Assembly (NCBI GenBank): GCA_020350205.1 | Contig: CP070707.1 | Location: forward strand, 3,163,563-3,227,562 | DNA from: a bacterium | GTDB taxonomy: Bacteria > Calditrichota > Calditrichia > RBG-13-44-9 | Length of the DNA: 64,000 bases | Reading direction: 5' to 3' | Shown here: positions 1 through 64,000 of the stretch, one piece after another | Numbering within the stretch: position 1 is the stretch's first letter | How the letters are laid out: each line of letters starts with the position of its first letter | Made by a program: the position numbers and the translations under genes | Notes under the pieces: generated by a model | Told to the model about the DNA's origin: nothing | The model's database searches: none | What the model saw: only the letters and a program-made list of their open reading frames with translations

Positions 1-33
1 TTTTGACTCACCTTACCTCCGTCTGCTTCCGGG

Positions 34-477
34 TTATTTGTTTATGATAGCGCCTTCATTGATCCAGGTTCGGATAGCAGTTATTTTATTTATACTCAGT
101 GGGGCACGTCCTCTTGGCATCCTGGGAATTCCCATATAATCACTAAGTAATACCAGATAAAGACGGCTTTGATCTGCATTAAAGGCAATTACCACTGGAC
201 CATTTTCGCTGATAAAAGTGGGTGTCAGGGTTTCCAGATCCAAACCGCTGGCAGGTGAACTGCTGGTGTGGCACCCGCTATTTGCACAATCTCTTTGAAA
301 TATGGGTTGGATATGTTCGATGAAACTTAAGTTAGAATCCGGATAGACGATTTCCTGCGGCTCATTCGTACTTTTCTTGCATTGCTGAAAAAGCAGGGTA
401 GTGGCCAGAATCATCAGTAAAATAAGGAACGGGATTCTCTTAAGTGTATTAAAGTTCATTTTATTTATCGCAGGCAT
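34..477 (-). CDS. small secreted lipoprotein with PSCyt1-like cytochrome-c-type domain (atypical C-x4-CH)
   Basis: 147-aa ORF. Hydrophobic N-terminus ends in QQC (lipobox-like). 'IQPIFQRDCANSGCH...GLDLE...GPVV...RMP' resembles the planctomycete-type cytochrome c (PSCyt1) signature, but the Cys spacing is C-x4-CH rather than CxxCH. Confidence 0.4.
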   Translation of the reverse strand: MPAINKMNFNTLKRIPFLILLMILATTLLFQQCKKSTNEPQEIVYPDSNLSFIEHIQPIFQRDCANSGCHTSSSPASGLDLETLTPTFISENGPVVIAFNADQSRLYLVLLSDYMGIPRMPRGRAPLSINKITAIRTWINEGAIINK

Positions 478-587
478 ATAATTTCCTGATATTAAAATGT
501 GAAAGAAAAATTAATTCAAAATTTATAAAATTGTGCCTTATATTTAAAATAATTTATTAGAATTCATCAATTTACCCACGAGCGAAT

Positions 588-2102
588 ATGGCAGAGTCTC
601 CATTATTGAATCAAATGCACAAGATTTTAATTGTTGATGATGAGCCGGCATTCCAGAAATTGATGAAATCGCAGTTGGAAGAGAAGAATTATAAAGTATA
701 TAACTGTCTTGAAAGTGAGGCAGCACTTAAATTAATTGAGGAAATTTCCCCCCATCTGATTTTAATGGATATTATGATGCCGAAGGTGGATGGGTTTTCA
801 TTGATTAAGCGTATAAGAGAGCTGAATTTACGGTATTTTTTACCTATCGTTGTTGTTACTGCCAGGGATAAATCAAAAGAGTTGGCCCATTCTTTGGATA
901 TAGGTGCGGATGATTATATATCAAAACCTTTTGAATTTGATGAGTTGCTGGCCCGGATAAAAAATATGCTTCGTATAAAAAAACTTCAGGATTCCCTACT
1001 TAAAAAAACTGAAGAGGTCAATGAAGCCAATCTTAAAATTAACCATCTGAATCATATTCTCACTGACACCAACAAGGAGCTAAAGAAAAAGGTTTATGAC
1101 CTTCATAATATTTTTGAGATAAGTTTCAAAGTGATGGGACAGACTGAGAAAGACCGGCTGATCAGCACGGCTTTACTCAATGCCTTGGGAATTTTTACGG
1201 CCCGGAGTGCCATGCTGTTGCTATTGGAGCCAGACGATCGAAACGATCTTCAGGTCGCCGAGTCACGGGGATTTCTGGAAGATAAGGTTGATGAATTCTC
1301 AATTCCCCGAGATGATAAAATGGTAAAATATTTGGAATTTATTAAAAAACCGCTCATGCTAAAAGATGTGAACTATGAATTTGAAACTGTTATGCCAACC
1401 TTAGAGCAATTTGGTATCAAGGCATTGGCACCTCTATTTCAAGATGAGGAACTTATTGGTATATTGTGCCTGGGACCCAATGTTTCCAGCCAGGAATATT
1501 CAATTGATATTTTGGAGATGCTGGGTATTCTCACCAATATGTTATCCGTCGCCTTGCAGAATTCTAATCATTTTGAGCAGATTAAGGCCCTTTCCTACAC
1601 TGATGAAATGACTGGGCTTCATAATTATCGTTTTTTCAGCATGCGGCTCAAAGAGGAAATTTCCCGGGCAAAAAGAAATGAAACAAGCCTGTCTCTCCTC
1701 ATTCTGGATGTCGATTATTTCAAGAATTATAATGATGCATTAGGACATCCCGCGGGTGATGAAATATTAAGACAACTGAGTAAAATTCTCAGATCGACTG
1801 TGCGCGATAATGATATTGTGGCAAGATACGGCGGGGAAGAATTTGCCATCATCTTGCCCGCAACAGATGAAACCGGCGCCGGAACACTGGCAGACAGAAT
1901 CAGGACCAAGGTCGAGGAATACGAATTTCCCCATCAGGAAATCCAGCCGAACGGAACACTCACGATTAGCATTGGTATCGCATTATACCCGGATAATGCT
2001 TTTGACGCGGACGATGTTATTGTGGCAGCCGACCGTGCTTTATATTATGCCAAAGAACGTGGCAGAAATCGAGTTGTGCACTTCAAGGAGATCAAAACCT
2101 GA
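588..2102 (+). CDS. response regulator with REC-GAF-GGDEF architecture (diguanylate cyclase)
   Basis: N-terminal receiver (KILIVDDEP...LMDIMMPKVDG...VVVTA) with K at +1 of acidic pocket, a coiled-coil linker, a GAF-like middle, and a C-terminal GGDEF with intact RYGGEEF active-site motif and upstream I-site-like RxxD. The start may instead be the internal M at 615 (MHKILIVDD). Confidence 0.85.
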   Translation: MAESPLLNQMHKILIVDDEPAFQKLMKSQLEEKNYKVYNCLESEAALKLIEEISPHLILMDIMMPKVDGFSLIKRIRELNLRYFLPIVVVTARDKSKELAHSLDIGADDYISKPFEFDELLARIKNMLRIKKLQDSLLKKTEEVNEANLKINHLNHILTDTNKELKKKVYDLHNIFEISFKVMGQTEKDRLISTALLNALGIFTARSAMLLLLEPDDRNDLQVAESRGFLEDKVDEFSIPRDDKMVKYLEFIKKPLMLKDVNYEFETVMPTLEQFGIKALAPLFQDEELIGILCLGPNVSSQEYSIDILEMLGILTNMLSVALQNSNHFEQIKALSYTDEMTGLHNYRFFSMRLKEEISRAKRNETSLSLLILDVDYFKNYNDALGHPAGDEILRQLSKILRSTVRDNDIVARYGGEEFAIILPATDETGAGTLADRIRTKVEEYEFPHQEIQPNGTLTISIGIALYPDNAFDADDVIVAADRALYYAKERGRNRVVHFKEIKT

Positions 2103-2154
2103 TTCGAGGTGTTTAAAACATATTTTAATCGATCATTAGTCCGGATTCAAGAGT

Positions 2155-3288
2155 ATGCGAATTGGACTTGTATGCTATCCCACTTATGGGGGTAGTGGTG
2201 TTGTTGCCACAGAGTTAGGAAAAAATCTGGCGAGACGTGGACACGAAGTTCATTTCATTGCCTACGCCTTACCTTACCGGTTAAGTGAATATTATGAAAA
2301 TGTATTTTACCACGAAGTAAAAGTACTCGATTATCCTTTATTTGAATATCCCCCGTATTCATTAGCTCTGGCCAGTAAAATGGCAGAAATTGCACGTTAC
2401 CAGAATCTGGATCTTTTTCATGTTCATTATGCCATACCCCATGCCATATCGGCATACTTGGCCAAAGAAATGATCAAGGATCATCATCCCATTAAGATAA
2501 TCACCACATTGCATGGCACTGATATAACGCTGGTGGGAAAAGATCAATCCTTTCTTGAAGTTACTCGCTTCAGCATTGAAAAAAGTGATGCCGTCACTGC
2601 GGTTTCTCGTTATTTGCGTGACAAGACCATTGAATTTTTCAACATCGAAAAAAATATCGACGTTATCTATAATTTTATCGAGGAACAGCCGGAACAGAGA
2701 AAGAAATGTGATGAACTCCGACAACGGATTGCGCCCAATGGCGAGAAGATTATCTCCCATTTATCGAATTTCAGGCCGGTGAAACGGGTTGAAGATGTGA
2801 TTGGGGTTGCCTATAAAGTTTTACAGGAAATGCCGGTAAAAGTAATGATGATTGGAGATGGCCCCGAAAGATCAAAAGCCGAAGCACGGGCCAGAGAATT
2901 GAATATTGCTGAACATGTCCAGTTTCTCGGAAAGCAGGATAATGTTTATTTGCTGCTATCTTTGTCCGATGTTTTTATTATGCCCAGCAGTTTGGAAAGT
3001 TTTGGTCTGGCCGCGCTGGAAGCTATGGTATGTGGTATCCCCTGTATTACCAGTAATGCCGGCGGCCTGGTGGAGTTGGTGAGAGAAGGTATTTCAGGTT
3101 TCACAACTGAAGTCGGAGACGTGAATAAAATGGCTGAACATACTTTACGACTCTTGAAAAATCCGAAGCTACACATCAAGTTAGCTCAATCAACTCGTGA
3201 ATATGCTTTAGCCAACTTTCATGTGGATCAGATTATTCCGCAGTATATTGAACTTTATGAGAGAACCATCAACCTGAATCAAACCTAG
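2155..3288 (+). CDS. bshA: GT4 glycosyltransferase, BshA-like (N-acetyl-alpha-D-glucosaminyl L-malate synthase)
   Basis: N-terminus MRIGLVCYPTYGGSGVVATELGKNLARRGHEVHFI, plus TTLHGTDIT, SNFRPVKRV, GDGPE and the C-terminal E-x7-E region (ESFGLAALEAMVCGIPCI). These closely match my recollection of bacillithiol BshA. The assignment rests on motif similarity only. Confidence 0.65.
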   Translation: MRIGLVCYPTYGGSGVVATELGKNLARRGHEVHFIAYALPYRLSEYYENVFYHEVKVLDYPLFEYPPYSLALASKMAEIARYQNLDLFHVHYAIPHAISAYLAKEMIKDHHPIKIITTLHGTDITLVGKDQSFLEVTRFSIEKSDAVTAVSRYLRDKTIEFFNIEKNIDVIYNFIEEQPEQRKKCDELRQRIAPNGEKIISHLSNFRPVKRVEDVIGVAYKVLQEMPVKVMMIGDGPERSKAEARARELNIAEHVQFLGKQDNVYLLLSLSDVFIMPSSLESFGLAALEAMVCGIPCITSNAGGLVELVREGISGFTTEVGDVNKMAEHTLRLLKNPKLHIKLAQSTREYALANFHVDQIIPQYIELYERTINLNQT

Positions 3289-3289
3289 T

Positions 3290-4039
3290 ATGAATGCCAG
3301 CAGATGGTATCATAACTCCCCCGATCGTCCACTCCTTATTGGTCATCGTGGATCTCAACTCATTGAGAAATATCCTGAAAATTCAATTCCGGCCTTTAAA
3401 GAAGCCGTTCAATTAGGTGCCCAGGCGATTGAACTTGACGTTCAGCTTTCGGCAGATCGTAAATTGATGGTTTATCATGACCATACATTATCACGTTTGA
3501 TGGGGATAGACAAAAACCTCCGGAATTTTTCGTGTACCCAATTGAAAAATTTTCGTTTTGTCAATTTGGAAAAAGCAGAAAATATAACCATACCAACTCT
3601 ATCTGAGGTTTTTGAAAGCTTTGGTAATCATATATTTTATAATATTGAAATAAAGTCAGATTTTAAGTCGATTTCCCCTGTTATAAAAGAACTGTATCAA
3701 TGTATTGCGGATTTTAATCTTCAAAACAAGGTTTGGATTTCCAGTTTTGATCCCGTTGTTTTATGGCGCTGGCATCGCAAATATTCCGGAATTTCCCTGG
3801 CATTTCTGTTCGACAAATGGCGGTTTGCGGAAAAATGGATATGTCGGCAGCCGTTTATTGATATTTTGCATCCGGGAATAAATCTGATTTCTCATTTTGA
3901 AGCAATCTCAAATCCCGGAAAAGAAATTTGTTTCTGGACAGTCAATTCGGCTGATGATTTACAAATAATAAAAGGGCTGAATTTACTCGGAATCATTACA
4001 GATAATATTCCGAGTGTAAAACAAATATTCACGGCCTGA
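3290..4039 (+). CDS. glycerophosphodiester phosphodiesterase (GDPD family)
   Basis: LIGHRGS...ENSIPAF...IELDVQLSADRKLMVYHDHTLSRL matches the GDPD catalytic His/Glu/Asp motifs. The start is 2 bp after the bshA-like stop, so the two are tightly coupled. Confidence 0.85.
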   Translation: MNASRWYHNSPDRPLLIGHRGSQLIEKYPENSIPAFKEAVQLGAQAIELDVQLSADRKLMVYHDHTLSRLMGIDKNLRNFSCTQLKNFRFVNLEKAENITIPTLSEVFESFGNHIFYNIEIKSDFKSISPVIKELYQCIADFNLQNKVWISSFDPVVLWRWHRKYSGISLAFLFDKWRFAEKWICRQPFIDILHPGINLISHFEAISNPGKEICFWTVNSADDLQIIKGLNLLGIITDNIPSVKQIFTA

Positions 4040-4331
4040 TCAATAATAATTATCAGCTAGTCTTAATTTTTGACCAGAGAGATAATTACTGGTAATTTTC
4101 TTCCTGGCAGAGAGTGAAAAATTGAATTGTTGGGAATATTTTTCGATTCTATCGATTACCTGTGTATACATTGAGATACGCAGTGAGACATATTTAATGT
4201 CCAGTCAGAGGAACAATCGGACTATTTTTGGGTTTTAATGAATAAACCGATATTGAGTTTGTAGTGGCTTTTTAGTGCAATTTTTATTAAAATCCAACAG
4301 GTTTAATAAAACGGGTGAGGTTGAAGGAGGA

Positions 4332-7300
4332 ATGGACAGAGTAAGATTACTTATCCTGATAATAATCAGTGTTTTTGCCTGCCAGCAAGGTTTTGCTCAG
4401 TTCGGGAAAAATAAAATCCAATATGCCAAATTCGAGTGGCGCTTCATTCAGAGTAAACACTTCGATGTCTACTATTATCCGGGCGCTGAAAAACTTGCAG
4501 AATTTACCGCCGAGGTGGCGGAAGATGCTTATTTGCAGTTGAAACGTGATTATTCTTATGAGATAAAAGAGCGGTTGGTTTTTATTATCTATAAGTCGCA
4601 TAACGACTGGCAGCAGACCAATGTCGTTCTCAGTTATCTGGAGGAGGGAATTGGTGGAGTCACTGAATTATATAAGAACCGTATTGTGGTTCCGTTTGAG
4701 GGATCTTATGAACAATTTCGTCATGTTATACATCACGAATTGGTTCATGGTGTGATGAATGATTTGTTGTACGGCGGATCAATTCAGTCTTTACTGGTGG
4801 GGGAAGTGGTGCCCGTTCCGTTATGGGTTTCGGAAGGTTTAGCGGAATTTGGTTCAACCGGATGGGGCACCCGCACCGATATGATTGTCCGAGATGCGGT
4901 CTTGTCGGATTATATTCCACCGGTTCAATATTTGGAATATATTTTGGTGTATCAGGGTGGCAATTCATTATTCCGATATATTGCGGAAACCTATGGGCGG
5001 GAGAAAATCGGAGAGATTTTGCTCAAAGCCCGGGGAAATGTGGGTTTCCAACAGGTTCTCATTTCGGCAATTGGTCTGGACTATGAGGGTTTAACCGAGA
5101 AATGGCACCGCTGGCTGAAAAAGAACTATGCTCCTGAAGTGAATAACCGTCTCATTCCTAAGGAATTCAGTGAGCAGATGACCTACCATAAAAAATTGAA
5201 GAATTTTCTCAATGTAAGTCCAGCTATTACTCCGCAAGGGGACAAAATTGCCTACATCTCGGATCGATCCGGATATCAGAATATCTATCTCATGTCTGCA
5301 CTGGATGGTCAGGAATTGAGAACCCTTGTTAAGGGTCAAACTTCTGAAAGTTTTGAGGAATTGCATTTTCTCAGACCGGGAATGAGTTTTTCGCCCGATG
5401 GCAGACGACTTGCTTTTACTGCGAAGAGTGGGCAGTGGGATGCGATTTATATTAAAGACATATATACTGGCCGGACGGAGAAACACGTTATAAAAATGAA
5501 TGGTGTATTCACGACCTCCTGGTCTCCCGATGGTAAACGGATGGCTTTTGTAGGAAATAATGATGAAAAGAGTGATATTTTCATCTATGATCTGGAATCA
5601 AAAGAGATCACTGCAGTAACAAACGATCTGTTTACGGATGATCAACCTTCCTGGTCCCCGGATGGTCGTTATCTGGCATTTGTTTCGGATAGAGGTTATT
5701 ATCTTTCCGATAAAAATCTTGCGGATGATTTTAGCATGAGTGGGTACGACTATGAATTTCGGGACATTTATGTTGTTGATCTTGAAACAAGTGAAATTAC
5801 CCGTCATACCAATACCCCCTGGGAGGAAGCCTATCCTATTTTCTCGCCGGATGGAAAAAAACTTGCTTTTACCTCTGACGAAAGCGGGATATTCAATGTC
5901 TATTTTAAAGAGATTGATAGTGGTGATTATTACCCGGTGACGAATATCATGTCCGGAGTGCTTCAAATCCAATGGGATAAAGATGCGAATAAGCTGGTGT
6001 ATTCAACCTTTTATGATGGTGGTTTTGATATATACCTGATCAATAATCCGCTTGAAATGGATCGTCAGGAATTGAAGCTAACAGAGTTTGCCCAAAGCAT
6101 GCGGAATGGAAAATTGCCAATTTATGCTAAAAATTGGTATCCGGCAGAAGATGATGAGAAAAAGGTTGAGAAAGATCCTCAGGAAGAGATGCAGGGCGAG
6201 CAACCGGCAGATTACAGTAATTATGTATTTGGGACCTATCGGCCCCGCCAGGAGAGAAAATCGCCCCGCGAGGTGGAAATTCCTGATTTTAAATTGAAAG
6301 ACGAATTTGGAAATTACAAATCCAGAAAATATAAAATTAAATTTTCACCTGATCTTGTTACAGGTGCTGCCGGTTATAATACATTTTTCGGTTTTCAAGG
6401 TTACACATCTTTTGCTTTCAGTGATTTACTGGGTGATCATCAAATTATGCTGAATGCTTCACTCTGGACCGATCTCCGCAACAGTAATTTTGCGTTGATG
6501 TATTATTATTTAAAAAGACGGGTTAATTATGGTGTAGGCGGATTCCATCTGGTTTATTTATTATCCAATGGATACACGATACTCCGATACCGGAATTATG
6601 GTTTAAACTTTATGGCTTCTTATCCATTGAGCCGCTTCGATCGCTTGGATTTTATGTTTATTTGGTATAATGTGAATCTGGAATATCTTGATTTTGGTAT
6701 TCCGGTGGAGAAAATCAGTGCCTGGCTTCCGGAAATTCAGTATGTTCATGATAATGTTTTGTGGGGATTCAGATGGGGTATCCCCTCACCGGTGAGTGGC
6801 AGCCGCTATAATATTTCTGCACGGTTAAGTCCCAAGTTCAGTGACGTCAACCTGGATTTCCGAACCTTTAAATTTGATTATCGCCGCTATCTGATGCTTA
6901 GTCCTCAGTACCAGTTAGCAGTTCGGGCAACTGCCGGTGCCAGTTTTGGCCGCGATGCCCAGAATTTTTTCCTGGGAGGTATGGATAACTGGATCAATCC
7001 CAAATATAGCTCAGGAGGAAGAAGAGTAAATCGTATCCAGGATGTCTTTTTCTCCGAATTCATCACTCCTTTACGTGGTGCTTTTTATTATGAGCGTACC
7101 GGTAATCGGTTTTTCCTCATCAATAGCGAGTTCCGGTTTCCGCTCGTACAATACCTGCAACTGGGTTTTCCCCCGGTCAGTTTATTCAATGTAAGCGGTG
7201 TTGCCTTCTATGATATTGGCGCAGCCTGGTATCAGCAGGATACCCGCTGGTGGAGTCTGGATGAATTCCGTGGAATATCAAATGGTAAGTTCCAGGATCT

Positions 7301-7433
7301 TATCAGCGGTTATGGTTTAGGTGCCCGTATCTATTTCCTGGGATTTCTGGTCCGTTTCGATGTGGCCTGGCCGTATGATTTTGACAGAACGTATGATCCC
7401 ATATATTACTGGTCTCTGGGTCTTAATTTTTAA
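4332..7433 (+). CDS. outer-membrane multidomain protein: HExxH zinc-metallopeptidase-like domain + TolB-like PD40 beta-propeller + Omp85/bacterial-surface-antigen beta-barrel
   Basis: The ORF is open from 4275. The likely start is the ATG at 4332, directly after AGGAGG, giving signal peptide MDRVRLLILIIISVFACQQGFAQ. An HELVH motif sits about 150 aa in. Four or more PD40-type repeats follow (FSPDGRRLAF, WSPDGKRMAF, WSPDGRYLAF, FSPDGKKLAF). The C-terminal ~350 aa carry Omp85-type motifs (FLGG, LRG, ERTGN, amphipathic beta strands) and the protein ends ...SLGLNF. Confidence 0.75.
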   Translation: MDRVRLLILIIISVFACQQGFAQFGKNKIQYAKFEWRFIQSKHFDVYYYPGAEKLAEFTAEVAEDAYLQLKRDYSYEIKERLVFIIYKSHNDWQQTNVVLSYLEEGIGGVTELYKNRIVVPFEGSYEQFRHVIHHELVHGVMNDLLYGGSIQSLLVGEVVPVPLWVSEGLAEFGSTGWGTRTDMIVRDAVLSDYIPPVQYLEYILVYQGGNSLFRYIAETYGREKIGEILLKARGNVGFQQVLISAIGLDYEGLTEKWHRWLKKNYAPEVNNRLIPKEFSEQMTYHKKLKNFLNVSPAITPQGDKIAYISDRSGYQNIYLMSALDGQELRTLVKGQTSESFEELHFLRPGMSFSPDGRRLAFTAKSGQWDAIYIKDIYTGRTEKHVIKMNGVFTTSWSPDGKRMAFVGNNDEKSDIFIYDLESKEITAVTNDLFTDDQPSWSPDGRYLAFVSDRGYYLSDKNLADDFSMSGYDYEFRDIYVVDLETSEITRHTNTPWEEAYPIFSPDGKKLAFTSDESGIFNVYFKEIDSGDYYPVTNIMSGVLQIQWDKDANKLVYSTFYDGGFDIYLINNPLEMDRQELKLTEFAQSMRNGKLPIYAKNWYPAEDDEKKVEKDPQEEMQGEQPADYSNYVFGTYRPRQERKSPREVEIPDFKLKDEFGNYKSRKYKIKFSPDLVTGAAGYNTFFGFQGYTSFAFSDLLGDHQIMLNASLWTDLRNSNFALMYYYLKRRVNYGVGGFHLVYLLSNGYTILRYRNYGLNFMASYPLSRFDRLDFMFIWYNVNLEYLDFGIPVEKISAWLPEIQYVHDNVLWGFRWGIPSPVSGSRYNISARLSPKFSDVNLDFRTFKFDYRRYLMLSPQYQLAVRATAGASFGRDAQNFFLGGMDNWINPKYSSGGRRVNRIQDVFFSEFITPLRGAFYYERTGNRFFLINSEFRFPLVQYLQLGFPPVSLFNVSGVAFYDIGAAWYQQDTRWWSLDEFRGISNGKFQDLISGYGLGARIYFLGFLVRFDVAWPYDFDRTYDPIYYWSLGLNF

Positions 7434-7462
7434 GGGGTTGACTTAAAATTTACCTTATTAAA

Positions 7463-7492
7463 ACCTGCAGCCCTGTTCTGCAGGTTTTTTTT
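7463..7492 (+). terminator. rho-independent terminator after the large outer-membrane protein gene
   Basis: ACCTGCAG-ccctgtt-CTGCAGGT gives a perfect 8-bp stem, followed by TTTTTTTT. Confidence 0.8.
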
Positions 7493-7802
7493 ATAATAGT
7501 ATTCACCCGGTACATTTTTAAAGGCCGTGTTTTGCGGCTATGGATTTTTTGAACGATACAGCTCCATTTATTATCAAATTAATTTCTGTCGCTAGGACGT
7601 TTACGCTGGAAAACTACGGTGCTATGGGTGGAACATCCGACAGGTAAATAGCGGAAGTTGGAGAGATTTTCTGAGGACATTTTTAGATACATTTCTGTGA
7701 TATTTTATCTGTGACACCCGATAAATTCAGAATTAGTTTTTGATCACAGCTAATCTGCGGCGTATATTTGAAATGAACTCACATACAAATTTGACCAATC
7801 CC

Positions 7803-9191
7803 ATGGTAAAAGTAAAAACTGTTTATATCTGTAATTCCTGTGCTTATGAAACGCCAAAATGGGCAGGTAAATGTCCGGAATGTGGTAGTTGGAACAGTTT
7901 TGAGGAAACTGAAATTAGGCCAAGCCAACAACAGAAGGGGGCGTCACGAGAACATAATTCACCGAGATTACTATCGGAAGGTACCGACACACCTGATATT
8001 CGAATCGTAAGTGGCATCAATGAATTTGACAGGGTTCTGGGGGGTGGTGTTTTTCCGGGATCGGTCTCTTTAATTGCCGGAGATCCCGGTATCGGTAAAT
8101 CGACTCTACTCTTACAGGTCTCCGGAGAGTTTGTTAAAAAGAATAAAAAGGTTTTGTATGTAAGTGCCGAGGAATCTTTCAGACAGATCAGGGGAAGAGC
8201 CAAACGTCTGGAATTGATTGATTTCCCGCTTCCTCTTTTGGTTGAAACAGAACTTGAAGAAATTCTCTTCCAAATTGAACAGCAGGACCCTGATGTGGTA
8301 ATTATTGACTCAATTCAGGCGGTTTTTTCCCAGAACGTATCCGGAGCACCTGGCAATGTAAGTCAGATACGGGAATGTTCCTCCAGGCTTTTCAGGACTG
8401 CCAAGGAAAAGGGGTGGTCACTTTTTCTGGTGGGTCATATTACCAAGGAGGGCAGTATAGCCGGACCTAAAATTTTGGAACATATGGTTGATGTGGTCAT
8501 CTATTTTGAGGGTGATTCCCTGTATCAATATCGAATTTTACGGTCGCTGAAAAATCGCTATGGTCCGACCCATGAGCTTGGTTTATTTCTGATGGATCAG
8601 GAAGGGCTCAAAGAAGTACAAAATCCTTCTCAGCTATTCATCAGCCATACTGAGGAAATCAGAACAGGTGCGAGTATCACTTGCAGTTTCGAAGGTTCCC
8701 GTCCAATTCTTGTTGAGGTTCAAGCACTGGTTTCGCGAACGAATTACGGTATACCCCAAAGAACTGTAAGTGGTTTCGATCAGAAAAAGCTAGCCCTGAT
8801 CCTGGCTATTCTGGAAAAACATTGTGGGCTTAATTTTTCATTTTATGATGTTTTTATTAAAATTGCCGGAGGCTTGAGGATCGATGATCCTGGTATTGAT
8901 TTGAGTATTGCTGCGGCGATTCATTCCAGTTTAGTAAACCAGCCACTGGAAGCAAAAGCGGTATTCATTGGAGAGATTGGTCTGAACGGGGATGTGCGGC
9001 CAGTGAGTCAGATGGACAGGCGGATTGAAGAAGCGGTTAAATTAGGTTTTAACCGTGTTTTTATGCCGGAGATAAATTTGCACAAAATTAAAAAAATTGG
9101 CGTTGATCAAATTCATTCAATTAAAACAATTTCAGCATTGATCAATCAGAAAAACAGTCATCAAAGGACTCGAGTCAGTGAAACTTTATAA
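7803..9191 (+). CDS. radA: DNA repair protein RadA (Sms)
   Basis: N-terminal C4 zinc finger (CNSCAYETPKWAGKCPECGSW), Walker A GDPGIGKST, KNRYG motif (LKNRYGPT) and a Lon-like C-terminal domain. The ORF is open from 7740, but the conserved N-terminus begins at ATG 7803. Confidence 0.9.
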   Translation: MVKVKTVYICNSCAYETPKWAGKCPECGSWNSFEETEIRPSQQQKGASREHNSPRLLSEGTDTPDIRIVSGINEFDRVLGGGVFPGSVSLIAGDPGIGKSTLLLQVSGEFVKKNKKVLYVSAEESFRQIRGRAKRLELIDFPLPLLVETELEEILFQIEQQDPDVVIIDSIQAVFSQNVSGAPGNVSQIRECSSRLFRTAKEKGWSLFLVGHITKEGSIAGPKILEHMVDVVIYFEGDSLYQYRILRSLKNRYGPTHELGLFLMDQEGLKEVQNPSQLFISHTEEIRTGASITCSFEGSRPILVEVQALVSRTNYGIPQRTVSGFDQKKLALILAILEKHCGLNFSFYDVFIKIAGGLRIDDPGIDLSIAAAIHSSLVNQPLEAKAVFIGEIGLNGDVRPVSQMDRRIEEAVKLGFNRVFMPEINLHKIKKIGVDQIHSIKTISALINQKNSHQRTRVSETL

Positions 9192-10107
9192 AAGTTTAAC
9201 ACAAATATTGTTTATCCTGTTGTGCAGTGCCCTCAGTTTCTGGGTTTTGGCCCAGGATACTGAACCGGCAGCTAAATGGCGCATTTCAACTGTTATTGAC
9301 GGAATGGATACGCCTACCGGGGCTTTCCTTAACATCACTGCGATTGATTTAGATTCTGAAGGAAATCTGTACATTTTGGATGGCGGCCGAAATCGGTTAC
9401 TCAAGTATTCAGGTAACGGCCAATTAATGAAAGAAATTGGTGGTTTTGGAAGCAGTCAGGACCGATTTAATGATCCACGCGACCTGGACGCCCATCTTAC
9501 CCTAAATATTTATGTTGCAGATTATAACAATGATCGTATTGTCCTACTGGATACACATCTCAACTATTTAAATGAATTCAAAAGTCTATCCGATGATCTT
9601 TTTTTCTTCGAAATGCCTCTCAGTGTGGCAGTTAACAATCAATATGATCTGTTTATTTTGGAGGACCTTAATAAAAGAATTGTGAAGTATGATCGTTTTA
9701 ATCAACCATCGGCGCAATTTGGTAAGGCGTCGGAGAACCTGGGGCAACTTTTGGGTCCAGCCCAGGTGGCCATGGGATCCAAAAATGAGCTGTTTATATC
9801 GGACCCGATCGCTAAATCCGTTATTGTATTTGATTATCTGGGGAATTTTTTAAACGAGATCTCACATCCGGATTTCATTGAGCCTCGAGGAATTGATGTC
9901 AGTTTGCAGGAACAACTTTTAATTGCAGATCAGAAAGGGAAAAAAGTTTACTTTTATAAAACCAACGGTAAATTATTAGACATCTTGGATCTTGCACCCT
10001 ATAACATAGTACCCACGGATATATCATTGTGGCAACCCAGGGGTAGCAGGCATTCGCAACTTTACCTCTCTTCAGTGGAAAAATGTTACCTGTTGGTAAG
10101 AGAATAG
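9178..10107 (+). CDS. secreted NHL-repeat beta-propeller protein
   Basis: GTG start overlapping the radA end by 14 bp. Signal peptide ILFILLCSALSFWVLAQD. Five to six repeats of the form D..GNLYILD...NRLLKY / IYVADYNNDRIVLLD / LFISDP..KSVIVFD, typical of NHL repeats. Confidence 0.6.
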   Translation: MKLYKSLTQILFILLCSALSFWVLAQDTEPAAKWRISTVIDGMDTPTGAFLNITAIDLDSEGNLYILDGGRNRLLKYSGNGQLMKEIGGFGSSQDRFNDPRDLDAHLTLNIYVADYNNDRIVLLDTHLNYLNEFKSLSDDLFFFEMPLSVAVNNQYDLFILEDLNKRIVKYDRFNQPSAQFGKASENLGQLLGPAQVAMGSKNELFISDPIAKSVIVFDYLGNFLNEISHPDFIEPRGIDVSLQEQLLIADQKGKKVYFYKTNGKLLDILDLAPYNIVPTDISLWQPRGSRHSQLYLSSVEKCYLLVRE

Positions 10108-10333
10108 TATTCTTTTATTGAATTGATTCTTTACCTTTTTCCCAAATTCTCCTGTAAACGACTTCGAAATATAATCCGATATTTGAGGACTCCAGAGCAT
10201 TTGACGGATATCGCAATAAGTCAGGGTTTGATTTCTGACACATATACAAAAAAACACTTTTTTTTACAAGAGAACACATTTTATATTACTTAATTGAATT
10301 TTGAATTAAACATCAGCGAATTGGAGTCAATTT

Positions 10334-11941
10334 ATGAATACATTTATTATAATCATTGCTGCATCACTTATTGGAGTGGTTATTGGGGGCCTTATATACC
10401 ATCTGATGCAGAGCCGGAAAATTTCTGACGCCAGAAAAAAGGCTGAAGAATTGCTGGAAGAAGCACAGAAGAAACAGGAAAAAATGGAGCGAAATGCTTA
10501 TCTGACAGCCAGAGAAAAGTTATATGAAGAAAAAAGCAACTTTATTAAACAGATGAAATCGAAAGAAAATGAATTTAAAAGTCGTGATGACCGGCTTCGT
10601 CAGAAAGAAAAAGAGGTAAGAAAGTTAGGTAATAAATACCAGGAGAAAGATTGGCAGACAGCCAAAAGAGAACAGGAACTCATCCATTGGGAAAAAAACA
10701 TTCGCGATAAAGAAAAAGAAGTGGAGCAGGTGAGAGAGAAGGAACTGTTAAAACTTGAGGAAATGAGTGGTTTAAACCGGGATGAAGCCAAAAAAATGCT
10801 GATTGATTCCATGATTTCACAGGCCAGATCTGAGGCGGCACAATCCCTTCTTGATATTAAAAAGGAAGCAGAAGAGCGGGCCCGCTGGGAAGCTAAAGAG
10901 ATCATGGCATTTGCTATTGAGCGAATGGCTACGGAATACACCATGGAATCTACTCTGATATCGGTGGAATTACCGAATGATGATTGGAAGGGAATCATCA
11001 TTGGTCGGGAAGGACGAAATATTAAGGCCTTTGAAGCTGCGACTGGGGTGAAAGTGATCGTGGACGATACGCCGGAAACAGTGGTTATGTCCAGTTTCGA
11101 TCCGGTAAAGCGGGAAATTGCTCGAATTGCCATGGAAAAACTGATAAAGATTAAAAATATTAATCCAAAAACTATTGAAACAGAAGTTGAGAAAGCTACC
11201 AAGGAGGTTGAAGCAAGTGTTAAGAAAGCTTCGGAAGAAACTTTGCAGGAGCTCAAATTAAAGAACGTCCATCCGGAGATGAGGGAATATCTGGGCCGAT
11301 TAAAATATCGAACCAGTTACGGTCAGAATATTCTTCAGCACTCTAAAGAAGTTGCCTGGCTGGCTGGCGGGATGGCCGCCGAACTGGGCTTAGATGAGGC
11401 ACTTGCCAAACGGGCTGGTTTGTTCCACGACATCGGAAAAGCAGTAAGTGGCGATTCTGAAGGAAGTCACGTTTCCATTGGTGTTGAGCTGGCCACAAAG
11501 TGTGCTGAAGATCCGGTGGTCATAAATTCTATTCTGGCACATCACGAGGAAGCTGAACCGATTTCGCCTATTTCAGTATTGGTAACCGCCGCAGATCGAA
11601 TCAGCGGGGCTCGTCCTGGAGCGCGACGTGAATCTTTGGAGGCCTATGCAGAGCGAATTTCCAAGTTAGAGGAATTGGCGAATTCTTTTGAAGGTGTCGG
11701 AAAAACCTATGCACTTTCTGCAGGTCGGGAAATTCGGGTGATGATCATGCCTGAGAAACTCTCCGATGCAGAAACAAAACTGTTATCTGCAGATATTGCA
11801 CGAAAGATAAAAGAAACTATGGAATATCCTGGTCAGATAAAGGTTACCGTAATTAGGCAAACCGTTGCCAATAGCTTTACCGATGAATTTTTGCCGGGAC
11901 ATAATCAAAAAAAATCAGAAACTGTTCTGAGTGAGGAATAA
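10334..11941 (+). CDS. rny: ribonuclease Y
   Basis: N-terminal transmembrane helix, a long charged coiled-coil, a KH domain (IIGREGRNIKAFE) and an HD domain (HSKEVAWLAG...LFHDIGKA...AHHEE). This is the RNase Y architecture. Confidence 0.85.
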   Translation: MNTFIIIIAASLIGVVIGGLIYHLMQSRKISDARKKAEELLEEAQKKQEKMERNAYLTAREKLYEEKSNFIKQMKSKENEFKSRDDRLRQKEKEVRKLGNKYQEKDWQTAKREQELIHWEKNIRDKEKEVEQVREKELLKLEEMSGLNRDEAKKMLIDSMISQARSEAAQSLLDIKKEAEERARWEAKEIMAFAIERMATEYTMESTLISVELPNDDWKGIIIGREGRNIKAFEAATGVKVIVDDTPETVVMSSFDPVKREIARIAMEKLIKIKNINPKTIETEVEKATKEVEASVKKASEETLQELKLKNVHPEMREYLGRLKYRTSYGQNILQHSKEVAWLAGGMAAELGLDEALAKRAGLFHDIGKAVSGDSEGSHVSIGVELATKCAEDPVVINSILAHHEEAEPISPISVLVTAADRISGARPGARRESLEAYAERISKLEELANSFEGVGKTYALSAGREIRVMIMPEKLSDAETKLLSADIARKIKETMEYPGQIKVTVIRQTVANSFTDEFLPGHNQKKSETVLSEE

Positions 11942-11946
11942 TTTCA

Positions 11947-12405
11947 ATGCCTAATTTTTCCCCAGAATCTCTGCATGCACTCTACATGGCTATTCAAAAT
12001 GAACTGGATACCGTTCAAATTTATGAACATATGCTGAATCACGTGACGGATTCACGTGCCCGAGAGGTATTGCACCGGCTTATCGTTGAAGAACATAACC
12101 ATGAACAGAGCATCAAGAAAAAAATTGAAGTGGGGGGAGGCAATCCCTCCCCACCGGAAATTCAGGTAGATGCCGTTGATTTTCCTGATCGTGATTCCTT
12201 GCTGCAATTGGAACTGGCAAACTGTACCGTGGGCGAATTAGTCAATCTGGCCATCGAAAATGAGCAAATGAGCCGAGATTTTTATAAAATTCAGCATGAT
12301 CGGTCCCAAAATCCAGAGGTGAAAGAAATATTCAAATGGTTGTGGGAGGAAGAAGAGCAGCATATCAAAAATTTAAAAATGGAATACGGAACCTACCTCA
12401 TTTAA
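11947..12405 (+). CDS. ferritin-like / rubrerythrin-family diiron protein (no rubredoxin domain)
   Basis: 152 aa with two E..H half-sites (VEEHNHE and EEEEQHIKN) in helical context, typical of the rubrerythrin/ferritin-like fold. Confidence 0.5.
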   Translation: MPNFSPESLHALYMAIQNELDTVQIYEHMLNHVTDSRAREVLHRLIVEEHNHEQSIKKKIEVGGGNPSPPEIQVDAVDFPDRDSLLQLELANCTVGELVNLAIENEQMSRDFYKIQHDRSQNPEVKEIFKWLWEEEEQHIKNLKMEYGTYLI

Positions 12406-12641
12406 CATCACTTCAATCGGATTTCCTGCTTAAAAATCTAATGAGTTATATTACCTGGTTTTTAAACATTATTCCCATAAAATTAAACCCGTGCCTCTTG
12501 AAAAGCTGTGCTGCCAGATCAGTATAGCTTAATACCTGTCAGTAATTATAAATCAAATCGCTTGTCTGTGAACCGAAATTTCACTTACAAAAAATCAAAT
12601 TTTATATTATATTCTTACAAGACTCCAGGAAATAAGAATAC

Positions 12642-13475
12642 ATGCCTGATGAAAAATTGATTTTTCGAAAAGCAAGTGTCGCCGGTTCCTTCTATTCACG
12701 TGATAAGCTGATTCTCGAACGTGAGTTAAGCATGCTTCTTGAAGCGGCACCTCTGGTCGATATTTCCGGAAAAATCCGTGCCATCATTGTTCCCCACGCC
12801 GGGTATCTGTACTCGGGTGGTGTCGCAGCAAGGGCATACAGCCAGATATTAAATCAAAATTATAAAAAAGTGATTATTATTGCACCCAGTCATGAGAACG
12901 AATTCGAATATTCGAGCATTTTTAATGGTGCGGGTTACACCACGCCATTTGGTCAGTTATCGGTTGATAAGGTTTTAGCAGAGAAATTAAGTAGCATCTC
13001 GGATTTTGTCCGGATGTCAGAAATTGGCCACAGCGCCCAGGAACATGCCATTGAAGTTCAACTGCCATTTTTGCAATCCTGCCTGGGAAAATTTCAGATT
13101 ATTCCCATCGCGATGGGGGCTCAGACTGAAGAGCAAATTGAGGCCCTCACCACTGTTCTCTGCAAGATATTACCGGTAGATGATACATTGCTTGTCGCCA
13201 GTACAGATCTTTCTCATAATCATCCGCATGAAAGGGCCAAACAGAAGGATCAGATTGCGGTTGATGCAATTGATGCTTATGATGAAGCCATGTTGTGGCG
13301 GGAAATTCAGGAAGGCCAGATCGAAATGTGTGGCTATGGTCCGACAATTGTCGCCATGAAAACCGCGCGTCATATGGGTTCGAAAGAATCCCGGGTTCTG
13401 CTCTATCGAGACTCCGGTGATATTAGTGGGAATTATTCGAGTGTGGTTGGTTACCTTTCTGCAATTATTTTTTAG
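12642..13475 (+). CDS. AmmeMemoRadiSam system protein B (MEMO1 family)
   Basis: IIVPHAGYLYSGGVAA is the signature MEMO motif. Length is 277 aa. It lies adjacent to an AMMECR1 gene. Confidence 0.85.
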   Translation: MPDEKLIFRKASVAGSFYSRDKLILERELSMLLEAAPLVDISGKIRAIIVPHAGYLYSGGVAARAYSQILNQNYKKVIIIAPSHENEFEYSSIFNGAGYTTPFGQLSVDKVLAEKLSSISDFVRMSEIGHSAQEHAIEVQLPFLQSCLGKFQIIPIAMGAQTEEQIEALTTVLCKILPVDDTLLVASTDLSHNHPHERAKQKDQIAVDAIDAYDEAMLWREIQEGQIEMCGYGPTIVAMKTARHMGSKESRVLLYRDSGDISGNYSSVVGYLSAIIF

Positions 13476-13644
13476 TTGAACAGCTGGGTATACGGCTAAG
13501 AGACAGCGTTCAGATTTTTGAAAAATACCGTAAGACAAAGATTTACTCTGTCAATTTTTTGGACTATGCTGGATAATAAATATTATGCTGAACAGACTGT
13601 TATTCTTTATATTTTTATTTATCTGGATAGTGAAAGGATCGACT

Positions 13645-14226
13645 ATGCAAGATTCCCCCTCCGGCCCCATTGTCGGCCTTAATGACCAGGAAAAAATTTA
13701 TCTTCTGAACCTGGTGAGAACCACCATTGTGACTGTTTTAGAAACCGGTGAACTGCCAGAGACAAAACCTGTTTCTGAGAAGATGAAAGAAAAGTACGGG
13801 GTTTTTGTGACATTGCATAAAGAGGGTAATTTGCGGGGTTGTATTGGGTATATTGAAGGCTTGGATCAGCTCTATAAATCCGTTATGAGTATGGCAAAAT
13901 CGGCAGCTTTTCAGGATCCACGGTTTCCTCCGGTTGAAATGAAAGAGGTTGACCGACTGGAAATTGAAATTTCAGTACTATCCCCGATCAAGAAAATTGG
14001 ATCGGTTGATGAAATTCAGGTGGGAAAGCATGGATTGATTATACAGCAAGGTCCTTTCCGGGGTTTACTTTTACCTCAGGTCGCGACCGAATGGGGATGG
14101 GACAAACAACAATTTTTGGAACAGACCTGCCGGAAGGCGGGATTATCAACTGATGCATGGAAAAATACTGACACCGATATTTATATTTTCTCTGCAGAAA
14201 TTTTCAGTGAAAATGAATTTGATTGA
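13645..14226 (+). CDS. AMMECR1-domain protein (AmmeMemoRadiSam system protein A)
   Basis: LRGCIGYIEG (CxGxxG-type AMMECR1 core) and the conserved C-terminal half. The ORF is open from 13585, but that N-terminal hydrophobic stretch is atypical for AMMECR1. The ATG at 13645 is preceded by AAAGGA. Confidence 0.75.
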   Translation: MQDSPSGPIVGLNDQEKIYLLNLVRTTIVTVLETGELPETKPVSEKMKEKYGVFVTLHKEGNLRGCIGYIEGLDQLYKSVMSMAKSAAFQDPRFPPVEMKEVDRLEIEISVLSPIKKIGSVDEIQVGKHGLIIQQGPFRGLLLPQVATEWGWDKQQFLEQTCRKAGLSTDAWKNTDTDIYIFSAEIFSENEFD

Positions 14227-14250
14227 AAATTTTTAATTGATTTTTTCCTT

Positions 14251-14420
14251 AGCTCCGAAAATGTTTTTCTATAAGTCATTCCGACCAAAGCGAATGAAGT
14301 GAGCGAAACGGAAGAATCTATAGAAATTGGAAAAATTTTTTCCCGCTAAGCGGGACTCAAAATGACAAAAATTTGTAATTATAAAAAGTATATTTATTTG
14401 GAGCCGTATTCTTCGGAGCT
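14251..14420. repeat. MITE-like 170-bp element bounded by perfect 9-bp inverted repeats (AGCTCCGAA ... TTCGGAGCT)
   Basis: Terminal inverted repeats at 14251-14259 and 14412-14420. Inside are a GTCATTCCG motif (14276) and a perfect hairpin TCCCGC-taa-GCGGGA (14341-14355). The element has no coding capacity and lies between the AMMECR1 and LemA genes. Confidence 0.45.
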
Positions 14421-14545
14421 TGGGCAATAATCATAAATTTTTGTTCATAATCTCACTTTTATAACTTAAATTTCCCTGAAAATTATGACAGTGATGGTCG
14501 ATAAATGTGCTTTAGTCTGACATTGAATAGAGGAAGGAAAGAATA

Positions 14546-15151
14546 ATGGGTAAAATGGCAAAGATCCTGATAGGTTTAGGAATTTTGGTGATCGTGGTTA
14601 TTTTAATTGCAAGCTGGTTATTTGGCATACGAAATAATATGGTAACCCTTGAAGAAGGGATTAATAGTAGTTGGGCGCAAGTTCAGAATCAATATCAGCG
14701 CAGATATGATTTAATACCTAATCTGGTTGAAACTGTCAAGGGTTTTGCAAGTCAGGAAAAGGATGTTCTTTTGGGGGTTACCGAAGCGCGAGCCAAGGCT
14801 GGCGGTGTTATGAATATATCCCCGCAAACCCTGGAAGATCCACAGGCATTTGCCCGTTTTCAGGAAGTACAGGCCGGCTTAGGAGCGGCATTGCAGAGAT
14901 TACTGGTGGTCGTAGAACGTTACCCGGATCTAAAATCCAATCAAAATTTTCTAACCCTTCAGGCTCAACTCGAAGGTACGGAAAATAGAATAGCGGTCGA
15001 ACGCCGAAGATTTAATGAAGAGGTACAGGCATATAATAGTTATATTCGCAAGATACCACAAACTTTTGTGGCCAGCCTTTTCGGATTCCAATCCAAGGCT
15101 TATTTTCAGGCAGTTGCTGAGGCGGAGCAAGCACCTCAGGTGGAATTCTGA
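14546..15151 (+). CDS. LemA family protein
   Basis: N-terminal transmembrane helix, then MVTLEEGINSSWAQVQNQYQRRYDLIPNLVETVKGFA...VTEARA, matching the LemA consensus. Confidence 0.85.
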   Translation: MGKMAKILIGLGILVIVVILIASWLFGIRNNMVTLEEGINSSWAQVQNQYQRRYDLIPNLVETVKGFASQEKDVLLGVTEARAKAGGVMNISPQTLEDPQAFARFQEVQAGLGAALQRLLVVVERYPDLKSNQNFLTLQAQLEGTENRIAVERRRFNEEVQAYNSYIRKIPQTFVASLFGFQSKAYFQAVAEAEQAPQVEF

Positions 15152-15248
15152 TTAAGTTAGGACTCCGAAATAATAAATATATTTTGTTTTTAAACAATCA
15201 GGTAGGGTGACAAAGCCTGGGTATTTGCTGCATTAAGATTATCGCGGA

Positions 15249-16382
15249 TTATTCCAGAAATTGGTTTTTCCGGGTCTCCTGCAAGAGATTGTTAATGATG
15301 TATTTATAATCACCCGGCCGATGACGTGTCCATTCCCGTTGTCTGAAGTAACTGGGTCCTTTACTGATAATTTCTGGAATTATGGACAGGTAAGGAATGG
15401 ACTCCTCATAGGCAGAGTTTTTTGAAAATTCCAGTAATTCTTCATAGAGGGTACATACCACTCTTTTCATTTTATGAGTTTTTCCTTTTTTATTCATAAT
15501 GACTTCACCCTGTGTCCCATACCGGGCTGCACGCCACTTGTTTTCCTCCAGAATCCAGCGTTCCAGGCGTGGATTTTTCCCATTTTTTTCAAATTCATCA
15601 CTGAATTTAATGACCAGCAGGTAAATCAGAGCGGTTAAGGCCATATTTTCTTTTAACGTAGGCATGGCGTCACAAACCCGGATTTCTAAAGTGCCAAAAA
15701 TAGGATGAGGGCGAATATCCCACCATAAATCTCTGACGGTATCAATTGAATTTGATCTGATGAGATTTTCCACCAGTTCACTATATGCTTTCCAGTTTTT
15801 AAAGTAGTAGGGAATTCCGGCATTAGGAAGTTCTTCGAATATTTTAATACGGGTTGTGGCTAACCCGGTATCAAAGCCATTCCAGAAGGGAGAACTGGCG
15901 GACAGAGCGATCAGATGGGGGATATAATTGGTAAGCCGATTCATAACATATATTGCCTTATCGGCATTATTTACCCCGATGTGAACATGCAGTCCAAAAA
16001 TAAGGAATTGTCTGACCGGCCATTGAATTCTGTGCAACAAATTCAGGTATCGTTCTTGTTTGGTAATTTCCTGCTGCTGCCAATTGGAAAAAGGGTGACA
16101 TCCTGAGATCAGTATATCCATCTCATGCTGGTCCGCGATTTCCTGAATAATGCTTAGATTTTGGGTGAGATTTTCTTCTACCTGTTTAAGTGTCTCACAT
16201 ACCGGGGTATTAATTTCAATTGTTGAGTTAAAAAGTTCCGGTTTGAACAAAACCTCGCCGGACAGCTGGGATAAAACTATTCCAGCTCCCGGTACCAGTT
16301 CTCCGGTACGCTTGCTAATCGTCTGAACTTCCAGTTCAATTCCGATGGTTGTATGAGAGGCCGCATTAAAATTTATATACAT
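15249..16382 (-). CDS. carboxylate-amine ligase, glutamate-cysteine ligase family 2 (YbdK-like)
   Basis: TIGIELEVQ near the N-terminus, then GCHPFSNWQQQ...ERY, FGLHVHIGV, ALSASSPFW and WWDIRPHP.FGTLEIRVCD. These align with the YbdK/GCS2 consensus. Confidence 0.75.
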   Translation of the reverse strand: MYINFNAASHTTIGIELEVQTISKRTGELVPGAGIVLSQLSGEVLFKPELFNSTIEINTPVCETLKQVEENLTQNLSIIQEIADQHEMDILISGCHPFSNWQQQEITKQERYLNLLHRIQWPVRQFLIFGLHVHIGVNNADKAIYVMNRLTNYIPHLIALSASSPFWNGFDTGLATTRIKIFEELPNAGIPYYFKNWKAYSELVENLIRSNSIDTVRDLWWDIRPHPIFGTLEIRVCDAMPTLKENMALTALIYLLVIKFSDEFEKNGKNPRLERWILEENKWRAARYGTQGEVIMNKKGKTHKMKRVVCTLYEELLEFSKNSAYEESIPYLSIIPEIISKGPSYFRQREWTRHRPGDYKYIINNLLQETRKNQFLE

Positions 16383-16461
16383 AGTGTACAGTGTGATATT
16401 TTAAGAATGTGGGGAAAATAATAATAAAAGTGGGATGATAAAGCAAGTAAAACAGCTGGGT

Positions 16462-17490
16462 TTAATATTTTTTTAGTCTGTCATTCACAACATTCAGCAT
16501 GATTGACTTGGCACGGTTGGGGAGGAAAGCGCTTTTAAAACCATCCATGATCATGGATTTAATATCATCCAGGTTAAGGTTCAGATGTTTGGCGATTAAG
16601 TAGTATTCATTGGTTAGAGTGGTATCCGAGATCAAACGATTATCGGTATTTATAGTAACCCGTAGTCCGTAATCGTAATATAAGCGTAATGGATGGCTTT
16701 CGTATGATTTTGCGGCCTGGGTCTGGATATTGCTGGTGAAGCAAATCTCAAGGGGTATCCGGTGGTCATTCACATAATTCAGAAGGTCTCCATCTTCATA
16801 AAGTCGAGTACCATGCCCAATCCGGTGCGCTCCGCAATCATGGATCGCCTGATGAATACTTTCCGGTCCGAATGCTTCGCCGGCGTGAGCGGTGGTATTG
16901 ATATTATTTTTACGTATGAGTGAAAATGCCGCTTTATGATCTTTTGCCGGATAACTTTCCTCCTGACCAGCCAAGTCGAATCCTACCACTCCTTTATTTT
17001 TGTATGCCACCGAGAGCTCGGCCAGCTTAAGGGAGGTTTCCGGGTTGATATTCCTCATCCCGCAGATAATGATTCCGGTTTTTATGTTGAATTTTTTCTC
17101 GGCCTTTTCTAATCCCTCCAGGACGGCATCAACGATGGTGGTGAGTTTCAATCCTTTACGAATATGCAGAATAGGGGAGAACCGCACCTCCATATACCAG
17201 ATATTTTCCTCTGCAGCATCTTCCGCTAATTCGTAAGCTACCCGGAAAAGCGCATCGGTTTCCTGCAAAACGGAAAGGGTAATGTCGAATCCCTGCAGAT
17301 ATTCATTTAGATTATGGCAGTTTTTTCCGCTTTCGACTATTTTCTTTAATTCATCCGGATCGAAAGATGGCAGTTCAAGCGCATATTTTTTTGCGAGTTC
17401 AATTAGGGTGGGAATCCGTACACAACCGTCCAGATGTACATGTAAGTCTGTTTTAGGAAGTTCCCGAATCAAGTCTAACGGTATTTCCAT
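16462..17490 (-). CDS. add: adenosine deaminase
   Basis: DLHVHLDGCVR metal-binding motif; downstream motifs TAHAGE and a TIM-barrel amidohydrolase layout; length 342 aa. Confidence 0.85.
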   Translation of the reverse strand: MEIPLDLIRELPKTDLHVHLDGCVRIPTLIELAKKYALELPSFDPDELKKIVESGKNCHNLNEYLQGFDITLSVLQETDALFRVAYELAEDAAEENIWYMEVRFSPILHIRKGLKLTTIVDAVLEGLEKAEKKFNIKTGIIICGMRNINPETSLKLAELSVAYKNKGVVGFDLAGQEESYPAKDHKAAFSLIRKNNINTTAHAGEAFGPESIHQAIHDCGAHRIGHGTRLYEDGDLLNYVNDHRIPLEICFTSNIQTQAAKSYESHPLRLYYDYGLRVTINTDNRLISDTTLTNEYYLIAKHLNLNLDDIKSMIMDGFKSAFLPNRAKSIMLNVVNDRLKKY

Positions 17491-17531
17491 ATCGATGTTT
17501 TTTTTGAGATTGTCAACTGATCATTCAGAAG

Positions 17532-18293
17532 TTACTCCGGTTCATCAGTATTTTTATCCGGTTTTTTGATTGATTCTACTTCACCCGGGATTTCCTCATC
17601 CTTGCTATCTGGTTTCGGGCTGCCTTGGCCAGTGCCGGTTTTTTTCAAAGGGGATATGGTGGTTTTCCCTTCCTGACGCATCTGATCCATACGTTGTTCG
17701 GCTAATTGAGCCCATTCAGTTCCGGAAAAACGGTACATGGTTGACTGGTATGCCAACGCAGCCTGATCGTAATTATCCATTTTCAACTCAAGCTCACCAA
17801 TCTGGAATTGGGCGTAAGATTTAGCCTCCGCATCATCACTATTGGGATAGTCAATGGCTTTTTTATAGTACTCGATTGCTTTTTGGTAATCTTCCCCCTC
17901 TCTGGAAATACCCGCTTCTTTGCTGTAAGCGGCTGTCACTTCATAATATCTGGCCATTTCGTTATAAATCTCCGGAACTCTGCTCGGCACCATATTTTCG
18001 CGAATCAGGTTGTATAATAAACTGAATCCACGTTCAAATTCACCCATATTATTATATGCACGGGCCATGCCCAGCACTGCACTGATATATTCTCTACTGG
18101 TTGGATATCGGTTATAAATTATTTCATAGGCTTCGATGGCATCATCCATATTGCCCTGAGCGTAGGACTTGTTTGCTTTTTCCAGAAGCTGGGGAGGTTC
18201 TAAGCCTTCCATTGATTTTACGGCCGCTTCCTTTTTGCTGCAACTCCCGGCGATGATCAGAATAAATACCATAAAAATGGAAACACTCTTCAT
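17532..18293 (-). CDS. TPR-repeat lipoprotein (BamD-like)
   Basis: Signal peptide with lipobox IIAGSCS, several TPR-like helical pairs, and an acidic low-complexity C-terminal tail. Its size and architecture resemble BamD/YfiO. Confidence 0.45.
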   Translation of the reverse strand: MKSVSIFMVFILIIAGSCSKKEAAVKSMEGLEPPQLLEKANKSYAQGNMDDAIEAYEIIYNRYPTSREYISAVLGMARAYNNMGEFERGFSLLYNLIRENMVPSRVPEIYNEMARYYEVTAAYSKEAGISREGEDYQKAIEYYKKAIDYPNSDDAEAKSYAQFQIGELELKMDNYDQAALAYQSTMYRFSGTEWAQLAEQRMDQMRQEGKTTISPLKKTGTGQGSPKPDSKDEEIPGEVESIKKPDKNTDEPE

Positions 18294-18314
18294 GTTAACC
18301 TCCTTCGATATAGT

Positions 18315-19628
18315 CTACACACTGTTGATTCGCTTTATAAGATTCTGGATAGCTTTCCATGAATCTTTTATGATGGTTTCCTCATGGTAAGGTTGAAGTT
18401 GCTGGTTTTTGACTTTCCATTCTCCATTTACCATGACATGCAGGACCTCTGAAGACTTAGCTGAATAGACAATTTGAGAATAAATATCATCGGCAGGAAT
18501 ACAATGGACTTTACGAAGATCCATAACGACTAAATCTGCCTTTTTACCGACCTCAAGACTTCCAATCTGCTTTGCCAGGCCCAGGCTTTGTGCCCCCCCC
18601 AGTGTTGCCATGTCAAAAATCATTTTTGCTGAGGTTGATTTCACGCCTTTTATCGGTTTTTGAATGAGTGCGGCCAAACGCATTTCATTCAGTATATCCA
18701 GATTGTTATTACAAGCCGCCCCATCCGATCCCAGGCTCACATTTATCCCTCGGGAGATAAATTCAGGGACCGGAGCAAATCCTGAACCTAATTTAAGGTT
18801 CGCTGAGGGACAATGTAAAACATTAATATTATAATCTGCTAACATTTGAATTTCTACCTCAGAAACCCAGATACAGTGGGCCAGGCATAGGCGCGACGAT
18901 GCGAGGTCATTTTTTATAAAAAATTCCACATTTGAATACCCGGTTATTTCCTTCACGATATGCCATTCTTTTTTGTTTTCAGAGGCGTGAGAGTGAATGA
19001 TTAAATCATAATCCTGGGACAGTTTTTTAACCTGTTTCCACAGCGCTGAACTGCAGGAGGGAACAAACCGCGGTGCCAGGGCATACTGAATTCTTCCGCC
19101 TTCGGTATGATGCCACTTTTTAATTAATGCTTCGGTTTGATTAATAATAACCGTTTTGCTTTGTTTATATGGCTGTTCACCGCTATCCATCATAACCATT
19201 CCACTGAATCCCCGAATTCCGCTGGCGGCCATTTCTTCGAAAATGATCTCCTGGTGTTGGGCAATACCCATATCCAGTATAGAAGTGGTACCGTTTAACA
19301 ACATTTCTGCCAGACCCAATTGAACGGAGGCTCTTAGCGATTCGGCATCATGAGCCATCTCAAAGGGCCAGATATGATCCTGCAGCCATTCCATTAACTC
19401 CAAATCGTCCGAGAGATTGCGAAATAGGGTTTGGCATAAATGGACGTGTGATTGAATAAAGCCGGGGATTACAACCAGATTATCGAGCAGAAATACGTGG
19501 TGGTTTGAATTTTCTATGGTTGGGGAAATTTTTGTGATCCGGTCATTTTCGATCAGAATATCACCGGTAAAAATATCAGCTGCAGGATTTTGAGTGACTA
19601 TGAGACCGTTCTTAAGTAGAATACCCAT
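18315..19628 (-). CDS. amidohydrolase of the chlorohydrolase/MtaD-guanine deaminase family
   Basis: PGFIQSHVHLCQTLFRN (HxH metal site) and later HASE / AHC motifs; 437 aa. It sits next to adenosine deaminase on the same strand. Confidence 0.7.
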   Translation of the reverse strand: MGILLKNGLIVTQNPAADIFTGDILIENDRITKISPTIENSNHHVFLLDNLVVIPGFIQSHVHLCQTLFRNLSDDLELMEWLQDHIWPFEMAHDAESLRASVQLGLAEMLLNGTTSILDMGIAQHQEIIFEEMAASGIRGFSGMVMMDSGEQPYKQSKTVIINQTEALIKKWHHTEGGRIQYALAPRFVPSCSSALWKQVKKLSQDYDLIIHSHASENKKEWHIVKEITGYSNVEFFIKNDLASSRLCLAHCIWVSEVEIQMLADYNINVLHCPSANLKLGSGFAPVPEFISRGINVSLGSDGAACNNNLDILNEMRLAALIQKPIKGVKSTSAKMIFDMATLGGAQSLGLAKQIGSLEVGKKADLVVMDLRKVHCIPADDIYSQIVYSAKSSEVLHVMVNGEWKVKNQQLQPYHEETIIKDSWKAIQNLIKRINSV

Positions 19629-19951
19629 GGGATTATCATTTTTCCTTTAAACCTCAAGAATTTAGGAGTTTGTGCAATCTTAATCAAGTGAAAATCCAAC
19701 CCCGGTTGGAGCCTAATGTTTTAAATGAGTCCGTCTCCAGGAAATACTTTTGATCACTCTTCACCCAGATGGAATTCAGACTTGATGAATATCGAAGACT
19801 CTGCCTCGGGAAAATCCTTAAATTGAGTGGGCAATGCAGGCACTTTTCACGTTTGACCAAGAGCAAAAAGTAGAATTATTGAGGAATTGAGAATATGGCC
19901 TATAGTTTATAAAATTGCTCATGAAACAGATTGGAAGTCGGGATTCCCTGA

Positions 19952-20455
19952 TTAAGGATATTTTTCTATAAAATCACCAAGGGAAAAATATTTTCGATTG
20001 AACAGGATAAGAGGATTCTGTTGACTATTCTGCTCCTGATTAACCACTTCTCCGATAAACAGCGTATGGTCACCGGCCGTGAGATGATTTACCAATCGGC
20101 ACTCGAAGGTAGCTAAACACCCTCTGAGTAAAGATGCTTTGATCTGATGAGCCGGTTTTTTTGCCTGTTTGAAAGGGGCTAAACTCCATTTTTGATTGTG
20201 TGAACCGGACAGAGTTCCGGCCAGCGTTGCCATTTCTCTTTGGGTTTCGGACAATACCAGAATAGCGAACTCCCTACTCCGAAGGAGCAGATCATGAGAA
20301 TAGCGTAATGGACTAACTGAAACCATCAGAAGCGGGGGCTTTCTCGACAGTGCACTGACCCAGGACATGGTCGCAATATTTTCATGCTCTCCGTCTGAGG
20401 TTGACAATAAAGTGACAGGGTGTACTAGGTTTTGAGAGTAAGAAATTGTTTTCAT
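19952..20455 (-). CDS. flavin reductase-like (FMN-binding split barrel) protein
   Basis: P.TLLST.DG..N.ATMSW...S.KPP...VS, then GSHNQKW, AGDHTLFIGEV, matching the flavin-reductase-domain consensus. Confidence 0.65.
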   Translation of the reverse strand: MKTISYSQNLVHPVTLLSTSDGEHENIATMSWVSALSRKPPLLMVSVSPLRYSHDLLLRSREFAILVLSETQREMATLAGTLSGSHNQKWSLAPFKQAKKPAHQIKASLLRGCLATFECRLVNHLTAGDHTLFIGEVVNQEQNSQQNPLILFNRKYFSLGDFIEKYP

Positions 20456-20754
20456 AATACCTCCACGATTCTACATCAAATTTGTCTGCATTGTAGTGAC
20501 TTCAGCCATACATTATTAAATCCAATCAATTTCCAGAGCCGCCAATGGGTTAATATATAATTATCTTCTCGGTGGTCGACATAAAGAAAAATTTTATATA
20601 TCCTTTTCAGAAAGATCGGCGTTGCTCTGGGAACTATTCTTAAAACGACTTGCTCAAATCCTCTCTGAATATGTAAATTATTAGCTTAAAAATTATTTGA
20701 AAAATGTAAAAATAGTAATAAATAATATAAATTTAAATCGCTTTATAGCTCTAG

Positions 20755-21765
<1,011 letters not shown>

Positions 21766-21830
21766 AAGAAATCTTTTAAATCCCCCGTAAATAATTGCGG
21801 GGGATTTGACCATAAAATTGGAAATGAGCC

Positions 21831-23027
21831 ATGGGGAAACTTTCTATTGATCACTTAGAAATGCAGGGAAAAAATGTCTTGGTGCGAGTCGATTTTAATG
21901 TTCCACTGGATGAGAATCAAAATGTGAGGGATGATTTTCGGATTCGTGCCGCACTCCCTACGATTCAAAAAATTATAAGGGATGGAGGACGGGCAATACT
22001 TTGCTCTCATTTGGGACGTCCCAAAGGGAAACCTGTGGCCACTATGAGTCTCAAACCGGTGGCAGAAAAACTGGCTCAGTTATTGGGAAAGCCAGTAAAT
22101 TTTACAACGGATTGTATTGGCCCGAAAGTATCACAATTAAAAAAATCGTTGCAGGACGGCGATGTCATGCTGCTGGAAAATCTGCGGTTTTATGCTGAAG
22201 AAGAGGCTAATGACCCTGACTTTGCCCGTTCTCTGGCAGAGAACTGTCAGCTATACGTGAATGATGCATTTGGCAGCGCCCACCGAGCCCATGCTTCCAC
22301 GGAAGGTGTTACAAAGTATTTTAGGAAATCTGCCGCTGGTTATCTGATGGAAAAAGAGTTGAAATATCTTGGGGATACCCTTGAAAAACCAGAGCGCCCA
22401 TTCGTAACTATTTTGGGGGGAGCAAAAATCTCGGGCAAAATTGATGTCATCAGTCATCTTCAAAATAAGGCAGACTATTTGCTGATCGGTGGAGGAATGA
22501 TTTTTACTTTTTACAAGGCGCAGGGTAAAGAAATCGGGAAATCATTACTTGAAGAAGATCGGCTGGAAATGGCAAAGGATATTTTACAAAATTTCCAATC
22601 GTCACGATGTAAACTTGTTCTTCCGGAGGACGTACTCATTACAGATAAAGTTGAATCCGGAGCCCGAACCCAGGTTGTTGATGTCGATGATATTCCCGCT
22701 GAGGGGATAGGAGTTGATATTGGTCCAAAAACAATTGATACATTCAGCGGGATTTTGAAAAATTCCAGAGCCATCGTCTGGACTGGTCCCATGGGTGTAT
22801 TTGAGATTCCCGAATTCGCAAAAGGTACTGAAAATGTTGCTCGGCTGCTAGCTGACCTGACTGCGCAGGGTGTTACCACCGTTGTGGGCGGAGGTGATTC
22901 TGCAGCGGCTGTGAAAAAGTTTAAACTGACTGATCAACTCAGCCATGTTTCAACCGGCGGGGGCGCTTCACTGGAATTCCTGGAAGGGAAATTATTACCG
23001 GGTGTTGCCGCTCTGACGGATGCCTGA
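21831..23027 (+). CDS. pgk: phosphoglycerate kinase
   Basis: VLVRVDFNVP, CSHLGRP and GGGAKISGKIDVI signatures. It follows gap. Confidence 0.95.
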   Translation: MGKLSIDHLEMQGKNVLVRVDFNVPLDENQNVRDDFRIRAALPTIQKIIRDGGRAILCSHLGRPKGKPVATMSLKPVAEKLAQLLGKPVNFTTDCIGPKVSQLKKSLQDGDVMLLENLRFYAEEEANDPDFARSLAENCQLYVNDAFGSAHRAHASTEGVTKYFRKSAAGYLMEKELKYLGDTLEKPERPFVTILGGAKISGKIDVISHLQNKADYLLIGGGMIFTFYKAQGKEIGKSLLEEDRLEMAKDILQNFQSSRCKLVLPEDVLITDKVESGARTQVVDVDDIPAEGIGVDIGPKTIDTFSGILKNSRAIVWTGPMGVFEIPEFAKGTENVARLLADLTAQGVTTVVGGGDSAAAVKKFKLTDQLSHVSTGGGASLEFLEGKLLPGVAALTDA

Positions 23028-23109
23028 GAACAGGACAGGTCCGATAAAGAAGGTCAATATTATCTCGATTAAAAGAAAATTCTGAAAATTTCCAATGAAA
23101 GGAAATCCC

Positions 23110-23880
23110 ATGAGACGTAAGATAATTGCCGGCAATTGGAAAATGTATAAAACCAATTCAGAAGCTCTGAATCTGGTTAAAAAATTAAACATCCGGTTGA
23201 AGAAAAAACCTGCCAAAAAAAGTCAGGTGGTTATCTTTCCTCCTTTTACGGCCCTGTCCTCCATTTCGCAAGAACTGAAAAAATCCAAGATTCAAGTTGG
23301 CGCTCAAAATTTATTCTGGGAAACTGAGGGTGCCTATACTGGAGAGATCTCTGCCGCAATGATTAAAAGCACCGGCGCAAAGTGGGTACTTATTGGACAT
23401 AGTGAAAGACGGCAATATTTCAAGGAGGAAGAAAAAGTAATCAATCGCAAAATAAAACTGGCACTTCAAAATAAACTTAAAGTCATCTTGTGTGTTGGGG
23501 AGACCCTGGAGTTACGCCAGCAAAATTTAACCAAAGATATCATTCTGAATCAGGTTGAATGGGGATTAAAAGGTCTAAAACCGGTTCATCTTCAAGATTT
23601 GGTTATCGCTTACGAACCGGTATGGGCTATCGGTACCGGTAAAACTGCAACCCCGAATCAGGCTCAGGAGATACATAACTTCCTGCGCGAAATTCTGGAT
23701 GCTTTGGTAGGGGGGGATATGGGGCAAAAGATGACACTTCTATATGGTGGCAGTGTAAAGCCGGAGAACGCTGCGGGATTGTTTTCTCAGCCTGATATTG
23801 ATGGTGCTCTGGTGGGTGGGGCCTGCCTGGATCCGGTCAGTTTTTCAAAAATCATTGAGGCCGGCGAAAAAACATTTTAG
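23110..23880 (+). CDS. tpiA: triosephosphate isomerase
   Basis: IIAGNWKM, IGHSERR, AYEPVWAIGTGKTA and GGSV motifs. The ORF is open from 23095, but the conserved N-terminus begins at ATG 23110. Confidence 0.95.
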   Translation: MRRKIIAGNWKMYKTNSEALNLVKKLNIRLKKKPAKKSQVVIFPPFTALSSISQELKKSKIQVGAQNLFWETEGAYTGEISAAMIKSTGAKWVLIGHSERRQYFKEEEKVINRKIKLALQNKLKVILCVGETLELRQQNLTKDIILNQVEWGLKGLKPVHLQDLVIAYEPVWAIGTGKTATPNQAQEIHNFLREILDALVGGDMGQKMTLLYGGSVKPENAAGLFSQPDIDGALVGGACLDPVSFSKIIEAGEKTF

Positions 23881-24111
23881 ATCTGAATTCAAAGAAAATG
23901 ATTTTGATCATTTTTATAATGTTAGACTTCTGATAAAATCAGAACAAACATATTAAAATCACCCCTGTTTTACTAATCGTCTCGAATCTCTCAAATCATC
24001 AATAGATGAAAATACCACAGGAACGAAAACAAATTTTAGCGCGTTTGATGATTCAACTGTTGTAATCTGGAAATATTAGATGGATATTTCATTTAAATTT
24101 AGAAAATATAA

Positions 24112-25509
24112 ATGATAGACATTTTAGACATAGAAAAAATGAGCATTGCTGAAGCCTTAAAAATTAAACCGGGCAGCAAACTCATCAGTATCAATCAGAA
24201 GCCAATCAATGATATGCTTGATTATCGGTTTTATAATTCTGGGGAAGAATTGGAGGTATTGATTGAACAGGAAGGGGAACAAATTTTATTTGAGATTGAA
24301 AAGGAATATCAGGAAGATCTTGGCTTCATCCTGGAAGATCTCAAAATGCGAAAATGCGGGAATAAATGTGTCTTCTGTTTTGTGCATCAAAATCCAAAGG
24401 GATTACGAAAAACCCTCTATTTTAAGGATGAGGATTATCGGTTTTCTTTTTTATATGGTCATTACGTAACCCTATCCAATACCCGCCAGGAGGACCTGGA
24501 TCGAATCGTTGAGCAGCGACTGACACCTCTTTATATTTCGGTTCATGCGACCGATCCTGAATTGCGTAAGTATCTTCTGGGTATTAAGTACGAAGATAGA
24601 CTGCTTGAGAAAATCGACTTTTTAACACGTCATGATATTGAACTGAACTGTCAAATTGTATTATGTCCGGAACTCAATGACGGGCCGCAGCTCGATCGAA
24701 CAATTTCTGATTTAAAACATTTTTATCCAGCAATACGTTCGGTGGCAATTGTTCCGGTGGGTTTAACCCGGCACCGCCGTAACCTTCCTCAGCTCAAGCC
24801 GGTGACCCGGCAATATAGCCTGGAACTGATGGAAAAAATAAATCGAAAGCGCCAGGAGCTATTCAAAGAATTGGGAAGTTCATTCATCTATCTTTCCGAT
24901 GAGTTTTATATTCGCACTACCCGGCTTATACCAGACAATGAATACTATGAGGGATTTTACCAGTTGGAAAATGGCGTGGGCTTGACCCGAGACCTCCTGA
25001 GCCGTTTTCGGGCTGAGTATCCTGAAATTCTTAAATTGAAACCCAGTATGAACCTGACTCTGGTGAGCGCCAAGCTAGGTGCAGCAGCGCTTAAAAAATA
25101 TTTTATGCCGGCGTTCTCTAAAATTCCGGGTTTAAATCTCAAACTCTATCAAGTGGCGAATTACTTTTATGGGACTTCGATTGTAGTAGCAGGATTATTG
25201 GTTGGCCGTGATATTTTTAACCATCTGAAAAATAAGCAACTTGGAGAATATATTATTCTTCCGCCCCGGGTGTTAAATCATGATGGTGTTTTTCTGGATG
25301 ACTGGACGGTGGATGAATTGGAGGCAAGATTACAACGGAAAATATTCATCTTTCCGGATAGTTTTTTGAAATTATTTAAAAATATTACGGCAACTGAACA
25401 GATGTCGGATAAAGAAAAGGCGAGGAAAATTAGGCACTCCGGACCCTCCCTGTATGTGGCCGAACATATGAAAAGCGATGAGGAGTTGTTTGAAAAAGCA
25501 ATTCAATAA
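24112..25509 (+). CDS. PDZ-like + radical-SAM (CxxxCxxC) DUF512-type protein
   Basis: A PDZ-like N-terminal ~70 aa, then CGNKCVFCF (C-x3-C-x2-C radical SAM cluster motif), with a ~370-aa remainder. It is immediately upstream of der, as is common for DUF512. Confidence 0.55.
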   Translation: MIDILDIEKMSIAEALKIKPGSKLISINQKPINDMLDYRFYNSGEELEVLIEQEGEQILFEIEKEYQEDLGFILEDLKMRKCGNKCVFCFVHQNPKGLRKTLYFKDEDYRFSFLYGHYVTLSNTRQEDLDRIVEQRLTPLYISVHATDPELRKYLLGIKYEDRLLEKIDFLTRHDIELNCQIVLCPELNDGPQLDRTISDLKHFYPAIRSVAIVPVGLTRHRRNLPQLKPVTRQYSLELMEKINRKRQELFKELGSSFIYLSDEFYIRTTRLIPDNEYYEGFYQLENGVGLTRDLLSRFRAEYPEILKLKPSMNLTLVSAKLGAAALKKYFMPAFSKIPGLNLKLYQVANYFYGTSIVVAGLLVGRDIFNHLKNKQLGEYIILPPRVLNHDGVFLDDWTVDELEARLQRKIFIFPDSFLKLFKNITATEQMSDKEKARKIRHSGPSLYVAEHMKSDEELFEKAIQ

Positions 25510-25550
25510 ACTTTGTATTCAGATTGAAGAAAGATAGCAGGAAAGATACT

Positions 25551-26870
25551 ATGAATCTTCCGGTTGTTGCAATTATAGGTCGACCGAATGTTGGGAAATC
25601 TACCCTTTTCAATCGAATTATTAAAAAAAGGGAAGCAATTGTTGATGATCAACCCGGGGTAACCCGCGACCGCCTATATGCTCAGACCGACTGGTGCGGC
25701 CAATCTTTTTTACTGGTAGATACCGGCGGATATCTTCCTCAGGCTACAGAGGAAATGGATGTTGCCATTCGCGAGCAGGTGGAAATTGCCATTGAGGAAG
25801 CAGACATCGTTCTCTATATCGTTGATCGGACAACGGGTATCACCGATTGGGATGTTGATATTTCGAATAAGCTGAAAAAAGCAAATAAGCCTCTCTTACT
25901 GCTGGTAAACAAAGTTGACCATGAATTAATGGAAGCCGATGAATATGATTTTTATAACCTGGGACTGGGAGATCCCATCGGAATTTCCGCCATTCAGGGT
26001 CGTAAGATCGGCGACATGCTGGATTTATTGATCCCGCATTTAAAAAAGGTGCCCCTGATATCCCCGCTGGATGATGCCATTAAGCTGGCAATTATTGGTC
26101 GGGAAAATGTAGGAAAATCGTCTTTCGTGAATACTTTGCTTGGTCAGAGCCGCCTGATTGTCACAACTATTCCGGGAACGACACGTGATCCCATTGATTC
26201 AGAATTGAATTATCAGAACCGCAAATATCTGTTAATTGACACCGCGGGATTGAAACGAAAGACCAAAGTTAAAGAGAATGTACTTTTTTACAGTCACCTC
26301 AGAACTCTCCGGAGTCTCCAGCGGGCCGATGTGGTGATTTATTTTCTGGATGCAAACGATGGTCCTACCCGCCAGGATATGCGGATTGTACAGGAAGCCA
26401 TGAAACAAAAAAAAGGCATGGTTATCGCCATTAATAAATGGGATTTGATTACCAAAGATGACAAGACCATGAAGGTCTGGGAAGAAGCATTGAGAGAGAA
26501 ACTGGGACTCTATAACTTTATCCCTCTGGTATTCACATCAGTTTTGCATAAGCAAAGGCTTTATAAGTTGTTAGATGAAGCCACGCGTGTTTATGAAGAA
26601 CTTTTTAAACAGGTCCCCACCCATGAGCTTAATGAATTTCTGCTTCCGATTATCAAACAAACCAGTCCACCGTCAAGTCAGGGGAAAGAAATTAAAATCA
26701 ACTATATCACCCAGATTAAAAACAATCCACCCCTGTTCGGTTTTTTTTGTAATTTTCCGAAATTGATTGGTGAAAATTACCGAAGGTTTCTGGAACGTAA
26801 AATTCGACAGCAATGGGGATTTATCGGTGTGCCGATCACAATTGTTTTTAAAGCCAAACATAAAAAATAA
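25551..26870 (+). CDS. der: ribosome-associated GTPase Der (EngA)
   Basis: Two tandem GTPase domains (GRPNVGKSTLFN; GRENVGKSSFVN, DTAG twice, NKVD/NKWD) plus a KH-like C-terminus. The ORF is open from 25524, but the conserved start is ATG 25551. Confidence 0.9.
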   Translation: MNLPVVAIIGRPNVGKSTLFNRIIKKREAIVDDQPGVTRDRLYAQTDWCGQSFLLVDTGGYLPQATEEMDVAIREQVEIAIEEADIVLYIVDRTTGITDWDVDISNKLKKANKPLLLLVNKVDHELMEADEYDFYNLGLGDPIGISAIQGRKIGDMLDLLIPHLKKVPLISPLDDAIKLAIIGRENVGKSSFVNTLLGQSRLIVTTIPGTTRDPIDSELNYQNRKYLLIDTAGLKRKTKVKENVLFYSHLRTLRSLQRADVVIYFLDANDGPTRQDMRIVQEAMKQKKGMVIAINKWDLITKDDKTMKVWEEALREKLGLYNFIPLVFTSVLHKQRLYKLLDEATRVYEELFKQVPTHELNEFLLPIIKQTSPPSSQGKEIKINYITQIKNNPPLFGFFCNFPKLIGENYRRFLERKIRQQWGFIGVPITIVFKAKHKK

Positions 26871-26924
26871 ATCATCGGGCATCCGGGAAAGGTGGTTTTT
26901 CATCTAACTTAAAGTGCTGGATTC

Positions 26925-28631
26925 ATGAATTTGCGCTCTCTTATGAAAAGGATCTATCAAAAATCAATTCAGGTTTCAAGGATTCTCCTGATAATTTCAG
27001 GATCTATAATCATTTTAAATATGAATCTTTTTGCCCAATGGCAGATGCGTTCACCCTATATCATTACGGAAAACACCGCTCCTCGGCACAAGTGTGGTTT
27101 TCCTTTTATGTTAGAAGCATATTTCTCTGCCAATCGCGACCTTTATGAACATCTGCAACTATTTAAAATGACTTCAACGCAATTTGATTCAGTCATTTTT
27201 TCACCTTCCGGAAAATTCAAGATTTATTATAAGGTTGAGGGAATTCATGCTATTCCTGATTACGATCGGGACCTGAATGGTACACCTGATTACCTTGAAT
27301 TTGTTGGCCAGTCATTCGATCGGGCCTGGGAGATTGAAATTGACTCACTGGGTTTTAATCCGCCGCGAGATTCAAGCGGATATTTTCGAGAAGTATATCC
27401 GGTTTATTGCAGACTTCTCAGGGATTATGGCCTGACGACCTTGATTTATGACATCCCCTCACTTCCCGGGCACAACTTTGTTACCTACACTGAAATAAAT
27501 ATCAATTATAACTTTGTGACTTATCCGGGTGTCACTGATCCCATTGTACGGGATAGTATGGCTATAGCCATCACCGCTGCCCATGAATTCAATCATGCCA
27601 TTCACAGTGGTTATCGAATCTGGGTGGAGAATAATAATGCTCTTGATTTGTGGTTCATTGAAAGTTCTGCTACTTATATGGAGGAGGTGGTTTGTCCTGA
27701 CGTCAACGATTACGTGCAATATCTGGATTATTATTTTCAGAGAACCAATCAGCCGTTTGATCAGTCGAGTGGCGGATTGGAGGACTATGGCAAAGTTGTT
27801 TTGGAAATTATGCTGGGAGAACGCTATTTCCCTCAGATTGTGAGATATACCTGGGAAGAAATCCTGGAATATCGTGCCTTACCCGCACTGGAAAATGTGC
27901 TTCAATCCCTGCAAACAAGTTTTGCGGCAGAATTCAGCCTGTTATCTGCCTGGCTATATTTTACAAATGAAAGATCTGTGTCGGGTCGTTATTTCCCGGA
28001 TGGGGACCTCTTTCCCAGTCCGCGATTCAAAGCAGCGGCAGCTGTACAGGAGAGAAAAACGGTCTTAATAAACGATTCGCTGCCAGGAAACTCATTTCAG
28101 TGGTATTTTTCCTCGCTAGAAGCAGAGACAGCTATTCAGTTATATTTAAAAGCTCTGAAAGGATCGGTTGCCAGTGATCTAAATGTCACGCTGATCCCTC
28201 CACCAGGGATTGAATTTATTCAATTTCACGCTTCCATATCAACACCGATTGAAATCGCTTCCGGTCAAACAGGAATACCGTTTGGAGTTGTAAATATGGA
28301 TATGAATGGTGGCGAATTTTATCCGTTTGAAATGATTTCTAATCCGATGAAACTGGCTTCCGCTCCCGATATCCGGGTTTATCCTCAACCTTTTTTATTG
28401 TCAAATTCCCAGGAGTATCTTCATTTTGATCAGTTACCTGAGAATGCAAATCTGTCAATTTTTAACAGTCAGGGTGACCATGTTATTACCTTGACAGGGA
28501 ATCCGGGTGACCAACGTGTGATTTGGGACTTGAAAAGTTCGCGCGGAAAACGTATAGGAAGCGGTGTCTACATGTACTATGTGAATTCCCCGGCGTTACA
28601 GTATCAGGGTAAATTTGTGGTGATTTATTGA
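26925..28631 (+). CDS. secreted zinc metallopeptidase (HExxH) with type IX secretion C-terminal sorting domain
   Basis: N-terminal signal/TM. HEFNH (HExxH) at about residue 220. The C-terminal ~80 aa (RVYPQPF...GSGVYMYYV...GKFVVIY) match the Por/T9SS C-terminal-domain consensus. Confidence 0.7.
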   Translation: MNLRSLMKRIYQKSIQVSRILLIISGSIIILNMNLFAQWQMRSPYIITENTAPRHKCGFPFMLEAYFSANRDLYEHLQLFKMTSTQFDSVIFSPSGKFKIYYKVEGIHAIPDYDRDLNGTPDYLEFVGQSFDRAWEIEIDSLGFNPPRDSSGYFREVYPVYCRLLRDYGLTTLIYDIPSLPGHNFVTYTEININYNFVTYPGVTDPIVRDSMAIAITAAHEFNHAIHSGYRIWVENNNALDLWFIESSATYMEEVVCPDVNDYVQYLDYYFQRTNQPFDQSSGGLEDYGKVVLEIMLGERYFPQIVRYTWEEILEYRALPALENVLQSLQTSFAAEFSLLSAWLYFTNERSVSGRYFPDGDLFPSPRFKAAAAVQERKTVLINDSLPGNSFQWYFSSLEAETAIQLYLKALKGSVASDLNVTLIPPPGIEFIQFHASISTPIEIASGQTGIPFGVVNMDMNGGEFYPFEMISNPMKLASAPDIRVYPQPFLLSNSQEYLHFDQLPENANLSIFNSQGDHVITLTGNPGDQRVIWDLKSSRGKRIGSGVYMYYVNSPALQYQGKFVVIY

Positions 28632-28735
28632 TTTATACTGAGGCGAGAGATAAAAGATTTTTTAGCTGTGATTTGAATTATATCGGGTAGGTATTTATTT
28701 TAAGAGTTAACAAAAAAACAGAAGATTAATGGAGT

Positions 28736-29392
28736 TTGATGGAACTCATATTTGTTGCGCTAATGATAAGTTTTCTTTCCCTGGACATCACCATAGCATT
28801 TCAGGTGTTGATTTCCAGTCCAATATTCAGTGGTCCATTGATTGGATGGGCTTTGGGGGATGTAAGTCTGGGATTCGAACTTGGTTTTCTGTTTCAACTG
28901 CTCTGGTTAAGTAAGATCCCGGCCGGTGCCTATATTGTACCGGAGGGTAATATTGCCAGTATGATTGCCGTTGCCCTGGTGATTCTTTTAAAGGGATCCG
29001 GTTTCCCGAATACTACCCTGATGCTGGTTTTTGTTGAAGCGATATTCATAAGCTACCTGGGAGCACTGTTAACTTTATTTTATCGAAAATTAAACGGGAA
29101 AATTTTTAATCGAATGATGAAAGAGGTTGAATTGATCCATTTTAACATTATGTTGATTTTGGAAGTTGGAAGCACTCTCATTTATTTTACGGCCGTTTTC
29201 TTCTTAACGTATGTCAGCTTGATGTTGACTCTTGCATTTTTACCGGTTCTCATTCAGGCGATTGGTTCGCTGTTTGAGAATCAGTTTGTTATTGTAAAAC
29301 CTGTAATACTGGGGATTGGATTAGCATCGGTTTATCCTATTTTGCGCGAAGTACTCCAAAAAGTGTCGGGGAGAAGCTTTGAGAAAAGTTAA
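28736..29392 (+). CDS. PTS mannose-family EIIC-like membrane component
   Basis: Polytopic membrane protein with similarity to ManY/AgaC-type IIC (LGDVSLGFELGFLFQLLWLSKIPAGAYIVPEG...IAVALVI). It overlaps the next gene by 14 bp. Confidence 0.6.
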   Translation: MMELIFVALMISFLSLDITIAFQVLISSPIFSGPLIGWALGDVSLGFELGFLFQLLWLSKIPAGAYIVPEGNIASMIAVALVILLKGSGFPNTTLMLVFVEAIFISYLGALLTLFYRKLNGKIFNRMMKEVELIHFNIMLILEVGSTLIYFTAVFFLTYVSLMLTLAFLPVLIQAIGSLFENQFVIVKPVILGIGLASVYPILREVLQKVSGRSFEKS

Positions 29393-30167
29393 TAAGCCGG
29401 AAAATTCCATTAAAATTACCAAATGGGATCTTTTTAAAGTTTTTTTGACCAGTTTCTTTATGCAGGCAGTCTGGAATTTTAGAAGTTTGATCAGTGTCGG
29501 TTTCAGTATCTGCTTTTTTCCCATACTGGGAAAATTATGTGAGACGCCGGAGATGAAACGTGATTTTTTTCAGAGACACTTGAAATTTTTTAATGCACAT
29601 CCTTACTTCGCTTCATTTGCACTGGGTGTCTCGATTCGTCTGGAAGAAATGCGAGTTGCGGGAGAATCGGGAGTCACTGAGACAATTGATCGCTTGAAAA
29701 CGCTTTTAATCAGTCCCTTGGGAGCTGTCGGTGACCGTCTCTTTTGGGCAACCATAAAACCGGCGGCTTTAATTTTTGGAATGGTTGGAATTCTGATTTC
29801 GTCATCAGTTTGGATGAAACTTGTGTTTATCGTAGTCAGTTTCCTTTTGTATAATATACCCCATTTCTATTATCGCTATGAAGGGATAATTGAGGGCTAT
29901 AATCATCCCCATGATATTCATCGTTTCATCAGTCAGCAACGATTTGAGTTATTGAGAAAATTTTATGGTTATCTCCTGCTCTTTGGTATTTTAGCTTTCA
30001 TTTTAATTTATATCTTTACCCTGGTTCAATCCGATTTGGTATATATGGTATTTTTTATCCTGGCGACAGTCTATGCATTTATTTTTAACCGTTTATCGAA
30101 TAATTTTTATGTGGTTACATTAGGTACATTTTTGTTTTTTCTTCTGGCATCTGTACTATTTTTATAA
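29379..30167 (+). CDS. PTS mannose-family EIID-like membrane component
   Basis: ITKWDLFKVFLTSFFMQAVWNFRSLISVGFSICFFPIL closely matches the ManZ/IID N-terminal consensus (DI..VF.RS...Q.SWN.ERMQ.LGF); multiple C-terminal TM helices. Confidence 0.65.
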   Translation: MRKVNKPENSIKITKWDLFKVFLTSFFMQAVWNFRSLISVGFSICFFPILGKLCETPEMKRDFFQRHLKFFNAHPYFASFALGVSIRLEEMRVAGESGVTETIDRLKTLLISPLGAVGDRLFWATIKPAALIFGMVGILISSSVWMKLVFIVVSFLLYNIPHFYYRYEGIIEGYNHPHDIHRFISQQRFELLRKFYGYLLLFGILAFILIYIFTLVQSDLVYMVFFILATVYAFIFNRLSNNFYVVTLGTFLFFLLASVLFL

Positions 30168-30198
30168 AGGTCACTTTTTCCATGACATTTTATCGATT

Positions 30199-30465
30199 AT
30201 GATCAAAAAAGAACTGAAAATAAAAAATAAAACTGGATTACATGCCAGGCCGGCGGCTCTTTTGGTAAAAACCACCGGCAAGTTCAAATCGGAGATATTT
30301 ATATCCAAGGATGGATATAAAGTCAATGGTAAAAGTATCATGGGAGTGATGACCCTGGCAGCAGAATCAGGAAGTTTGATTGAGGTCTTTATTGACGGGC
30401 CGGATGAGGATGAGGCTATGACGGCCTTGGAAGACTTGATTGAAAATAAGTTTTATGAAGATTAA
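30199..30465 (+). CDS. ptsH: phosphocarrier protein HPr
   Basis: 88 aa. GLHARPAA around the phosphorylatable His and KSIMGVMTLAA with the regulatory Ser region. The fold-typical length is right. Confidence 0.85.
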   Translation: MIKKELKIKNKTGLHARPAALLVKTTGKFKSEIFISKDGYKVNGKSIMGVMTLAAESGSLIEVFIDGPDEDEAMTALEDLIENKFYED

Positions 30466-31133
30466 TTATTACCCCCCCTACAAATATCCGTAAAAAAAGT
30501 CAGTTGCTCAGCTGTTTCGTTTCGGAATGAGTATTTTGACTCAAGTGGAATTTGACTGAGTTCTCTGTTTCTATTGAAGATACCCCTTATCTTTTCCGAA
30601 ATATCTTAAAGACGATTTATACTGAAACCTACCGTGCCACCGGATTTGATTACTTTAAAAGCAACCCATTTTCTGACACTTCAATCTACACTTTCGCCGA
30701 TTTTCAACAGATATGCAGGAAAATTCGACACAAACAGCTTTTTCAGGTCCATGTTTGAAATGTTATATCATTAGTAAAAACAATAAAATAACAAAGCATT
30801 TTTTCTCTCGAAAAAGTCGGCATTCAATTTGCTAATCAATAAATGGAGTGTGATTTCCATCACCTTTTAAGGGCAGCAACTTTTTTGAGGTGAGGCATCT
30901 TGTGAGGTGTGATCATTGATTATCATTGAAAAGGAACACAATCCAGTGGAGGAAAAGAAAGGTCTGATGATTCTTGATGAAGGTTAACATCACTGCTTGA
31001 AGGGTTGCATTTCCAGCAAGAAATTTTACTTTTGAGGGTAGCAGGGGTGAGTTAAAATATTTAAAAAAAATTAATGATTAGCTGGATTTTATCCGAAGAT
31101 TTATAAATATGTCAAAGTGATAGGAAGTGCATC

Positions 31134-32327
31134 ATGAGAAAAGAAGATATCAAAATTCTGGTTGTTGAGGATGAAGAAATTATTCGTATGATGTTTAAAC
31201 AATCATTTTCTAACTGGGGATTTAAAGTTAATACAGCCGAGAATGGGAAAGACGCCCTAGAAAAATGTCAGCAGGGTTTTTTTAACATTGTTGTTACTGA
31301 TCTGAATATGCCGGTGATGGATGGTATGGAGTTGTTAAAGAGACTAAAATCGAAATGGCCTTATCAGGAGGTCATCGTTGTAACCGGATATGCCACCATT
31401 GAATCTGCCATAGAGGCGATGAAACTTGGTGCCTACGATTTTATCCTGAAACCAGTAAATTTTGACCATGTGCAGTTTATCATAAACAAATTGTTCACCA
31501 AAATCAGGGCGGAAGCAGAAAATGAACAATTGCGTGAAGTAAACACGCAATTGATGGAACTGAATGATATGAAAGATAAATTCCTGTACATTACCAATCA
31601 TGAAATCCGCACCCCTTTGACGATTATTAAAGGTTATATTGATGTATTACGAGGACTGATCTCCAATCCTGGTAATGAGGTTACTGAAACCCTCACCATT
31701 CTTGAGGATACTACCGCGGAATTAAATGAGCTGGTAGACCGGATGCACCTTCTGAAATCTCTGGAATTAGGAGAGATTGAACGAGATCATGATTTATTAG
31801 ATCTTAAGGATGTTTTAAGCAAAGTTTACCGGGAGCTGGGCAGCCTGTTTAAGCTAAGGAATATAGATTTGCGGGCAATGGTTGATAAGAAACCACTTTT
31901 TGTAACGGGCGATTATCGGCAGGTCCGGCTTTTGATGCGGGAATTACTCCATAATGCACTTAAATTTACACCTGACAAGGGCAGTGTAATCGTAAAACTT
32001 GAATTTAAAAACGATCAGATCCAATACTCCGTAAAAGACAGCGGCGTAGGTATCCCATATGATAAACAAAAATTAGTATTTGACAGATTTTATGAAATTC
32101 AGGATGTGGTAAATCACCGTTCTTCCAAAAAAGATTTCATGGGCGGAGGTTTGGGTATTGGATTGAGTATGGTAAAGGAAATTGTGGAAGGAATGAAAGG
32201 AAAGATAGAACTGGTGAGCGAACCCGGGCAAGGATCTCTATTCAGGATTACACTTCCTTATACGCAACCACAGAAAAAGACCGCCATACCGGCCCCCACT
32301 CCCGTGCAGTCTGTGACAAAAGAGTGA
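31134..32327 (+). CDS. hybrid response-regulator / sensor histidine kinase (REC-HisKA-HATPase)
   Basis: N-terminal receiver (ILVVEDEE...VVTDLNMPVMDG...VVTGY), H-box ITNHEIRTPLT, and ATPase G-boxes DSGVGIP and GGGLGIGLSMV. There is no sensory or transmembrane region. Confidence 0.85.
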   Translation: MRKEDIKILVVEDEEIIRMMFKQSFSNWGFKVNTAENGKDALEKCQQGFFNIVVTDLNMPVMDGMELLKRLKSKWPYQEVIVVTGYATIESAIEAMKLGAYDFILKPVNFDHVQFIINKLFTKIRAEAENEQLREVNTQLMELNDMKDKFLYITNHEIRTPLTIIKGYIDVLRGLISNPGNEVTETLTILEDTTAELNELVDRMHLLKSLELGEIERDHDLLDLKDVLSKVYRELGSLFKLRNIDLRAMVDKKPLFVTGDYRQVRLLMRELLHNALKFTPDKGSVIVKLEFKNDQIQYSVKDSGVGIPYDKQKLVFDRFYEIQDVVNHRSSKKDFMGGGLGIGLSMVKEIVEGMKGKIELVSEPGQGSLFRITLPYTQPQKKTAIPAPTPVQSVTKE

Positions 32328-32553
32328 TGTTGCACGATATTGCAGTGACTTTTTAGTTTTTTGTTGTGAAAATTCTATCCTTATTTATTTCATTATCTTA
32401 CAAAACTTCAATCTTTTTCTGCTTCTAAGTTTCTATTTTAGTCGAGCTCCAATATCTTCTTGTACACTTCTTCGGTAAATAATTACCAAATATTAAGTCT
32501 TGACATTTTTTGGAGTTTATGTTAATATGCAATGGGAATGAGAGAATATCTCT

Positions 32554-33831
32554 ATGCGTACCCTTCTTATCTTACTTTGTTTTTCTTCAGTATTAGTTTT
32601 CGCACAGGAAACTTCCAAAGTACATATTCTAACCTATAATGGCGTGATCAATCCGGTTGCCACAGATGTTATTCACTCGGCTATTCAGCAAACTGAGGAG
32701 GAGGGTGGAGAATGTCTAATTATTGAATTGGATACACCGGGTGGTTTGATGAAATCCATGCAGGAAATTGTTAAGGACATTTTGTCATCTCCCGTACCGG
32801 TGGTGGTTTATGTGGCACCCTCAGGATCGCGATCGGGATCTGCAGGAGTTTTTATCACCTATGCCGCCCATGTGGCAGCGATGGCCCCGGGAACTAATAT
32901 TGGGGCTGCACATCCGGTTAATCTTCAAGCTGCCGCGGATACCAGTGAAACCATGATGGAAAAGATTACCAATGATGCTGTTGCTTTCATTCGGAGTATT
33001 GCGGAAAAACGGGGACGAAATGAAGATTGGGCAGAAAAGTCGGTGAGAGAGAGCGCTTCCATCCCGGCCAGTGAGGCGCTGGAGTTAAAAGTCATTGATT
33101 GTATGGTTCCCAGCCTGGATAGCCTGCTTTCCTGGCTGGACGGTAGAGAGTATGAGGTTCTGGAAGGTAAAAAAACCTTGAAAACCAGAAATGCTATAAA
33201 AATAAGTATAGAGCTTTCCTGGCGGCTTAAATTGCTCAATGTAATCAGCGATCCGAATATTGCGTATATTTTGTTATTGATCGGTATCTATGGAATCTTC
33301 TTCGAGCTCTATAATCCCGGCTCCATTCTACCGGGTGTGGTTGGTGGAATCTCATTAATCTTGGCTTTTTACGCCCTGCATACCCTACCGGTAAATTATG
33401 CAGGTTTGCTGCTAATTCTATTTTCAATTATCTTATTTGTCGCAGAAATAAAGATACCCAGTTATGGAATGTTAACCGTTGGAGGCGTTGTGTCCTTAGT
33501 TTTAGGATCTATTATGTTGTTTAAAGATTCCATGCCCTTTATTCAGGTATCCTGGAAAGTGATTTTATTTGCAACGGTTATTACCACTATATTCTTTTTA
33601 TTTGCTATCGGACTCGGAATTCGGGCTCAGCGTCGCAAACCCGTGACGGGACAGGAAGGCTTGATTGGTGAGATAGGGGAGGCAGCGGGGGATTTTGTAA
33701 AGGGTAAAGGACAGGTGTCAGTTCACGGGGAGATTTGGGAAGCATTTAGTCAGGAAAAGATTAAAAAAGGGGATCCGATTCAGGTTGTCTCCATTGAAAA
33801 TCTTAAAATTATAATAAAAAAAGTGACCTAA
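32554..33831 (+). CDS. NfeD-family membrane-bound serine protease (ClpP-like domain + TM + OB-fold)
   Basis: Signal peptide, a ClpP-class N-domain ([33 protein letters not shown]), several TM helices and a C-terminal OB-like domain. It is paired with the SPFH gene downstream. Confidence 0.8.
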
Positions 33832-33847
33832 AGCTGGAGGAAAACCT

Positions 33848-34597
33848 ATGCCTTATTTTGCCACCGTGGTTATTTTAATATTATTACTCTTGGCCAGTGC
33901 GATCCGAATTTTGAGGGAATATGAACGTGGTGTTATCTTTAGATTGGGGCGTTTAATAGGTTCCAAAGGACCCGGAATCATCATTCTGATTCCGATTGTT
34001 GATCGAATGATAAAAATCAGCTTGAGAACCGTTGTAATGGATGTCCCCCCACAGGATGTGATTACTCGTGATAATGTCAGTATTCAGGTGAATGCAGTTA
34101 TTTATTTCAGGGTTCTGAATCCGGAGAAGTCCGTGGTCGAAGTAGAAAATTATTTATTTGCTACCTCACAACTGTCTCAAACCACCTTGCGGAGTATTGT
34201 GGGACAGGTGGAGTTGGATGAACTTCTGGCGCAGCGAGACAAAATTAATAAGGATTTGCAGCAAATCATCGACAAACATTCTGATCCTTGGGGGATAAAA
34301 GTTTCGCTAGTGGAAATTAAGCATATCGATCTACCGATCGAAATGAAAAGGGCAATGGCCAGGCAAGCAGAAGCGGAACGGGAAAGGCGTTCCCGGGTTA
34401 TCAATGCAGAAGGTGAATACCAGGCTGCCACGAAACTGCAGATGGCTGCTGAAATTATCAATCAATATCCAGTAGCCCTGCAACTACGATTCTTACAAAC
34501 CCTCGCCGAGGTGGCATCGGAAAACAATTCTACCACAATTTTTCCGGTACCCATCGACTTGTTTACACACTTCATGAAGGGTGGAAAAAAGGAATAG
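33848..34597 (+). CDS. SPFH/band-7 (stomatin-like) protein
   Basis: N-terminal TM anchor, [30 protein letters not shown] and the stomatin signature region, then a C-terminal coiled-coil with AEAEREA repeats. Confidence 0.85.
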
Positions 34598-34633
34598 CAA
34601 TTCGACTCACACCCTTAAATGTAGTTTGCAGAA

Positions 34634-34663
34634 AATAGCAGAGATTATACTCTGCTATTTTTT
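34634..34663 (+). terminator. rho-independent terminator after the NfeD-stomatin pair
   Basis: ATAGCAGAG-attata-CTCTGCTAT gives a perfect 9-bp stem, followed by TTTTTTT. Confidence 0.8.
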
Positions 34664-35014
34664 TATGACTTTTTAATTCTGTTGATTTTTAATATCCCCT
34701 TTCGTATTATCTATGAGATAAAAGTAACAAATTCGATGAATGTATTTATATTATCGCGTTCGGTGTTTAAAGTTATGAATATTAGTTAGTTAATTTAAGA
34801 GATAGATTCAAATTATCACTCCAACTGTTGGACATTATATTTTCAAAGATCCATATTTTAAATGAGCTCGCGTGATTATTTTCATTTAAATTACAATTTT
34901 ATCAGATTAACCAGTGAGATAGATCCGATATAAGAAACTGATGCACATCATTGAATGTCTAAATAAATTCATCATTATCTTGGAAAATTTGTGATTTAAT
35001 AGTTCGGAGGACTC

Positions 35015-36373
35015 ATGAAAGAAGCAAAAGTCAGCAAAGAAGAACTTCTTAAAAAAGCCAACAAACCTGCTGAAGATGCCATGCGTTTGCACCCCTTTTA
35101 TCGTGGAAAAATCGAGATTATTCCCAAATCGCATGTTTGGGGTATGGAAAGTTTTGGGGTTTGGTATACGCCGGGAGTCGCTGCCCCCTGTAAAGAAATT
35201 CAAAAGAATCCCGATATGGTATTTCAATATACCAATAAGTGGAATACCATTGCTGTGATTTCGGATGGGACCCGTGTTTTGGGCTTGGGAGATATCGGAC
35301 CAGAAGCGGGACTTCCGGTTATGGAAGGTAAAGCCCTGCTGTTCAAATATCTGGGTGGTGTTGACGCTTTCCCATTGACTCTGGATACCAAAGACCCCGA
35401 TGAAATTATAAAAACTGTTCTGCTCCTTCAGCCCGGATTAGGGGGTGTAAATCTGGAAGATATCGCACAACCAAAATGTTTTCATGTATTAGATACCTTA
35501 CGTGAGAAAGCCCGGATCCCGGTTTGGCATGATGATCAGCAGGGAACTGCAGCGGTGACGGCAGCCGGATTGATCAATGCCCTCATTATGGTGAAGAAAA
35601 AAATAAATGAGGCCAAGATTGCTATGGTAGGAGCCGGTGCTTCCAATATTGCTATTTCCAGAGTAATTATCAAGGCGGGGGTGGATCCAAAAAATATCGT
35701 TATGGTGGATTCCAAAGGTATCCTGAACATGGCCCGTGATGATATTAAAAACAGTAATTATAAGGAAAAATGGCACATGTGCCAAATTAGCAATAAGAAG
35801 CAGGTGAAGGGTGATATTCCCGAGGCTATGGAAGGTGCGGATGTACTCATCGCACTCTCTAAACCCGGACCGGATACGATCAAGAAGGAATGGATTTCAA
35901 GAATGGCTGATGATGCGGTGGTTTTTGTCTGCGCAAATCCGATTCCGGAAATCTGGCCCTGGGAGGCTAAAGAAGCCGGTGCCAGAATTGTCGCAACCGG
36001 CCGGTCAGATTTTCCCAATCAGGTGAATAATTCACTGGGATTTCCGGGAATCTTCCGCGGCACCCTGGATGTGATGGCTAGAACCATTACGGATGAAATG
36101 TGTATTGCAGCGGCCAAAGAACTGGCGAAAACAGCCGAGGATAAGGGTTTGCATGAAGACTACCTGATTCCCACCATGGAAGATTGGGAAGTATTCCCCC
36201 GGGAAGCAGCAGCAGTGGGTATGATGGCAATTGAACAGGGCGTTGCCCGCCTGAAAATGAGCCGCAAAGAGTTGTTGCAAACCGCTGAAACCATCATTAA
36301 AAAATCCCGTGACGAATCCCAGATGATGATGGAAGAAGGCTTCATTGCTGCACCTCCGGGAATTGAACTGTAG
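35015..36373 (+). CDS. NAD(P)-dependent malic enzyme (short prokaryotic form)
   Basis: [28 protein letters not shown] and NAD-binding GAGASNIAI motifs; 452 aa; AGGA RBS. Confidence 0.9.
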
Positions 36374-36643
36374 CTATAAGAATACACGGGGGGCATTGTA
36401 AATGATGCTCCCCTTCAATTTGATAAATTTTCTTCAGATTTTATACGGCGTCGCTATCCTACCTTCTCAACTTCTTCTGGTTTATACCGGAGATTTACTT
36501 CTGCGCCTACCTCAGATGAGATAGTTTCAAGACAGATATGATCTATTTGTATTTTTTTTGATTAGTGCAGTTTATCCCTGAAATTTGTTTTATTTATCCA
36601 TTCACATCATTTGATTTTTTCATCTGCCGGATGTAAATTATGA

Positions 36644-37015
36644 ATGGGTATACAGGAGCCTGAGATGCCTACGATTTTAATTGCTGCAGACAAAATGACC
36701 ACCAAATATCCCTTCCTGAAAGAAATTTCTGCTTTGGGACATGAAGTGGTATTAACCTCCCTGGGTACTGAAGCAATGAAAGTGGCACAGCGTAAAACTC
36801 CGGATCTCGTTATCCTGGATATTGATGTTCCGGGGGAAAGTGGCTTTGATTTTTTACAGGATTTTCTGGAGGATTGGCCGGATAAACCGGTGATCATTCA
36901 TTCTGCCTATTCACACTACAAAGAACATTTCATGAGTTGGGTGGCTGCCGATTTTATTATAAAATCGACTGATTTTACAAATTTGAAAAAAGCGATCCTA
37001 AACGTATTAAAATAA
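36644..37015 (+). CDS. single-domain response regulator receiver (CheY-like)
   Basis: About 120 aa with the acidic pocket (ILIAADK), a phospho-acceptor-like VILDIDVPG and a downstream KP motif (DKPVIIHSA). The likely start is ATG 36665 (MPTILIAAD). Confidence 0.5.
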   Translation: MGIQEPEMPTILIAADKMTTKYPFLKEISALGHEVVLTSLGTEAMKVAQRKTPDLVILDIDVPGESGFDFLQDFLEDWPDKPVIIHSAYSHYKEHFMSWVAADFIIKSTDFTNLKKAILNVLK

Positions 37016-37285
37016 TCTCCCGTTCACTTTCTACAATGGCATCCCGAAAATCTTTCCTTTCCCTTAGATGTGTTACTTTTGACTGCTATTTTTTACCTCC
37101 CCATCTCTGTTTCAGACAATTAGCTCGATTATGTGAATGATGGTGTATCTGTGATTTCTAAGTTATGATGATGGGAGATCGCATAAACCAGCTTTTGGTT
37201 ATATAGGAACATTGTTTAAAATATTATAAATCTTGATAATTTTATCACCAGTTAATAAATTTCATTTATTCCCGGAGAATGATCG

Positions 37286-38185
37286 ATGATTAAAAACTTT
37301 TCCCAACTTGTAAACCAGGTTAAGGCTTCACAAAATAATAAGATAGCAGTTGCAGTTGCTCAGGATGCAGATGTTTTAGAGGCCCTGGAAAAGGCGAGGA
37401 AGGCAGATCTTACTGATGCCATTCTGGTGGGGGATCGAAAAAAAATTGTTCGAATTGCCAGCATGAAGAAGATTGATATTAATCGGTATGAGATTATTCA
37501 TGTTGTGGAAGAGGAAATAGCTGTAAAAACAGCTGTGGATCTGGTTCGGAAGGGGAATGCGGATATATTAATGAAAGGGCTCTGTTCTACGGCCACTTTA
37601 ATGAAAGCAGTTTTGGACAAAACGGAAGGTCTGAGACGAACAGGACTTCTTTCACACCTGGCCATTTTTGAAATTAAAACCTATCCAAAACTCATTCTCA
37701 TGTCCGATGCCGCGTTGAATATTGCGCCAACTTTGGAGGAGAAAATTGCTATAATCGAAAATGCAGTTTCTGCAGCGCGTAAGTTGGATATTACAAATCC
37801 CAAGGTAGCCATGATTACTGCCGTGGAAAAGATCAATCCGGAAAAGATGCCTGCAACTGCAGATGCGGCTGTCATTGCGAAAATGGCCGAACGGGGTCAA
37901 ATTAAAGGTGCGGTTATTGATGGACCATTAGCACTGGACAATGCATTTTCCAAAAAATCGTGCGAAATCAAGGGGATTAAGTCAAGTGTTGGTGGACACA
38001 CGGATATTGCCATTGTTCCCAATATCGAGAGCGGAAATATATTCTATAAGCTGATGAGTTATCTCGCCGGCGCGAAAACCGCCGGTATCATAATAGGAGC
38101 AAAAGTCCCTATCGTGCTCACCTCACGGGCAGATTCTGATGAAACAAAATTTTTGTCCATTGCAGCCGCTGCGAAAGTATGCTGA
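37286..38185 (+). CDS. ptb: phosphate butyryltransferase
   Basis: Near-colinear similarity to clostridial Ptb (KIAVAVAQD...ILVGD, MKGL.STATL, SHLAIFE, NPKVAMITAVEKINPEKMP, DGPLALDNAFS, IVPNIESGNIFYK, VLTSRADS). Confidence 0.9.
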   Translation: MIKNFSQLVNQVKASQNNKIAVAVAQDADVLEALEKARKADLTDAILVGDRKKIVRIASMKKIDINRYEIIHVVEEEIAVKTAVDLVRKGNADILMKGLCSTATLMKAVLDKTEGLRRTGLLSHLAIFEIKTYPKLILMSDAALNIAPTLEEKIAIIENAVSAARKLDITNPKVAMITAVEKINPEKMPATADAAVIAKMAERGQIKGAVIDGPLALDNAFSKKSCEIKGIKSSVGGHTDIAIVPNIESGNIFYKLMSYLAGAKTAGIIIGAKVPIVLTSRADSDETKFLSIAAAAKVC

Positions 38186-38199
38186 GCAAAGGAATCGGT

Positions 38200-39273
38200 A
38201 TGAATCAACCTCACATTTTGGTGATTAATCCCGGATCAACCTCTACCAAAGTTTCGCTTTTTGAAGGCGAGACAGAATTATTCACATATGCCATTGAACA
38301 CAAATTAGAAGACCTGGCCAGATTTAACAAAGCTTCCGATCAGGATCTGTATCGTATGGAATTTATTATAAGCCATCTGCAGAAAGAAAAAGTTGATGTG
38401 AAACAGATCAAAGCTATTGTAGGTAGAGGCGGACTGTTGAAACCCATAGAGGGAGGGACCTACCGGGTGAATCAGGAAATGGTGGCTGATCTGAGGCGGG
38501 GTGTTCAGGGGGATCATCCCAGTAATTGCGGTGGTTTGATAGCGTATACACTATCTAAGAGTCTGGATTGTGAAGCGTTTATTGTTGACCCGGTGGTGGT
38601 GGACGAACTGCAGGATCTGGCACGTTTATCCGGAATGCCACTTATCCGGCGCCGCAGTATCTTCCATGCATTGAATCAAAAAGCGGTTGCCAGGCAGGCT
38701 GCACACCGCCTGAAAAAGAAATACCATGAAGTCAATGTAATTGTCGCGCATCTGGGAGGTGGCATTACCGTGGGAGCACATCAGCAGGGGAGGGTAATTG
38801 ATGTGAATAATGGCCTGGATGGGGATGGTCCCTACTCTCCGGAACGTTCCGGAGGGGTACCGGTGGGAGACCTGGTAAAAGCCTGTTTCTCTGGAGAGTA
38901 TACAATGGCTGATATGAAGAAACTTGTCACCGGTCACGGCGGGGTGGTGGCTTATCTGGGAACCCGGGATATGAAACAAGTTGAAGAACAGGTGAAGGCG
39001 GGTGACAAGGATTATCGCCAGATTTATGAGGGATTGGCATATCAGGTAGCAAAAGAAATCGGTGCGTGTGCGTGCGTTTTAAAAGGTGTAGTCGATGCGA
39101 TTTGCATTACCGGGGGATTAGCCTTTTCAGATATTTTAAATGACTGGATTGAAGACCGTGTGAAATGGATTGCCCCGGTGATGGTTTATCCCGGTGAAGA
39201 GGAGATGAAAGCGTTAGCTCTGGGCGCATTGCGGGTATTGGAGGGAGAAGAACTGGCGAAAACTTATTCTTAA
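38200..39273 (+). CDS. buk: butyrate kinase
   Basis: ILVINPGSTSTKVSLFEG N-terminal ASKHA motif, and HLGGGITVGA and ITGGLA motifs typical of Buk/acetate-kinase fold enzymes. It is coupled to ptb. The ORF is open from 38179, and the ATG at 38200 removes the overlap. Confidence 0.9.
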   Translation: MNQPHILVINPGSTSTKVSLFEGETELFTYAIEHKLEDLARFNKASDQDLYRMEFIISHLQKEKVDVKQIKAIVGRGGLLKPIEGGTYRVNQEMVADLRRGVQGDHPSNCGGLIAYTLSKSLDCEAFIVDPVVVDELQDLARLSGMPLIRRRSIFHALNQKAVARQAAHRLKKKYHEVNVIVAHLGGGITVGAHQQGRVIDVNNGLDGDGPYSPERSGGVPVGDLVKACFSGEYTMADMKKLVTGHGGVVAYLGTRDMKQVEEQVKAGDKDYRQIYEGLAYQVAKEIGACACVLKGVVDAICITGGLAFSDILNDWIEDRVKWIAPVMVYPGEEEMKALALGALRVLEGEELAKTYS

Positions 39274-39301
39274 TTTGTTTAAACCCTTTAGAGGAAAAGG
39301 T

Positions 39302-39517
39302 ATGGAAGTAACCATCAAAGTACCGGATATGACCTGTGATCATTGTAAAATGACTATAGATAAAGCACTTAAAGGTGTTGCCGGAGTGACGGAAGTTCAG
39401 GTACTGCTTACGGAACATTGGGTTAAGGTATCCGGAAAGTCGGAAGTAAATCGAGTAATTCAGGCTATTCAATCCGCAGGATATACGGCCGAGGAAATTG
39501 TAAATTTAAAGCCGTAA
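39302..39517 (+). CDS. heavy-metal-associated (HMA) domain metallochaperone, CopZ-like
   Basis: MTCDHC (GMxCxxC-type metal-binding loop) in a ~70-aa ferredoxin-like layout; GAGGAAAAGG RBS before ATG 39302. Confidence 0.8.
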   Translation: MEVTIKVPDMTCDHCKMTIDKALKGVAGVTEVQVLLTEHWVKVSGKSEVNRVIQAIQSAGYTAEEIVNLKP

Positions 39518-39582
39518 TCAGGTATGATTAAGTTAGATCAGTTTTTTAATTATTCATGTGAAAAATATCTTTACAGGAGTTT

Positions 39583-40758
39583 ATGATGTATCCCCGTATG
39601 ATGAATGAAAATATTTTTGCAGTGGGTGCGTTTGATTGGGATCGAACCTTATTTGATGCCCTGATTCCGCTTCCTTACGGAACTACCTACAACGCTTATT
39701 TGATAAAGGGATCAAAAAAAACCGTTCTTATAGACACAGTTGACCCTTCGAAGCTTGCCGTTTTAAAAAGGAATCTTAATAATTTGAATATTGATAGACT
39801 TGATTATATCATTTCGAATCATGCAGAGCAGGATCACTCCGGTTCAATTCCCGAAATACTGAATCTTTATCCTATGGCCAGACTGTTAACCGGTAAAAAG
39901 GGACAGGATATGCTGTTACCACTGCTGGATATTTCGCCGGAGAGAATTCAGGTTGTGGAAGACCGGGAGATCTTATCGTTAGGTGATAAAACGCTTCAGT
40001 TTATTTTTGCACCCTGGGTTCACTGGCCGGAAACCATGTTTACTTTTGCGGTCGAAGACAAAATTCTATTCAGCTGTGATCTGTTTGGTGCCCATCTGGC
40101 CAGCAGTGAATTATTTGCCTCAAAAAATGAAAACACTTTACAGGAGGCTAAGCGCTACTATGCAGAAATCATGATGCCTTACGGAGGGCGGATTGTCAAA
40201 CATCTGGAAACACTGCAAAATTATGACATAAAAACTATTGCACCCAGTCATGGACCGGTCTATGATCACCCGGAACAGATCATGAGCGCGTATCACGAAT
40301 GGGTAACCGGAGATCTTAAAAATGAAGTCGTAATTATTTATGTCACCATGCATGGCAGTACGGAACAGTTGGTCTTCAGATTGACAGATGAGTTAGTGAA
40401 GAGAAATATTTCAGTTACCCCATTTAACACAGTGACTGCGAGCCTGGGAGATCTGGCGCTTTCGCTGGTGGATGCAAAGACGGTAATCCTTGGGTCACCA
40501 GCCTATCTCATGGGTGCCCACCCCAACCTTATTTACGCGGCCTACTTGATTAATACTTTAAAACCCCGGACTCAAAATGTTGGAATTATAGGATCCTTCG
40601 GATGGGGAAATAAAATGGTAAATCAGTTGACTGATATGCTGAAAGATCTCACAGTCGAATATTTACCCCCCTTGCTAGTCAAGGGGAATCCCCGGCAACA
40701 GGATTATCTCGATCTCGTTGCTTTGGCAGAAAAAATTCAGCAGGTGCATCAATCGTGA
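39583..40758 (+). CDS. flavodiiron protein (FprA/ROO type: metallo-beta-lactamase-like diiron domain + flavodoxin domain)
   Basis: Diiron ligand motif HAEQDH, further H/D ligands downstream, and a C-terminal flavodoxin-like domain (VIIYVTMHGSTEQL); 391 aa. Confidence 0.8.
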   Translation: MMYPRMMNENIFAVGAFDWDRTLFDALIPLPYGTTYNAYLIKGSKKTVLIDTVDPSKLAVLKRNLNNLNIDRLDYIISNHAEQDHSGSIPEILNLYPMARLLTGKKGQDMLLPLLDISPERIQVVEDREILSLGDKTLQFIFAPWVHWPETMFTFAVEDKILFSCDLFGAHLASSELFASKNENTLQEAKRYYAEIMMPYGGRIVKHLETLQNYDIKTIAPSHGPVYDHPEQIMSAYHEWVTGDLKNEVVIIYVTMHGSTEQLVFRLTDELVKRNISVTPFNTVTASLGDLALSLVDAKTVILGSPAYLMGAHPNLIYAAYLINTLKPRTQNVGIIGSFGWGNKMVNQLTDMLKDLTVEYLPPLLVKGNPRQQDYLDLVALAEKIQQVHQS

Positions 40759-40790
40759 TTGATAAAACCTTATTTGGAAAGGAGATAAAT

Positions 40791-42137
40791 ATGGCATCAA
40801 CAAAAATTGTCCTCTGTATAGTATTTTTCTTGGTGGCATATTCCCACTCTCAGGATCTTCCAGCAGGTGAAGAGGCTTTGGGTACTAAAAAGTATGAACA
40901 GTATGAAAGTCCGACTGTTTGTAAGAGCTGCCATGATAATTTCTATGAGCAATGGAAACAGGCTATGATGTCTCAGGCTTATACTCATCACTGGGATGAG
41001 ATTGAATACTTTAAATTGGCCGTTCCCCATGCAGAGAAGGATGAAAAGGTTGCCGGAGTTAAAGCGGGATGTAACGGTTGTCATGCTCCCATGGCTTTCA
41101 TGGCCGGTATAGTTCCCCCACCTAAACCAGAAGAAAATACGCGTGCGAATGAATCAGTTGCTTGTGATATCTGCCATACGATAATAGGATTTAAAGGAGA
41201 TATTCCTCATAATTTTAATTACATCTCGAATCCAGGAAGAACGAAATACGGTCCGAAACCAGGACTCTCCTCTCCACATCATGATACAGAGTATAACGAA
41301 TTTATTACTCAGTCAGAATTCTGTGGAACCTGTCATAATGAAATGAGTCCTTATGGGGTGTGGGTCAAAGCGACGCAGCTTGAATGGAAAGAGGGACCAT
41401 ATGCCAAAGAGGGAGTCCCCTGCCATCAATGTCATATGCCCAAGGCCAAAGGAAAGAATGCCAAAATGGCTAAGGAAGATATCGTTGCACAACATTTGTT
41501 CCATGGCGCCCATGACCCTGGGAAATTGGCCAGTGCTATTGAATTGAGAATGAATCCTCTGGAAAGAGAAGTCCCCTATGATGGAGTAGTATCTCTCAAT
41601 GTTCAACTTTTCAGTGCTAAACCGGGACACAAGTTCCCGACGGGCTCGGTTGAGGATCGAATTGTCTGGTTACATGTAACCGCAACTGATGCCGAAGGAA
41701 AAAGCTACCACCTGCCGGTGGACAAAAAAAGTTTTGCAGGTGAGGAATATACCATAGCGTCGGATGTATTGGCCTACCAGGATATGGGGATCGCATTGAA
41801 TGATCCCAATTTTCCCGGTGTGCAGCGGGATGGGGTGCCTATTGGGGACCGTATCTTCCGGATGCCTTATTTCGACCCGCAGGGCCGGATGACAATTCAA
41901 CAATGGAATACTAAATCTTTTGGAGTGGATTATCGGATCGGTCCCCGTGAGACGAAAATCGAAACTTTTACCTGGCAGTTACCTGATGATATAGCCCTTG
42001 GAAAAGTACATTTCACCGCAGAATTGAATTATAGCAAACTTGTTAAGCCAGTGGCTGACTTTTTAAAGGTTCCTGCAGAAGAAAGTGAAACGATATTAAT
42101 AAACAAGACAAATACCTGGGTTGAAGTATACGACTAA
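40791..42137 (+). CDS. periplasmic pentaheme c-type cytochrome with ~225-aa non-heme C-terminal domain
   Basis: AAGGAG RBS before ATG 40791. Signal peptide MASTKIVLCIVFFLVAYSHSQ. Five CxxCH motifs (CKSCH, CNGCH, CDICH, CGTCH, CHQCH) lie in the first ~235 residues; the remainder has no heme motif. There is no CxxCK, so it is not a canonical NrfA. Confidence 0.8.
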   Translation: MASTKIVLCIVFFLVAYSHSQDLPAGEEALGTKKYEQYESPTVCKSCHDNFYEQWKQAMMSQAYTHHWDEIEYFKLAVPHAEKDEKVAGVKAGCNGCHAPMAFMAGIVPPPKPEENTRANESVACDICHTIIGFKGDIPHNFNYISNPGRTKYGPKPGLSSPHHDTEYNEFITQSEFCGTCHNEMSPYGVWVKATQLEWKEGPYAKEGVPCHQCHMPKAKGKNAKMAKEDIVAQHLFHGAHDPGKLASAIELRMNPLEREVPYDGVVSLNVQLFSAKPGHKFPTGSVEDRIVWLHVTATDAEGKSYHLPVDKKSFAGEEYTIASDVLAYQDMGIALNDPNFPGVQRDGVPIGDRIFRMPYFDPQGRMTIQQWNTKSFGVDYRIGPRETKIETFTWQLPDDIALGKVHFTAELNYSKLVKPVADFLKVPAEESETILINKTNTWVEVYD

Positions 42138-42150
42138 AAGGAGAAATACC

Positions 42151-43377
42151 ATGCTCAAAAACTTTATTTATATTTTAATATTGATCGTTACTATTTTATT
42201 CATAGCATTGTTTCCGGAGGATGCAGAAGCCATCCCGGCTTTTGCCCGCAAATATAAAGTATCCTGTACTACCTGCCATGCTCCAATACCTAAACTAAAA
42301 CCCTATGGGGCAGAGTTTGCCGGCAACGGCTTTGTGATTCCCGAGGAAGAAAAAGAACGTGACTATATTACTGCAGGTGATAGTCTGCTCTGGCTTAACA
42401 GGAATTTTCCGATTGCCGTGAGATTTGATGCCTATGGGGTATATGATGATAAGGCACCCGTAGAAAACGATTTACAGCTTCCCTGGGGAGTGAAATTGCT
42501 TTCCGGCGGAAATTTGTATAAAAACATAGGGTATTATTTCTATTTTTACCTTTCAGAAAGGGGAGAGGTCGCCGGCATTGAGGATGCCTATATCCACTTT
42601 AATAATATATTTAATACCAATCTTGATGTGATGGTCGGTCAGTTTCAAACCTCCGACCCCCTGCTGAAAAGGGAATTACGTCTTACCTTTGAGGATTATA
42701 CCTTCTATACCAAACGGGTCGGTTTCTCGAAAATCAATCTAACCTACGATCGTGGTATCATGATGCCCTATACAATCGATAAAACCGGTACCGACCTGGT
42801 ATTCTTGGTGGTTAATGGTGCTGGAATCGGGGATGCCGGGGAGGATCGTAAATTTGATGATGATAAATTTAAAAATTATGGATTTAGAATCAACCAGGCT
42901 GTTGGTGAGTTTGCCAGTATCGGCGCTTTTATTTATTACGGAAGAGAGAGGGTTACAGATACTCTGGGTGTCAATGATAATGAAGTGACCTACATTGGCC
43001 CAGATGTCAATTTGACCGTAGGTAAATTCGAACTTACCGGACAGTACCTGTTACGTAAGGATACGAATCCATTGTTTATACCCAGTGCAGAGTCGAAGAA
43101 CACCTCCGCAATCATTGCTGAGATTATCTTTGCTCCTAAAAAAGAACGCTCCCGTTACTACTTCACATTCTTATATAACTGGGTAGATTCTGATCTCAAA
43201 GAAGAGGATTTTGCACCTCTCGCTCCTTATTTTGAATTCAATTCCCTGCAATATCATACCGCGACCTTGAACTGGACTTACGAGTTGGCGCGGAATCTAC
43301 GTTTTCTGGTGGAATTAACCCGGGATATTGAGCTGGAAGCGAACCGTGGGGTTCTGGGAATAGTCAGTGCGTTCTAG
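42151..43377 (+). CDS. outer-membrane beta-barrel protein with single N-terminal CxxCH heme motif (Cyc2-like fused cytochrome-porin candidate)
   Basis: AAAGGAG RBS immediately after the upstream stop, with ATG at 42151. Signal peptide MLKNFIYILILIVTILFIALF. The mature N-terminus is AFARKYKVSCTTCHAPIPKLKPYG, with one CTTCH. The ~360-aa rest shows an alternating amphipathic beta-strand pattern and ends ...LGIVSAF (terminal Phe). Confidence 0.6.
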   Translation: MLKNFIYILILIVTILFIALFPEDAEAIPAFARKYKVSCTTCHAPIPKLKPYGAEFAGNGFVIPEEEKERDYITAGDSLLWLNRNFPIAVRFDAYGVYDDKAPVENDLQLPWGVKLLSGGNLYKNIGYYFYFYLSERGEVAGIEDAYIHFNNIFNTNLDVMVGQFQTSDPLLKRELRLTFEDYTFYTKRVGFSKINLTYDRGIMMPYTIDKTGTDLVFLVVNGAGIGDAGEDRKFDDDKFKNYGFRINQAVGEFASIGAFIYYGRERVTDTLGVNDNEVTYIGPDVNLTVGKFELTGQYLLRKDTNPLFIPSAESKNTSAIIAEIIFAPKKERSRYYFTFLYNWVDSDLKEEDFAPLAPYFEFNSLQYHTATLNWTYELARNLRFLVELTRDIELEANRGVLGIVSAF

Positions 43378-43656
43378 TCGATAGCATGGATTATCAGAGA
43401 ATGGGTTAGGAGCTTTACGGAATCTGGAAGCAGTTGTGAACATTGAATATTTAAGATATAAATCTCTTAAGGTTGTATGATGTGAAGCCTCCGAATTAAT
43501 TCGGGGGCTTTCATTAGAGGAAAATCCCGGCCTGGCTCTAGAAAAATCCAATCCCCTCATATAAAGTGTAACCCAAATTCACCTTTAGCATCTTATATTA
43601 CATATATATCTACAAAAACACCCATACAGTAAGATTTCCGGAGGATAAGTTTTAAC

Positions 43657-44673
43657 ATGAAAAGATTTTTATTAATTCTTATATCTACTGCAATTACCTC
43701 GAATGCCTGGGCCCAGAACGATTCATTGCTATTTGACAACAATATTGTGATTGTAGGAGAAATAAAAAATCTGAATCGAGGGATTATTACCATTGAAACA
43801 GAGTTCAGTGACAGCGACTTCAAAATTGAATGGAATAAAGTAAAAGAAATTTATGGTACCCAGGAATATATTATTACGTTATCCGATGGAAATCGTTTAA
43901 AAGGTTCCATATCGACCGATCCCTCCGAAAAGTCAAAAGTAATAATTAGTGATGCTTATCAGACTTTGGCTGTTAGCTTGAATAACGTGGTTTTCATGAA
44001 ACCATTGGAAGAAGGATTCCTGCAAAAATTGAGTGCCTCAGTGGATCTGGGATTCAATTTAACCAAAGCCAATAATTTAAGACAGCTATCTCTGCGCAGT
44101 AAGGTTGGCTATTTGACCAACAGATGGAGTACCGATGGATTTCTGGATATTACGCGCAGTGACCAGGACAGTATTGCTGCCACCCGGAGAACGGATGCTT
44201 CGGTGGGATTTAACTACTTCCTGGGGAAACGATGGTTTGCTTTTATTTCATCAAAGTTTCTGCAAAGCGATGAGCAGAAACTGGAACTCAGGGCGACTCC
44301 GCTAATCGGTATCGGAAATTATTTCATCCAAACCAATTCAATGTATTGGGCACTTGTGGGGGGTATTGCCAGAACGATTGAGTTTTATACCGATCCGACT
44401 ATCGAAGACAGGAGCAGCAGCGAAGCAAATTTGGGAACCGAGTTAAACTTGTTCGATATGGGTGATTTAGGTTTGGTGACGACTTTGGCGGTCTATAGAA
44501 GTCTCAATGAAGGGGACCGAATTAGGGCTGACTTTAAGTTCGATATCAAATACGATCTTCCACTCGATTTTTATATCAGACTCGGCTATACTCATAATTT
44601 CGACAATCAACCGGTGGAAGGCGCTTCCCGAAACGACTGGGATTTATCGATGACTTTTGGGTGGGAACTGTGA
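43657..44673 (+). CDS. outer-membrane beta-barrel protein (DUF481/YdiY-like)
   Basis: Signal peptide ISTAITSNAWAQ, a ~100-aa N-terminal globular region and then alternating-polarity strands through to the C-terminus. Similarity to DUF481 is by pattern only. Confidence 0.4.
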   Translation: MKRFLLILISTAITSNAWAQNDSLLFDNNIVIVGEIKNLNRGIITIETEFSDSDFKIEWNKVKEIYGTQEYIITLSDGNRLKGSISTDPSEKSKVIISDAYQTLAVSLNNVVFMKPLEEGFLQKLSASVDLGFNLTKANNLRQLSLRSKVGYLTNRWSTDGFLDITRSDQDSIAATRRTDASVGFNYFLGKRWFAFISSKFLQSDEQKLELRATPLIGIGNYFIQTNSMYWALVGGIARTIEFYTDPTIEDRSSSEANLGTELNLFDMGDLGLVTTLAVYRSLNEGDRIRADFKFDIKYDLPLDFYIRLGYTHNFDNQPVEGASRNDWDLSMTFGWEL

Positions 44674-44906
44674 TTATCGGAAACCGTAAGATAACCTGAA
44701 ATCCTGTCTGTGACCGCCTGAGTTTCCAGCAATTGTAAACCACTATATGCTCATCTCTCCGAAACTGAAAGAGCAAGGCTCTCTGGTGTTTCGAAGTTTG
44801 AATTTATGATTTTTTGAATAGGGTTAACAAAAATAGTTGCTATATCCAATTAGGCTCAGTATTATATTTATCTATTATTATTCCTTACATATGATGGAGG
44901 TCCATT

Positions 44907-46265
44907 TTGAAAAAAATATTACTGTTCATTTTGATTTTCCTAATGACGGTTGAGCTTTCTCTTGCACAGGATAATCCTGAGGAACCGTCAGATCCTGTGG
45001 CACCCAAACGGATAGATTTAGCAATTGCTGAAGTGATGGCCAGTAATTTTGTAGCCTGGGCCGGTGCCCGTTATCTTCGGGAGGATAATTACTCTTTTTT
45101 GATCAGCTGGCAATCGGTTGAGGACAATCTCCGCCATGGTCTGGAGTGGGATCCCAATAATTTTGGCACAAATTTTCTTAACCACCCCTATCAGGGCAGT
45201 ACCTATTTTAATGCTGCCCGGACTAATGGTATGAGTTTCTGGGAATCAACCCCCTTTACTTTCGCAGGAAGTTACATGTGGGAAGTCTTTATGGAGCGCG
45301 AATATCCCGCCTACAATGACCTGGTTACCACCACCTGGGGAGGCGTGGCCCTGGGGGAGATATTGTTTCGATTTTCTGAAAATGTATTGGATGACCGCGC
45401 CCGGGGAGGTTCGCGGGTCTGGCGTGAGACGGCCGGCTTTTTGTTAAACCCAGTGGGTGGAGTTAATCGTATTATCAAAGGTGATATGTTCACGACCAGA
45501 TCTTCGGTTAATCATATTAGACGACCCTTCAATGGTTACATCGCGGTCGGTGGGCGTGGTAACCTGGAAGGATCGGATGCTGAAGATAGTAGATTAAGTC
45601 CCTCGTTTCAACTGACCGGTCATTATGGTAAGCCGTTCGAACCCAAATCAAAAATTAAGCCGTATGATTTCTTTGCCTTCCGTTTATGGACCAGTAAGCG
45701 AGATACCTTGAGAAGCACCGTGATTACTGCCTGGGGTACCCTGTTTGGTAAGCAATATGACAGGGAGAATGGGCAGAAACACCTGCTGAGTATTTCCCAG
45801 AATTATGACTATTATAATGCTCAGATTTTCACGATCGGGGCTATGGCTTTTACGACCAATCTATTGTCAAATTGGCCGCTGGGAAAAGGATTCCGCCTGA
45901 TTACGAATCCTGCACTGGGATTTATTGCATTGGGAGCGGGTAATAATGAATACGTAACCTCCTATCAGGGTCGAAATTATAATTTTGGCTGGGGGGCGCG
46001 TGGTAAATTTGAGTTCCTGGTTGAACATCAAAAGTTCGGCAGGATTCTGGGAGATTACAATTATTTCAGTCTCTATACCCGGGAAGGTGCACCGGGTGTA
46101 GACCGATTACATGTCTTTGATGTCAATTACATGATTAAGATATGGCGGCAACTGGGTATTGGAGTTGAGTATTTCTATTATTACCGAAATGCCCATTATA
46201 AAAATGATCCTGACGTCAGAAAGCACCTGAAAGGATTGAGAGGTCTCTTCTCTCTGGAATTTTAA
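44907..46265 (+). CDS. DUF3943-family secreted/outer-membrane protein
   Basis: Signal peptide, then W..DNLRHGLEWDPNNFGTNFLNHPYQGSTYFNAAR; the N..HPY.G..YF core is the DUF3943 signature seen in Bacteroidota-group proteins. The C-terminus is beta-rich and ends SLEF. Confidence 0.55.
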   Translation: MKKILLFILIFLMTVELSLAQDNPEEPSDPVAPKRIDLAIAEVMASNFVAWAGARYLREDNYSFLISWQSVEDNLRHGLEWDPNNFGTNFLNHPYQGSTYFNAARTNGMSFWESTPFTFAGSYMWEVFMEREYPAYNDLVTTTWGGVALGEILFRFSENVLDDRARGGSRVWRETAGFLLNPVGGVNRIIKGDMFTTRSSVNHIRRPFNGYIAVGGRGNLEGSDAEDSRLSPSFQLTGHYGKPFEPKSKIKPYDFFAFRLWTSKRDTLRSTVITAWGTLFGKQYDRENGQKHLLSISQNYDYYNAQIFTIGAMAFTTNLLSNWPLGKGFRLITNPALGFIALGAGNNEYVTSYQGRNYNFGWGARGKFEFLVEHQKFGRILGDYNYFSLYTREGAPGVDRLHVFDVNYMIKIWRQLGIGVEYFYYYRNAHYKNDPDVRKHLKGLRGLFSLEF

Positions 46266-46295
46266 AAGATTTATCAATCAAAAAAGAGGACTATC

Positions 46296-46931
46296 ATGAA
46301 AGCATATCTTTTTATTATAATCACTATCATTCTGATGATCTCTTCTCGGGCGATCTCACAACGGGTAGAAATTGCATTAATGACCGGTTATCAGATGGGA
46401 GGTATACTGGATGAGACCACGCAACAGGAGGGGATTTTCACCCCGGGTGACGCACTGGGTCTCACCGCTTCGGGTAATTTCGGAGTCATGCTTGATATCC
46501 GTTTGGCAAAGAAAGCGTTCCTGGAACTTTCAATAGACCGCCAGCCGACCAACCTGAATTATCATGAAGCTCCGGATGGAGAAATTTCCCGCTCTATGAA
46601 AATTAATGTAGATTATTACCAGGCAGGTATTATCTATGACTGGTCCTCCAGCTATCTTCGACCTTTTTTTGGATTGGCGATTGGTCTGGTACATTTGGCA
46701 CCGGATGAAAATCTGGATAGCGAGACACGACTAAACTTCTCCCCTTTAATGGTCGGCGTCAAAACCTATGCCAGTAAATATTTCGCTTTTCGGTTACATG
46801 CCCGTCTGCTGATCAGCGATGCTCCTGAAAAAATCTATTTTAAGGATACGGACGGAGAAGGTTTCTATCATGAAAAAAGTACCTTTATGACCCAGATACA
46901 GTTTGGGGTGGGCATGGTGCTGTCACTTTAG
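46296..46931 (+). CDS. small outer-membrane beta-barrel protein (OmpA-like barrel/porin-family fold)
   Basis: 211 aa with a signal peptide and eight or more amphipathic beta strands of alternating hydrophobicity. Confidence 0.45.
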   Translation: MKAYLFIIITIILMISSRAISQRVEIALMTGYQMGGILDETTQQEGIFTPGDALGLTASGNFGVMLDIRLAKKAFLELSIDRQPTNLNYHEAPDGEISRSMKINVDYYQAGIIYDWSSSYLRPFFGLAIGLVHLAPDENLDSETRLNFSPLMVGVKTYASKYFAFRLHARLLISDAPEKIYFKDTDGEGFYHEKSTFMTQIQFGVGMVLSL

Positions 46932-47212
46932 AAATTAAAGGAAGATTCAAGATATAGAATTTGAGATTCGAGGGGGGCATGCATCAAGATAGAAAATAAA
47001 AAATGAACTACTATATATTTAATTTCTCTAATCCTACGATTTACCATATTATGTCGGTATTTTTCCACATCTTTAATCTGAAATATTGCAGCATAATTTT
47101 TTAGACAAAAATTTAATCAGCACGAATAATTTATTTTATAAATTTTTTATGCCATACTAACCAGCTCGAAATTTAGGATTCACGTTTAAAAATATACCGA
47201 AGGAAATTAATA

Positions 47213-50200
47213 ATGCGCATTTATTTTATTCTTCTGCTTATTCTCACCTATTTTGCCCAGGCCCAGGAAGTTCTTCCGCCCAGTGATGGCGGTTTCACAA
47301 AATCTATGGGGCAACCTCAGATATACAAACCGTACATCGGTTTTTCGCTGGGACACAGTTATCCGGCGGTGGATGATAAATTAATTGCCCAGTTCAGGTT
47401 AGGCGTGTACCGGGATTTAATGAATCCCATGTACAGTGTACTGGGTATTTCCGCGGAAGGGTATATAGGGAGTCTTCGCACTAATGAAGATTTTGGATTC
47501 CGGGCGATGATTGAAATGCCTGCATTACGACTGGCAGGCGGACTTGATTACAATTATGAAGTTGAGCGTCTTGATTTTATCCTTCGGATAACAGCTGCGG
47601 TGAGGCGGGGAGGTATTTTTGGAAGGGGGACTGACCTGCGCCTTGAATGGTTACCGGCGCGAGGAAATACCTATAATCTGGGAATCGGAATACCTATTTT
47701 CCAACCTAATCGCGGAAAAACCCGCCCTAAAAGGGACTATGTCAGACTCACAGCCCCTAAACCACCACAAATTCCGAAGGTGCCTGGTATTCCGGCCTTG
47801 GAGGAAGCTCTCAATAATATCCGTGAAAGTGCCCGCTGGATTAATCGGCTTACCACACCCTATTATGATTATGCAGGGGCCGATCCCTTTGCCGCGATTG
47901 CTGACTCCATGAAAGCACTAAAAAAACATTTGAATTCCCGTAATATCAATTTCCCGAATGGCAGGAACAGTGAAGCAGAGGTTCGCTTTTTCCATCAGGA
48001 ACTGGAGCGCGCATTTTCAATGGCAATTTTGGGCGAGTCGCTGGTGATGGGAGAGTCGGTTAATGAGGGTAGAGAGGTTGCGGCACAGGCAAGAAATATT
48101 ATTCTGGAGAGAATATTATATCCCTATAACCGTTTACTTGGTCAGAAAAAAAATAGTGATTCCATATTGGAGTTTGCCAAAACAGCCCGCGGTAAGATGG
48201 CTCGCTGGATGACACAATCTGATGTAATTCCACCTGAAAGAATTGATGCAGTCCGTTATGTATTCCAGGAAATTATAGCAATTATCGAAGAAAATCGTGC
48301 CTATTCAGCCAAAATCTGGAAGGATTCCAGACTGGTATGGCTTCCCCTGCAATATGCGCTTCTCCCAGAGCAGCATGACAGTCAGCAAGAGCTGGATAAA
48401 ATTATTGAGGGTGCCACCGGTCAGCGATTTACTGAGGGGAATAAAATCTGGTATATCATTAATGAAGAGTTTCAATATGAGGTGGCTCGACAGATCCATG
48501 CTGCCCGTGACTATCATATATTATGGATTCATGATATTGATGCGTTTGATGCGGGTGGAGACCCCGACACACTTACTTTTCTGCAGATCAAGGATTCCTA
48601 TTTTCAGGCTATGATAGACCGAATCAGAGAATATGACGATACCGGCAAACTTCCCGTTTTTATGATTTTTCTGGATCAGTTTTTTTATCAGGCCAATAAA
48701 ACTCGAACCTGGATGAGGTTGTTAGAAAAACCCCTGACCTATAGTCTCAAGTTATCCGACAAATCCATGGAACAAGCGCTGACGGAAAAACTGACAGAAC
48801 TGCGCCGAGCAATCAATAGGTCGAAACTGTTGCAGGCGGAGATTCAGGAATACGGGGAAGAATGGCTGCATAACCTGATAAAGGTCCACGTGAATATTAC
48901 CAATCCGGCGGATATCTCATTCTGGAGCAGGGGTATCCTTCCCATACTTGGAACCCCCGATCTGATTTCCCGGGATCATCGCAAAATATCATTTTATGAC
49001 GTTTCGGAGGAGGATCCTTACCAGGGTGTCATGATGATTGGGGGTATGGGTATCGGAGAACATTATGCTGGCCCAACCTGGGATGACCGCGGTATACTCG
49101 TCCAGGGTCCTGCCGCACTTGATTTAAAATATGCGGCCAGGCAACTTCTGCTGGATCAAGGATTTGAAGAACAGGAAATTCCCTATCCGTTGCAAATAAG
49201 ATCTAAAGCGAGTGATTATGCAAGGGCGGTGCAGGATACAATTCGAGTCTGGAGTAAAAAAGGATTCACCCTGGCAAAAGTAAAGCAATTACATAATCAA
49301 ACCGGTTATCATCCCAAAATGGTCAGCGTTGCCAATGCAGTGATGTATTCATTAATGCCCCGGCGAACCTTTCAGATTATTCCGGATAGTTTATGGGATA
49401 GTGATTTCTGGTTGGCCATTCTTCTCGGTAATTCTTTACGGGGAGGCTGGATAAGCATTCAGGCACCGGCTCTGGAAAATGCTCCCAGTGCCGGTTTTCC
49501 TCAAATGTCCCGAACCCAGGAGTTGTTGGCCCGGCATGTAGTGATCCAGGAGATATTGTCAGAAGAGATTGAAGCAGCAGGGGGAATGTTCAGAGCAACA
49601 TTATACAACCCGGATGAGGATGTGGCCGATTTTGCCGGACAACTGAAAGAGTTTAAACATCGTTTCGAGAGTGACAAAAATTTACAGGAACTTTTTCCAT
49701 TTCATCCTTCCATATACCGTATGTTGGACAGTATGATCCAGGTATTAAGTGAACAGCAAATCGCTTATCTGTCCTCTGACGCCGTGGTGAGAAAACCAAA
49801 ACTCCACGCAAAAATTAATTTGTTCGCTTCTCTGGATGTGGTCCGTGATTTATTGATCATGCCTGAGTTTGCCTCGGTTTTCAAGTCTTATATACTGCAG
49901 CGAGTTGCTCAGGCCACAGAATATGGAGAAGTCGGAAATGTCAGGGAAAAAGCAGAGAAATTTTTACAGGTAGCCAGAGACTGGGTTATAAAATATCGGG
50001 ATAATACACCCCAGGAGGACCTGGAAAAGTTGGTATTTTATTTTAAAGTGGGAACCATGAATCAGAATTATCGCAGTAAAGTGTTCGATGGAGAAGCGGT
50101 GGTATTAATATCGGGGGTCTATAGTATTTATGGTTTAATGGATATGATTTTCCGAATCGGTTTAACCACACCGATAGAAGACCTGGAAACTTTAGAGAAA

Positions 50201-50263
50201 CATCTTCCCCAGTATGGGGGTACGAAAAGAGCTATTGGTCGCTGGATTCGAACCACACTCTAG
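47213..50263 (+). CDS. large secreted protein of unknown function (1016 aa)
   Basis: Signal peptide MRIYFILLLILTYFAQAQ, then a beta-rich first ~170 aa and a ~840-aa mixed alpha/beta remainder. I recognised no confident family. A weak PLD-like pair (HAKINLFASLD ... GTMNQNYRS) has non-canonical spacing. Confidence 0.6.
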   Translation: MRIYFILLLILTYFAQAQEVLPPSDGGFTKSMGQPQIYKPYIGFSLGHSYPAVDDKLIAQFRLGVYRDLMNPMYSVLGISAEGYIGSLRTNEDFGFRAMIEMPALRLAGGLDYNYEVERLDFILRITAAVRRGGIFGRGTDLRLEWLPARGNTYNLGIGIPIFQPNRGKTRPKRDYVRLTAPKPPQIPKVPGIPALEEALNNIRESARWINRLTTPYYDYAGADPFAAIADSMKALKKHLNSRNINFPNGRNSEAEVRFFHQELERAFSMAILGESLVMGESVNEGREVAAQARNIILERILYPYNRLLGQKKNSDSILEFAKTARGKMARWMTQSDVIPPERIDAVRYVFQEIIAIIEENRAYSAKIWKDSRLVWLPLQYALLPEQHDSQQELDKIIEGATGQRFTEGNKIWYIINEEFQYEVARQIHAARDYHILWIHDIDAFDAGGDPDTLTFLQIKDSYFQAMIDRIREYDDTGKLPVFMIFLDQFFYQANKTRTWMRLLEKPLTYSLKLSDKSMEQALTEKLTELRRAINRSKLLQAEIQEYGEEWLHNLIKVHVNITNPADISFWSRGILPILGTPDLISRDHRKISFYDVSEEDPYQGVMMIGGMGIGEHYAGPTWDDRGILVQGPAALDLKYAARQLLLDQGFEEQEIPYPLQIRSKASDYARAVQDTIRVWSKKGFTLAKVKQLHNQTGYHPKMVSVANAVMYSLMPRRTFQIIPDSLWDSDFWLAILLGNSLRGGWISIQAPALENAPSAGFPQMSRTQELLARHVVIQEILSEEIEAAGGMFRATLYNPDEDVADFAGQLKEFKHRFESDKNLQELFPFHPSIYRMLDSMIQVLSEQQIAYLSSDAVVRKPKLHAKINLFASLDVVRDLLIMPEFASVFKSYILQRVAQATEYGEVGNVREKAEKFLQVARDWVIKYRDNTPQEDLEKLVFYFKVGTMNQNYRSKVFDGEAVVLISGVYSIYGLMDMIFRIGLTTPIEDLETLEKHLPQYGGTKRAIGRWIRTTL

Positions 50264-50630
50264 AAAAACCTTTCACTAATAAATCAGTAATTCGACATGG
50301 ATATTAGACACGGGAGACAGGAGACCGGATAACAGGGTGATTGAAATGGTTTTTTTAAATGTTGAACCTGAGCTAATTTCAGTTTAATAAAATGGTATCT
50401 TTTTAGAATAATATCATCCTGAATAAGCCATATTGTCTTCTCCCGTCGGGGACACAGTCAGAGAACATGCTGGTAATAAGCAGACGACAGGACTTATTTC
50501 CTTCGGAACAATAATTGCCTGATAAATTTTTGGATCTGCGAAAATCTGTTTTTTTCTTCGTCAACTGTGTCCTATTTTACACTCCCAAAATTTTCATTTA
50601 ATTCGGTTTCACGAATACTTGAGGAATAAT

Positions 50631-51356
50631 GTGAATGATAATAAAGTTGCCTTAATCACCGGAGCCAGTCGCGGAATTGGTCGAGCCATCGCCCTGAAAT
50701 TTGCAAAAGAGGGAATAGCAGTGGCACTGACCGCCAGGGATGAATCGCAAATGAAAAACGTGTCCGATGAAATATCTGCGTTGGGAGGAATTCAGCCCCT
50801 GGAAATTCCGGCGGATCTGCGAGATATCTCTCAGATTCCTGCCATTTCAAAACGGGTAATCAATGAATGGGGCCGGATCGATATTCTGGTGAATAATGCA
50901 GGGCTGGGATATTTAAAACCTTTTCTGGAAATCAAGCCTGAAGAATTTCAGGAAATGCTGGATGTCAATCTGCGAGCCTTGTTTTTGCTGACTCAGGATG
51001 TTCTTCCCCATATGATTGAAAGGAGAACCGGAAATATTGTGAATATTGCTTCATTGGCAGGTAAAAATGGCTTTAAAACCGGAACCGGTTATGCAGCCAC
51101 CAAATGGGCCTTGAGAGGTTTTGCCCAGTGTCTGATGTTAGAGGTTCGCGAATATGATATAAGGGTAATCACAATTTTTCCGGGATCCGTTGAAACAGGA
51201 TTTGGCAGCGGTGGTGTGTCTCCGACCGGTACCCCCAGTCAGAATAAGATTCAGTCTGTCGACATCGCGGAGACCGTCTATCTGGCAGTAAATATGCCAG
51301 ACCGCACCATGCTGAGTGAGATTGATATGCGTCCCAGTAATCCGGCAAAAAAATAG
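50631..51356 (+). CDS. short-chain dehydrogenase/reductase (SDR) family oxidoreductase
   Basis: TGASRGIGRAIA cofactor motif, NNAG, and catalytic S...YAATKWA (YxxxK). The ORF is open from TTG 50619; GTG 50631 follows a GAGGA RBS. Confidence 0.8.
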   Translation: MNDNKVALITGASRGIGRAIALKFAKEGIAVALTARDESQMKNVSDEISALGGIQPLEIPADLRDISQIPAISKRVINEWGRIDILVNNAGLGYLKPFLEIKPEEFQEMLDVNLRALFLLTQDVLPHMIERRTGNIVNIASLAGKNGFKTGTGYAATKWALRGFAQCLMLEVREYDIRVITIFPGSVETGFGSGGVSPTGTPSQNKIQSVDIAETVYLAVNMPDRTMLSEIDMRPSNPAKK

Positions 51357-51478
51357 CTTTGGAGGCGGTCTGATTTTTTGATTTGCGGAAGGTTTAGTAA
51401 ATGTAAGTATGTACTTTGTTATTCATATGAGAAAAGCACCCGAGAACACCAGGAACGAAAAGAAATAAGGAGGCTAGC

Positions 51479-51934
51479 ATGTTAAAAGTAGGTGATAAAG
51501 CACCCGATTTTAAAGTACTCTCGGATCAGGGGAAAGAGGTAACTTTATCTCAGTTCCTTGGAAAAAAAGATGTGATCCTTTATTTTTATCCCAAAGATAA
51601 TACCAGCGGCTGTACCAAGGAAGCTTGTTCCTTTCGGGATAATATGCCCCGGTTTGACACCAAAAAGGCCGTGGTCTTGGGAGTAAGTCCCGATAGTGTT
51701 AAATCTCATCAGGGTTTTATCCAGAAGCAAAATCTCAATTTCAATCTGTTAAGCGATCCCGAACATAAAGTGGCGGAAGCCTATGGTGCCTGGGGTGAAA
51801 AAAGTATGTATGGGAAAAAATACATGGGTATTTTACGCTCTACTTTTATTATCGGCAAAGACGGAACCATTAAAAAAGTCTATGAAAAGGTAAAACCGGA
51901 GGGGCATGCCGAGGAAGTTTTACAGGCGCTGTAA
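51479..51934 (+). CDS. bcp: thiol peroxidase Bcp (peroxiredoxin Q type)
   Basis: LYFYPKDNTSGCTKEACSFRDN with peroxidatic and resolving Cys in GCT...C arrangement; 151 aa; AAGGAGG RBS. Confidence 0.85.
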   Translation: MLKVGDKAPDFKVLSDQGKEVTLSQFLGKKDVILYFYPKDNTSGCTKEACSFRDNMPRFDTKKAVVLGVSPDSVKSHQGFIQKQNLNFNLLSDPEHKVAEAYGAWGEKSMYGKKYMGILRSTFIIGKDGTIKKVYEKVKPEGHAEEVLQAL

Positions 51935-52088
51935 AATTCCTTTCACAGTTTATACCCGTACTTTAATTATTCAGTTGTGGATGCAGGTCGGGTTATTGCT
52001 GTATACTGTAGGCAGTTCAGTTAGCATGAACTAATTTAGAAATTTATTTATTAATTCCAATTTTGTACCAATTAAGAGTGTTTCAGGA

Positions 52089-52826
52089 GTGACCAAGAAA
52101 TCAGACAGTGAGATGTTATCGATTGTCAGGGGGAAAATCAAAGAGGGGGCAAATTCCGAGCTCTCGCTTACCCGTCCCTTTGTATCCCTCTCCTTTGCTC
52201 AAAGCCTGGATGGGAGTATCTCTCTGCATCCTTCAGCCCCGGTCAGATTAAGCAATATTCATTCGCAAAGTTTTACGCACAGTTTACGTGCCATCCATAA
52301 TTCGATTCTCATCGGTATCGGTACCCTTCTTGCTGACGATCCCCAGCTTACTGTACGTCTGGTTTCGGGGGAAGATCCTATACCGGTAGTGGTGGATAGC
52401 CATCTTCGTTTTCCGACTCATTCCAAGCTGTTGCGGAAAAACACGATCAAACCATGGATCGCCTGCACGTCTGAAATAAGTGATGGGAAAGTTGACATTA
52501 TCCAGAAAAGTGGTGGAGAGATAATTCCCTTGCCGGCTTTATCCAATGGATGGGTCAATTTATCTTCGCTGATGCAACATCTTCATGATAGAGGTATTCG
52601 CTCGGTGATGGTTGAGGGGGGTGCCCGTATTATCACCAGTTTTTTACGGGAGAGACTGGCGGACCAGATTATTCTGACGATTGTCCCGATGATTCTGGGG
52701 GGATTTCGGGGAGTGCGGGAGCTTGAAAACATCGTCTCCCCCTTTATTACAAATCTTAAAAATATAAATTATGAACTGATCCAGGATAATCTGATTGTCC
52801 GGGGTGATCTTAATTATCAGGTATGA
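52089..52826 (+). CDS. stand-alone RibD C-terminal-type (DHFR-fold) pyrimidine reductase
   Basis: RPFVSLSFAQSLDGSIS matches the RibG/RibD reductase-domain N-terminal consensus (P.V.LK.A.SLDG.I); Rossmann-like remainder (MVEGGARI). No deaminase domain is present. It uses a GTG start. Confidence 0.6.
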   Translation: MTKKSDSEMLSIVRGKIKEGANSELSLTRPFVSLSFAQSLDGSISLHPSAPVRLSNIHSQSFTHSLRAIHNSILIGIGTLLADDPQLTVRLVSGEDPIPVVVDSHLRFPTHSKLLRKNTIKPWIACTSEISDGKVDIIQKSGGEIIPLPALSNGWVNLSSLMQHLHDRGIRSVMVEGGARIITSFLRERLADQIILTIVPMILGGFRGVRELENIVSPFITNLKNINYELIQDNLIVRGDLNYQV

Positions 52827-53875
52827 TGAAAACCCAGAAACTTTTTTTTGAAAAAAAGAAGACCATTGTAATTCACGAGGAAAGATTGGGATCTCCGGGT
52901 CCCGGGCAGGTCCTGGTTGAGGCGAAGTATTCAGCAATCAGTACCGGTTCCGAAATGGTATTGTTCCGCGGTGATTTCCCGGAGGGGATGACCACTGATA
53001 TGTCGCTCAATTCCCTGGCAGGAGTCATGAAATACCCGCTTTCTTATGGTTATGCACTGGTGGGGAAGGTTATTGAAATTGGAAAAAATACAGATCCGGA
53101 ATGGCTGGATAAAAGTGTCTTTTTGTTTCATCCGCATCAGTCATATATCGTGGTTCCTCAGACCGAACTTTTCCTCATCCCTCCGGATCTCAATGAGAAA
53201 AATGCGTTATTTCTTCCCAATATGGAAACTGCCATCGGATGTGTTATGGATGCGGCGCCGCTTCTGGGAGAAAATGTTGTCATTTTTGGACAGGGAGTCG
53301 TGGGTCTTCTGACAACATCCGTGCTGGCAAAATATCCCTTGAATCGGCTAGTTGCGGTAGATCCGTTGGAGAAAAGAAGGATAACCGCAAAAAATATCGG
53401 GGCGAATGCTGTATTCGATCCAGGAGATAAAAATTTTTTTGACGAAATTCACGATATGTTTCGTTCGAAGACACATCTAACAGATCAGCAAAGTGGTCCT
53501 GATCTCATATTTGAAATGTCCGGAAATCCAGAGGTTTTAAATACGGCTATTTCTATTGCCGGTTATCATAGCCGTATTATCGTTGGATCTTGGTATGGAA
53601 CGAAAACCGCCCATTTGAACCTGGGTGATAGATTTCATCGGAATCGGCTGCGGATTATCAGCAGCCAGGTGAGTACCATTCAGCCAGACTTACGGGGACG
53701 CTGGAATAAGGAAAGGCGGATGGAATTGGTATGGTCATGGTTGAAGCAGGTCACTCCTTCGAGATTGATTACCCATTACATTCCATTTTCCGAGGCACAA
53801 TCTGCTTATGCCTTGTTGGATGAACAGCCGGAGCAAGCCTTACAGGTTGTTTTGACATATGAAGGGAGAACCTAG
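52823..53875 (+). CDS. medium-chain dehydrogenase/reductase (MDR) family oxidoreductase, non-classical Zn site
   Basis: GroES-like N-domain, then GYALVGKV in place of the GHE..G motif, and Rossmann VVIFGQGVVGLL. It overlaps the upstream gene by 4 bp and abuts the next. Confidence 0.65.
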   Translation: MMKTQKLFFEKKKTIVIHEERLGSPGPGQVLVEAKYSAISTGSEMVLFRGDFPEGMTTDMSLNSLAGVMKYPLSYGYALVGKVIEIGKNTDPEWLDKSVFLFHPHQSYIVVPQTELFLIPPDLNEKNALFLPNMETAIGCVMDAAPLLGENVVIFGQGVVGLLTTSVLAKYPLNRLVAVDPLEKRRITAKNIGANAVFDPGDKNFFDEIHDMFRSKTHLTDQQSGPDLIFEMSGNPEVLNTAISIAGYHSRIIVGSWYGTKTAHLNLGDRFHRNRLRIISSQVSTIQPDLRGRWNKERRMELVWSWLKQVTPSRLITHYIPFSEAQSAYALLDEQPEQALQVVLTYEGRT

Positions 53876-54252
53876 TGTATACAGTGACTGTAATCCGGGA
53901 TTTTATGGCACAACATTATTTAATTGGTGGTGACTGGGGAGATGAAAACAACTGGCATACCCATCATTATGAGGTTGAGGTACAGCTGCAGGGTAAACAG
54001 CTGGATCGGCATGGGTATCTGGTCGATATTGTTGAAATAGAAGACGCTCTGAGCCAGGTAATCTGGTATTTCAAAGACAAAACTCTGAATGAATTACCGG
54101 AATTTAATCAGCTAAATCCCAGCATCGAACATTTTTCCCGAATCATAGGTGAAATGTTTGCCCGGAAAATTTCCACACAAAATTTGACTGCCCTGGTTCT
54201 CAAGTTATGGGAACATGAAGCCGCCTGGGCATCCTATACATTGAAATTTTAG
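53875..54252 (+). CDS. 6-pyruvoyl-tetrahydropterin synthase/QueD-fold protein lacking the catalytic Cys
   Basis: 125 aa. FMAQHYL and NNWHTHHYEVEV reproduce the QueD/PTPS zinc-His layout (H...HxH), but the position of the catalytic Cys (C-x3-HGH) is occupied by Glu (DENNWHTHH). Confidence 0.6.
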   Translation: MYTVTVIRDFMAQHYLIGGDWGDENNWHTHHYEVEVQLQGKQLDRHGYLVDIVEIEDALSQVIWYFKDKTLNELPEFNQLNPSIEHFSRIIGEMFARKISTQNLTALVLKLWEHEAAWASYTLKF

Positions 54253-54354
54253 ATAGGTATTTTCCCGGCTATTTATGTCTGAGCAAATGATGATGTTTCC
54301 TTAGATATATGAATGTTTATGCATGTCTGTTTATAATTTTAAGATATAATCAAA

Positions 54355-55383
54355 ATGAAATTCCAATTCTTCCTGCCAGATATTTTAGATTTTCCCACCG
54401 GCGGTAATATATTTAACCAGCATTTCATGCAACAACTGGCCCGATCTCACGAAGTAGATCAGATCATTGTATCACCAAAAAAAAAGGTTAATATACCAGA
54501 CACAGTAGAACTGGAAACCGATACCTGTTGGCTGATCGATAGCCTGTTAACAGGTCATCAGGAATTAATTAAAAGTATAGCGGACATCAATATTTCGTAT
54601 GGGAAATGGCTGTTGGTCCATTATCTGAATATGCTGGATCCCGCCCATGCGTCTGGTCCTGATACCGATGAAGAGAGGAAGAATTTAGCTCACTTCGACG
54701 GCTATATTGTAACCAGCCGGTATTCGAAAAATCAATTGATGAATAACGGAATTCCCGCAAGAAATATTGTTGTCATTCAACCGGGAATCAATGAAAGATT
54801 TTTGGTAAGACGCAAGCCCCGCATAGTCGTACAGTTACTCACGGTCTCCAGCATTTTCCCCGGGAAAGGTTTGTTGGAATTTCTGAAGGTTCTGGAGAAT
54901 CTGTCCGATTTACCCTGGCAATGGATTCTGATAGGTGCGGACGAGCTTGATCCTGAATTTACAGCGGAGTTTTTACGACACATCGGCAGCAGCCGTTTGA
55001 AAAATCGTATCCAGATTCTGGGACCGCTTTCTCAGGTTAGCCTTTTTCAGATCTATAAGCAGAGTGATATATTTGTGCTGAATTCGCGATTTGAGTCCTG
55101 CAGTATGGTTACCATGGAAGCTATGAGTTTTGGATTGGCCATTCTGGCGAACGAGGTGGGAGGATTGCCGGAATTGGTGCAATCTCAGGAGAACGGTTAT
55201 CTGGTTCCGCCGGGAGATAGAGATCAGTTTAGCGAAGTTTTAAGGAAGTTGATCTCCAAACCTGATTTGCGAATCTCACTGGGAGAAAAAGCATTCCATA
55301 GCAGCCGTTCTTTTCCGAGTTGGCCGCAATGTGCGAAAAAATTTTTAAAATTTTTAGAATCTCACCCAACACCGCAGACATAA
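54355..55383 (+). CDS. GT4-family glycosyltransferase
   Basis: N-terminal DFPTGGNIFNQHFMQQLARSHEV and the C-terminal GT-B donor domain with E-x7-E (ESCSMVTMEAMSFGLAILANEVGGLPELV). Confidence 0.75.
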   Translation: MKFQFFLPDILDFPTGGNIFNQHFMQQLARSHEVDQIIVSPKKKVNIPDTVELETDTCWLIDSLLTGHQELIKSIADINISYGKWLLVHYLNMLDPAHASGPDTDEERKNLAHFDGYIVTSRYSKNQLMNNGIPARNIVVIQPGINERFLVRRKPRIVVQLLTVSSIFPGKGLLEFLKVLENLSDLPWQWILIGADELDPEFTAEFLRHIGSSRLKNRIQILGPLSQVSLFQIYKQSDIFVLNSRFESCSMVTMEAMSFGLAILANEVGGLPELVQSQENGYLVPPGDRDQFSEVLRKLISKPDLRISLGEKAFHSSRSFPSWPQCAKKFLKFLESHPTPQT

Positions 55384-55499
55384 CGGACTTATAATTAAAA
55401 TATCCGATGGTATGTGCAAATTCAAGCATCTTAAATTTTTGGTGTTGTTTGTATCATGAAATCTTTAATATAAAAATAAATTAAATTATATTTTTTGAA

Positions 55500-56210
55500 A
55501 TGATTCATACTGAAAAAACTGTCCGCAGCTGGTTCGATCAACTTTACAAGCAAAAGCAGCTCAAAAGTATGCGCCAAATTGATGCGTATACTGTTTATCT
55601 GGATCACCTGGAGGTGGAACCAGAGAAAAAATTCCTTGACATTGGATGCGGACCGGGTTTGCTTCTGAAAACTGCCCGGGCGAGAGGGCTGCAAACCTAT
55701 GGTATTGATCTTTCCCCGCAAGCGATTTCCCTGGCTTCTCAAACCTCCCCTGATTCTCAACTACAGGTAGGGAATGTTACCCAAATCTCCTACCCGGATA
55801 AAAGCTTTGATTATATCACCTGTATTGGTGTTTTAGAGCATTTTCTGGAAATGGACAAATCCATCAGTGAATTGAAACGTATTGCGAAAGATGATGCGCG
55901 TTATTGCATAATGGTTCCTAATTCCCGTACACTATACTGGAAAATTTCAGAAAGATTCAGCCGTACCCATCGTGAGAGCAATGAAAATGCCCGAAGTTTG
56001 CAAGAATGGCAAGATTTATTTTCCCATTATGAGTTTAAGATCCGGGTGGTTCATCGAGATGACTGGCAGATCCGAAAATTTTTTATTATCTTGGGTTTGG
56101 GCACGTTTCCGCAACTCACGGCATTTGTTAAAAAGATACTCTGGAAAATCATCCCTTTAACTTTTGCCCATCAGTTTATCTTTATTTTGGAAAAGAAAAA
56201 CCATGTCTGA
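55500..56210 (+). CDS. class I SAM-dependent methyltransferase
   Basis: Motif I FLDIGCGPGLL, motif post-I YGIDLS, and the conserved acidic/hydrophobic motif II (ITCIGVLEH). Confidence 0.75.
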   Translation: MIHTEKTVRSWFDQLYKQKQLKSMRQIDAYTVYLDHLEVEPEKKFLDIGCGPGLLLKTARARGLQTYGIDLSPQAISLASQTSPDSQLQVGNVTQISYPDKSFDYITCIGVLEHFLEMDKSISELKRIAKDDARYCIMVPNSRTLYWKISERFSRTHRESNENARSLQEWQDLFSHYEFKIRVVHRDDWQIRKFFIILGLGTFPQLTAFVKKILWKIIPLTFAHQFIFILEKKNHV

Positions 56211-57069
56211 GCGTAAATCATCATCGGATACCCGACTGTCAGAACTGTACGAAAATCTCTCCCGCTATTCATACAATATAAACCGGTTAAAAGGTAAATC
56301 CCGTTTTACCATGCACAAACCGTTACAGATTCCTGCTGAAGTCCAACACCTTTATGTGGACAAGGATAAATCAAATTATTTGGATGACCTGGTGTTAATC
56401 GAGGCAGGTTTACCGGAAAATCCTCGGGTGCTGGATGCCGGATGCGGATTTGGGGGATCCATATTCCGCTGGAATCATCTCAGACCCGGTATATACCATG
56501 GTATGACCCTGAGCAACTATCAGAAGAGTATTGCCTTGAGAGAGGCGCAGCGTCGCGGGGTGAGCGCAAATTGTATGTTTTATGTACAGAACTATTTGGA
56601 GCCGATCAACATCAAATATCATGGGATAATAGCCATTGAATCTCTTATTCACAGTTCGGATCTTAATGCTACTTTGTCAAATTTTACTCAGGCATTGCTT
56701 CTGAAAGGTAAACTGGCCATCGTCGATGACATGTCTCGGGATGAACAAGTACGTCATGAAGAAGACTACCAATTGTTGAAGGATTACTGGTATTTAACAG
56801 ATATCCCTTCCGAAATGGACTATGTTGAGCTTCTGGGAAAAAACAATTTGAAAATTATCTCTAATCTGGATTTAACCCCACAGATTCGTTTCAATTCGGA
56901 TCGATTACTGAGTCAGAAAATAAGAAGAACGAAATTTCTTTTGCGCCTCATGCCCATCAAATCTTTGAGGATCTTTCTGAGAACACATCTGGGGGGCTTT
57001 GCTTTACAAAAATTATATAATAAAGGAATGATGAAATATCAGCTTATAGTTGCACAGAAGGAATCTTAA
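56203..57069 (+). CDS. class I SAM-dependent methyltransferase
   Basis: ATG 56203 overlaps the upstream stop (ATGTCTGA). Motif I VLDAGCGFGGS, HGMTLS, and IIAIESLIH. The ORF is open from 56164. Confidence 0.7.
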   Translation: MSERKSSSDTRLSELYENLSRYSYNINRLKGKSRFTMHKPLQIPAEVQHLYVDKDKSNYLDDLVLIEAGLPENPRVLDAGCGFGGSIFRWNHLRPGIYHGMTLSNYQKSIALREAQRRGVSANCMFYVQNYLEPINIKYHGIIAIESLIHSSDLNATLSNFTQALLLKGKLAIVDDMSRDEQVRHEEDYQLLKDYWYLTDIPSEMDYVELLGKNNLKIISNLDLTPQIRFNSDRLLSQKIRRTKFLLRLMPIKSLRIFLRTHLGGFALQKLYNKGMMKYQLIVAQKES

Positions 57070-57821
57070 ATTTTGTCTGCTCTCAAAATAATGCCGCCCT
57101 GTAAAAAATGTAAACCTATCAGTTTTCCTATTAAATCCAACCTGCCTAGAAAACTCCCCCAGTATTTGGACATGTCCCCCCGCGGAATAAAGCTCCAATA
57201 TTCAGTCTGAATCCTATTGAATCCGGATTCGGTAAACAGCGCCTTTAATTCAGATGCAGGCAGAAACAGATCGGTTGATAGATGGCGCGTGGAATATCCA
57301 AATAAAGGGGCGATCAGGCGATACCATATATATTTACCATTGGGGGTCATGAGTATTATTCTTCCTCCCGGTTTGAGAACCCGATAAAATTGCCTGACGA
57401 CTTTGGTCTTTTCCAGCATGTGCTCGAAGGCACCAATACACATCACCAGATCTACACAACTGTCTTCTATGGTTTTTAATTCCTGCGCATAATCTACCTG
57501 AAATTGCAGCTTGTCGGCATGAGGTGATTCATTCCGTGCTTTCTGGGCGGATTCAATCATGTTCCGGGAAAAATCCACCCCGATGCCGTATTTAATAACA
57601 GGGGCGATATAGTACAGGTGATGACCATTTCCACATCCCACATCCAGAACCACATCCTGAGTATTCAGGTGACCCAACTTATGCAGCTGTTCCATTCGAT
57701 ATTGCAACAGTCGGCCTGAATCTCCGTGGGCTTCCCGATATTCCGGGGCTGTTTCCTCAAAAAACTGCCGAATATCGCTTTCAGAATTACATTGACGGGT
57801 CTGTAGTTTTTTTGATGTCAT
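57066..57821 (-). CDS. class I SAM-dependent methyltransferase
   Basis: Motif I VLDVGCGNGHH, YGIGVDFS and MCIGAFEHM. The ORF is open to 57935, but starting at the internal Met (MTSKKLQ, 57821) avoids overlap with the upstream gene. Confidence 0.7.
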   Translation of the reverse strand: MTSKKLQTRQCNSESDIRQFFEETAPEYREAHGDSGRLLQYRMEQLHKLGHLNTQDVVLDVGCGNGHHLYYIAPVIKYGIGVDFSRNMIESAQKARNESPHADKLQFQVDYAQELKTIEDSCVDLVMCIGAFEHMLEKTKVVRQFYRVLKPGGRIILMTPNGKYIWYRLIAPLFGYSTRHLSTDLFLPASELKALFTESGFNRIQTEYWSFIPRGDMSKYWGSFLGRLDLIGKLIGLHFLQGGIILRADKI

Positions 57822-57825
57822 ATTA

Positions 57826-59643
57826 CTATTTAATATTTGAGATTGAAATTCCGCTTTGTAGATACCGGGGCAGGCTTTTTTCGGAAGTATAATGCTGACT
57901 GAGTAATCGAACCAATAAGGAGTAGATACCTTCATGCCGCATTGTACTCGGTTGCTCCGGGTTCAGCAATAACCCTGTGGAAAATCCATACTCCTGTAAT
58001 GAAAATAGAAATTCCTGGTCCTGAGAGATGACATGAAGGGGGGTAGCAAAACTGGGATTTTCCTCTGTTATAATGGGAGGTTGATGATCTCCCAGTATGA
58101 CAATGATACTGTTAGGATTGATTTCATTCAGAATGAAATCCCGGATCATTTTAATTTCATAAATCATATGCTCCAGATATTCATTAATGCCGGTGCCGGT
58201 AGAAATGTTTAATTTAAAAGTTTCCTGAAGTTTTTCAGAAGTGTGCTGATATTTTTCCTGTAGTTGTGCACGGTTTATGGCTTGGATATCACGCCAGTTT
58301 TCCGCATAGGGGGGGAGATCTAACCAGGGAGAATGTGAACTAACCGTGAGAAAAAACAGAAAGCAGGGTTTCCCTGCTTTTTGCAGAAATTTTTCATTGG
58401 CATAATTCAGGCTGTATTGGTCTGGAATATTCCTGAAACCAAAAGCCGGGCCGTCAAAATCCAAATCCTCAAAATTGATCAGTGTTTGATATTGATAAAA
58501 TTTTTCATAACTGTTCATGGAAAATCCCGGTCTTACCCGGTTCAGCGGTTGTAATGCAAAAGTATGGTATCCTTGTATATTAAAGAAATGAACCATGTGA
58601 GGATAATTGCGTGTACGGTTGATCAAAAATGAATATACAGCTTCGTCTTTAATATGGATGCCGGTGATAAAGGATCCCATTGTAAGCCAGGAACGACCAC
58701 CAAAAATGGGGGCTTCGCTGAAAGTGCTGTATGCGTTCCACCTTTCTCCGGATAGCGTATCTTCTACACTTTTCATCCAGTGAGTGTATACTTCTCGGCT
58801 CTGGGGATGATCCAGCAGAATTCTACCATAGGATTCCACCAAAAAGATATAGATATCCGGCCGTTGTTCAAGCCGGATGTTGCGGTAATGATAATAGGTT
58901 GAATCTGCTGGAGAATCTGTTATACTATGCAGAAAACTGCGCAGTTTAAATGATTTTTCAACAGTGCTCACGATTTTTGGACTTATCCAGTGGATGGTGG
59001 TACGATAATCACTAAAATTGAACCAGAGGTTATTGATTATGATAATGAATCCTATTGAAATTCCAATTATCATGAATTTTCGGGAATGCATAAACCGCCT
59101 GAATCCGTCGCGAATGCCATGAAACAGAAAGGGAATGACTGAGAATACAATCCCTAAAATCAACACCACCAGCATCATTTCGAAGAGCTTTTTGGTTAAG
59201 GAAATATCAATGATCAGGTAAAATGCCCCTTTGAGTAACATGAGATCGTTGTATAAAATTGGCGGTTCGCCGAATAGCAGAATCATGAGATTGTGATAAA
59301 TCTGAAAAGTGAGTAGAAAAATATAACTGCCGGTTATAAATCGATAGATCCAGGCGGACCAGTTAAGTTTAAGACTAACGAACAAAAGAACCAGTATGAG
59401 ATAGTATTCCGCTATCAGCCTGAAGAAATCCTGATTCTCGCGGCGCAGGAAAAAAAGCAAGGTATCGTACCATCCCCGCGGTGCATCCAGCGGGGGAAGG
59501 GGAATCCAGGAAACCTGGGCCGGAGAGAATAGCGTCTGGGGCAGAAAAAGGAGGATGTTGAGTAAAATCAGGGAGAACCAGAAGAAGACCGGATTTTCCT
59601 TCAGCTGGGATAGAAATCGTTTCAGTTTTTGGAGTGAATCCAT
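57826..59643 (-). CDS. membrane-anchored alkaline-phosphatase-superfamily transferase (LtaS/MdoB-like sulfatase-fold)
   Basis: About 5 N-terminal TM helices, then an extracytoplasmic ~400-aa domain with TVSSHSPW and ILGDHQPP motifs reminiscent of LTA-synthase/phosphoglycerol-transferase enzymes. Confidence 0.5.
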   Translation of the reverse strand: MDSLQKLKRFLSQLKENPVFFWFSLILLNILLFLPQTLFSPAQVSWIPLPPLDAPRGWYDTLLFFLRRENQDFFRLIAEYYLILVLLFVSLKLNWSAWIYRFITGSYIFLLTFQIYHNLMILLFGEPPILYNDLMLLKGAFYLIIDISLTKKLFEMMLVVLILGIVFSVIPFLFHGIRDGFRRFMHSRKFMIIGISIGFIIIINNLWFNFSDYRTTIHWISPKIVSTVEKSFKLRSFLHSITDSPADSTYYHYRNIRLEQRPDIYIFLVESYGRILLDHPQSREVYTHWMKSVEDTLSGERWNAYSTFSEAPIFGGRSWLTMGSFITGIHIKDEAVYSFLINRTRNYPHMVHFFNIQGYHTFALQPLNRVRPGFSMNSYEKFYQYQTLINFEDLDFDGPAFGFRNIPDQYSLNYANEKFLQKAGKPCFLFFLTVSSHSPWLDLPPYAENWRDIQAINRAQLQEKYQHTSEKLQETFKLNISTGTGINEYLEHMIYEIKMIRDFILNEINPNSIIVILGDHQPPIITEENPSFATPLHVISQDQEFLFSLQEYGFSTGLLLNPEQPSTMRHEGIYSLLVRLLSQHYTSEKSLPRYLQSGISISNIK

Positions 59644-60326
59644 ACCAGGTCTCTTCCGAATGAATAAAGTAACAAAATTGTGGCAATCACCACTGCGGGT
59701 TTATATAACCAGGGTACAGGAAGAAAAGCAGCCAATAGAACGCCGATGACATAAACAAAGATATAACGGCCCCATTTGAATCGTCTTTCTTTCTTGTCCC
59801 GTTCTCCCAGAATGAATAAATAAACAATGAAAAGGTAGCGAAGCAAACCTAAAATAACTGTCCAGGGCCATAATAAGGATTTCAAGATGGCTATCATGAC
59901 CCAGATGTGAAGGAAATAAGCGTCGGTTTCTTTATCAAAATATTCTCCGAACATTGAAGATTCATTTCGATCTCGGGCCAGCATCCCGTCCAGGCCGTCT
60001 GCAATCAGAATAATAAGACCGAAACCGGCGATAAAAATGTTTGGAATTTTCAGGTAAAAAAGGGCAGTGACTGAAATTAGGAAAAGACGACCGAAAGTGA
60101 GTAAGTTGCCCAGACCAAAACGGGTGGTGGGAGTCCATTGATTTTTCTCTCTGAGTACAAGGAATAAAAAAGAGAAATTTCCAATTAACACCAGCAAAAG
60201 CAACGAATGGGTGATAAAACTGATTAACGTTGCGATTAAAATGAGTACCGCATGGAGATTGGTCCAATTGCGAAATCGGTTCCCCATGTGTTGATCCTGT
60301 GATGAAAAGCTATGTTTATTCATCAT
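59622..60326 (-). CDS. CDP-alcohol phosphatidyltransferase family protein
   Basis: DGLDGMLARDRNESSMFGEYFDKETDAY fits D-G-x2-A-R-x8-G-x3-D-x3-D exactly; polytopic membrane protein; 234 aa. Confidence 0.8.
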   Translation of the reverse strand: MMNKHSFSSQDQHMGNRFRNWTNLHAVLILIATLISFITHSLLLLVLIGNFSFLFLVLREKNQWTPTTRFGLGNLLTFGRLFLISVTALFYLKIPNIFIAGFGLIILIADGLDGMLARDRNESSMFGEYFDKETDAYFLHIWVMIAILKSLLWPWTVILGLLRYLFIVYLFILGERDKKERRFKWGRYIFVYVIGVLLAAFLPVPWLYKPAVVIATILLLYSFGRDLVWIHSKN

Positions 60327-60367
60327 TTTTAACTTGAATTAATTTAACTGATTCATGATGGGAATAA

Positions 60368-61207
60368 TTAAAATCCGAGTGTCATAAAGGTAATACCCAC
60401 CAGAATCCCAAAGATTACATTGAAGCTTTTGATGACCAAGGAGTTTTTTACGGAATAGGATAAAAGCGGAATCAGTCCATGCCCGTTTTGGATGATAGAG
60501 GAAGTCAACAGTACACTGAACGGGATTAGTCCATCGCTGAACATGAAAACAAAAATAAACTGCGGTGCTACATCCGGAATCAAACCCACCAGAACAGCCA
60601 GTAAAAGTACCAACTGAGGGTGGGCGCTGACGAAACCCCGCAGATCAAAATAGTGTTCGCCCAGGTGAACAAACCAGATGGCCAGGAAGGTCCAGATGAA
60701 GATACGCCATATATGTTTTTTTAAAATATGAGACCAGAGGTGTTCTCTGAGATAATGTTTGAAGGAAGTTTCATCCCGGTGGTATACGATATCTTCGCAT
60801 TCACATTTATCATCTATTTTAAATAAGCGGATAATAAAATCGGTGATATAAGCGAAAAAAATTCCCAATCCAACCAGGAGCAGGTGCAGAATCAGGGCAG
60901 TTTTTGGAAAGAGGGCAAACATTAAGAGTGCTGCTTCACCGGTGGTGGCGATCATGCCGCCTACAATCGCTCCCATGGTCAGATAACCGTGCATGTACAG
61001 TGAGACATTCATATAACTTCCCATACATCCCGGGGTAAGACCCAAAAGCCCGGCCACTGTATATTGTTTCATTTTACTATCGGCAATCCAGGAGGGTAAA
61101 CGTCCACGGGTTCGGACATCCAACCAGTCAATAATCACCATCATAACAAAAACCAGGCCGGTAATCTGCAGGGCATGCAGGATAATGTCGGGTTCAAATA
61201 GACTCAT
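60368..61207 (-). CDS. polytopic membrane protein of unknown function
   Basis: 279 aa with about 8 predicted TM helices and a central Cys/His-rich cytoplasmic loop (DDKCECEDIVYHRDETSFKHYLREH). It is co-directional with the lipid-type genes upstream. Confidence 0.5.
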   Translation of the reverse strand: MSLFEPDIILHALQITGLVFVMMVIIDWLDVRTRGRLPSWIADSKMKQYTVAGLLGLTPGCMGSYMNVSLYMHGYLTMGAIVGGMIATTGEAALLMFALFPKTALILHLLLVGLGIFFAYITDFIIRLFKIDDKCECEDIVYHRDETSFKHYLREHLWSHILKKHIWRIFIWTFLAIWFVHLGEHYFDLRGFVSAHPQLVLLLAVLVGLIPDVAPQFIFVFMFSDGLIPFSVLLTSSIIQNGHGLIPLLSYSVKNSLVIKSFNVIFGILVGITFMTLGF

Positions 61208-61474
61208 CAGCTGTGTCTTCTAATTTATATGGGTTCAACTTTAGATGATTCCGGATAGATTTCGTTACGATTTTCCATTTACTGAGATCAAACTTCAGAT
61301 GAGTTCAACGGATTTATCGAACAGAAAAAATTAGCATGATCCCAAACCATTTCAAAGTCATTTAATCAATAACAATTCTGCTACTGCAAAATATTATCAT
61401 GTTTGTAACTTTAGCAGGATTTTATCGTCCTACTAAAGATTACACACATAACACTTATTCAAAAGGAGAAGCAT

Positions 61475-63487
61475 ATGAAATACCGCAGAACAATTTGGTT
61501 TCATGGTGTGCTGGTTTTGGCTTTTGCCGCGGTCATTGTAACTGCAGGTCAATTTGGAATTCTTTTTGCCCAAGAAAATGAGGTGGCTGAATTCAGGACA
61601 TATTGTGAGGAAGGACTTGTTGAAGCACGTCAGCTTTTTCAAAAACTGGAACAATATGAGGGACCAAAAACTGTAAAAACCGTGCTTGAGCCGTTGAACG
61701 AAATCTGGATCACGATGGATCATCCTGGCAATCTCTCCGGATTATATCAATCAGTTCACCCTGATCCCGAAATGCGTGCAGTGGCTGAAGAATACGATCA
61801 GAAATTCTCAAAGCTGGTAACCGAAATTAAAATGTCCCGTCCGCTTTATGATGCTGTATCGCAGGTGGATATATCCACTGCAGATCCCAAGACTCGTCGT
61901 TTTGTTGAAAAAACCCTGTTGAATTTCAGACGAGCCGGCGTGGACAAAGATCCTCAGACGCGGGAAAAGATAAAAACATTGCAGGAAGAATTAGTGATCA
62001 TCGGTCAGGATTTTGAAAAGAATATAAGGGAGGATGTGCGCTCCATTCAATTGAACTCGGTCGCTGATTTAAAGGGTCTGCCGGAGGATTTTATTCAATC
62101 CCATCAGCCCGATGCTGACGGGAAAATTAACATCACAACCGATTATCCGGATTATTTGCCTTTTATCAGCTATGCCGAATCGGATGAATATCGCTTCGAA
62201 TTATATAAAAAATATCGATCCCGTGGTCATCCCCAGAATGAGGAAGTTCTGAAAAATATGCTGCAGAAAAGATACGAACTGGCGCAGCTGCTGGGCTATG
62301 ATACTTATGCGGACTATGTCACAGAAGATAAGATGATCAAAAATCCGCAAGCCGCGCAGGATTTCATCAATAAAGTAGCCGATGCGGCTGATTCACGCGC
62401 AAAAGAAGAATACACCGCTTTGCTCAATCGGTTGCAGCAGGATATGCCGGAGGCGGAAAAAGTGACGCCCTGGCAGAAAACCTATCTGGCAGAACTGGTG
62501 AAAGCCGAATCTTTCGATATCGACTCCCGGGAGGTGCGCAAGTATTTTCCTTATGATCGGGTGAAGGAAGGATTATTCGACCTGACTTCCCAGATGTACC
62601 AGGTTACCTATAAAAAAGTCGATACCACCGTCTGGCATCCGAGTGTTGAAGTCTATGAAATTTGGGACGAAACTGGCCTGGTGGGTAAATTCTATCTGGA
62701 CATGCATCCCCGTAAAGATAAGTATAAACACGCCATGATGACCGAAGTGGTCTGTGGTATTCAAGGTCAGACTGCACCGGAAGCCGCGCTGGTATGTAAT
62801 TTCCCGGGTGGGGATGACAGCGATGGCTTGATGCAGCATGATCAGGTGGGGACATTTTTTCATGAGTTCGGACATCTCTTACACCACATTTTTGGTGGAC
62901 ATCAACCCTGGATGAATATAACCGGCATCACTACAGAGTGGGATTTTGTGGAAACACCTTCGACGTTGTTTGAGGAGTGGATCTGGAATGCCGACATTTT
63001 GAAGACTTTTGCGGTGAGTCCTGCGGGGCAGACCATTCCGGATGAGCTAATCCGGAAAATGAACCGGGCGCGGCTGTTTAATGAAGGTCTGGGCATCAAG
63101 CAACAGATGTTTTATGCCGCGATATCCTTAAACTTTTATAATCGGGATGCGGTCTCCTTCGATCCGCTTCAGAAAGTGATCGAGTTACAAAGCAACTACA
63201 CTCCCTTTCAATATGTTGACGATACCTATATGCACCTCTCTTTCGGCCATTTGTATGATTATTCCGCTATTTATTACACCTACATGTGGTCCGAAGTCAT
63301 TGCCAAGGACCTCTTCAGCGTTTTTCAGGCAGGTGGTCTGAAGAACCCGGGGGTGGCGGTTAAATATCGAAAAACAATTCTGGATCCCGGAGGCTCAAAA
63401 GAGGCAGCGAGAATGGTGAAGGAATTTCTGGGACGGGACTACTCCTTTGAAGCATTCAAGAATTGGCTGAACGGAGACAATATATAA
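61475..63487 (+). CDS. M3-family zinc metallopeptidase (oligopeptidase A / dipeptidyl carboxypeptidase-like)
   Basis: FHEFGHLLHH HExxH motif with the downstream E ligand region (FVETPSTLFEEW); 670 aa; signal/TM at the N-terminus. Confidence 0.85.
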   Translation: MKYRRTIWFHGVLVLAFAAVIVTAGQFGILFAQENEVAEFRTYCEEGLVEARQLFQKLEQYEGPKTVKTVLEPLNEIWITMDHPGNLSGLYQSVHPDPEMRAVAEEYDQKFSKLVTEIKMSRPLYDAVSQVDISTADPKTRRFVEKTLLNFRRAGVDKDPQTREKIKTLQEELVIIGQDFEKNIREDVRSIQLNSVADLKGLPEDFIQSHQPDADGKINITTDYPDYLPFISYAESDEYRFELYKKYRSRGHPQNEEVLKNMLQKRYELAQLLGYDTYADYVTEDKMIKNPQAAQDFINKVADAADSRAKEEYTALLNRLQQDMPEAEKVTPWQKTYLAELVKAESFDIDSREVRKYFPYDRVKEGLFDLTSQMYQVTYKKVDTTVWHPSVEVYEIWDETGLVGKFYLDMHPRKDKYKHAMMTEVVCGIQGQTAPEAALVCNFPGGDDSDGLMQHDQVGTFFHEFGHLLHHIFGGHQPWMNITGITTEWDFVETPSTLFEEWIWNADILKTFAVSPAGQTIPDELIRKMNRARLFNEGLGIKQQMFYAAISLNFYNRDAVSFDPLQKVIELQSNYTPFQYVDDTYMHLSFGHLYDYSAIYYTYMWSEVIAKDLFSVFQAGGLKNPGVAVKYRKTILDPGGSKEAARMVKEFLGRDYSFEAFKNWLNGDNI

Positions 63488-63516
63488 CTCATTAAGTAAT
63501 AACCGGCTTATTATAA

Positions 63517-63553
63517 ATCCCGCGCGCTGTGTTTCAGGTGCGGGATTTTTTAT
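63517..63553 (+). terminator. rho-independent terminator after the M3 peptidase gene
   Basis: ATCCCGC...GCGGGAT GC-rich stem of 7+ bp with an internal loop, followed by TTTTTT. Confidence 0.7.
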
Positions 63554-63575
63554 TATATCAGAATGGTCCACCCTT

Positions 63576-63768
63576 GTCATTCCCGAATGTTTCAGTCGGC
63601 TTCTCATCCGGCTTTAGACGGAGGATCTACTTATGTCCCTCCCTGGAGCCTGGTTCCTCCCGAAGGGACCACTTTGTGGCCTCAATCCCTGACGGGACGA
63701 TAGTAAACACCCAACCTGTCATTCCCGCAATCCCCCAAACTTTCATCCCCGAATGTTTCTGTCGGGGA
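63576..63768. repeat. two degenerate direct copies of a GTCATTCCCG...CCCGAATGTTTC(A/T)GTCGG hairpin-containing unit
   Basis: Copy 1 runs 63576-63600 and copy 2 runs 63718-63768. Copy 2 carries a ~23-nt internal duplication and a clean CCCCGA-9nt-TCGGGG hairpin. Both are in non-coding DNA after the peptidase terminator, and they share the GTCATTCC(C)G head with the 14276 element. Confidence 0.4.
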
Positions 63769-64000
63769 TCTATTTTATAAAAAAATACCAAAGATGGGAT
63801 CAGGATCACAAAAACAAAGGATTTTCTCAATATTTTAGGATATATTTTGTATTCGAGGAAGTTCATCTTTAACTTCCTCTTCCCAGTTTAAGGATCATGA
63901 CCATAGGAAAGTGTGTCCAGTGGCTTATATCTATCTCATTATTTCGATAAACATGGCGATTGCCTCCTTTATCATGATTCAGCATCGTAACAAAATGGTT

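Follow-up and report, generated by a model that had tools for sequence, protein, structure and literature searches.

The locus lies within a window of 64,000 nucleotides, the whole stretch of DNA that was analysed, and holds a forward-strand gene whose product of 1033 amino acids, as translated from the open reading frame at 4332-7433, ends in Phe (Table 1). From the N-terminus onwards the protein consists of a signal peptide, a peptidase domain, a propeller, a linker and a barrel, and its full-length AlphaFold model has a pLDDT of 85.7 and a pTM of 0.83. Full-length homologues were found, the best database match having 88% identity. Unless otherwise stated, conservation is given as counts over a set of 81 diverged homologues of 30-45% identity; a second set, selected on the barrel alone and made up of 80 full-length cluster representatives, served for a survey of the HExxH motif.

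Table 1. Features of the gene, its product and its downstream flank (positions are those of the window).
Feature	Residues	Positions	Strand	Basis
Whole gene, 1033 codons plus stop	1-1033	4332..7433	+	ORF list, translation
Sec signal peptide (MDRVRLLILIIISVFACQQGFAQ)	1-23	4332..4400	+	Read from sequence
Mature N-terminal tail FGKNKIQYAKFEW, conserved	24-36	4401..4439	+	81 diverged homologues
Gluzincin (clan MA) metallopeptidase domain	~37-285	4440..5186	+
GGVTE, candidate substrate-binding edge-strand motif	108-112	4653..4667	+	81 homologues
HELVH, zinc-binding/catalytic motif	135-139	4734..4748	+	Inside Peptidase_MA_2 match
WVSEGLAE, with Glu168 as probable third zinc ligand	165-172	4824..4847	+
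Candidate transition-state-stabilising tyrosine	207	4950..4952	+	Y207 79/81
Six-bladed PD40 (TolB-type) beta-propeller	~290-572	5199..6047	+	Pfam, AlphaFold, Foldseek, profile
Low-complexity linker, little conserved	573-670	6048..6341	+	AlphaFold, conservation
16-stranded Omp85-type beta-barrel	671-1033	6342..7430	+	DSSP, Foldseek, profiles, homologues
LRG, L6-loop counterpart of (V/I)RG(F/Y)	914-916	7071..7079	+	Conservation, AlphaFold
FYDIG, Omp85 strand-13 (F/G)xDxG motif	959-963	7206..7220	+	Conservation, HMMER
GLNF, end of C-terminal strand	1030-1033	7419..7430	+	Gly1030 75/81, Phe1033 67/81
Intrinsic-terminator-like hairpin and T-run		7460..7496	+	11-bp stem, 5 GC pairs, then T8

Start site and genomic surroundings

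The ATG at 4332 leads into a typical Sec signal peptide, which runs from MDRVR through a central stretch ending in SVFA to CQQGFAQ, and homologue alignments begin at residue 1 of this product. The signal-peptide region itself is weakly conserved (24% identity among the 81 homologues), and the conserved block begins at the residue that follows it. A GAAGGAGG motif at 4323-4330 ends 1 nt upstream of the ATG, which is tighter than canonical Shine-Dalgarno spacing, so that it is the signal peptide and the aligned homologues that support this start. A GTG at 4275 was rejected as the start: it would place 19 extra residues before the signal peptide, and alignments with homologues begin at the ATG. 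A lipoprotein signal at VFAC was also rejected, because the Cys is not conserved in homologues; the -2 position is atypical as well. The mature protein opens with a tail whose consensus, FG(K/Q)NK(V/I)QY, is near-invariant yet unstructured: F24, G25, N27 and Y31 are kept in 72, 78, 76 and 70 of the 81 homologues, respectively, and residues 19-30 have a pLDDT below 50 in the AlphaFold model.

Downstream of the gene, a terminator-like hairpin spans 7460-7488, with the T-run directly after it, and upstream there is an intergenic gap of 292 nt. Neighbouring genes in the window encode an RR-GGDEF protein, a GT4, a GDPD, RadA, an NHL protein and RNase Y; neither a paralogue of the tri-domain gene nor a TamB gene was found within the window, and Rfam and tRNA scans of it gave no matches. 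Clustering of flanking ORFs across 80 loci revealed no universal operon partner, synteny being limited to lineages in which the gene lies near RadA, a small secreted protein, TamB-RNase R or MlaE/F-like genes. Because of the upstream gap and the lack of a conserved partner, the gene looks like a stand-alone unit, in agreement with the original prediction, made from the sequence, of a monocistronic gene followed by a terminator.

Peptidase, propeller and barrel in a single protein

The combined use of Pfam, AlphaFold, Foldseek and profile searches confirmed that a single protein carries a zinc-peptidase domain followed by a TolB-like propeller and, at its C-terminus, a BamA-type outer-membrane barrel, and the three domains proposed at the outset, together with their approximate boundaries, hold. 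First, Peptidase_MA_2 (PF13485) matches residues 63-263 of the N-terminal domain at 45.2 bits (gathering cut-off, 32.4), and the fold of this domain matches those of M9, M30 and M1 peptidases and thermolysin, the M9 and M30 endopeptidases being closest; it also resembles the tricorn-interacting factor F3. The HELVH motif, for which a metallopeptidase-like context had been proposed, indeed falls within such a domain, and its residues are conserved (H135 79/81, E136 80/81, H139 79/81), with HExxH kept in 78 of the 80 cluster representatives. The histidines have been lost in a few homologues, namely P0092 (HYELTH), P0174 (RELTR) and P0162, so that catalysis is not a requirement throughout the family. 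The third zinc ligand that the suggested fold test was to look for is probably Glu168. It lies 29 residues past His139, that is, with 28 intervening, in the segment WVSEGLAE (W165 79/81, E168 79/81, G169 80/81, E172 80/81). HExxH is a conserved and probably catalytic gluzincin motif with its third-ligand Glu.

Comparison with M1 aminopeptidases provided further candidates. In an alignment with 3cia, a cold-active M1 aminopeptidase, the family form laYkgGq, which includes Tyr207, pairs with VPYVKGQ, and WVSEGLAE pairs weakly with WLNEG; since the match to 3cia reaches only E = 0.88, both alignments are treated as leads only. Likewise, GGVTE (family form GG(V/F)TE; G109 79/81, T111 79/81, E112 77/81) is by sequence a candidate counterpart of the M1 motif GxMEN. 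Membership of M1 was nevertheless rejected, for the motif is GGVTE and not GxMEN, 28 residues separate HExxH from the third-ligand Glu where M1 aminopeptidases have 18, the flanking M1 domains (an N-terminal beta-saddle and a C-terminal helical domain) are lacking and no M1 structure is matched significantly. The accessory domains of M9 collagenases and M30 lugdulysin are absent too, as are those of M1 aminopeptidases. When the profile of the N-terminal domain was compared with PDB sequences, no solved peptidase was matched significantly, the best hits (E = 0.21) being to unrelated proteins. Of all domains, the peptidase shows the lowest column entropy, even in the barrel-selected homologue set. 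Based on the fold matches, the retention of the catalytic residues and of HExxH, and this low entropy, the peptidase is likely to be active, as far as sequence and model predict.

Second, Pfam finds five PD40 repeats (E = 1.6e-34) in the middle of the protein, and the AlphaFold model has six blades of four strands each, four of which carry a canonical (F/W)SPDG and two a degenerate one, which accommodates the at least four TolB-type blades counted originally. TolB is the best match of the propeller by both structure (Foldseek, 9e-14) and profile (8e-30), and the DPPIV_N and S9_N profiles also match. The six-bladed PD40 propeller is thus shared with TolB of the Tol-Pal system. TolB identity was rejected, however, since the match to the NCBIfam equivalog TIGR02800 reaches 176.1 bits where 343.15 are required, with only the propeller part aligned, and the N-terminal, TolA-binding alpha/beta domain of TolB is absent here. 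Between propeller and barrel, the linker shows 15-33% identity among homologues and a pLDDT of mostly 43-75 across residues 601-650. A POTRA domain was found neither by Pfam (PF07244) nor in the AlphaFold model, where the linker forms short helices only, so that POTRA domains are replaced here as had been proposed.

Third, the barrel. Pfam gave no match to the protein's own isolated C-terminus (391 or 379 residues), even at E <= 10, and homologues and profiles were therefore needed to establish this domain. PF01103 is matched by 14 of 19 diverged homologue C-termini (best E = 1.4e-17), and family profiles match BamA chains in the PDB at 8.5e-9 and, in a second search, at 2e-6 to 3.5e-6, the best barrel sequence match in the PDB being entry 9CCG. 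In the model, DSSP assigns 16 long strands to residues 671-1030, which superpose on the BamA barrels 6qgw and 6fsu (Foldseek E ~4e-11; TM 0.58-0.63 normalised to the barrel-only targets), with ~14-16% identity in structural alignments with BamA.

Omp85 proteins have two hallmark motifs, (V/I)RG(F/Y) in the L6 loop and (F/G)xDxG in strand 13. The counterpart of the former, LRGA at residues 914-917 (R915 81/81, G916 80/81; preceded by P913, 70/81), sits in the model in a long loop joining strands 11 and 12, the position of L6 in BamA. The latter is found in FYDIG (F959 and D961 81/81, G963 74/81), and HMMER aligns the family form FvDvG with FaDaG/FWDVG of solved Omp85 proteins. The end of the last strand, with the terminal Phe that the original prediction had pointed out among Omp85 features, aligns with the C-terminus FSLGQTF of BamA 9pxj. 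Because these L6, strand-13 and last-strand motifs are near-invariant and align with solved Omp85 proteins, the barrel is likely, by sequence, to be more than an inert anchor.

A WD40-like member of the Omp85 superfamily

By domain architecture, compared with Tables S2 and S3 of Heinz and Lithgow (2014; Front Microbiol 5:370; PMC4104836), the protein is a member of the "WD40-like Omp85" subfamily defined by these authors, in which a PD40/TolB-like propeller precedes a PF01103 barrel without POTRA, and for which Table S3 lists Phyre2 matches to BamA/TamA, TolB and M1-type aminopeptidases. Non-POTRA subfamilies are a known exception within the superfamily (PMC4104836), and the WD40-like one was recently still described as uncharacterised, its members being "intriguing targets" (Hanson et al., 2024; PMC11116518). 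The architecture that had been thought distinctive is therefore unlike that of textbook Omp85 proteins but not new: it was catalogued in 2014, it is widespread, the layout of three domains shows no structural difference from that of the subfamily, and the gene, though new in sequence, is an ordinary member passed on by vertical inheritance. Three points that the main text of PMC4104836 does not discuss emerge here: the catalytic residues are conserved, the peptidase fold is M9/M30/M1-like, and the mature N-terminus carries a conserved tail. Members were found in the genomes of at least 591 species, and at 50% identity the family falls into ~1650 clusters; there are homologues in the phyla of the listed members, namely Calditrichota, Bacteroidota and Chlorobi. 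One of the accessions listed for the subfamily, H1XQ58, we take to be from Caldithrix abyssi. Across hundreds of species, then, the most conserved part of the subfamily is a zinc peptidase that appears to be active, which provides a concrete lead for an uncharacterised Omp85 branch: a protease wired to a BamA-like barrel.

With BamA and TamA the protein shares 16 strands, the L6 RG between strands 11 and 12, FxDxG in strand 13 and a conserved Gly four residues from an aromatic C-terminus; it differs from them in having an enzyme and a propeller at the N-terminus in place of POTRA. In their discussion, Heinz and Lithgow proposed the subfamily as a BamA-BamB-like assembly fusion (PMC4104836). 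On this reading, the barrel would insert outer-membrane proteins and the propeller would scaffold partners, the peptidase being minor or regulatory. The near-invariant BamA hallmarks (L6 RG, FxDxG, last-strand Gly) fit this proposal, as does a TamB gene located two genes upstream in seven Ignavibacteriota/Bacteroidota loci; however, this linkage occurs in few lineages and is broken by an RNase R gene in between, the propeller is of TolB/PD40 and not BamB type, there is no POTRA for receiving substrates, and it is the peptidase, with its catalytic residues kept, and not the barrel or propeller, that is most conserved. We therefore consider a role as an assembly factor unlikely.

Proposed role at the outer membrane

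Taken as a whole, the results are best explained by an outer-membrane-anchored, periplasm-facing metallopeptidase, possibly involved in envelope protein quality control, to which we assign a probability of roughly 0.6. After Sec export and cleavage of the signal peptide, the 16-stranded BamA-type barrel would insert in the outer membrane and tether two folded periplasmic domains through the flexible linker of ~100 residues. The first of these would be an active zinc gluzincin, with putative roles for His135, Glu136, His139, Glu168, Tyr207 and the GG(V/F)TE edge strand; the second, the six-bladed TolB-type propeller, may select unfolded polypeptides or oligopeptides, or present them to the peptidase, by analogy with propeller-containing peptidases. 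The barrel would thereby keep peptidase activity at the outer membrane's inner face, where its most likely job, again by analogy, would be envelope proteostasis, namely, the degradation of mis-assembled outer-membrane or periplasmic proteins. It is tempting to regard the protein as a covalently joined version of the BepA-BAM arrangement. In two reports (PMC8423444, PMC13478230), BepA is described as a periplasmic zinc HExxH protease whose site of action is an Omp85 barrel and whose targets are outer-membrane proteins that have stalled. BepA, however, is a separate soluble protein of M48 fold with a TPR domain, whereas here a peptidase of M9/M30/M1-like fold is fused to its own barrel.

We infer a periplasmic orientation of the N-terminal domains: because L6 joins the same two strands, 11 and 12, as its BamA counterpart, Omp85 topology should place the start of strand 1 at the periplasmic face. 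This argues against the surface-anchored protease or two-partner-secretion-like module suggested originally, in which the barrel would export the peptidase and propeller to the cell surface for digesting or capturing external proteins. According to PMC5317091, peptides are fermented by Calditrichota relatives such as Caldithrix abyssi, so that a protease acting outside the cell would be ecologically plausible; the disordered linker of ~100 residues could in principle span the barrel lumen, and export was suggested as a possibility for other enzyme-Omp85 fusions by Heinz and Lithgow (PMC4104836). Nevertheless, ~550 residues of folded domains, propeller included, would need to be translocated in unfolded form with no source of energy to drive the process. 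[quoted passage not shown] PlpD likewise fuses an N-terminal hydrolytic enzyme to an Omp85 barrel, but it has a lipase and one POTRA where the present protein has a peptidase and a propeller, and only PlpD is known to dimerise and swap lids. TpsB or type Vd membership was rejected as well, as there is no POTRA, no TpsA-like neighbour and no ShlB/TpsB Pfam match to the protein's own barrel, only 3 of the 19 homologues giving weak ones. Surface export is thus improbable.

A periplasmic peptidase could also serve nutrition, with the propeller gating an oligopeptidase that trims imported peptides and the barrel acting as an anchor or perhaps an entry pore. Propeller plus peptidase is the classic oligopeptidase layout, which the DPPIV_N and S9_N matches recall, and the fold likeness to M1 aminopeptidases and factor F3, the resemblance of GG(V/F)TE to GxMEN and an M3 oligopeptidase gene in the same window all point in this direction. 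We doubt this role, however, since the nearest folds are those of M9 and M30 endopeptidases, members are also found in phototrophic Chlorobi and in many lineages that are not proteolytic, neither the window neighbours nor the 80 loci showed any linkage to peptide transporters, and a mere anchor does not need such strict conservation of Omp85 gate motifs.

This last point leaves room for an extension of the proteostasis role, which we put forward tentatively as a possible but less probable arrangement: the barrel could be a working BamA-type gate that captures outer-membrane proteins, when stalled or in surplus, by their beta-signal for degradation by propeller and gluzincin, with the N-terminal tail as a regulatory plug or partner-docking tail. 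To our knowledge, all characterised Omp85 proteins either assemble or translocate other proteins or, in the case of PlpD, carry a periplasmic lipase. If true, such a gate would make the protein a self-contained outer-membrane proteostasis machine, and the first Omp85 protein for destruction rather than assembly or translocation.

As a minor observation on annotation, homologues are deposited under the names 'biopolymer transporter Tol' and 'Tol biopolymer transport system component', which are over-annotations; database names of the kind "Tol biopolymer transporter" mislead for WD40-like Omp85 proteins.

Gene boundaries and domain architecture

The longest frame of the ORF opens with a GTG at 4275. 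Judged from the sequence, the start is the ATG at 4332, since a standard signal peptide for Sec export (MDRVR / LLILIIISVFA / CQQGFAQ) then opens the protein, and the alignments with homologues begin at residue 1. The GAAGGAGG motif at 4323-4330 lies 1 nt from this ATG, which is tighter than the canonical spacing, and was therefore not used as evidence for the start. The gene is preceded by a gap of 292 nt and its GC content (0.39-0.42) is the same as that of the adjoining sequence; a tRNA scan found no tRNA genes in the window, and Rfam gave no match there at gathering score.

Features of the gene and of its product
Feature	Position	Strand	Remarks
ORF	4332-7433	+	translation of 1033 residues, the last being Phe
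Hairpin with T-run	7460-7496	+	3' of the stop codon
Conserved N-terminal tail	4401-4439 (residues 24-36)		adjoins the signal peptide
Peptidase_MA_2	residues 63-263		Pfam
Propeller	residues ~290-572		six four-stranded blades; AlphaFold model
Linker	residues 573-670		low confidence; AlphaFold model
Barrel	residues 671-1030		16 long strands; AlphaFold model
Long loop between strands 11 and 12	residues 873-925		position of L6 in BamA; AlphaFold model

The original prediction, namely, that a HExxH domain, a PD40 propeller and an Omp85-type barrel are joined in a single polypeptide, was confirmed as an observation, and its interpretation found partial support. First, Pfam recognized the peptidase domain, at 45.2 bits (cut-off 32.4), along with five PD40 repeats (E = 1.6e-34). 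Second, the full-length AlphaFold model (pLDDT 85.7, pTM 0.83) matched TolB in Foldseek at 9e-14. Third, the Pfam search of the isolated C-terminus, which had been named as a test able to refute the barrel, gave no match, even at E ≤ 10, but three further results settle its identity as an Omp85 barrel: PF01103 was matched by 14 of 19 diverged homologue C-termini (best E = 1.4e-17); family profiles matched BamA chains in the PDB (8.5e-9 and, separately, 2.2e-6 to 3.5e-6); and the AlphaFold model matched BamA barrels in Foldseek (E ~4e-11, with TM of 0.58-0.63 on barrel-only entries). A family profile also matched 9ccg, annotated as a 'POTRA domain-containing protein', at 2.2e-10. In the linker of the model, the beta-alpha-alpha-beta-beta unit of a POTRA domain is absent.

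Residue conservation and a proposed periplasmic role

To compare residues we used 80 full-length cluster representatives, retrieved by the barrel alone and sharing 29-45% identity, with counts out of 81 including the query. Despite this selection by the barrel, conservation is highest in the peptidase domain and in the short stretch before it. Both histidines of HExxH are conserved in homologues, as the original prediction required (H135 and H139, 79/81 each; E136, 80/81), together with the WxxEG region (W165 and E168, 79/81; G169 and E172, 80/81), Y207 (79/81), and G109 and T111 (79/81 each) and E112 (77/81). HExxH is kept in 78 of the 80 representatives, and the rare exceptions, the homologous proteins P0092 (HYELTH), P0174 (RELTR) and P0162 (no HExxH), retain the remaining architecture and may be pseudo-peptidase variants. 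The mature N-terminus, FG(K/Q)NK(V/I)QY, is near invariant family-wide (G25, 78/81; N27, 76/81) and is modelled by AlphaFold with pLDDT below 50; such a conserved free tail suggests a docking or autoinhibitory role.

In the barrel, the 'LRG' motif of L6 (R915, 81/81; G916, 80/81), the 'FxDxG' motif (F959 and D961, 81/81; G963, 74/81) and the C-terminal strand (G1030, 75/81; F1033, 67/81) are likewise retained, and HMMER aligns the FxDxG and C-terminal segments to their counterparts in solved Omp85 proteins.

Foldseek matches of the N-terminal domain agree with its identification as a gluzincin, which answers the question of a thermolysin-like or gluzincin fold raised at the outset. No solved peptidase showed significant sequence similarity to this domain. 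The M1 enzyme 3cia aligns to it below threshold, with HELvH...WLaEG opposite HELAH...WLNEG and 'laYkgGq' opposite 'VPYVKGQ', which points to Tyr207 as a lead only. Membership of the M1 family was rejected, because 28 residues separate His139 from Glu168, GGVTE stands in place of GxMEN, and the flanking domains of M1 enzymes are missing.

We thus describe a secreted polypeptide in which an apparently catalytically competent gluzincin is joined to a TolB-type propeller and to a BamA-type barrel that keeps its gate and L6 motifs. With L6 connecting strands 11 and 12, the established Omp85 topology would place the beginning of strand 1 at the periplasmic face, so that the peptidase and the propeller would lie in the periplasm, flexibly tethered. 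By analogy, the propeller may filter or present unfolded chains, and the enzyme may act in envelope proteostasis, as the M48 metalloprotease BepA does at the BAM complex. The alternative first proposed, a surface-anchored protease or a two-partner-secretion-like module, has a low probability: there is neither a POTRA domain nor a gene for a TpsA exoprotein, the barrel is not of the TpsB type, and the precedent has been overturned, since the enzyme domain of PlpD, the former paradigm of export via Omp85 barrels, remains periplasmic (Hanson et al. 2024, PMC11116518). The proposal of an assembly factor with a secondary role for the peptidase is weakened, as the peptidase is the best-conserved domain. 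A nutritional oligopeptidase is possible, but the nearest folds belong to endopeptidases, and non-proteolytic lineages have the family as well. Compared with these, a periplasmic enzyme of envelope proteostasis is the reading that we favour.

Place among WD40-like Omp85 proteins and distribution

The architecture is not new. The Omp85/TpsB superfamily has been split into ten subfamilies, and in one of them, 'WD40-like' or 'WD40-Omp85', PD40 repeats resembling those of TolB replace POTRA domains (Heinz & Lithgow 2014, PMC4104836). In Table S3 of that study, WD40-like members have Phyre2 matches to BamA/TamA and TolB, and a 'best aminopeptidase hit' (1z5h, 4kxd, 4fgm, 3qnf; confidence ~99), so the tri-domain layout had been seen before; on this subfamily, the main text draws only the analogy of a BamA-BamB fusion. 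Our literature search found no later paper characterising the subfamily, which Hanson et al. 2024 (PMC11116518) name among the uncharacterised ones. The gene is a member of this catalogued kind, and it is the whole family that is of interest, since in it a conserved protease is joined to an Omp85 barrel.

With the full-length protein as query, 7041 matches were obtained. The best, with identities of up to 88%, are proteins of Calditrichota MAGs whose database names are 'biopolymer transporter Tol', 'PD40 domain-containing' or 'peptidase MA family metallohydrolase'; further names among the homologues are 'Tol biopolymer transport system component' and 'basic secretory protein-like'. The two Tol names and the last one are over-annotations, since the score for the NCBIfam TolB equivalog model is 176 bits, far short of its cut-off of 343, the aligned portion being the propeller alone. 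Searching with the barrel alone gave 1650 clusters (50% identity) with a threshold of E ≤ 1e-3 and 986 with E ≤ 1e-10; the best 150 include 80 long proteins, and in every one of these the barrel forms the C-terminal end of a chain ~1000 residues long. When one genome per species was scanned, the family was present in at least 591 genomes, including Calditrichota, KSB1, Ignavibacteriota, Chlorobi, Bacteroidota and Marinimicrobia. Paralogy within one genome seems common, given two copies in single MAGs (loci L019 and L043 in JABWBP01 MAG_33; L013 and L033 in WYBG01 PRO9; 54-59% identity to the query) and several H1X* accessions in the WD40-like column of Table S1 (Heinz & Lithgow, PMC4104836).

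Gene neighbourhood

No partner gene is universally conserved across the 80 loci. In the window, the upstream neighbours are a response-regulator diguanylate cyclase, a GT4 glycosyltransferase and GDPD, and the downstream ones RadA, an NHL propeller protein and RNase Y. The RadA-like gene (7740-9191, +; start codon TTG in the mechanical ORF call) shares 14 nt with the NHL-repeat propeller gene that follows it (9178-10107, +). Close Calditrichia relatives and two Marinimicrobia loci (L047, L075) likewise have RadA downstream of the homologue. In the upstream 6 kb of seven loci from Ignavibacteriota/Bacteroidota MAGs (L046, L055, L059, L060, L067, L074, L080), TamB (PF04357), an RNase R-like gene and the homologue follow one another on the same strand; the TamB proteins are mutually only ~25-27% identical across most of these loci, and a TamB gene is absent from the window. 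At 26/80 loci, in many Calditrichia genomes, a divergent small secreted protein (~120-155 aa; e.g. L009 5162-5629, -) without a Pfam match is encoded directly upstream of the homologue; in the window this gene is absent and the GDPD gene takes its place. At 16/80 loci, in Bacteroidota/Ignavibacteriota, a permease is paired with an ATPase on the same strand, ~3 kb downstream (e.g. L076 12296-13863, +), and the two look, by eye, like an MlaE/MlaF-type ABC transporter. Elsewhere in the window, ORFs of 1016 aa (47213-50263, +; apparent signal peptide) and 568 aa (26925-28631, +) have no Pfam match at E ≤ 1e-5, and the window also encodes a multihaem cytochrome with MtrC/c554-like domains (40755-42137, +) and an M3 oligopeptidase (61475-63487, +).

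Follow-up and report, generated by a model that had tools for sequence, protein, structure and literature searches.

A 200-bp non-coding element between the AMMECR1 and lemA genes of a Calditrichota bacterium, a probable MITE derived from an IS1595-family insertion sequence

The AMMECR1-lemA spacer and its counterparts in relatives

Within the 64-kb stretch of DNA that we analysed (hereafter the window), an AMMECR1-family gene is followed on the same strand by a LemA-family gene, and much of the 319-bp spacer between them is taken up by a 200-bp non-coding element with terminal inverted repeats, flanked on both sides by a short direct repeat. The features of the locus are listed below by window position; L numbers denote the loci retrieved for comparison, and IS stands for insertion sequence.

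13585-14226, plus strand: AMMECR1-family gene, the upstream neighbour (named from the Pfam labels of its orthologues)
14227-14235, no strand: left copy of the duplication (AAATTTTT at 14227-14234 or AATTTTTA at 14228-14235)
14236-14435, minus strand: the whole element, probably a MITE, 200 bp, non-coding; extra relative to L002-L007, with both ends matched by the IS-end consensus
14236-14259, plus strand: left terminal inverted repeat (ATTGATTTTTTCCTTAGCTCCGAA), two mismatches to TGATTATTGCCTTAGCTCCGAA
14266-14326, plus strand: hairpin 1, with arms TTTCTATAAGTCATTCCG and CGGAAGAATCTATAGAAA and a 25-nt loop, from the predicted fold
14341-14355, no strand: hairpin 2, TCCCGC-TAA-GCGGGA, preceded by a T-run and terminator-like on the minus strand only
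14356-14366, minus strand: second head, inverted (minus strand GTCATTTTGAG), which together with the head at 14275 brackets the inner module GTCATT...AATGAC
14367-14411, minus strand: AT-rich subterminal segment with partial homology to the 5' untranslated end of the full-length IS (compared by eye with L034 and L062)
14412-14435, minus strand: right terminal inverted repeat (reverse complement TATGATTATTGCCCAAGCTCCGAA), equivalent to the IS end that precedes the transposase gene
14435-14443, no strand: right copy of the duplication (AAATTTTT at 14435-14442 or AATTTTTG at 14436-14443)
14444-14545, plus strand: native lemA-proximal spacer, outside the element, aligning with L002-L007 and L001
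14546-15151, plus strand: LemA-family gene, the downstream neighbour (PF04011)

The window holds one copy of this element and no transposase gene. The longest ORF inside the element, on the minus strand, measures 52-53 aa; a protein search with the 53-aa ORF for miscalled gene copies gave no homologue, and tblastn with the transposase of the full-length IS described below (L034) found 0 matches in the 64-kb window.

Three related lineages (L002/3, L004/5 and L006/7), whose LemA proteins are 93%, 94% and 86% identical to that of the window, conserve the gene order rubrerythrin-Memo-AMMECR1-LemA-GCS2-adenosine deaminase, and their AMMECR1-LemA spacer measures 111-112 bp against the 319 bp of the window. 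Alignment with these relatives places the extra DNA in a single block, from ~14228 to ~14434, and leaves the lemA-proximal 100 nt still alignable; at the empty sites, the relatives carry a single AT-rich copy of the target. The first-pass annotation, made from the sequence of the window, had proposed looking for absence of the segment at orthologous sites, and these three lineages have an AMMECR1-LemA spacer without it. The insertion postdates the split from the relatives whose LemA is 93-94% identical. The best named homologues of the window LemA come from Caldithrix and Calditrichia MAGs, and an exact look-up of the protein found no identical sequence on record.

A Logan contig from an independent sample of the same species (L061, run SRR15144438) encodes an identical AMMECR1 (193-aa product); it runs on into the element, whose first 94 nt it matches at 100% identity, and there comes to its end. 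Because this independent contig holds the beginning of the block in identical form, the inserted block is no assembly artefact. The assembly of SRR15144438 breaks within the element at the end of L061 (window 14328), at the GGAAAAATTTTTTCC palindrome, and resumes 190 nt further on at the start of L001 (window 14520), so that the support from L061 covers the left half of the element.

The left copy of the duplication begins right after the AMMECR1 stop codon TGA (14224-14226), and the conserved lemA-proximal 100 nt, including the ribosome-binding site, are intact. The effect of the insertion on AMMECR1 and lemA is probably neutral.

Terminal repeats, target duplication and the probable IS1595-family parent

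The segment had first been described as MITE-like, 170 bp long and bounded by perfect 9-bp terminal inverted repeats. Those repeats are present (AGCTCCGAA at 14251-14259 and its reverse complement TTCGGAGCT at 14412-14420), but they are only the core of imperfect terminal repeats of 22-24 nt (14236/8-14259 and 14412-14433/5), which extend outward and bring the true size to 200 bp. By itself, such a repeat does not rise above chance in the 64-kb window, which has 98 perfect 9-nt inverted repeats with arms 20-200 nt apart against ~74 in Markov-1 simulations. The longer pairing, of 14238-14259 with 14412-14433, spans 22 nt at 82% complementarity, and an outward extension this good occurs in only ~0.3% of simulated 9-mer pairs. 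The sole other 9-nt inverted-repeat pair in the window that extends outward as well (9/13) lies at 15328-15402, within a GCS2-family gene on the minus strand.

With the tips set as in the IS (TATGATT...AATCATA), the element runs from 14236 to 14435, 200 bp; an alternative reading of the ends shifts it one base leftward, to 14235-14434. The score of the flanking duplication depends on this 1-nt choice. An 8-bp direct repeat, AAATTTTT, flanks the element at 14227-14234 and 14435-14442 (8/8), whereas in the IS-tip register the flanking repeats are AATTTTTA and AATTTTTG (7/8). A target-site duplication, which the earlier reading had suggested as a check, is therefore present, as the 8-bp AAATTTTT.

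Each arm of the window element lies two mismatches from a 22-mer IS-end consensus, which 0 of 100 window shuffles matched. The family-wide end sequence is TGATTATTGCCTTAGCTCCGAAA, preceded by A or TA and set in A/T-rich DNA; the left tip of the window element is ATTGATT in place of TATGATT. Judging by the mismatches that both repeats carry, this copy seems to be ageing, and because of the altered left tip and the two mismatches per repeat it may be no longer mobilisable.

We searched 185,579 species, each represented by one genome, with a two-arm consensus, TGATTNTTNCCNNAGCTCCGAA, and obtained 49 loci against roughly 17 expected by our own arithmetic for 18 specified bases; none of them had the pair of ends seen in the window element. 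About 22 of the 49 are in Calditrichota MAGs; a distance of 61-85 nt to a contig end is common, as would be expected of a repeat that breaks assemblies. Sixteen matches, mostly 61-85 nt from contig ends, fall in a single MAG, JAFGSO01 (Calditrichaeota Zod_Metabat.906). At least 16 contig ends of this MAG stop 40-150 nt within the same element end (TGATTATTGCCTTAGCTCCGAAATTTTTTGATATAAGTCAAT...), the loci concerned being L010, L013, L015, L017, L025, L026, L028, L037, L039, L040, L046, L048, L052 and L056, and L027 is a complete, 365-bp copy of the JAFGSO01-type MITE; the JAFGSO01 element is a high-copy MITE that fragments the assembly. Many contig breaks in Calditrichota MAGs coincide with the family ends (TATGATTATTGCCTTAGCTCCGAAA), which can therefore serve as an aid to assembly and annotation.

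Seven further matches (L020, L022, L029, L030, L035, L045 and L051) come from JAXHVC01, a MAG labelled Chloroflexota. They are copies of a ~250-bp MITE that shares the terminal sequence and has 8-bp duplications (such as TTATAGAT/TTATAGGT at L022), and they reflect either an IS1595 clade that has spread across phyla or a mis-binned MAG. Viral contigs, scanned for the repeat consensus and also for a 25-mer from the interior of the element, gave no match.

One locus, L034 (Caldithrix sp. RBG_13_44_9), carries a complete IS of 1025 bp with perfect 21-bp repeats (TATGATTATTGCCTTAGCTCC) and an 8-bp duplication (TATCTTAT); other full IS copies are found at L062 and L063. The L034 IS has one ORF, of 302 aa, that matches Zn_ribbon_IS1595 (PF12760, 2e-11) and DDE_Tnp_IS1595 (PF12762, 5e-26) and scores 224 bits against the NCBIfam model NF033547, "IS1595 family transposase" (cut-off 75). 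The stop codon of this ORF lies inside the terminal repeat (L034 572-595), where the protein ends in ..TITFSELRQ*, and the C-terminal motif ..TITF(S/A)ELRQ* or a closely similar one is present in all 120 of the listed homologues (P0121-P0240). At this IS end, the 9-mer TTCGGAGCT corresponds to the codons F-S-E-L of the transposase C terminus, and it is conserved across phyla because protein-coding and DNA-recognition constraints are combined in it.

The left repeat of the window element is the counterpart of the IS end into which the 3' end of the transposase gene extends, and the minus-strand translation of this repeat still reads ..TFSELRKK; in the orientation of the parent IS, a transposase would thus sit on the minus strand of the element. 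At the right end, ~45 nt resemble the untranslated 5' end of the IS when compared by eye. Short, non-coding copies with two such ends occur at other loci as well, with a length of 279 bp and an 8/8 duplication (TAATATTA) at L011 and of 199 bp with an 8/8 duplication (TTTTATTA) at L043; L014, L016 and L022 have 8-bp duplications that match at 7/8. The duplications of these short copies are A/T-rich.

The segment between AMMECR1 and lemA is very probably a MITE, a 200-bp non-coding derivative of a Calditrichota IS1595-family insertion sequence. The first-pass proposal of a small non-autonomous mobile element in place of ordinary promoter sequence holds on the strength of the empty sites, the target-site duplication, the IS1595-matching ends and the copies elsewhere. 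We propose that the element has retained ~25-45 nt of each end of its parent, including the 22-24-bp repeats that the transposase would recognise, and that a zinc-ribbon and DDE transposase of the IS1595 type, supplied by a full-length copy elsewhere, would have mobilised it in trans. Staggered 8-bp cleavage of an A/T-rich target would then have duplicated AAATTTTT 3' of the AMMECR1 stop codon.

Sibling copies and the inner hairpin module

A metagenome scan that linked the terminal repeat to the GTCATT[CG]C head yielded four loci; only three or four members of the exact subfamily were recovered. L057, found in the JGI metagenome that also yielded two of the relatives, contains a copy of 244 bp that can be aligned with the window element over its full length at ~80% column identity; this copy lies between two unrelated minus-strand ORFs and has a perfect duplication, TTTCAAAA (8/8). 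A third member (L058a) occupies positions 1087-1319 of L058 and is flanked by AATAATAA/AATAATTA, and L060 is a fourth, partial member. The flanks of the window element, L057 and L058a differ, and each of the three has its own 8-bp duplication. The search for further copies with the same ends that the earlier annotation recommended has thus led to homologues at other loci (L057 and L058) in other assemblies. An exact internal 22-mer had no match in JGI metagenomes, and a blastn search with the insertion as query, covering the window and the first loci, gave chance short matches only.

Two observations concern the surroundings of these copies. At L058 1087-1545, two MITEs of different subfamilies with IS1595-type ends stand head to tail with the 8 bases AATAATTA between them, an arrangement that suggests a preference for insertion beside existing copies or into A/T-rich flanks. 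At the contig end of L060 (1-100), a perfect 27-nt palindrome (GGAATGACTTTTTAATAATACTTTTT ... AAAAAGTATTATTAAAAAGTCATTCC) flanks a 20-nt terminal repeat; this is a fold-back artefact of the assembly or else a genuine head-to-head arrangement.

Inside the window element, the head motif and the hairpin noted at first pass are both where they had been described. The head, GTCATTCCG at 14275-14283, is carried by hairpin 1, and the perfect TCCCGC-TAA-GCGGGA hairpin follows a T-run at 14341-14355; other copies of the subfamily have a different GC-rich hairpin in place of the latter. Head and stem of hairpin 1 are conserved at 10/10 positions in L057 and L058a and the second head at 10-11/11, and among the window element, L057 and L058a loop 1 is conserved at 21-22 of 25 positions compared with 17-20 of 24 for the terminal repeats. 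In these three copies the heads and loop 1 are also better conserved than the A/T-rich subterminal parts. In sequence conservation the inner module thus equals or exceeds the termini. An IS undergoing simple decay would not be expected to show this, and the module is not obviously IS-derived.

The copies differ by GC-rich mini-hairpins inserted in their loops. Mini-hairpins of the forms CTGTCCGGC..GCCAGACGG and GTCCGCC..GGCGGAC recur there (L057 2560-2585 and 2640-2665, L058 1160-1185, L054 and L027) and are absent from the window copy; possibly they represent one more level of nested mini-repeats. MITEs of other subfamilies that share these ends have other palindromes of the GTCATTGC type in the corresponding place (L043, L011/L014, L058b and L059).

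These features raise the possibility, which we regard as doubtful, that the element is composite, its outer shell being an IS1595-type MITE and its inner GTCATT...AATGAC module (14275-14366) a second unit, independently mobile or independently selected, of the REP/NTS/Ssn kind. Such a unit would have been nested in the shell or captured by it. A composite origin would fit the conservation of heads and loop 1, at least equal to that of the terminal repeats, and the different GTCATTGC-type palindromes at the equivalent position in other subfamilies. It would also fit the order of GTC, a palindrome starting with ATTCC and then C, which echoes the Neisseria NTS CGTCATTCCCGCGMAVGCGGGAATCYRG (PMC11893778), and the occurrence of a free-standing cluster of similar hairpins at 63572-63775. 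Several results speak against it, however. The published SRM motif, HGTCWYN(0-2)YYVSBRHN(0-5)WNVSBRGN(0-2)RNCYNB, has 0 matches on both strands of the window (shuffles average 0.06), and a screen for the GIY-YIG N-terminal motif, weak in that it used a regular expression only, found 0 matches among the ORFs of the window and of 60 fetched loci. The inner module is without a consistent duplication of its own, and its head coincides with (L/I/M)T codons of the C-terminal region of the transposase, so that it may derive from the IS. Outside MITEs, GTCATT[CG]C is mostly coding in 246 kb of Calditrichota loci. Covariation among four copies is not significant either: two stem pairs of hairpin 1 are changed on both sides and 85.8% of positions are paired compared with 43-50% in slid controls, but 133 of 500 shuffles did as well.

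A still less probable extension is that the inner module is functional itself. Its convergent GTC-headed hairpins (AAGTCATTCCGACC...GGAATC; ...CTCRAAATGAC) would then be a site for an Ssn-like or other ssDNA enzyme, or a mobile palindrome that nests in IS1595-type MITEs. If this were true, DDE-type MITEs in Calditrichota and neighbouring phyla would be carriers by which NTS/REP-type hairpin sites spread. The wider interest of the module lies in the fact that different MITE subfamilies with these ends all bear GTCATT-headed hairpin pairs at the same position.

The head had also been reported to recur at 63576-63768. The sites are there, with GTCATTCCCG at 63576 and 63718, but they belong to a different hairpin-repeat cluster: as further copies of the MITE they were rejected, having no IS1595-type ends and a similarity limited to the 8-10-nt head. 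Across the window there are 4 occurrences of the octamer GTCATTCC, against 2.5 expected. The cluster, at 63572-63775, consists of hairpin repeats downstream of a 670-aa gene and a terminator-like hairpin. Its units have the form GTCATYCCCGAATGTTTCNGTCGG(GGATC), with two copies 91% alike and 166 nt apart, namely TCATTCCCGAATGTTTCAGTCGG (63577-63599) and TCATCCCCGAATGTTTCTGTCGG (63743-63765), each then followed by GGATCTAYTT; a truncated third head, GTCATTCCCGC, lies at 63718. The cluster is NTS/SRM-like in form, has no match to the SRM motif and is unrelated to the MITE.

Alternative origins and comparison with known elements

A different history would have a full-length IS insert between AMMECR1 and lemA and then decay by internal deletion to a dead remnant of 200 bp. 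Both ends are indeed IS-derived, the left one still readable as a transposase C terminus, and the terminal repeats have mismatches. L057 and L058a nevertheless lie at other loci with duplications of their own and have the same non-IS interior as the window element; because the three have this interior in common, it is the miniature form itself that has propagated, and we consider decay in place very improbable.

Equally little speaks for a host cis-regulatory element or sRNA of the AMMECR1-lemA spacer, be it a promoter, an attenuator, a terminator or an sRNA gene. The segment is intergenic, AT-rich and hairpin-rich, folds with a z-score of -2.2 and has a terminator-like hairpin on its minus strand. 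It is, however, absent from the spacer of three related lineages that keep both genes, and its homologues lie in unrelated intergenic contexts. Rfam gave 0 matches at the gathering score across the whole window, and in a relaxed scan (E up to 10) of 14150-14620 only chance-level hits with E of at least 0.97, far under the cut-offs. A scan for promoters and terminators found no promoter excess and no plus-strand terminator; the sole terminator-like site is on the minus strand, where no gene needs one, and an intrinsic terminator of AMMECR1 was rejected on that ground. A tRNA/tmRNA scan found none.

A chance inverted repeat in AT-rich spacer DNA, to which the mere count of perfect 9-nt inverted repeats in the window might point, has practically no likelihood; it is refuted by the outward extension of the repeats, the target duplication, the relatives with empty sites and the homologues at other loci.

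We return, then, to the IS1595-derived MITE. Among other classes of short mobile repeats, Correia elements and IS630-type MITEs duplicate TA. The window element resembles Correia and Tc1/IS630-like MITEs in its size range (100-200 bp), its terminal inverted repeats and its intergenic position, and differs from them in its 8-bp duplication and in having another transposase family as its partner. A TA-duplicating MITE (Correia, IS630/Tc1-type) was rejected because duplications of 8 bp flank the window element and at least eight relatives. REP/BIME elements and PATEs have no long terminal inverted repeats or target duplications, and the REP head is GT[AG]G. Like REP/BIME-RAYT elements and the PATEs of IS200/IS605, the window element is intergenic, hairpin-forming and multi-copy; unlike them, it has 22-24-bp repeats and an 8-bp duplication, which are typical of DDE transposition, and assignment to REP/BIME (RAYT-associated) elements was rejected for this reason.

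NTS and SRM repeats are cut as ssDNA by the GIY-YIG nucleases SsnA, and in the Neisseria NTS the GTC ahead of the palindrome and the C that follows it are important for cleavage and binding by SsnA (PMC11893778). The inner module shares with NTS/dRS3/SRM a GTC head, a palindrome that starts from ATTCC(C) and a C directly after it (PMC11893778). The core of hairpin 2, TCCCGC...GCGGGA, equals the NTS stem core, and as in NTS both orientations occur in an intergenic setting. By contrast, the loops here are much longer (25-47 nt) and the hairpins lie within a DDE-type MITE. The likeness to NTS/SRM is a resemblance of the inner module, not membership.

The closest relations are with IS1595-family elements. 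The IS at L034 is typical of the family in its length of ~1 kb, its single ORF with zinc-ribbon and DDE_Tnp_IS1595 domains and its 8-bp, A/T-rich duplication; the window element is five times shorter and without transposase. ISfinder has an IS1595 subgroup with ends of the type CcTGATT, which the TATGATT tips found here resemble. The family has a single transposase gene with a zinc finger and a DDE domain and usually generates 8-bp duplications, according to the summary of Siguier et al. 2009 given in PMC8101967. The A/T-rich 8-bp direct repeats of ISApl4 include AAATTTTT itself (PMC12561309).

By itself the AMMECR1-lemA MITE matters little: it is ordinary selfish DNA, present in one Calditrichota lineage, one more selfish insertion in an uncultured bacterium of this phylum, although its presence or absence is a marker at strain or lineage level. 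Its nearest published counterpart is the 165-bp IS1595-type MITE of Haloquadratum walsbyi, which has a 25-bp IR and an 8-bp DR and is paired with ISHwa6 (PMC3852290, Table 4). Both are short (165-365 bp across the two systems) and non-coding, with ~22-25-bp repeats that match an IS1595-family IS, an 8-bp duplication and copies at several loci. They differ in host, a member of the Calditrichota as against a haloarchaeon, in their unrelated sequences and in the GTCATT-headed inner hairpin pair of the element described here. IS1595-derived MITEs are thus already known, and the AMMECR1-lemA element adds one from a poorly studied phylum.

Follow-up and report, generated by a model that had tools for sequence, protein, structure and literature searches.

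A PHC-fold pentaheme cytochrome encoded in a fixed two-gene arrangement with a Cyc2-type cytochrome-porin

The structure of the low-potential penta-heme cytochrome c552 of Thermochromatium tepidum was reportedly described by Chen and co-workers in 2019. Proteins that share the fold of the corresponding crystal structure (5ZE8) have been named the PHC family (PMC11976967). That source describes T. tepidum c552 as a low-potential cytochrome, for which a role in sulfur metabolism has been suggested. The sole biochemically characterised enzyme of the family is ExtKL/MccSep of Geobacter sulfurreducens, a multiheme selenoprotein polysulfide reductase in which C239, a heme-2 ligand that is strictly conserved in the family, and U325/Cys are essential for activity (bioRxiv 10.1101/2025.11.18.688581). 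[quoted passage not shown] A pentaheme protein and a porin are also paired in PtdA and PtdB, products of the ptdABCDEFG genes of marine Alphaproteobacteria and other bacteria; the authors proposed that the two form a porin-cytochrome complex and did not assign its function (bioRxiv 10.1101/2023.11.21.568154).

The second class of systems that bears on the present locus centers on Cyc2, a cytochrome-porin defined by the motif AXPXFAR[Q/K][T/Y], a single CXXCH, a PXL four residues on, and a length of at least 365 amino acids (Keffer et al. 2021, PMC8406198). All Cyc2 proteins that have been tested biochemically are Fe(II) oxidases (Keffer et al. 2021, PMC8406198), and the potential measured for Cyc2 PV-1 is 208 mV (PMC8406198). 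In the canonical Cyc2 pathways (Cyc2-rusticyanin-Cyc1 in Acidithiobacillus; Cyc2-Cyc1 in Zetaproteobacteria and Gallionellaceae), Cyc2 is partnered either by Cyc1, which carries one or two hemes, or by a cupredoxin, and a periplasmic c-type cytochrome is the presumed electron acceptor. The MtrAB, PioAB, and Pcc systems likewise place a periplasmic multiheme cytochrome beside an outer-membrane beta-barrel; their cytochromes, which carry ten or some other high number of hemes, are threaded through large heme-free barrels.

The window, by which we mean the whole 64-kb stretch of DNA that was analysed, contains only two open reading frames with CxxCH motifs, which encode a pentaheme c-type cytochrome and a Cyc2-type partner (Table 1). 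The pentaheme gene is a single uninterrupted reading frame with no in-frame UGA or read-through stop. The frame extends from 40755 to 42137 on the + strand and offers GTG 40755 as an alternative start; ATG 40791 is preferred because the AAGGAG lies 6 nt upstream, and homologs from NCBI and other sources are also 448 amino acids long, which upholds the start used in the initial annotation. The predicted signal peptide has an n-region with lysine, 12 hydrophobic residues as its core, and an S-H-S site made up of small residues; residues 2–18 form a helix in the predicted model, and no lipobox could be read in the signal region. A promoter and terminator scan of positions 38900–44000 returned site counts that were not above those in shuffled sequence.

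Table 1. Features of the pentaheme–Cyc2 locus, in window coordinates.
Feature	Position	Strand	Basis or remark
Flavodiiron protein gene (O2/NO reductase type)	39583..40758	+	ODP metallo-beta-lactamase and flavodoxin domains; NF008887 218 bits, below equivalog cut-off
Shine-Dalgarno site AAGGAG, pentaheme gene	40779..40784	+	6 nt before ATG 40791 (sequence read)
Pentaheme c-type cytochrome gene	40791..42137	+	448 aa; PHC / T. tepidum c552-like fold; stop TAA 42135-42137
Predicted Sec signal peptide, ~residues 1-21, MASTKIVLCIVFFLVAYSHSQ	40791..40853	+	Predicted from sequence
Heme motif 1, CKSCH, residues 44-48	40920..40934	+	63/65 aligned orthologs; other 2 N-terminally truncated
Clade-specific Met/His segment M59-M60...H66-H67...H80	40965..41030	+	M60, H66, H80 invariant in 65 orthologs
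Heme motif 2, CNGCH, residues 94-98	41070..41084	+	CNGCH in 65/65 orthologs
Heme motif 3, CDICH, residues 125-129	41163..41177	+	Sequence and ortholog alignment
Heme motif 4, CGTCH, residues 178-182	41322..41336	+	Sequence and ortholog alignment
Heme motif 5, CHQCH, residues 211-215, then candidate distal ligands H235, H241	41421..41435	+	Sequence, family and ortholog alignments
C-terminal Ig-like beta-sandwich domain, ~residues 250-448	41538..42134	+	
GHKFPTGS motif, residues 279-286	41625..41648	+	Aligns to P-HAMPTG of 5ZE8
Shine-Dalgarno site AAGGAG, Cyc2-like gene	42138..42143	+	Directly after pentaheme stop
Partner gene, Cyc2-type fused monoheme cytochrome-porin, 408 aa	42151..43377	+	Cyc2 definition, fold, synteny
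Cyc2 diagnostic segment AIPAFARKY-KVS-CTTCH-API-PKL, partner residues 27-49	42229..42297	+	Motif match

The initial annotation had regarded the pentaheme protein as unclassified and had proposed a remote-homology search on a predicted structure. Structure and sequence searches place the protein in the fold family of 5ZE8, for which a crystal structure has existed since 2018. With the predicted structure as query, Foldseek matched 5ZE8 with E = 3.6e-18 and TM-scores of 0.60/0.68, and this was the sole full-length structural match. At the sequence level, phmmer matched 5ZE8 with E = 9e-7, and a family profile did so with E = 1.8e-11, collinear across both domains. The protein thus combines five N-terminal CxxCH motifs and a fused Ig-like domain with full-length structural and sequence similarity to 5ZE8, which places it in the PHC family, although the family's definition also includes a branched (Y-shaped) packing of the five hemes and the predicted model contains no hemes. 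T. tepidum c552 shows the same order of five CxxCH motifs followed by an Ig-like domain and an equivalent H-x-x-PTG motif, and its length is comparable (435 amino acids deposited versus 448 here); sequence identity is only 21–26%. ExtKL/MccSep, like the pentaheme protein, is periplasmic and consists of a helical five-heme cap and an Ig-like stem with an extended hairpin. Of the earlier description of an unclassified pentaheme protein beside a porin, the pair itself was confirmed, but the PHC family and the PtdA-PtdB pairing had both been published.

As initially described, five CxxCH motifs are packed into the N-terminal ~230 residues. All are intact in 65 orthologs apart from motif 1 in the two truncated proteins, and across 61 distant relatives their conservation is 94–100%; by our own estimate, a protein of this length would contain ~0.002 such motifs by chance. 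The mature window protein contains neither a CxxCK nor any cysteine outside the CxxCH motifs. Five residues, M60, H164, H235, H241, and H280, are candidate axial ligands on the basis of conservation patterns, and the corresponding columns (60, 164, 235, 241, and 280) are all occupied and invariant among the 65 orthologs. M60 takes the place of a family-conserved histidine 12 residues past the heme-1 histidine and aligns without a gap to the histidine of 5ZE8 (SMHAKS). Among 62 family sequences, column 60 holds His in 50 and Met in eight, and the window protein and its nearest relatives belong to the eight; in the family alignment it varies only between these two canonical axial ligands. M60 may therefore serve as an axial ligand in His/Met ligation, and a methionine at this position would lift the potential of one heme towards the value of Cyc2 PV-1. 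The same Met60 signature occurs in the P0244 clade, whose members are relatives without a Cyc2 neighbour, and is therefore not specific to Cyc2 coupling. H66, H67, and H80 of the clade are missing from most of the PHC family.

The C-terminal half lacks heme motifs, as had been noted, and is also free of cysteine. The AlphaFold model of the pentaheme protein (pLDDT 79.8, pTM 0.76) contains a beta-rich domain at residues ~250–448 in which many 10-residue blocks exceed a pLDDT of 90; the domain is well folded in this model, contrary to the disordered or low-complexity tail that had been considered. Both segments that had appeared conserved by eye are so in alignments. Within GHKFPTGS and just beyond it, H280 and P283 are each conserved in 98% of 62 family sequences, G285 in 95%, and R290 within the range of 94–98%, whereas conservation of WLHVTATD is seen inside the ortholog group, where W293 and L294 are invariant. 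H280 is the most conserved residue of the family outside the CxxCH motifs and may ligate a heme. The earlier suggestion that this domain is a functional module is a reasonable one, given that it carries H280 and that the same domain of MccSep carries the catalytic Sec.

The partner gene begins at ATG 42151, 13 nt past the pentaheme stop, and so short a spacer implies that the two genes are co-transcribed; the ribosome-binding site of each is strong. Its product satisfies the published Cyc2 definition in both motif and length, and P29, F31, R33, C39, C42, H43, P47, and L49 are invariant in 50 partner homologs. The partner model contains 16 beta strands (residues 88–407), and Foldseek matched it to 16-strand general porins (E = 1e-10, TM up to 0.69). 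The outer-membrane component is thus of the same type as in canonical Cyc2 pathways, and a periplasmic c-type cytochrome is again the presumed acceptor; here, however, that cytochrome has five hemes and the two domains of a PHC protein, and its gene shares an obligate operon with cyc2. The concept is shared with MtrAB, PioAB, and Pcc, from which the locus differs in that the barrel has ~16 strands and its own heme and would, judging from the model, be too narrow for a 45-kDa protein. ExtKL is partnered by ExtI, whereas the pentaheme protein is partnered by a heme-bearing Cyc2. PtdB is described simply as a porin, whereas the Cyc2-type porin has a heme and the Cyc2 motif; PtdA was compared by its published description only. 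The remaining ptd genes, ptdC-G (flavoprotein, tetraheme, 4Fe-4S protein, ferric-reductase-like membrane protein, and decaheme), have no conserved counterparts in 84 neighbourhoods of the pentaheme gene.

The initial annotation had named the pentaheme protein as the periplasmic redox partner of the putative cytochrome-porin encoded next to it downstream, and had suggested that co-occurrence of the two across genomes be examined. Cyc2 is encoded immediately downstream on the same strand at 81 of 81 species-genome loci with sequence at that position, and at two of three further close homologs, which gives 83 of 84 informative loci in about a dozen phyla. The exception is a close homolog (L088, 70% identity) without Cyc2 downstream; relatives at 41% identity or less also lack it. 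Exactly one CxxCH is present in 74 of 75 partners, the last being masked by N. Moreover, the pairwise-identity matrices of the pentaheme protein and its Cyc2 partner correlate (r = 0.70, Mantel p ~0.001). The synteny and the co-divergence both back the proposed partnership. There is no third conserved neighbour, since no other gene recurs in more than seven of the 84 neighbourhoods. The best 80 genome loci are all from MAGs or SAGs, and the hosts are heterotrophs of the FCB group and allied lineages, mostly anaerobic or facultative, that are not known as lithotrophic iron oxidisers. A search of plasmids found superfamily members at 22–23% identity only and none from the pentaheme-Cyc2 clade, so that lateral spread is not supported by plasmid carriage.

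These findings bear on how cyc2 is read in genomes. The gene is a widely used FeGenie marker for microbial Fe(II) oxidation; published FeGenie surveys call it in Aminicenantes, Krumholzibacteria, KSB1, and Ignavibacteriaceae, and it recurs in heterotrophs of the Aminicenantes, Krumholzibacteria, KSB1, and Ignavibacteria that are not known as iron oxidisers. Across about a dozen phyla, and in several hundred species genomes or more, cyc2 and the gene for a PHC-fold pentaheme cytochrome make up a fixed cassette of two genes, and the cassette sometimes (~12% of loci) directly follows superoxide reductase, flavodiiron protein, or peroxiredoxin genes. A testable hypothesis follows, which combines a dedicated periplasmic acceptor with an oxygen-stress context, and caution is warranted in that not every cyc2 match should be read as lithotrophic iron oxidation. 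A literature search that reached few subscription papers found no published description of the pentaheme-Cyc2 pair, and this proposed two-gene electron conduit is apparently undescribed in the papers found. The PHC fold, solved in 2018 without a function, gains a second functional context besides sulfur reduction by MccSep.

The oxygen-stress context is visible in the window itself, where the flavodiiron gene ends 32 nt before the pentaheme start codon. The two genes probably belong to one transcription unit, and the arrangement is repeated in the closest relative (L004). Across loci, the density of stress genes per 100 kb is 13 within 500 bp of the pair, 0.4–1.4 at 0.5–4 kb, and 0 beyond 4 kb, values that carry an ascertainment bias in that the query set was picked after such genes had been seen there. 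The ten adjacent stress genes are all upstream and encode superoxide reductase (seven), peroxiredoxin (two), and the flavodiiron protein; nine were checked for strand, and all nine share that of the pair. Neighbouring PHC clades adjoin genes for catalase, a Fur/PerR-like regulator, hemerythrin, Ni-SOD, rubrerythrin, and a secreted MsrAB.

With about even confidence, we propose that the pentaheme protein is a dedicated periplasmic relay partner of Cyc2 that takes up Fe(II)-derived electrons, probably during exposure to oxygen. Cyc2 would oxidise Fe(II) at the pore in the outer membrane or inside it, and its single heme would pass electrons to the pentaheme protein docked on the periplasmic face. 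The latter would be a Sec-secreted, soluble, periplasmic protein built of a helical cap with a five-heme chain and an Ig-like beta-sandwich that contributes H280. Acting non-catalytically, it would buffer electrons on its five hemes and deliver them to periplasmic or inner-membrane systems that reduce oxidants, such that the two proteins would carry electrons across the outer membrane as a conduit encoded by two genes and complete in itself. The setting is probably one of oxygen exposure, whether Fe(II) oxidation under micro-oxic conditions or a defence against Fe(II)/ROS chemistry, rather than one of obligate lithotrophy. Several observations run counter to a relay. The characterised relatives are the low-potential T. 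tepidum c552 and the enzyme MccSep, neither of which is a demonstrated relay; low-potential bis-His hemes would be poor acceptors for Fe(II)-derived electrons; and six-coordinate resting hemes are compatible with catalysis. Bacterial di-heme peroxidases, for example, open a coordination site upon reduction.

If catalytic, the pentaheme protein could itself reduce H2O2, O2, or NO as a periplasmic terminal reductase fed by extracellular Fe(II) through Cyc2, a reading that we regard as unlikely. The two genes would then encode a complete Fe(II):oxidant oxidoreductase that serves oxidative-stress defence in anaerobes and needs no inner-membrane component. The strictly two-gene module without a conserved third partner is what such an enzyme would predict, as are the enrichment of O2/ROS-defence genes immediately upstream and the catalase, Ni-SOD, rubrerythrin, and similar genes beside neighbouring clades. 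The PHC family also has an NrfA-like core heme arrangement, and NrfA-type enzymes turn over H2O2 and NO as well; conserved R290, R382, and Y414 of the Ig-like domain could line an MccSep-like substrate channel. Against catalysis, the candidate distal-ligand positions are all filled and invariant, and therefore no open heme site is evident; searches of Pfam and NCBIfam revealed no similarity to known peroxidases; and ~88% of loci have no stress gene beside the pair. In its broadest form, the proposal that the pair is an inner-membrane-independent Fe(II):oxidant oxidoreductase for envelope defence against oxygen and peroxide in anaerobic and micro-aerophilic bacteria of many phyla is likewise unlikely. 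Cyc2 would pre-empt Fenton chemistry by stripping incoming Fe2+ of electrons, which the pentaheme protein would use in the periplasm to reduce H2O2, O2, or NO. If true, Cyc2 would have a non-lithotrophic role, the pentaheme branch of the PHC family would acquire its first function, and a PHC protein plus an outer-membrane barrel would emerge as a general two-component design that also includes ExtKL-ExtI, PtdA-PtdB, and the putative small heme-less barrel (~255 amino acids) encoded upstream of the PHC gene in a neighbouring clade. Electrons might also flow outward, from the quinol pool or periplasmic carriers through the pentaheme protein and the Cyc2 heme to soluble acceptors outside the cell such as Fe(III) chelates or humics, in which case the pair would be a minimal porin-cytochrome conduit serving anaerobic respiration. 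The mostly anaerobic or facultative heterotrophic hosts, which include Ignavibacteria, cited as known iron reducers, point in this direction, as do Cyc2 homologs noted in Fe(III)-reducing taxa (PMC6344600), the occurrence of the PHC relatives ExtKL and PtdA in porin-cytochrome-like clusters proposed for extracellular electron transfer (PMC11976967; bioRxiv 10.1101/2023.11.21.568154), and the low-potential character given to the solved relative (PMC11976967). We nevertheless consider outward transfer improbable: every biochemically tested Cyc2 oxidises Fe(II), the His-to-Met change at position 60 would point to a higher potential, and strictly anaerobic respiration of metals is a poor match for the link to oxygen-defence genes. 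In addition, a single heme in a 16-strand barrel is generally considered suited to dissolved Fe2+ rather than to minerals.

Identities suggested by database names or partial matches fare worse than the relay. Close homologs are named "NapC/NirT family cytochrome c" or "nitrate/TMAO reductase-like tetraheme subunit" at NCBI and JGI, and weak local matches surround hemes 4–5; that the protein is an NrfA-like nitrite reductase or a NapC/NirT-type membrane quinol dehydrogenase is scarcely credible, and these names are wrong. For NrfA, scores fall far short of the cut-offs (NF008339, 15.4 versus 595 bits; TIGR03152, 15 versus 692), matches to NrfA structures in the PDB are local only (E = 0.04–0.5), and similarity around heme motif 5 is confined to that motif; the initial view of the protein as not NrfA-like, based on the missing CxxCK, was correct. 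For NapC/NirT/NrfH, PF03264 reached 23.8 versus 24.1 bits over residues 171–235 only and TIGR03153 18 versus 134, and the protein has five hemes rather than four, 448 amino acids rather than ~200, a signal peptide that looks cleavable in place of a membrane anchor, and an additional 200-residue Ig-like domain. Together with the 5ZE8 match, these points effectively refute both assignments. Cytochrome c554 proper was also rejected: PF13435 scored 33.9 bits against a cut-off of 20.8 over residues 43–130, but it is a generic multiheme domain model, and the fold-search matches contained no c554 structures. Cytochrome c554 is a tetraheme protein that lacks an Ig-like domain. Clustering with NrfH/NapC or c554, which had been named as an outcome that would overturn the initial reading, was thus not observed, and the closest family is that of 5ZE8. 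The dissimilarity of the pentaheme protein to MtrA and OmcA also held, with MtrA/DmsE decahemes rejected and a Pfam match to the MtrC/MtrF domain that was local and below threshold (28.8 versus 30 bits). The PHC enzyme itself offers a further identity, that of an MccSep/ExtKL-type polysulfide or selenite reductase with the barrel as a substrate channel, which we judge to be very improbable. ExtKL is the best NCBIfam match (NF040886, E = 6.6e-13), it shares the five-heme cap and Ig-like stem, and its gene also adjoins porin-like extI; the NF040886 match, however, reaches only 48 bits against a cut-off of 250 and covers residues 123–315 only. The identity is refuted at the level of catalytic residues: because there is no cysteine outside the CxxCH motifs, neither the heme-2 ligand C239 nor the catalytic U325/Cys has a counterpart, columns 235 and 241 are invariant histidines in the orthologs, and the gene ends in TAA with no UGA in frame. 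Some orthologs do carry extra cysteines, at alignment positions 278 or 393, which are sporadic and not conserved.

The pentaheme gene lies exactly where the initial annotation placed it; its start codon is preceded by AAGGAG, and its product is identical to a 448-amino-acid protein deposited from a 4.06-Mb MAG contig (JSW33_13490). Five CxxCH motifs begin at residues 44, 94, 125, 178, and 211 and contain every cysteine of the mature protein; no ORF in the 64-kb window carries such a motif besides the pentaheme gene and that of its Cyc2 partner, a fused monoheme cytochrome-porin. By inspection, the first residues resemble a Sec signal peptide: the hydrophobic core is short, an S-H-S site is present, and a lipobox is lacking. 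The C-terminal half lacks heme motifs and had been proposed to be a real domain. The AlphaFold model (49 homologs; pLDDT 79.8, pTM 0.76) bears this out: the protein is confidently β-rich from approximately residue 250, which rules out a low-complexity tail.

Generic family libraries yielded fragmentary matches only. Pfam PF13435 (c554 and c-prime) covers hemes 1–3, matches to NapC/NirT and MtrC domains are sub-threshold, and the top NCBIfam match, ExtKL, scores 48 bits against the 250 needed. The sole significant match among PDB sequences is 5ZE8, "cytochrome c552" (phmmer E = 9e-7), which aligns in three collinear stretches with GHKFPTG opposite HAMPTG; the family profile matches 5ZE8 at E = 1.8e-11. 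The question of fold was settled by Foldseek, which aligned our model with 5ZE8 over its full length (E = 3.6e-18, TM 0.60/0.68); the remaining matches cover the Ig-like domain alone (TM ~0.2 relative to the query). Because both sequence and fold match 5ZE8, the pentaheme protein belongs to a family of known structure, and its earlier designation as unclassified no longer holds. 5ZE8 is the low-potential penta-heme cytochrome c552 from Thermochromatium tepidum. Papers that cite it describe a PHC family, which takes in Geobacter ExtKL and Gsu2801 as well as cytochromes of cable bacteria (PMC11976967); fold and family were already known.

The crystal structure of ExtKL, renamed MccSep, combines a helical cap carrying five hemes with an Ig-like stem. 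The enzyme reduces polysulfide; Cys239 ligates its heme 2, and Sec325 from the Ig-like domain is required (bioRxiv 10.1101/2025.11.18.688581). The window protein contains no free Cys for heme ligation of the MccSep type and neither Sec nor Cys in its Ig-like domain; its gene ends in TAA and has no in-frame UGA of the MccSep type. A MccSep-like function was rejected on the absence of these defining residues and the ExtKL model score. NrfA- and NapC-like functions were discarded on the same kinds of evidence, defining residues and model scores.

When 1.84 billion representatives were searched exhaustively with HMMER, 2105 relatives passed E <= 1e-3, of which 113 passed E <= 1e-30. Alignment of the window protein with 61 full-length representatives identified as family-wide constants the five heme motifs; H280 (98%), P283, G285, and R290 in the GH-x-x-PTG region; and H235 (85%), M216, E198, W199, and R382. 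Column 60, located exactly 12 residues past the heme-1 histidine, is occupied by His in 50 of the 62 sequences, including 5ZE8, and by Met in 8, a group that includes the window protein and its closest relatives. Column 235 likewise alternates between His and Met, the two residues that canonically serve as axial ligands in c-type hemes. The alternation suggests that columns 60 and 235 are candidate distal ligands and that the window clade may carry one His/Met heme, with a potential above that of a bis-His heme. Across 65 orthologs, M60, H66, H80, H164, H235, H241, and H280 are invariant, and the five heme motifs are intact except in two truncated sequences. An extra single Cys occurs at alignment position 278, directly before G279-H280, in six orthologs (L016, L018, L020, L029, L032, and L041) and at position 393 in about 10 others; both are sporadic and show no conservation.

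By definition, a Cyc2 protein has at least 365 amino acids and a 16-strand porin, and its only CXXCH is preceded by AXPXFAR[Q/K][T/Y] and followed four residues later by PXL (Keffer et al. 2021, PMC8406198). Past its signal peptide, the partner reads AIPAFARKY-KVS-CTTCH-API-PKL and agrees with this definition in every respect. None of the motif residues varies among 50 homologs, and the model has 16 strands and matches 16-strand general porins (Foldseek E = 1e-10, TM up to 0.69).

With each species represented by one genome, relatives of the pentaheme protein occur in at least 567 genomes. In the best 80 of these, the relative is 65–81% identical, and the records are labeled Calditrichota, Latescibacterota, KSB1, Krumholzibacteriota, Fibrobacteraceae, Gemmatimonadetes, Neomarinimicrobiota, Fidelibacterota, Aminicenantes/Acidobacteria, Ignavibacteria, Zixibacteria, and Eisenbacteria MAGs. 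The MAG labels Clostridia, Eubacteriales, Deltaproteobacteria, and Cytophagia on some cassette contigs (among L004–L083) look doubtful. Identity of 65–81% over about a dozen phyla is unusually high for cross-phylum orthologs, a sign that the cassette may be strongly constrained, laterally transferred, or both.

A Cyc2 homolog (38–75% identical) lies directly downstream on the same strand at all 81 loci with downstream sequence; the two remaining loci, where sequence ends 2 bp past the pentaheme gene, fall outside the count. Exactly one CxxCH is present in 74 of 75 partner ORFs (the remaining one is masked by N), and deviations in the core motif are minor variants (FARTH, FGRKY) or ORF-calling artefacts. 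Clustering of flanking ORFs placed any other family at no more than 7 of 84 loci; besides Cyc2, the pentaheme gene has no conserved neighbor. Pairwise-identity matrices of the two proteins correlate (r = 0.70, Mantel p ~0.001), which points to co-divergence, and mean identity is higher for the pentaheme protein (65%) than for Cyc2 (50%). Among metagenome loci retrieved with P0244, the nearest outgroup homolog (43% identical), Cyc2 lies downstream of homologs that share 56% and 63% identity with the window protein and of none at 41% or less. The pairing defines one orthologous group. In total, 83 of 84 informative loci have Cyc2 downstream; at the exception, L088 (70% identical over residues 46–446), the gene may have been lost or rearranged, or the metagenome contig may be chimeric.

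The cassette is self-contained, and its genomic contexts are unrelated between loci. In the Cyc2-linked clade, homologs of superoxide reductase, flavodiiron protein, peroxiredoxin/Bcp, thioredoxin, rubrerythrin, and related genes become sparser with distance from the module, from 13 per 100 kb at 0–500 bp to 1.4 at 0.5–2 kb, 0.4 at 2–4 kb, and 0 beyond 4 kb (145 kb examined), the queries having been chosen after such genes were sighted at these loci and the outer bins being the sole control. The association occurs at only about 12% of loci. All 10 adjacent stress genes are upstream; the nine examined for orientation are all on the same strand, 47–318 bp away. Desulfoferrodoxin lies 48–171 bp directly upstream of the pair in seven species genomes of different lineages, and a flavodiiron gene lies directly upstream in the window and, at 47 nt, in its closest relative, L004. 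Because only 32 nt separate the window's flavodiiron and pentaheme genes, HMA-FDP-PHC-Cyc2 may be transcribed as a unit. Three predicted envelope proteins encoded downstream of the window's pair (DUF481, DUF3943, and a small outer-membrane β-barrel) do not accompany the cassette as conserved neighbors at other loci. About 8 kb downstream is a Bcp-type peroxiredoxin, and an Oleimicrobiaceae MAG encodes directly after the pair a ~1030-amino-acid ResB/CcsA fusion (system II cytochrome c maturation).

Coordinates of the cassette and associated features
Feature	Position	Strand	Remark
HMA-domain (CopZ-like) metallochaperone gene	39275-39517	+	upstream of pentaheme gene
Flavodiiron protein gene	39583-40758	+	ends 32 nt before ATG 40791
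AAGGAG	40779-40784	+	precedes ATG 40791
Stop TAA, pentaheme gene	42135-42137	+	
Cyc2 partner gene	ATG 42151	+	own AAGGAG; 13 nt downstream of pentaheme gene; 408 aa
Three envelope protein genes	43657-46931		
Bcp-type peroxiredoxin	51479-51934		
Desulfoferrodoxin (superoxide reductase)	L035:1862-2236; also L007, L019, L022, L025, L042, L050	same as pair	
ResB/CcsA fusion	L002:10701-13781; L003:2746-5880		
Pentaheme locus without Cyc2	L088:3935-5209		fatty-acid desaturase gene ~350 bp downstream
Distant-clade stress-gene loci	L098:2606-3784; L099:2360-4987; L124:5261-6538; L129:2044-3132		
~255-aa protein	L105:3209-3979; also L086, L089, L090, L093, L094, L099-L104, L109, L110, L112-L117, L125, L126, L149	same as cytochrome	
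Iron-handling cluster	L165:649-7381		plasmid

We favor, at roughly an even chance, a model of inward electron flow. The pentaheme protein would act as the periplasmic redox partner of Cyc2: electrons would pass from Fe(II) to the Cyc2 heme, along the five-heme chain, and on to periplasmic or inner-membrane acceptors, and the module would be deployed when its largely anaerobic or micro-aerophilic heterotroph hosts meet oxygen. This direction is favored because all tested Cyc2 proteins oxidize Fe(II), Cyc2 of PV-1 has a potential of 208 mV (PMC8406198), and a conserved, putatively axial His has become Met in the clade; flow outward to soluble extracellular acceptors appears quite improbable. An unlikely alternative is that the pentaheme protein is itself a terminal reductase of H2O2, O2, or NO and the cassette a complete detoxification system. 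Because every candidate distal-ligand position is filled, the sequence is most simply read as that of an electron-transfer protein and not of an open-heme enzyme, although enzyme activity could still arise through reductive activation of a heme.

Pairing of a pentaheme protein with a porin has been published for Ptd (bioRxiv 10.1101/2023.11.21.568154), and FeGenie surveys have reported cyc2 in several of the cassette's host phyla. The obligate PHC-Cyc2 cassette, its breadth, and its link to oxygen defense are undescribed in the searchable Cyc2 and PHC literature. The cassette makes the role of Cyc2 in non-iron-oxidizers a directly testable two-protein problem.

Neighboring PHC clades (26–43% identity) likewise have oxidative-stress genes at their loci: catalase with a Fur/PerR-like regulator and hemerythrin; Ni-SOD with rubrerythrin; and secreted MsrA-MsrB, whose fused copy at L129 has a signal peptide. 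In one such clade (33–35% identical to the window protein), a signal-peptide protein of ~255 amino acids (~255–300) is encoded upstream on the same strand at 23 loci, in most at 107–170 bp and in a few at up to 437 bp. It has no Pfam match, and its C-terminus is a classic outer-membrane β-signal (...SILSIGFF or ...SILSYVIKF); the protein probably forms a small outer-membrane barrel that lacks heme and pairs with the cytochrome. Together with the published ExtKL-ExtI and PtdA-PtdB pairs, this pairing suggests that a PHC protein plus an outer-membrane barrel is a recurrent design. On a plasmid of Nitratiruptor sp. YY08-14, a remote PHC-like multiheme cytochrome (22% identity) lies within an iron-handling cluster in the order OprD-family porin, ferritin, imelysin, hypothetical protein, cytochrome, and FTR1-family iron permease, a hint that distant PHC members also act on periplasmic iron redox. 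Another remote member is found on Leptospira interrogans plasmids.

Follow-up and report, generated by a model that had tools for sequence, protein, structure and literature searches.

The window, which is the whole stretch of 64,000 nucleotides of bacterial DNA analysed here, carries a gene for a 408 aa protein (ORF reading: start ATG 42151, stop TAG 43375-43377, + strand) that had been proposed as a Cyc2-like fused cytochrome-porin in an initial annotation made from the sequence alone. Immediately upstream lies a gene for a multihaem cytochrome. We identified the following features at the locus.

39275-39517, + strand: HMA-domain metallochaperone-like protein (Pfam HMA, 2e-15)
39583-40758, + strand: flavodiiron-type protein (Pfam ODP, 2.5e-25, with weak flavodoxin matches)
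40791-42137, + strand: periplasmic pentahaem c-type cytochrome of 448 aa, the conserved partner (five CxxCH motifs, Pfam match, PDB relative)
42138-42150, + strand: intergenic spacer of 13 nt with an AAGGAG ribosome-binding site (from the sequence)
42151-43377, + strand: Cyc2-family fused monohaem cytochrome-porin of the FCB-type subfamily, 408 aa
42151-42231, + strand: signal peptide, aa 1-27, with cleavage predicted between AEA and IP (by-eye reading and alignment of homologues)
42229-42297, + strand: Cyc2 signature A27-I-P-A-F-A-R-K-Y35, C39-T-T-C-H43 (haem attachment) and P47-K-L49 (motif definition of PMC8406198)
42412-43371, + strand: 16-strand beta-barrel, aa 88-407, with the C-terminal end ...VSAF

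The gene pair and its surroundings

The pentahaem gene ends in a TAA stop codon at 42135-42137, and the ribosome-binding site that had been placed within the 13 bp after this stop is present as AAGGAG at 42138-43, separated by 7 nt from the ATG of the Cyc2-like gene. The gap between the two genes ranges from -34 to about +120 nt in most related loci. GTG 40755 was considered as the start of the pentahaem gene, and was dropped for ATG 40791, where homologues begin to align. A scan for sigma-70 promoters and terminators between 39000 and 44000 gave background-level results, and no Rfam match was found anywhere in the window.

The flavodiiron protein and copper chaperone named in the initial annotation were recovered as the ODP and HMA matches listed above, the former also matching a NorV-like NCBIfam model at 219 bits, below its cut-off. 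The flavodiiron gene occupies the same position in three relatives (L006, L127 and L200), as does the HMA gene in two of these (L006 and L127). These neighbours are found only in some relatives, the conserved neighbour being the pentahaem gene. An FCB-group host had likewise been claimed, in agreement with a Der GTPase that is closest to Calditrichota. The genes of the window, among them ptb-buk and those for malic enzyme and the flavodiiron protein, indicate a fermentative context, and neither a terminal oxidase nor a nitrate reductase was seen within the window, so that an energy-yielding chain for Fe(II) oxidation is not visible here.

Membership of the Cyc2 family

Cyc2 proteins have been defined by a signal peptide, one CxxCH, the motifs AxPxFAR[Q/K][T/Y] and PxL, a length of at least 365 aa and a 16-strand OprO/OprP-like porin (Keffer 2021, PMC8406198), and we found all of these sequence and fold characters in the protein. 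The N-terminus, MLKNFIYILILIVTILFIALFPEDAEA followed beyond the cleavage point by IPAF, shows, by eye and in alignment, the n/h/c layout typical of Sec signal peptides, with K3 in the n-region, a 17-residue hydrophobic core and AEA preceding IP (by eye), consistent with the cleavable signal peptide first claimed. In an alignment of 25 homologues the N-termini are variable yet hydrophobic, with conservation from A27 on. The protein contains two cysteines in all, both within C39-T-T-C-H43, giving exactly one CxxCH. The initial annotation had this motif (CTTCH), its quoted context AFARKYKVSCTTCHAPIPKLKPYG and the C-terminal end ...VSAF right, but had placed the motif about 20 residues into the mature chain, whereas the first haem Cys lies about 12 residues in.

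The first Cyc2 motif, A27-I-P-A-F-A-R-K-Y35, stands 3 residues ahead of C39; most members of the subfamily have FARRY here, with R at the [Q/K] position, a slight deviation from the motif. PxL is found in H43-A-P-I-P47-K-L49, starting at the 4th residue after the His, as it does in 63/94 full-length Cyc2-motif proteins from genomes, and the length of 408 aa exceeds the minimum of 365 aa. Residues A27, P29, F31, R33, C39, C42, H43, P47 and L49 are invariant across the 25 aligned homologues, and the key Cyc2 residues are also retained by distant full-length relatives. A single CxxCH is present in 162 of 163 full-length homologues (119/119 close and 43/44 distant ones), the lone exception apparently being frameshifted, indicating that the motif is not there by chance and is kept among orthologues.

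The AlphaFold model of the protein has 16 long strands, and a fold search with it returned OprP and other 16-strand porins as the top matches, in line with the barrel of about 16 strands that had been expected. Within this fold the model is structurally nearest to anion and general-diffusion porins, and the haem segment has a pLDDT below 50 at residues 20-77. Pfam and NCBIfam scans assigned the product to no family (SlpA_C scored a sub-threshold 16.6 bits), and a PDB sequence search with the family profile found nothing relevant.

A sequence search identified at least 3800 homologues, and a second one, at E<=1e-3, matched 2554 cluster representatives (clusters of 50% identity). For comparison, species genomes were scanned with a degenerate DNA pattern for Cyc2-motif proteins that could serve as references, which yielded at least 119 loci from taxa that constitute a sample; the reference sequences are Cyc2-motif ORFs from the genomes of iron oxidisers, and not the biochemically studied proteins themselves. 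BLASTP against the Mariprofundus reference (L009) gave an E value of 5e-15, with 22.5% identity over 457 alignment columns, and against those of Acidithiobacillus (L031) and Sideroxydans (L092) E values of 8e-10 and 3e-8. In hhalign comparisons, the protein matched a group of Mariprofundus, Nitrospira and Krumholzibacteria sequences over its full length (99.9%, E 7e-31, 360 columns), the Zetaproteobacteria/Gallionellaceae type over residues 1-127 only (98.2%, E 5e-14) and the Acidithiobacillus type over residues 17-164 (98.3%, E 2e-14), so that homology to the biochemically supported proteins of Cluster 1 and 2 type can be traced no further than the N-terminal 130-165 residues. These values are comparable to those among recognised Cyc2 groups. 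By homology, the protein therefore groups with the Cyc2-motif proteins that recognised iron oxidisers carry, and motif, fold and homology together make the product of the gene at 42151-43377 a true Cyc2-family member.

The closest relatives of the protein among Cyc2 sequences most probably belong to the Cluster 3 type (Leptospirillum Cyt572, Zetaproteobacteria Cluster 3, Tenderia electrophaga), a placement drawn from full-length profile homology rather than from a tree. It is the best supported of the placements, and the Mariprofundus homologue in the matching group is distinct from the Cluster 1 type and would probably itself belong to Cluster 3. Cluster 3 homologues differ from the FCB subfamily, which is set apart by a bit-score gap, barrel motifs of its own and the pentahaem partner. 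Cluster 3 is the Cyc2 cluster whose function is most uncertain according to the authors who defined it (PMC8406198), and it holds the majority of Cyc2-like sequences from uncultured phyla, FCB lineages included, in published surveys.

With Cluster 1 Cyc2 (Mariprofundus ferrooxydans PV-1 and Gallionellaceae), the protein shares the signal peptide, a single CxxCH between AxPxFAR[Q/K][T/Y] and PxL, a length of about 400 aa and a 16-strand OprP/OprO-like barrel. The barrel sequences, in contrast, are unrelated at the profile level, and the present hosts are organotrophs with an upstream pentahaem partner. Fe(II) oxidation has been demonstrated for the Cyc2 of PV-1. The resemblance to Acidithiobacillus ferrooxidans Cyc2 (Cluster 2, encoded with Cyc1 in the rus operon) lies in a fused monohaem cytochrome-porin that adjoins a periplasmic c-type cytochrome gene; the order there, however, is cyc2 followed by the dihaem cyc1, whereas here a pentahaem gene (448 aa) is followed by the cyc2-like gene, and no rusticyanin or cox genes lie near the latter.

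A conserved pentahaem partner

The subfamily to which the protein belongs is common among sediment bacteria, large (thousands of sequences) and tightly conserved. Its hosts include Calditrichota, KSB1, Latescibacterota, Eisenbacteria, Ignavibacteria and Bacteroidales, among others, and it is separated from other homologues by a gap in bit score (at least 223 bits inside, at most 142 outside). The barrel motifs GYYFYFY, EDAY and GQFQTSDP are very highly conserved within it, and an EDA[YFW] motif is found in 22/94 full-length Cyc2-motif proteins from genomes. Among cultured bacteria, the gene is carried by Marinilabilia salmonicolor, an isolate, and it is also present in a MAG whose species assignment is Ignavibacterium album.

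The upstream ORF at 40791-42137 contains five CxxCH motifs (CKSCH, CNGCH, CDICH, CGTCH and CHQCH), as expected of the pentahaem cytochrome that had been claimed just upstream. It matches Pfam Cytochrome_C554 at 6e-8, and its best PDB relative is the pentahaem c552 of Thermochromatium tepidum (5ze8; single-sequence E 9e-7, profile E 5e-11), with which it is collinear over residues 24-437, the five haem motifs coming in the same order. The sequence homology of the partner to this c552 is significant, though distant. An AF2 model of the partner had a pLDDT of 44. At least eight non-motif histidines are invariant in the alignment of the family, enough for bis-His ligation of five haems, and loops in the C-terminal domain are strikingly conserved across phyla (GHKFPTGSVEDR, FRMPYFDPQGRMT and DYRIGPRETK).

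In size, the partner (448 aa) is close both to c552 (435 aa in 5ZE8) and to MccSep/ExtKL of Geobacter (about 49 kDa for MccSep). In MccSep the distal Cys of haem 2 (C239) and a Sec/Cys (U325) are strictly conserved, whereas the partner has no cysteine beyond those of its five CxxCH motifs and its signal peptide, and is therefore without the C239/U325 active site, lacking both the haem-ligating Cys and the Sec/Cys. Membership of MccSep was ruled out for this reason. We know of no Cyc2-like neighbour reported for either c552 or MccSep.

Of the 104 subfamily loci, 98 have a pentahaem homologue next to the cyc2-like gene; among the 73 with at least 1300 bp of upstream sequence, 71 have it upstream of that gene and on the same strand. 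A five-haem periplasmic cytochrome thus nearly always accompanies this subfamily of Cyc2, and the pairing spans several phyla in which the neighbours are otherwise unrelated. Among the matches listed, none of the cyc2 loci outside the subfamily has a neighbour with at least four CxxCH motifs; many of them have a dihaem ORF downstream, as in Acidithiobacillus L031 (213 aa, two haem motifs). Identity between phyla amounts to 57-77% for both the Cyc2-like and the pentahaem proteins, a level that speaks for selection of the two together for a specific joint function.

Outer-membrane barrels encoded side by side with periplasmic multihaem cytochromes, and presumed to carry electrons across the outer membrane, are also known from MtrAB, MtoAB, PioAB and Geobacter Pcc. 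The barrels of those systems are haem-free, have 20-26 strands and enclose a wire of 8-10 haems, whereas the barrel described here has 16 strands and a haem of its own, and its globular 5-haem partner cannot thread through it. We accordingly rejected a model with an MtrAB-like inserted wire, given the 16-strand barrel.

Possible routes of electron flow

We infer Fe(II) oxidation, or another form of extracellular electron transfer, as the function of the protein. The reading that we favour, at roughly even chances, is that the Cyc2-like haem-pore takes up electrons, most likely from Fe2+, and passes them through the pentahaem shuttle to the inner membrane. The precursor would be exported via Sec and would carry one haem, attached at C39/C42 with H43 as the probable axial ligand. 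Its C-terminal 320 residues are predicted to form the 16-strand barrel, presumably located in the outer membrane, with the small haem segment at or inside the periplasmic mouth. As a 16-strand pore is too narrow for a multihaem protein, the single haem would exchange electrons with dissolved redox species entering the pore, most likely Fe2+ as in characterised Cyc2. From there, electrons would pass to the soluble, c552-like pentahaem cytochrome without catalytic Cys/Sec, which is probably co-transcribed and a putative interaction partner, and which would shuttle them across the periplasm to an inner-membrane partner, filling in this subfamily the place of the dihaem Cyc1 beside classical cyc2. 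In a fermentative and oxygen-sensitive-looking host, such a system may detoxify Fe(II) or support mixotrophy, and not lithoautotrophy. The high conservation of the barrel motifs and of the C-terminal domain of the partner is not explained by a simple relay.

The same architecture might instead run in reverse, from the quinol pool through the pentahaem protein and the Cyc2-like haem-pore to a dissolved extracellular acceptor such as chelated Fe(III), Mn, humic quinones, or O2 or peroxide at the cell surface. We regard this as possible but rather unlikely; on this reading, anaerobic heterotrophs would use the cassette as a minimal conduit for electron export or redox defence, and it would not be an iron oxidase. 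Reverse flow would suit hosts that are mostly organotrophs and a fermentative window with an O2/NO-detoxifying flavodiiron gene immediately upstream, in an HMA-FDP-pentahaem-cyc2 order that is repeated in a second Calditrichia genome at 63% identity. About 14 of 105 loci (a raw count) have peroxiredoxin, flavodiiron, rubrerythrin or thioredoxin genes no more than 10 kb away, which points the same way, although such stress-gene neighbours are confined to a minority of loci. The fold family of the partner (c552, MccSep) is linked to low potential and reductive chemistry; c552, its closest solved relative, is reportedly described in the paper on the 5ZE8 structure as a low-potential cytochrome, and a low potential would fit electron flow to the outside no less well. 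Ignavibacteriaceae with Cyc2 homologues have been described as Fe(III)-reducing taxa (PMC6344600), but Ignavibacteria already own a Geobacter-type porin-cytochrome system for Fe(III) reduction. Against reversal, moreover, every biochemically studied protein of the Cyc2 family oxidises Fe(II), and a related Tenderia protein has been implicated in the uptake of cathodic electrons.

It is improbable, in our estimation, that the pentahaem protein is an enzyme comparable to the periplasmic polysulfide reductase MccSep, with the barrel as a substrate channel or accessory redox site admitting a small inorganic substrate. The partner has five haem motifs in common with the ExtKL/MccSep family (NF040886), yet its weak match to it, at 48 bits, falls far below the NCBIfam cut-off of 250. 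For MccSep, a cap and an Ig-like stem are described in the paper on it, with c552 as the structural comparator, so that collinearity of the partner with c552 suggests the same layout, and among the conserved C-terminal loops of the partner a TGS loop may, speculatively, stand in the place of the D-G-U-P loop of MccSep. The haem-ligating Cys and the Sec/Cys essential for MccSep catalysis are nevertheless absent, the invariant histidines (at least eight) would suffice for bis-His ligation at all five haems, and a plain substrate channel would have no need of the conserved haem that the barrel carries. The extKL genes of Geobacter are clustered with a porin-like gene (ExtHIJKL), which we count in favour of the enzyme. 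Very improbable indeed is an ordinary nutrient porin, or a haem/iron-uptake channel, with a structural or regulatory CxxCH and a meaningless pentahaem adjacency. Such a porin would fit the structural proximity of the barrel to anion and general-diffusion porins and a protein recognised by no Pfam or NCBIfam model, but not the invariance of the Cyc2-specific motif, the pentahaem linkage in 71/73 loci across phyla with unrelated flanks, or the 57-77% identity of both proteins between phyla.

No other marker gene for microbial iron oxidation is used as widely as Cyc2, and where iron oxidisers are identified by such markers in Calditrichota, KSB1, Latescibacterota and lineages like them, family membership is the sole basis. 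Most Cyc2 homologues of non-proteobacterial heterotrophs lack an assigned role, and the presence of the two-gene pair in cultured bacteria makes the question testable. If the conventional reading, uptake of electrons from Fe2+, is true, the protein is a further Cyc2 that differs in its electron acceptor protein. We tentatively raise, as an unlikely proposal, that the pentahaem protein and Cyc2 together form a self-contained, horizontally spread two-protein conduit, outward or bidirectional, in anaerobic or facultative FCB-type heterotrophs, used either to export electrons to acceptors in solution or for redox defence at the surface, in the latter case co-regulated with flavodiiron and peroxiredoxin genes. 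Were such a conduit real, a large proportion of the genes that marker-gene tools call iron oxidase (cyc2) in sediment and vent MAGs would have been given the wrong function, and the Cyc2 fold would have to be seen as a minimal electron gate of general use, not as an Fe(II) oxidase.

A full-text search, covering mostly literature outside subscription journals, found no description of Cyc2 paired with a pentahaem or five-haem cytochrome, and neither the pairing nor the lineages are mentioned in the Melioribacter multi-omics paper or in the 2025 paper on a recent origin of iron oxidation. The remark in the initial annotation that such a conduit is not a textbook feature of the lineage is, in contrast, dated, as gene surveys of the FeGenie/Lithogenie type have already reported Cyc2 homologues in Calditrichota, as well as in KSB1, Eisenbacteria, Krumholzibacteriota, Bacteroidota and Ignavibacteriaceae (PMC9769843, PMC10732223, PMC7914226, PMC6344600), and the novelty for the lineage is therefore low. 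One close relative of the protein, 55% identical (L107), lies in a Dive96-labelled MAG like those in PMC9769843, and appears to come from a survey in which Cyc2 was called in such MAGs.

Cyc2 family membership

The window protein belongs to the Cyc2 family, and its gene is linked to that of a pentahaem c-type cytochrome, here called the partner:

40791-42137, +, pentahaem cytochrome gene, ATG to TAA, five CxxCH motifs
42151-43377, +, Cyc2-like gene, intact ORF from ATG to TAG, 408 codons

The product of the second gene begins MLKNFIYILILIVTILFIALFPEDAEA|IPAFARKYKVSCTTCHAPIPKLKPYG (the bar marks the predicted signal-peptide cleavage), ends in ...VSAF, and contains only two cysteines, both within C39TTCH43. 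The initial annotation had described this single N-terminal haem motif and VSAF end correctly, as well as the five-CxxCH ORF immediately upstream and the ribosome-binding site inside the 13-nt spacer, which carries AAGGAG, although the haem cysteine lies about 12 residues into the mature chain rather than about 20. Pfam and NCBIfam scans of the protein recognised no family.

Cyc2 proteins have been defined by six features: a signal peptide; one CxxCH; the motif AxPxFAR[Q/K][T/Y] just upstream of it, said to be unique to Cyc2; PxL four residues after the haem motif; 365 aa or more in length; and a porin of 16 strands, modelled on OprO/OprP (Keffer et al. 2021, PMC8406198). In the window protein this region runs A-I-P-A-F-A-R-K-Y, three residues, CTTCH, A-P-I and P-K-L, an exact match to this signature. 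Its AlphaFold2 model, built on an alignment (pTM 0.70; pLDDT mostly 70-90 in the barrel and below 50 in the haem segment, residues 20-77), contains 16 long strands across residues 88-407, the strand number anticipated from the sequence, and its top Foldseek matches were solely 16-strand porins of this kind, including OprP and OprO.

We identified at least 3800 homologues by word-indexed search, every one annotated 'hypothetical', including an identical protein on a 4.06-Mb MAG contig and named relatives in KSB1, Latescibacterota, Eisenbacteria and Calditrichia. When 1.84 billion cluster representatives were searched exhaustively with a profile, 2554 matched at E<=1e-3, 146 of them at E<=1e-30. 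Residues A27, P29, F31, R33, C39, C42, H43, P47 and L49 were invariant across 25 aligned homologues (56-88% identity), the N-terminal signature was also kept in distant full-length matches, and 162 of 163 full-length homologues contained exactly one CxxCH, the sole exception appearing frameshifted; the haem motif is therefore conserved among orthologues, one of the two points on which the initial annotation had staked its proposal. The barrel motifs GYYFYFY, EDA[YFW] and GQFQTSDP are specific to the subfamily of FCB-type homologues close to the window protein.

Scanning one genome per species for back-translated PxFAR[QK][TY]xxxCxxCH yielded at least 119 reference loci; those listed include Mariprofundus, other Zetaproteobacteria, Sideroxydans, Gallionellaceae and Acidithiobacillus, alongside a MAG assigned to Ignavibacterium album, Melioribacteraceae, and the isolate Marinilabilia salmonicolor MSL42. 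By BLASTP against the loci listed, one block (40-55% identity, at least 223 bits) comprised FCB-type and Gemmatimonadota sequences and a few others, the next best scoring at most 142 bits. The proposed homology to Cyc2 was borne out by matches to Mariprofundus (E 5e-15, 22.5% over 457 alignment columns), Acidithiobacillus (E 8e-10) and Sideroxydans (E 3e-8).

Table. Profile comparison of the subfamily with other Cyc2 groups
That Mariprofundus sequence, Nitrospira and Krumholzibacteria group: 99.9%, E 7e-31, 360 columns, full length
Zetaproteobacteria/Gallionellaceae type: 98.2%, E 5e-14, residues 1-127
Acidithiobacillus type: 98.3%, E 2e-14, residues 17-164

Recognised Cyc2 groups score similarly among themselves, consistent with a published conserved cytochrome part and unconserved porin part, with 17-23% identity between clusters (PMC8406198). 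Zetaproteobacteria carry both Cluster 1 and Cluster 3 genes, and the nearest Mariprofundus sequence is not of Cluster 1 type; we therefore infer a Cluster 3-like placement of the subfamily from these sequences.

Linkage and identity of the pentahaem partner

A multihaem cytochrome of about 447 aa lies directly upstream of the Cyc2-like gene in neighbourhoods from four phyla whose other neighbours are unrelated. We surveyed 104 loci of the subfamily, taken from assemblies (6), species genomes (18) and a metagenome scan (80). In 98 of them the Cyc2-like gene adjoins a homologue of the window's pentahaem gene; upstream sequence extends for at least 1300 bp in 73 loci, and 71 of these carry the homologue upstream on the same strand. 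One of the two exceptions has reversed gene order. On metagenome contig Ga0209426_1000254 (L205), the Cyc2-like gene leads and is followed after 16 nt by the pentahaem gene; the gene layout at locus L171 is odd.

Outside the subfamily, no cyc2 locus among the genome-sample loci listed had a neighbour with at least four CxxCH motifs, and many of those listed have a downstream dihaem ORF of 200-330 aa (for example Acidithiobacillus L031). This is the classical arrangement, cyc2 followed by dihaem cyc1, whereas in the subfamily the pentahaem gene precedes the Cyc2-like gene. Five Gemmatimonadota/Longimicrobiales loci (L029, L037, L020, L056 and L010) form a branch of the subfamily, 41-46% identical to the window protein, without an upstream pentahaem gene; a downstream ORF of 128-145 aa with one CxxCH, present in L037, L020 and L056, may be an alternative partner.

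A plain CxxCH count gives Ignavibacteria/Kapabacteria partners four haems; they have five sites, because the first is CX3CH (CGASCH, CGSSCH or CGTSCH), so even these are pentahaem, as are all partners:

L099, 1804-3153
L038, 4379-5731
L018, 5187-6545

For the window pentahaem gene, a mechanical ORF list gives GTG 40755 as the start, a position that overlaps the stop codon of the flavodiiron gene. ATG 40791 is the likelier start, since homologues align from it. The partner has its own predicted signal peptide, and among solved structures it is closest to the pentahaem cytochrome c552 of Thermochromatium tepidum (5ZE8), matched in three collinear stretches over residues 24-437 (E 9e-7 by single sequence, 5e-11 by profile). 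Its AlphaFold model has a pLDDT of 44, too low for interpretation.

Marker-gene surveys have repeatedly reported Cyc2 homologues in Calditrichota, KSB1, Eisenbacteria, Krumholzibacteriota, Bacteroidota and Ignavibacteriaceae (PMC9769843, PMC10732223, PMC7914226, PMC6344600), so the occurrence of Cyc2 in this lineage, which the initial annotation took to be no textbook feature, is not new. Neither the pentahaem partner nor the subfamily as a unit was described in the literature searched, which lay mainly outside subscription journals.

Host and gene neighbourhood

The Der GTPase in the window has its nearest relatives in Calditrichota (75% identity with a Calditrichaeota MAG, 60% with Caldithrix abyssi), placing the host in the FCB group, as initially supposed. 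Between phyla, identities are 57-65% for the Cyc2-like protein and 70-77% for the partner (window against homologues P0002-P0120 and P0272-P0390), the level of Der inside Calditrichota (60-75%), which suggests horizontal spread of the two-gene cassette, unusually strong constraint, or both.

Upstream we identified the flavodiiron gene already noted from the sequence, preceded by an HMA-domain gene and a ptb-buk pair:

37286-38185, +, ptb
38179-39273, +, buk
39275-39517, +, HMA-domain protein
39583-40758, +, flavodiiron-type protein

All six genes from ptb to the Cyc2-like gene (37286-43377) are on the forward strand, none separated from the next by more than 66 bp, and the ptb-buk fermentation pair may be co-transcribed with the redox cassette; a promoter and terminator scan around the cassette was uninformative. 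The order HMA-flavodiiron-pentahaem-cyc2 is also present in a Calditrichia genome (63% identity) and in close relatives. About 14 of 105 loci (L001, L006, L090, L127, L130, L132-L134, L137, L145, L147, L169, L200 and the window, at 39583-40758) have genes for peroxiredoxin (AhpC), flavodiiron protein, rubrerythrin or thioredoxin no farther than 10 kb from the cassette, a pattern that hints at a connection with oxidant stress. Apart from these and the HMA-flavodiiron neighbours, the cassette stands alone. Photolyase genes occur near it at four loci.

Just 3' of the cassette is a run of predicted outer-membrane proteins (43657-46931), comprising a family-less 211-aa ORF and:

43657-44673, DUF481
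44907-46265, DUF3943

Homologues of one or both DUF genes are downstream in the closest relatives only (L126-L128), so these genes are probably outside the module. Downstream of the cassette, window positions 50619-55383 and Calditrichia contig L006 (4726-10945) share the gene order short-chain dehydrogenase, zinc-type alcohol dehydrogenase, GT1 glycosyltransferase. This indicates a wider synteny, which in the window is broken by a 1016-aa ORF and the genes for outer-membrane proteins. This ORF (47213-50263; best match YaaA, sub-threshold, E 0.049) and another of 568 aa (26925-28631) had no significant Pfam family.

Proposed function and its rivals

Beyond family membership and linkage, we infer the role of the module from the characterised family. 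A 16-strand pore is too narrow to enclose a multihaem wire, and therefore the barrel's own haem would have to make the exchange, reacting with a dissolved species at the pore or inside it, and giving electrons to, or taking them from, the soluble pentahaem protein, a putative periplasmic carrier in place of Cyc1. By analogy with every studied Cyc2, we rank Fe(II) oxidation first, with moderate confidence; for a host that appears to ferment and to defend itself against oxygen, detoxification or mixotrophy would be more plausible than lithoautotrophy. Outward electron flow through the same hardware is a serious rival, if a clearly less probable one, and a porin with no redox role is very improbable. 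The value of the finding is that the function of Cluster-3-like Cyc2 in organotrophs becomes approachable by experiment.

It is unlikely that the partner is instead an enzyme. It weakly matches NCBIfam ExtKL (48 bits; cut-off 250). That protein, now named MccSep, reduces polysulfide in the periplasm; it has five haems, a haem cap and an Ig-like stem, and its activity requires haem-ligating Cys239 and Sec325. The partner has no cysteine beyond its haem motifs and signal peptide and at least eight invariant extra histidines; we therefore rejected an MccSep-type enzyme, and an all-bis-His electron carrier is more likely. What keeps the enzymatic reading alive is the C-terminal non-haem domain, where loops at residues about 279-290 and 354-389 (GHKFPTGSVEDR, RIFRMPYFDPQGRMT and DYRIGPRETK) are almost invariant across phyla. 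More speculatively, the TGS loop could stand where MccSep has its D-G-Sec-P active-site loop, Ser replacing Sec.
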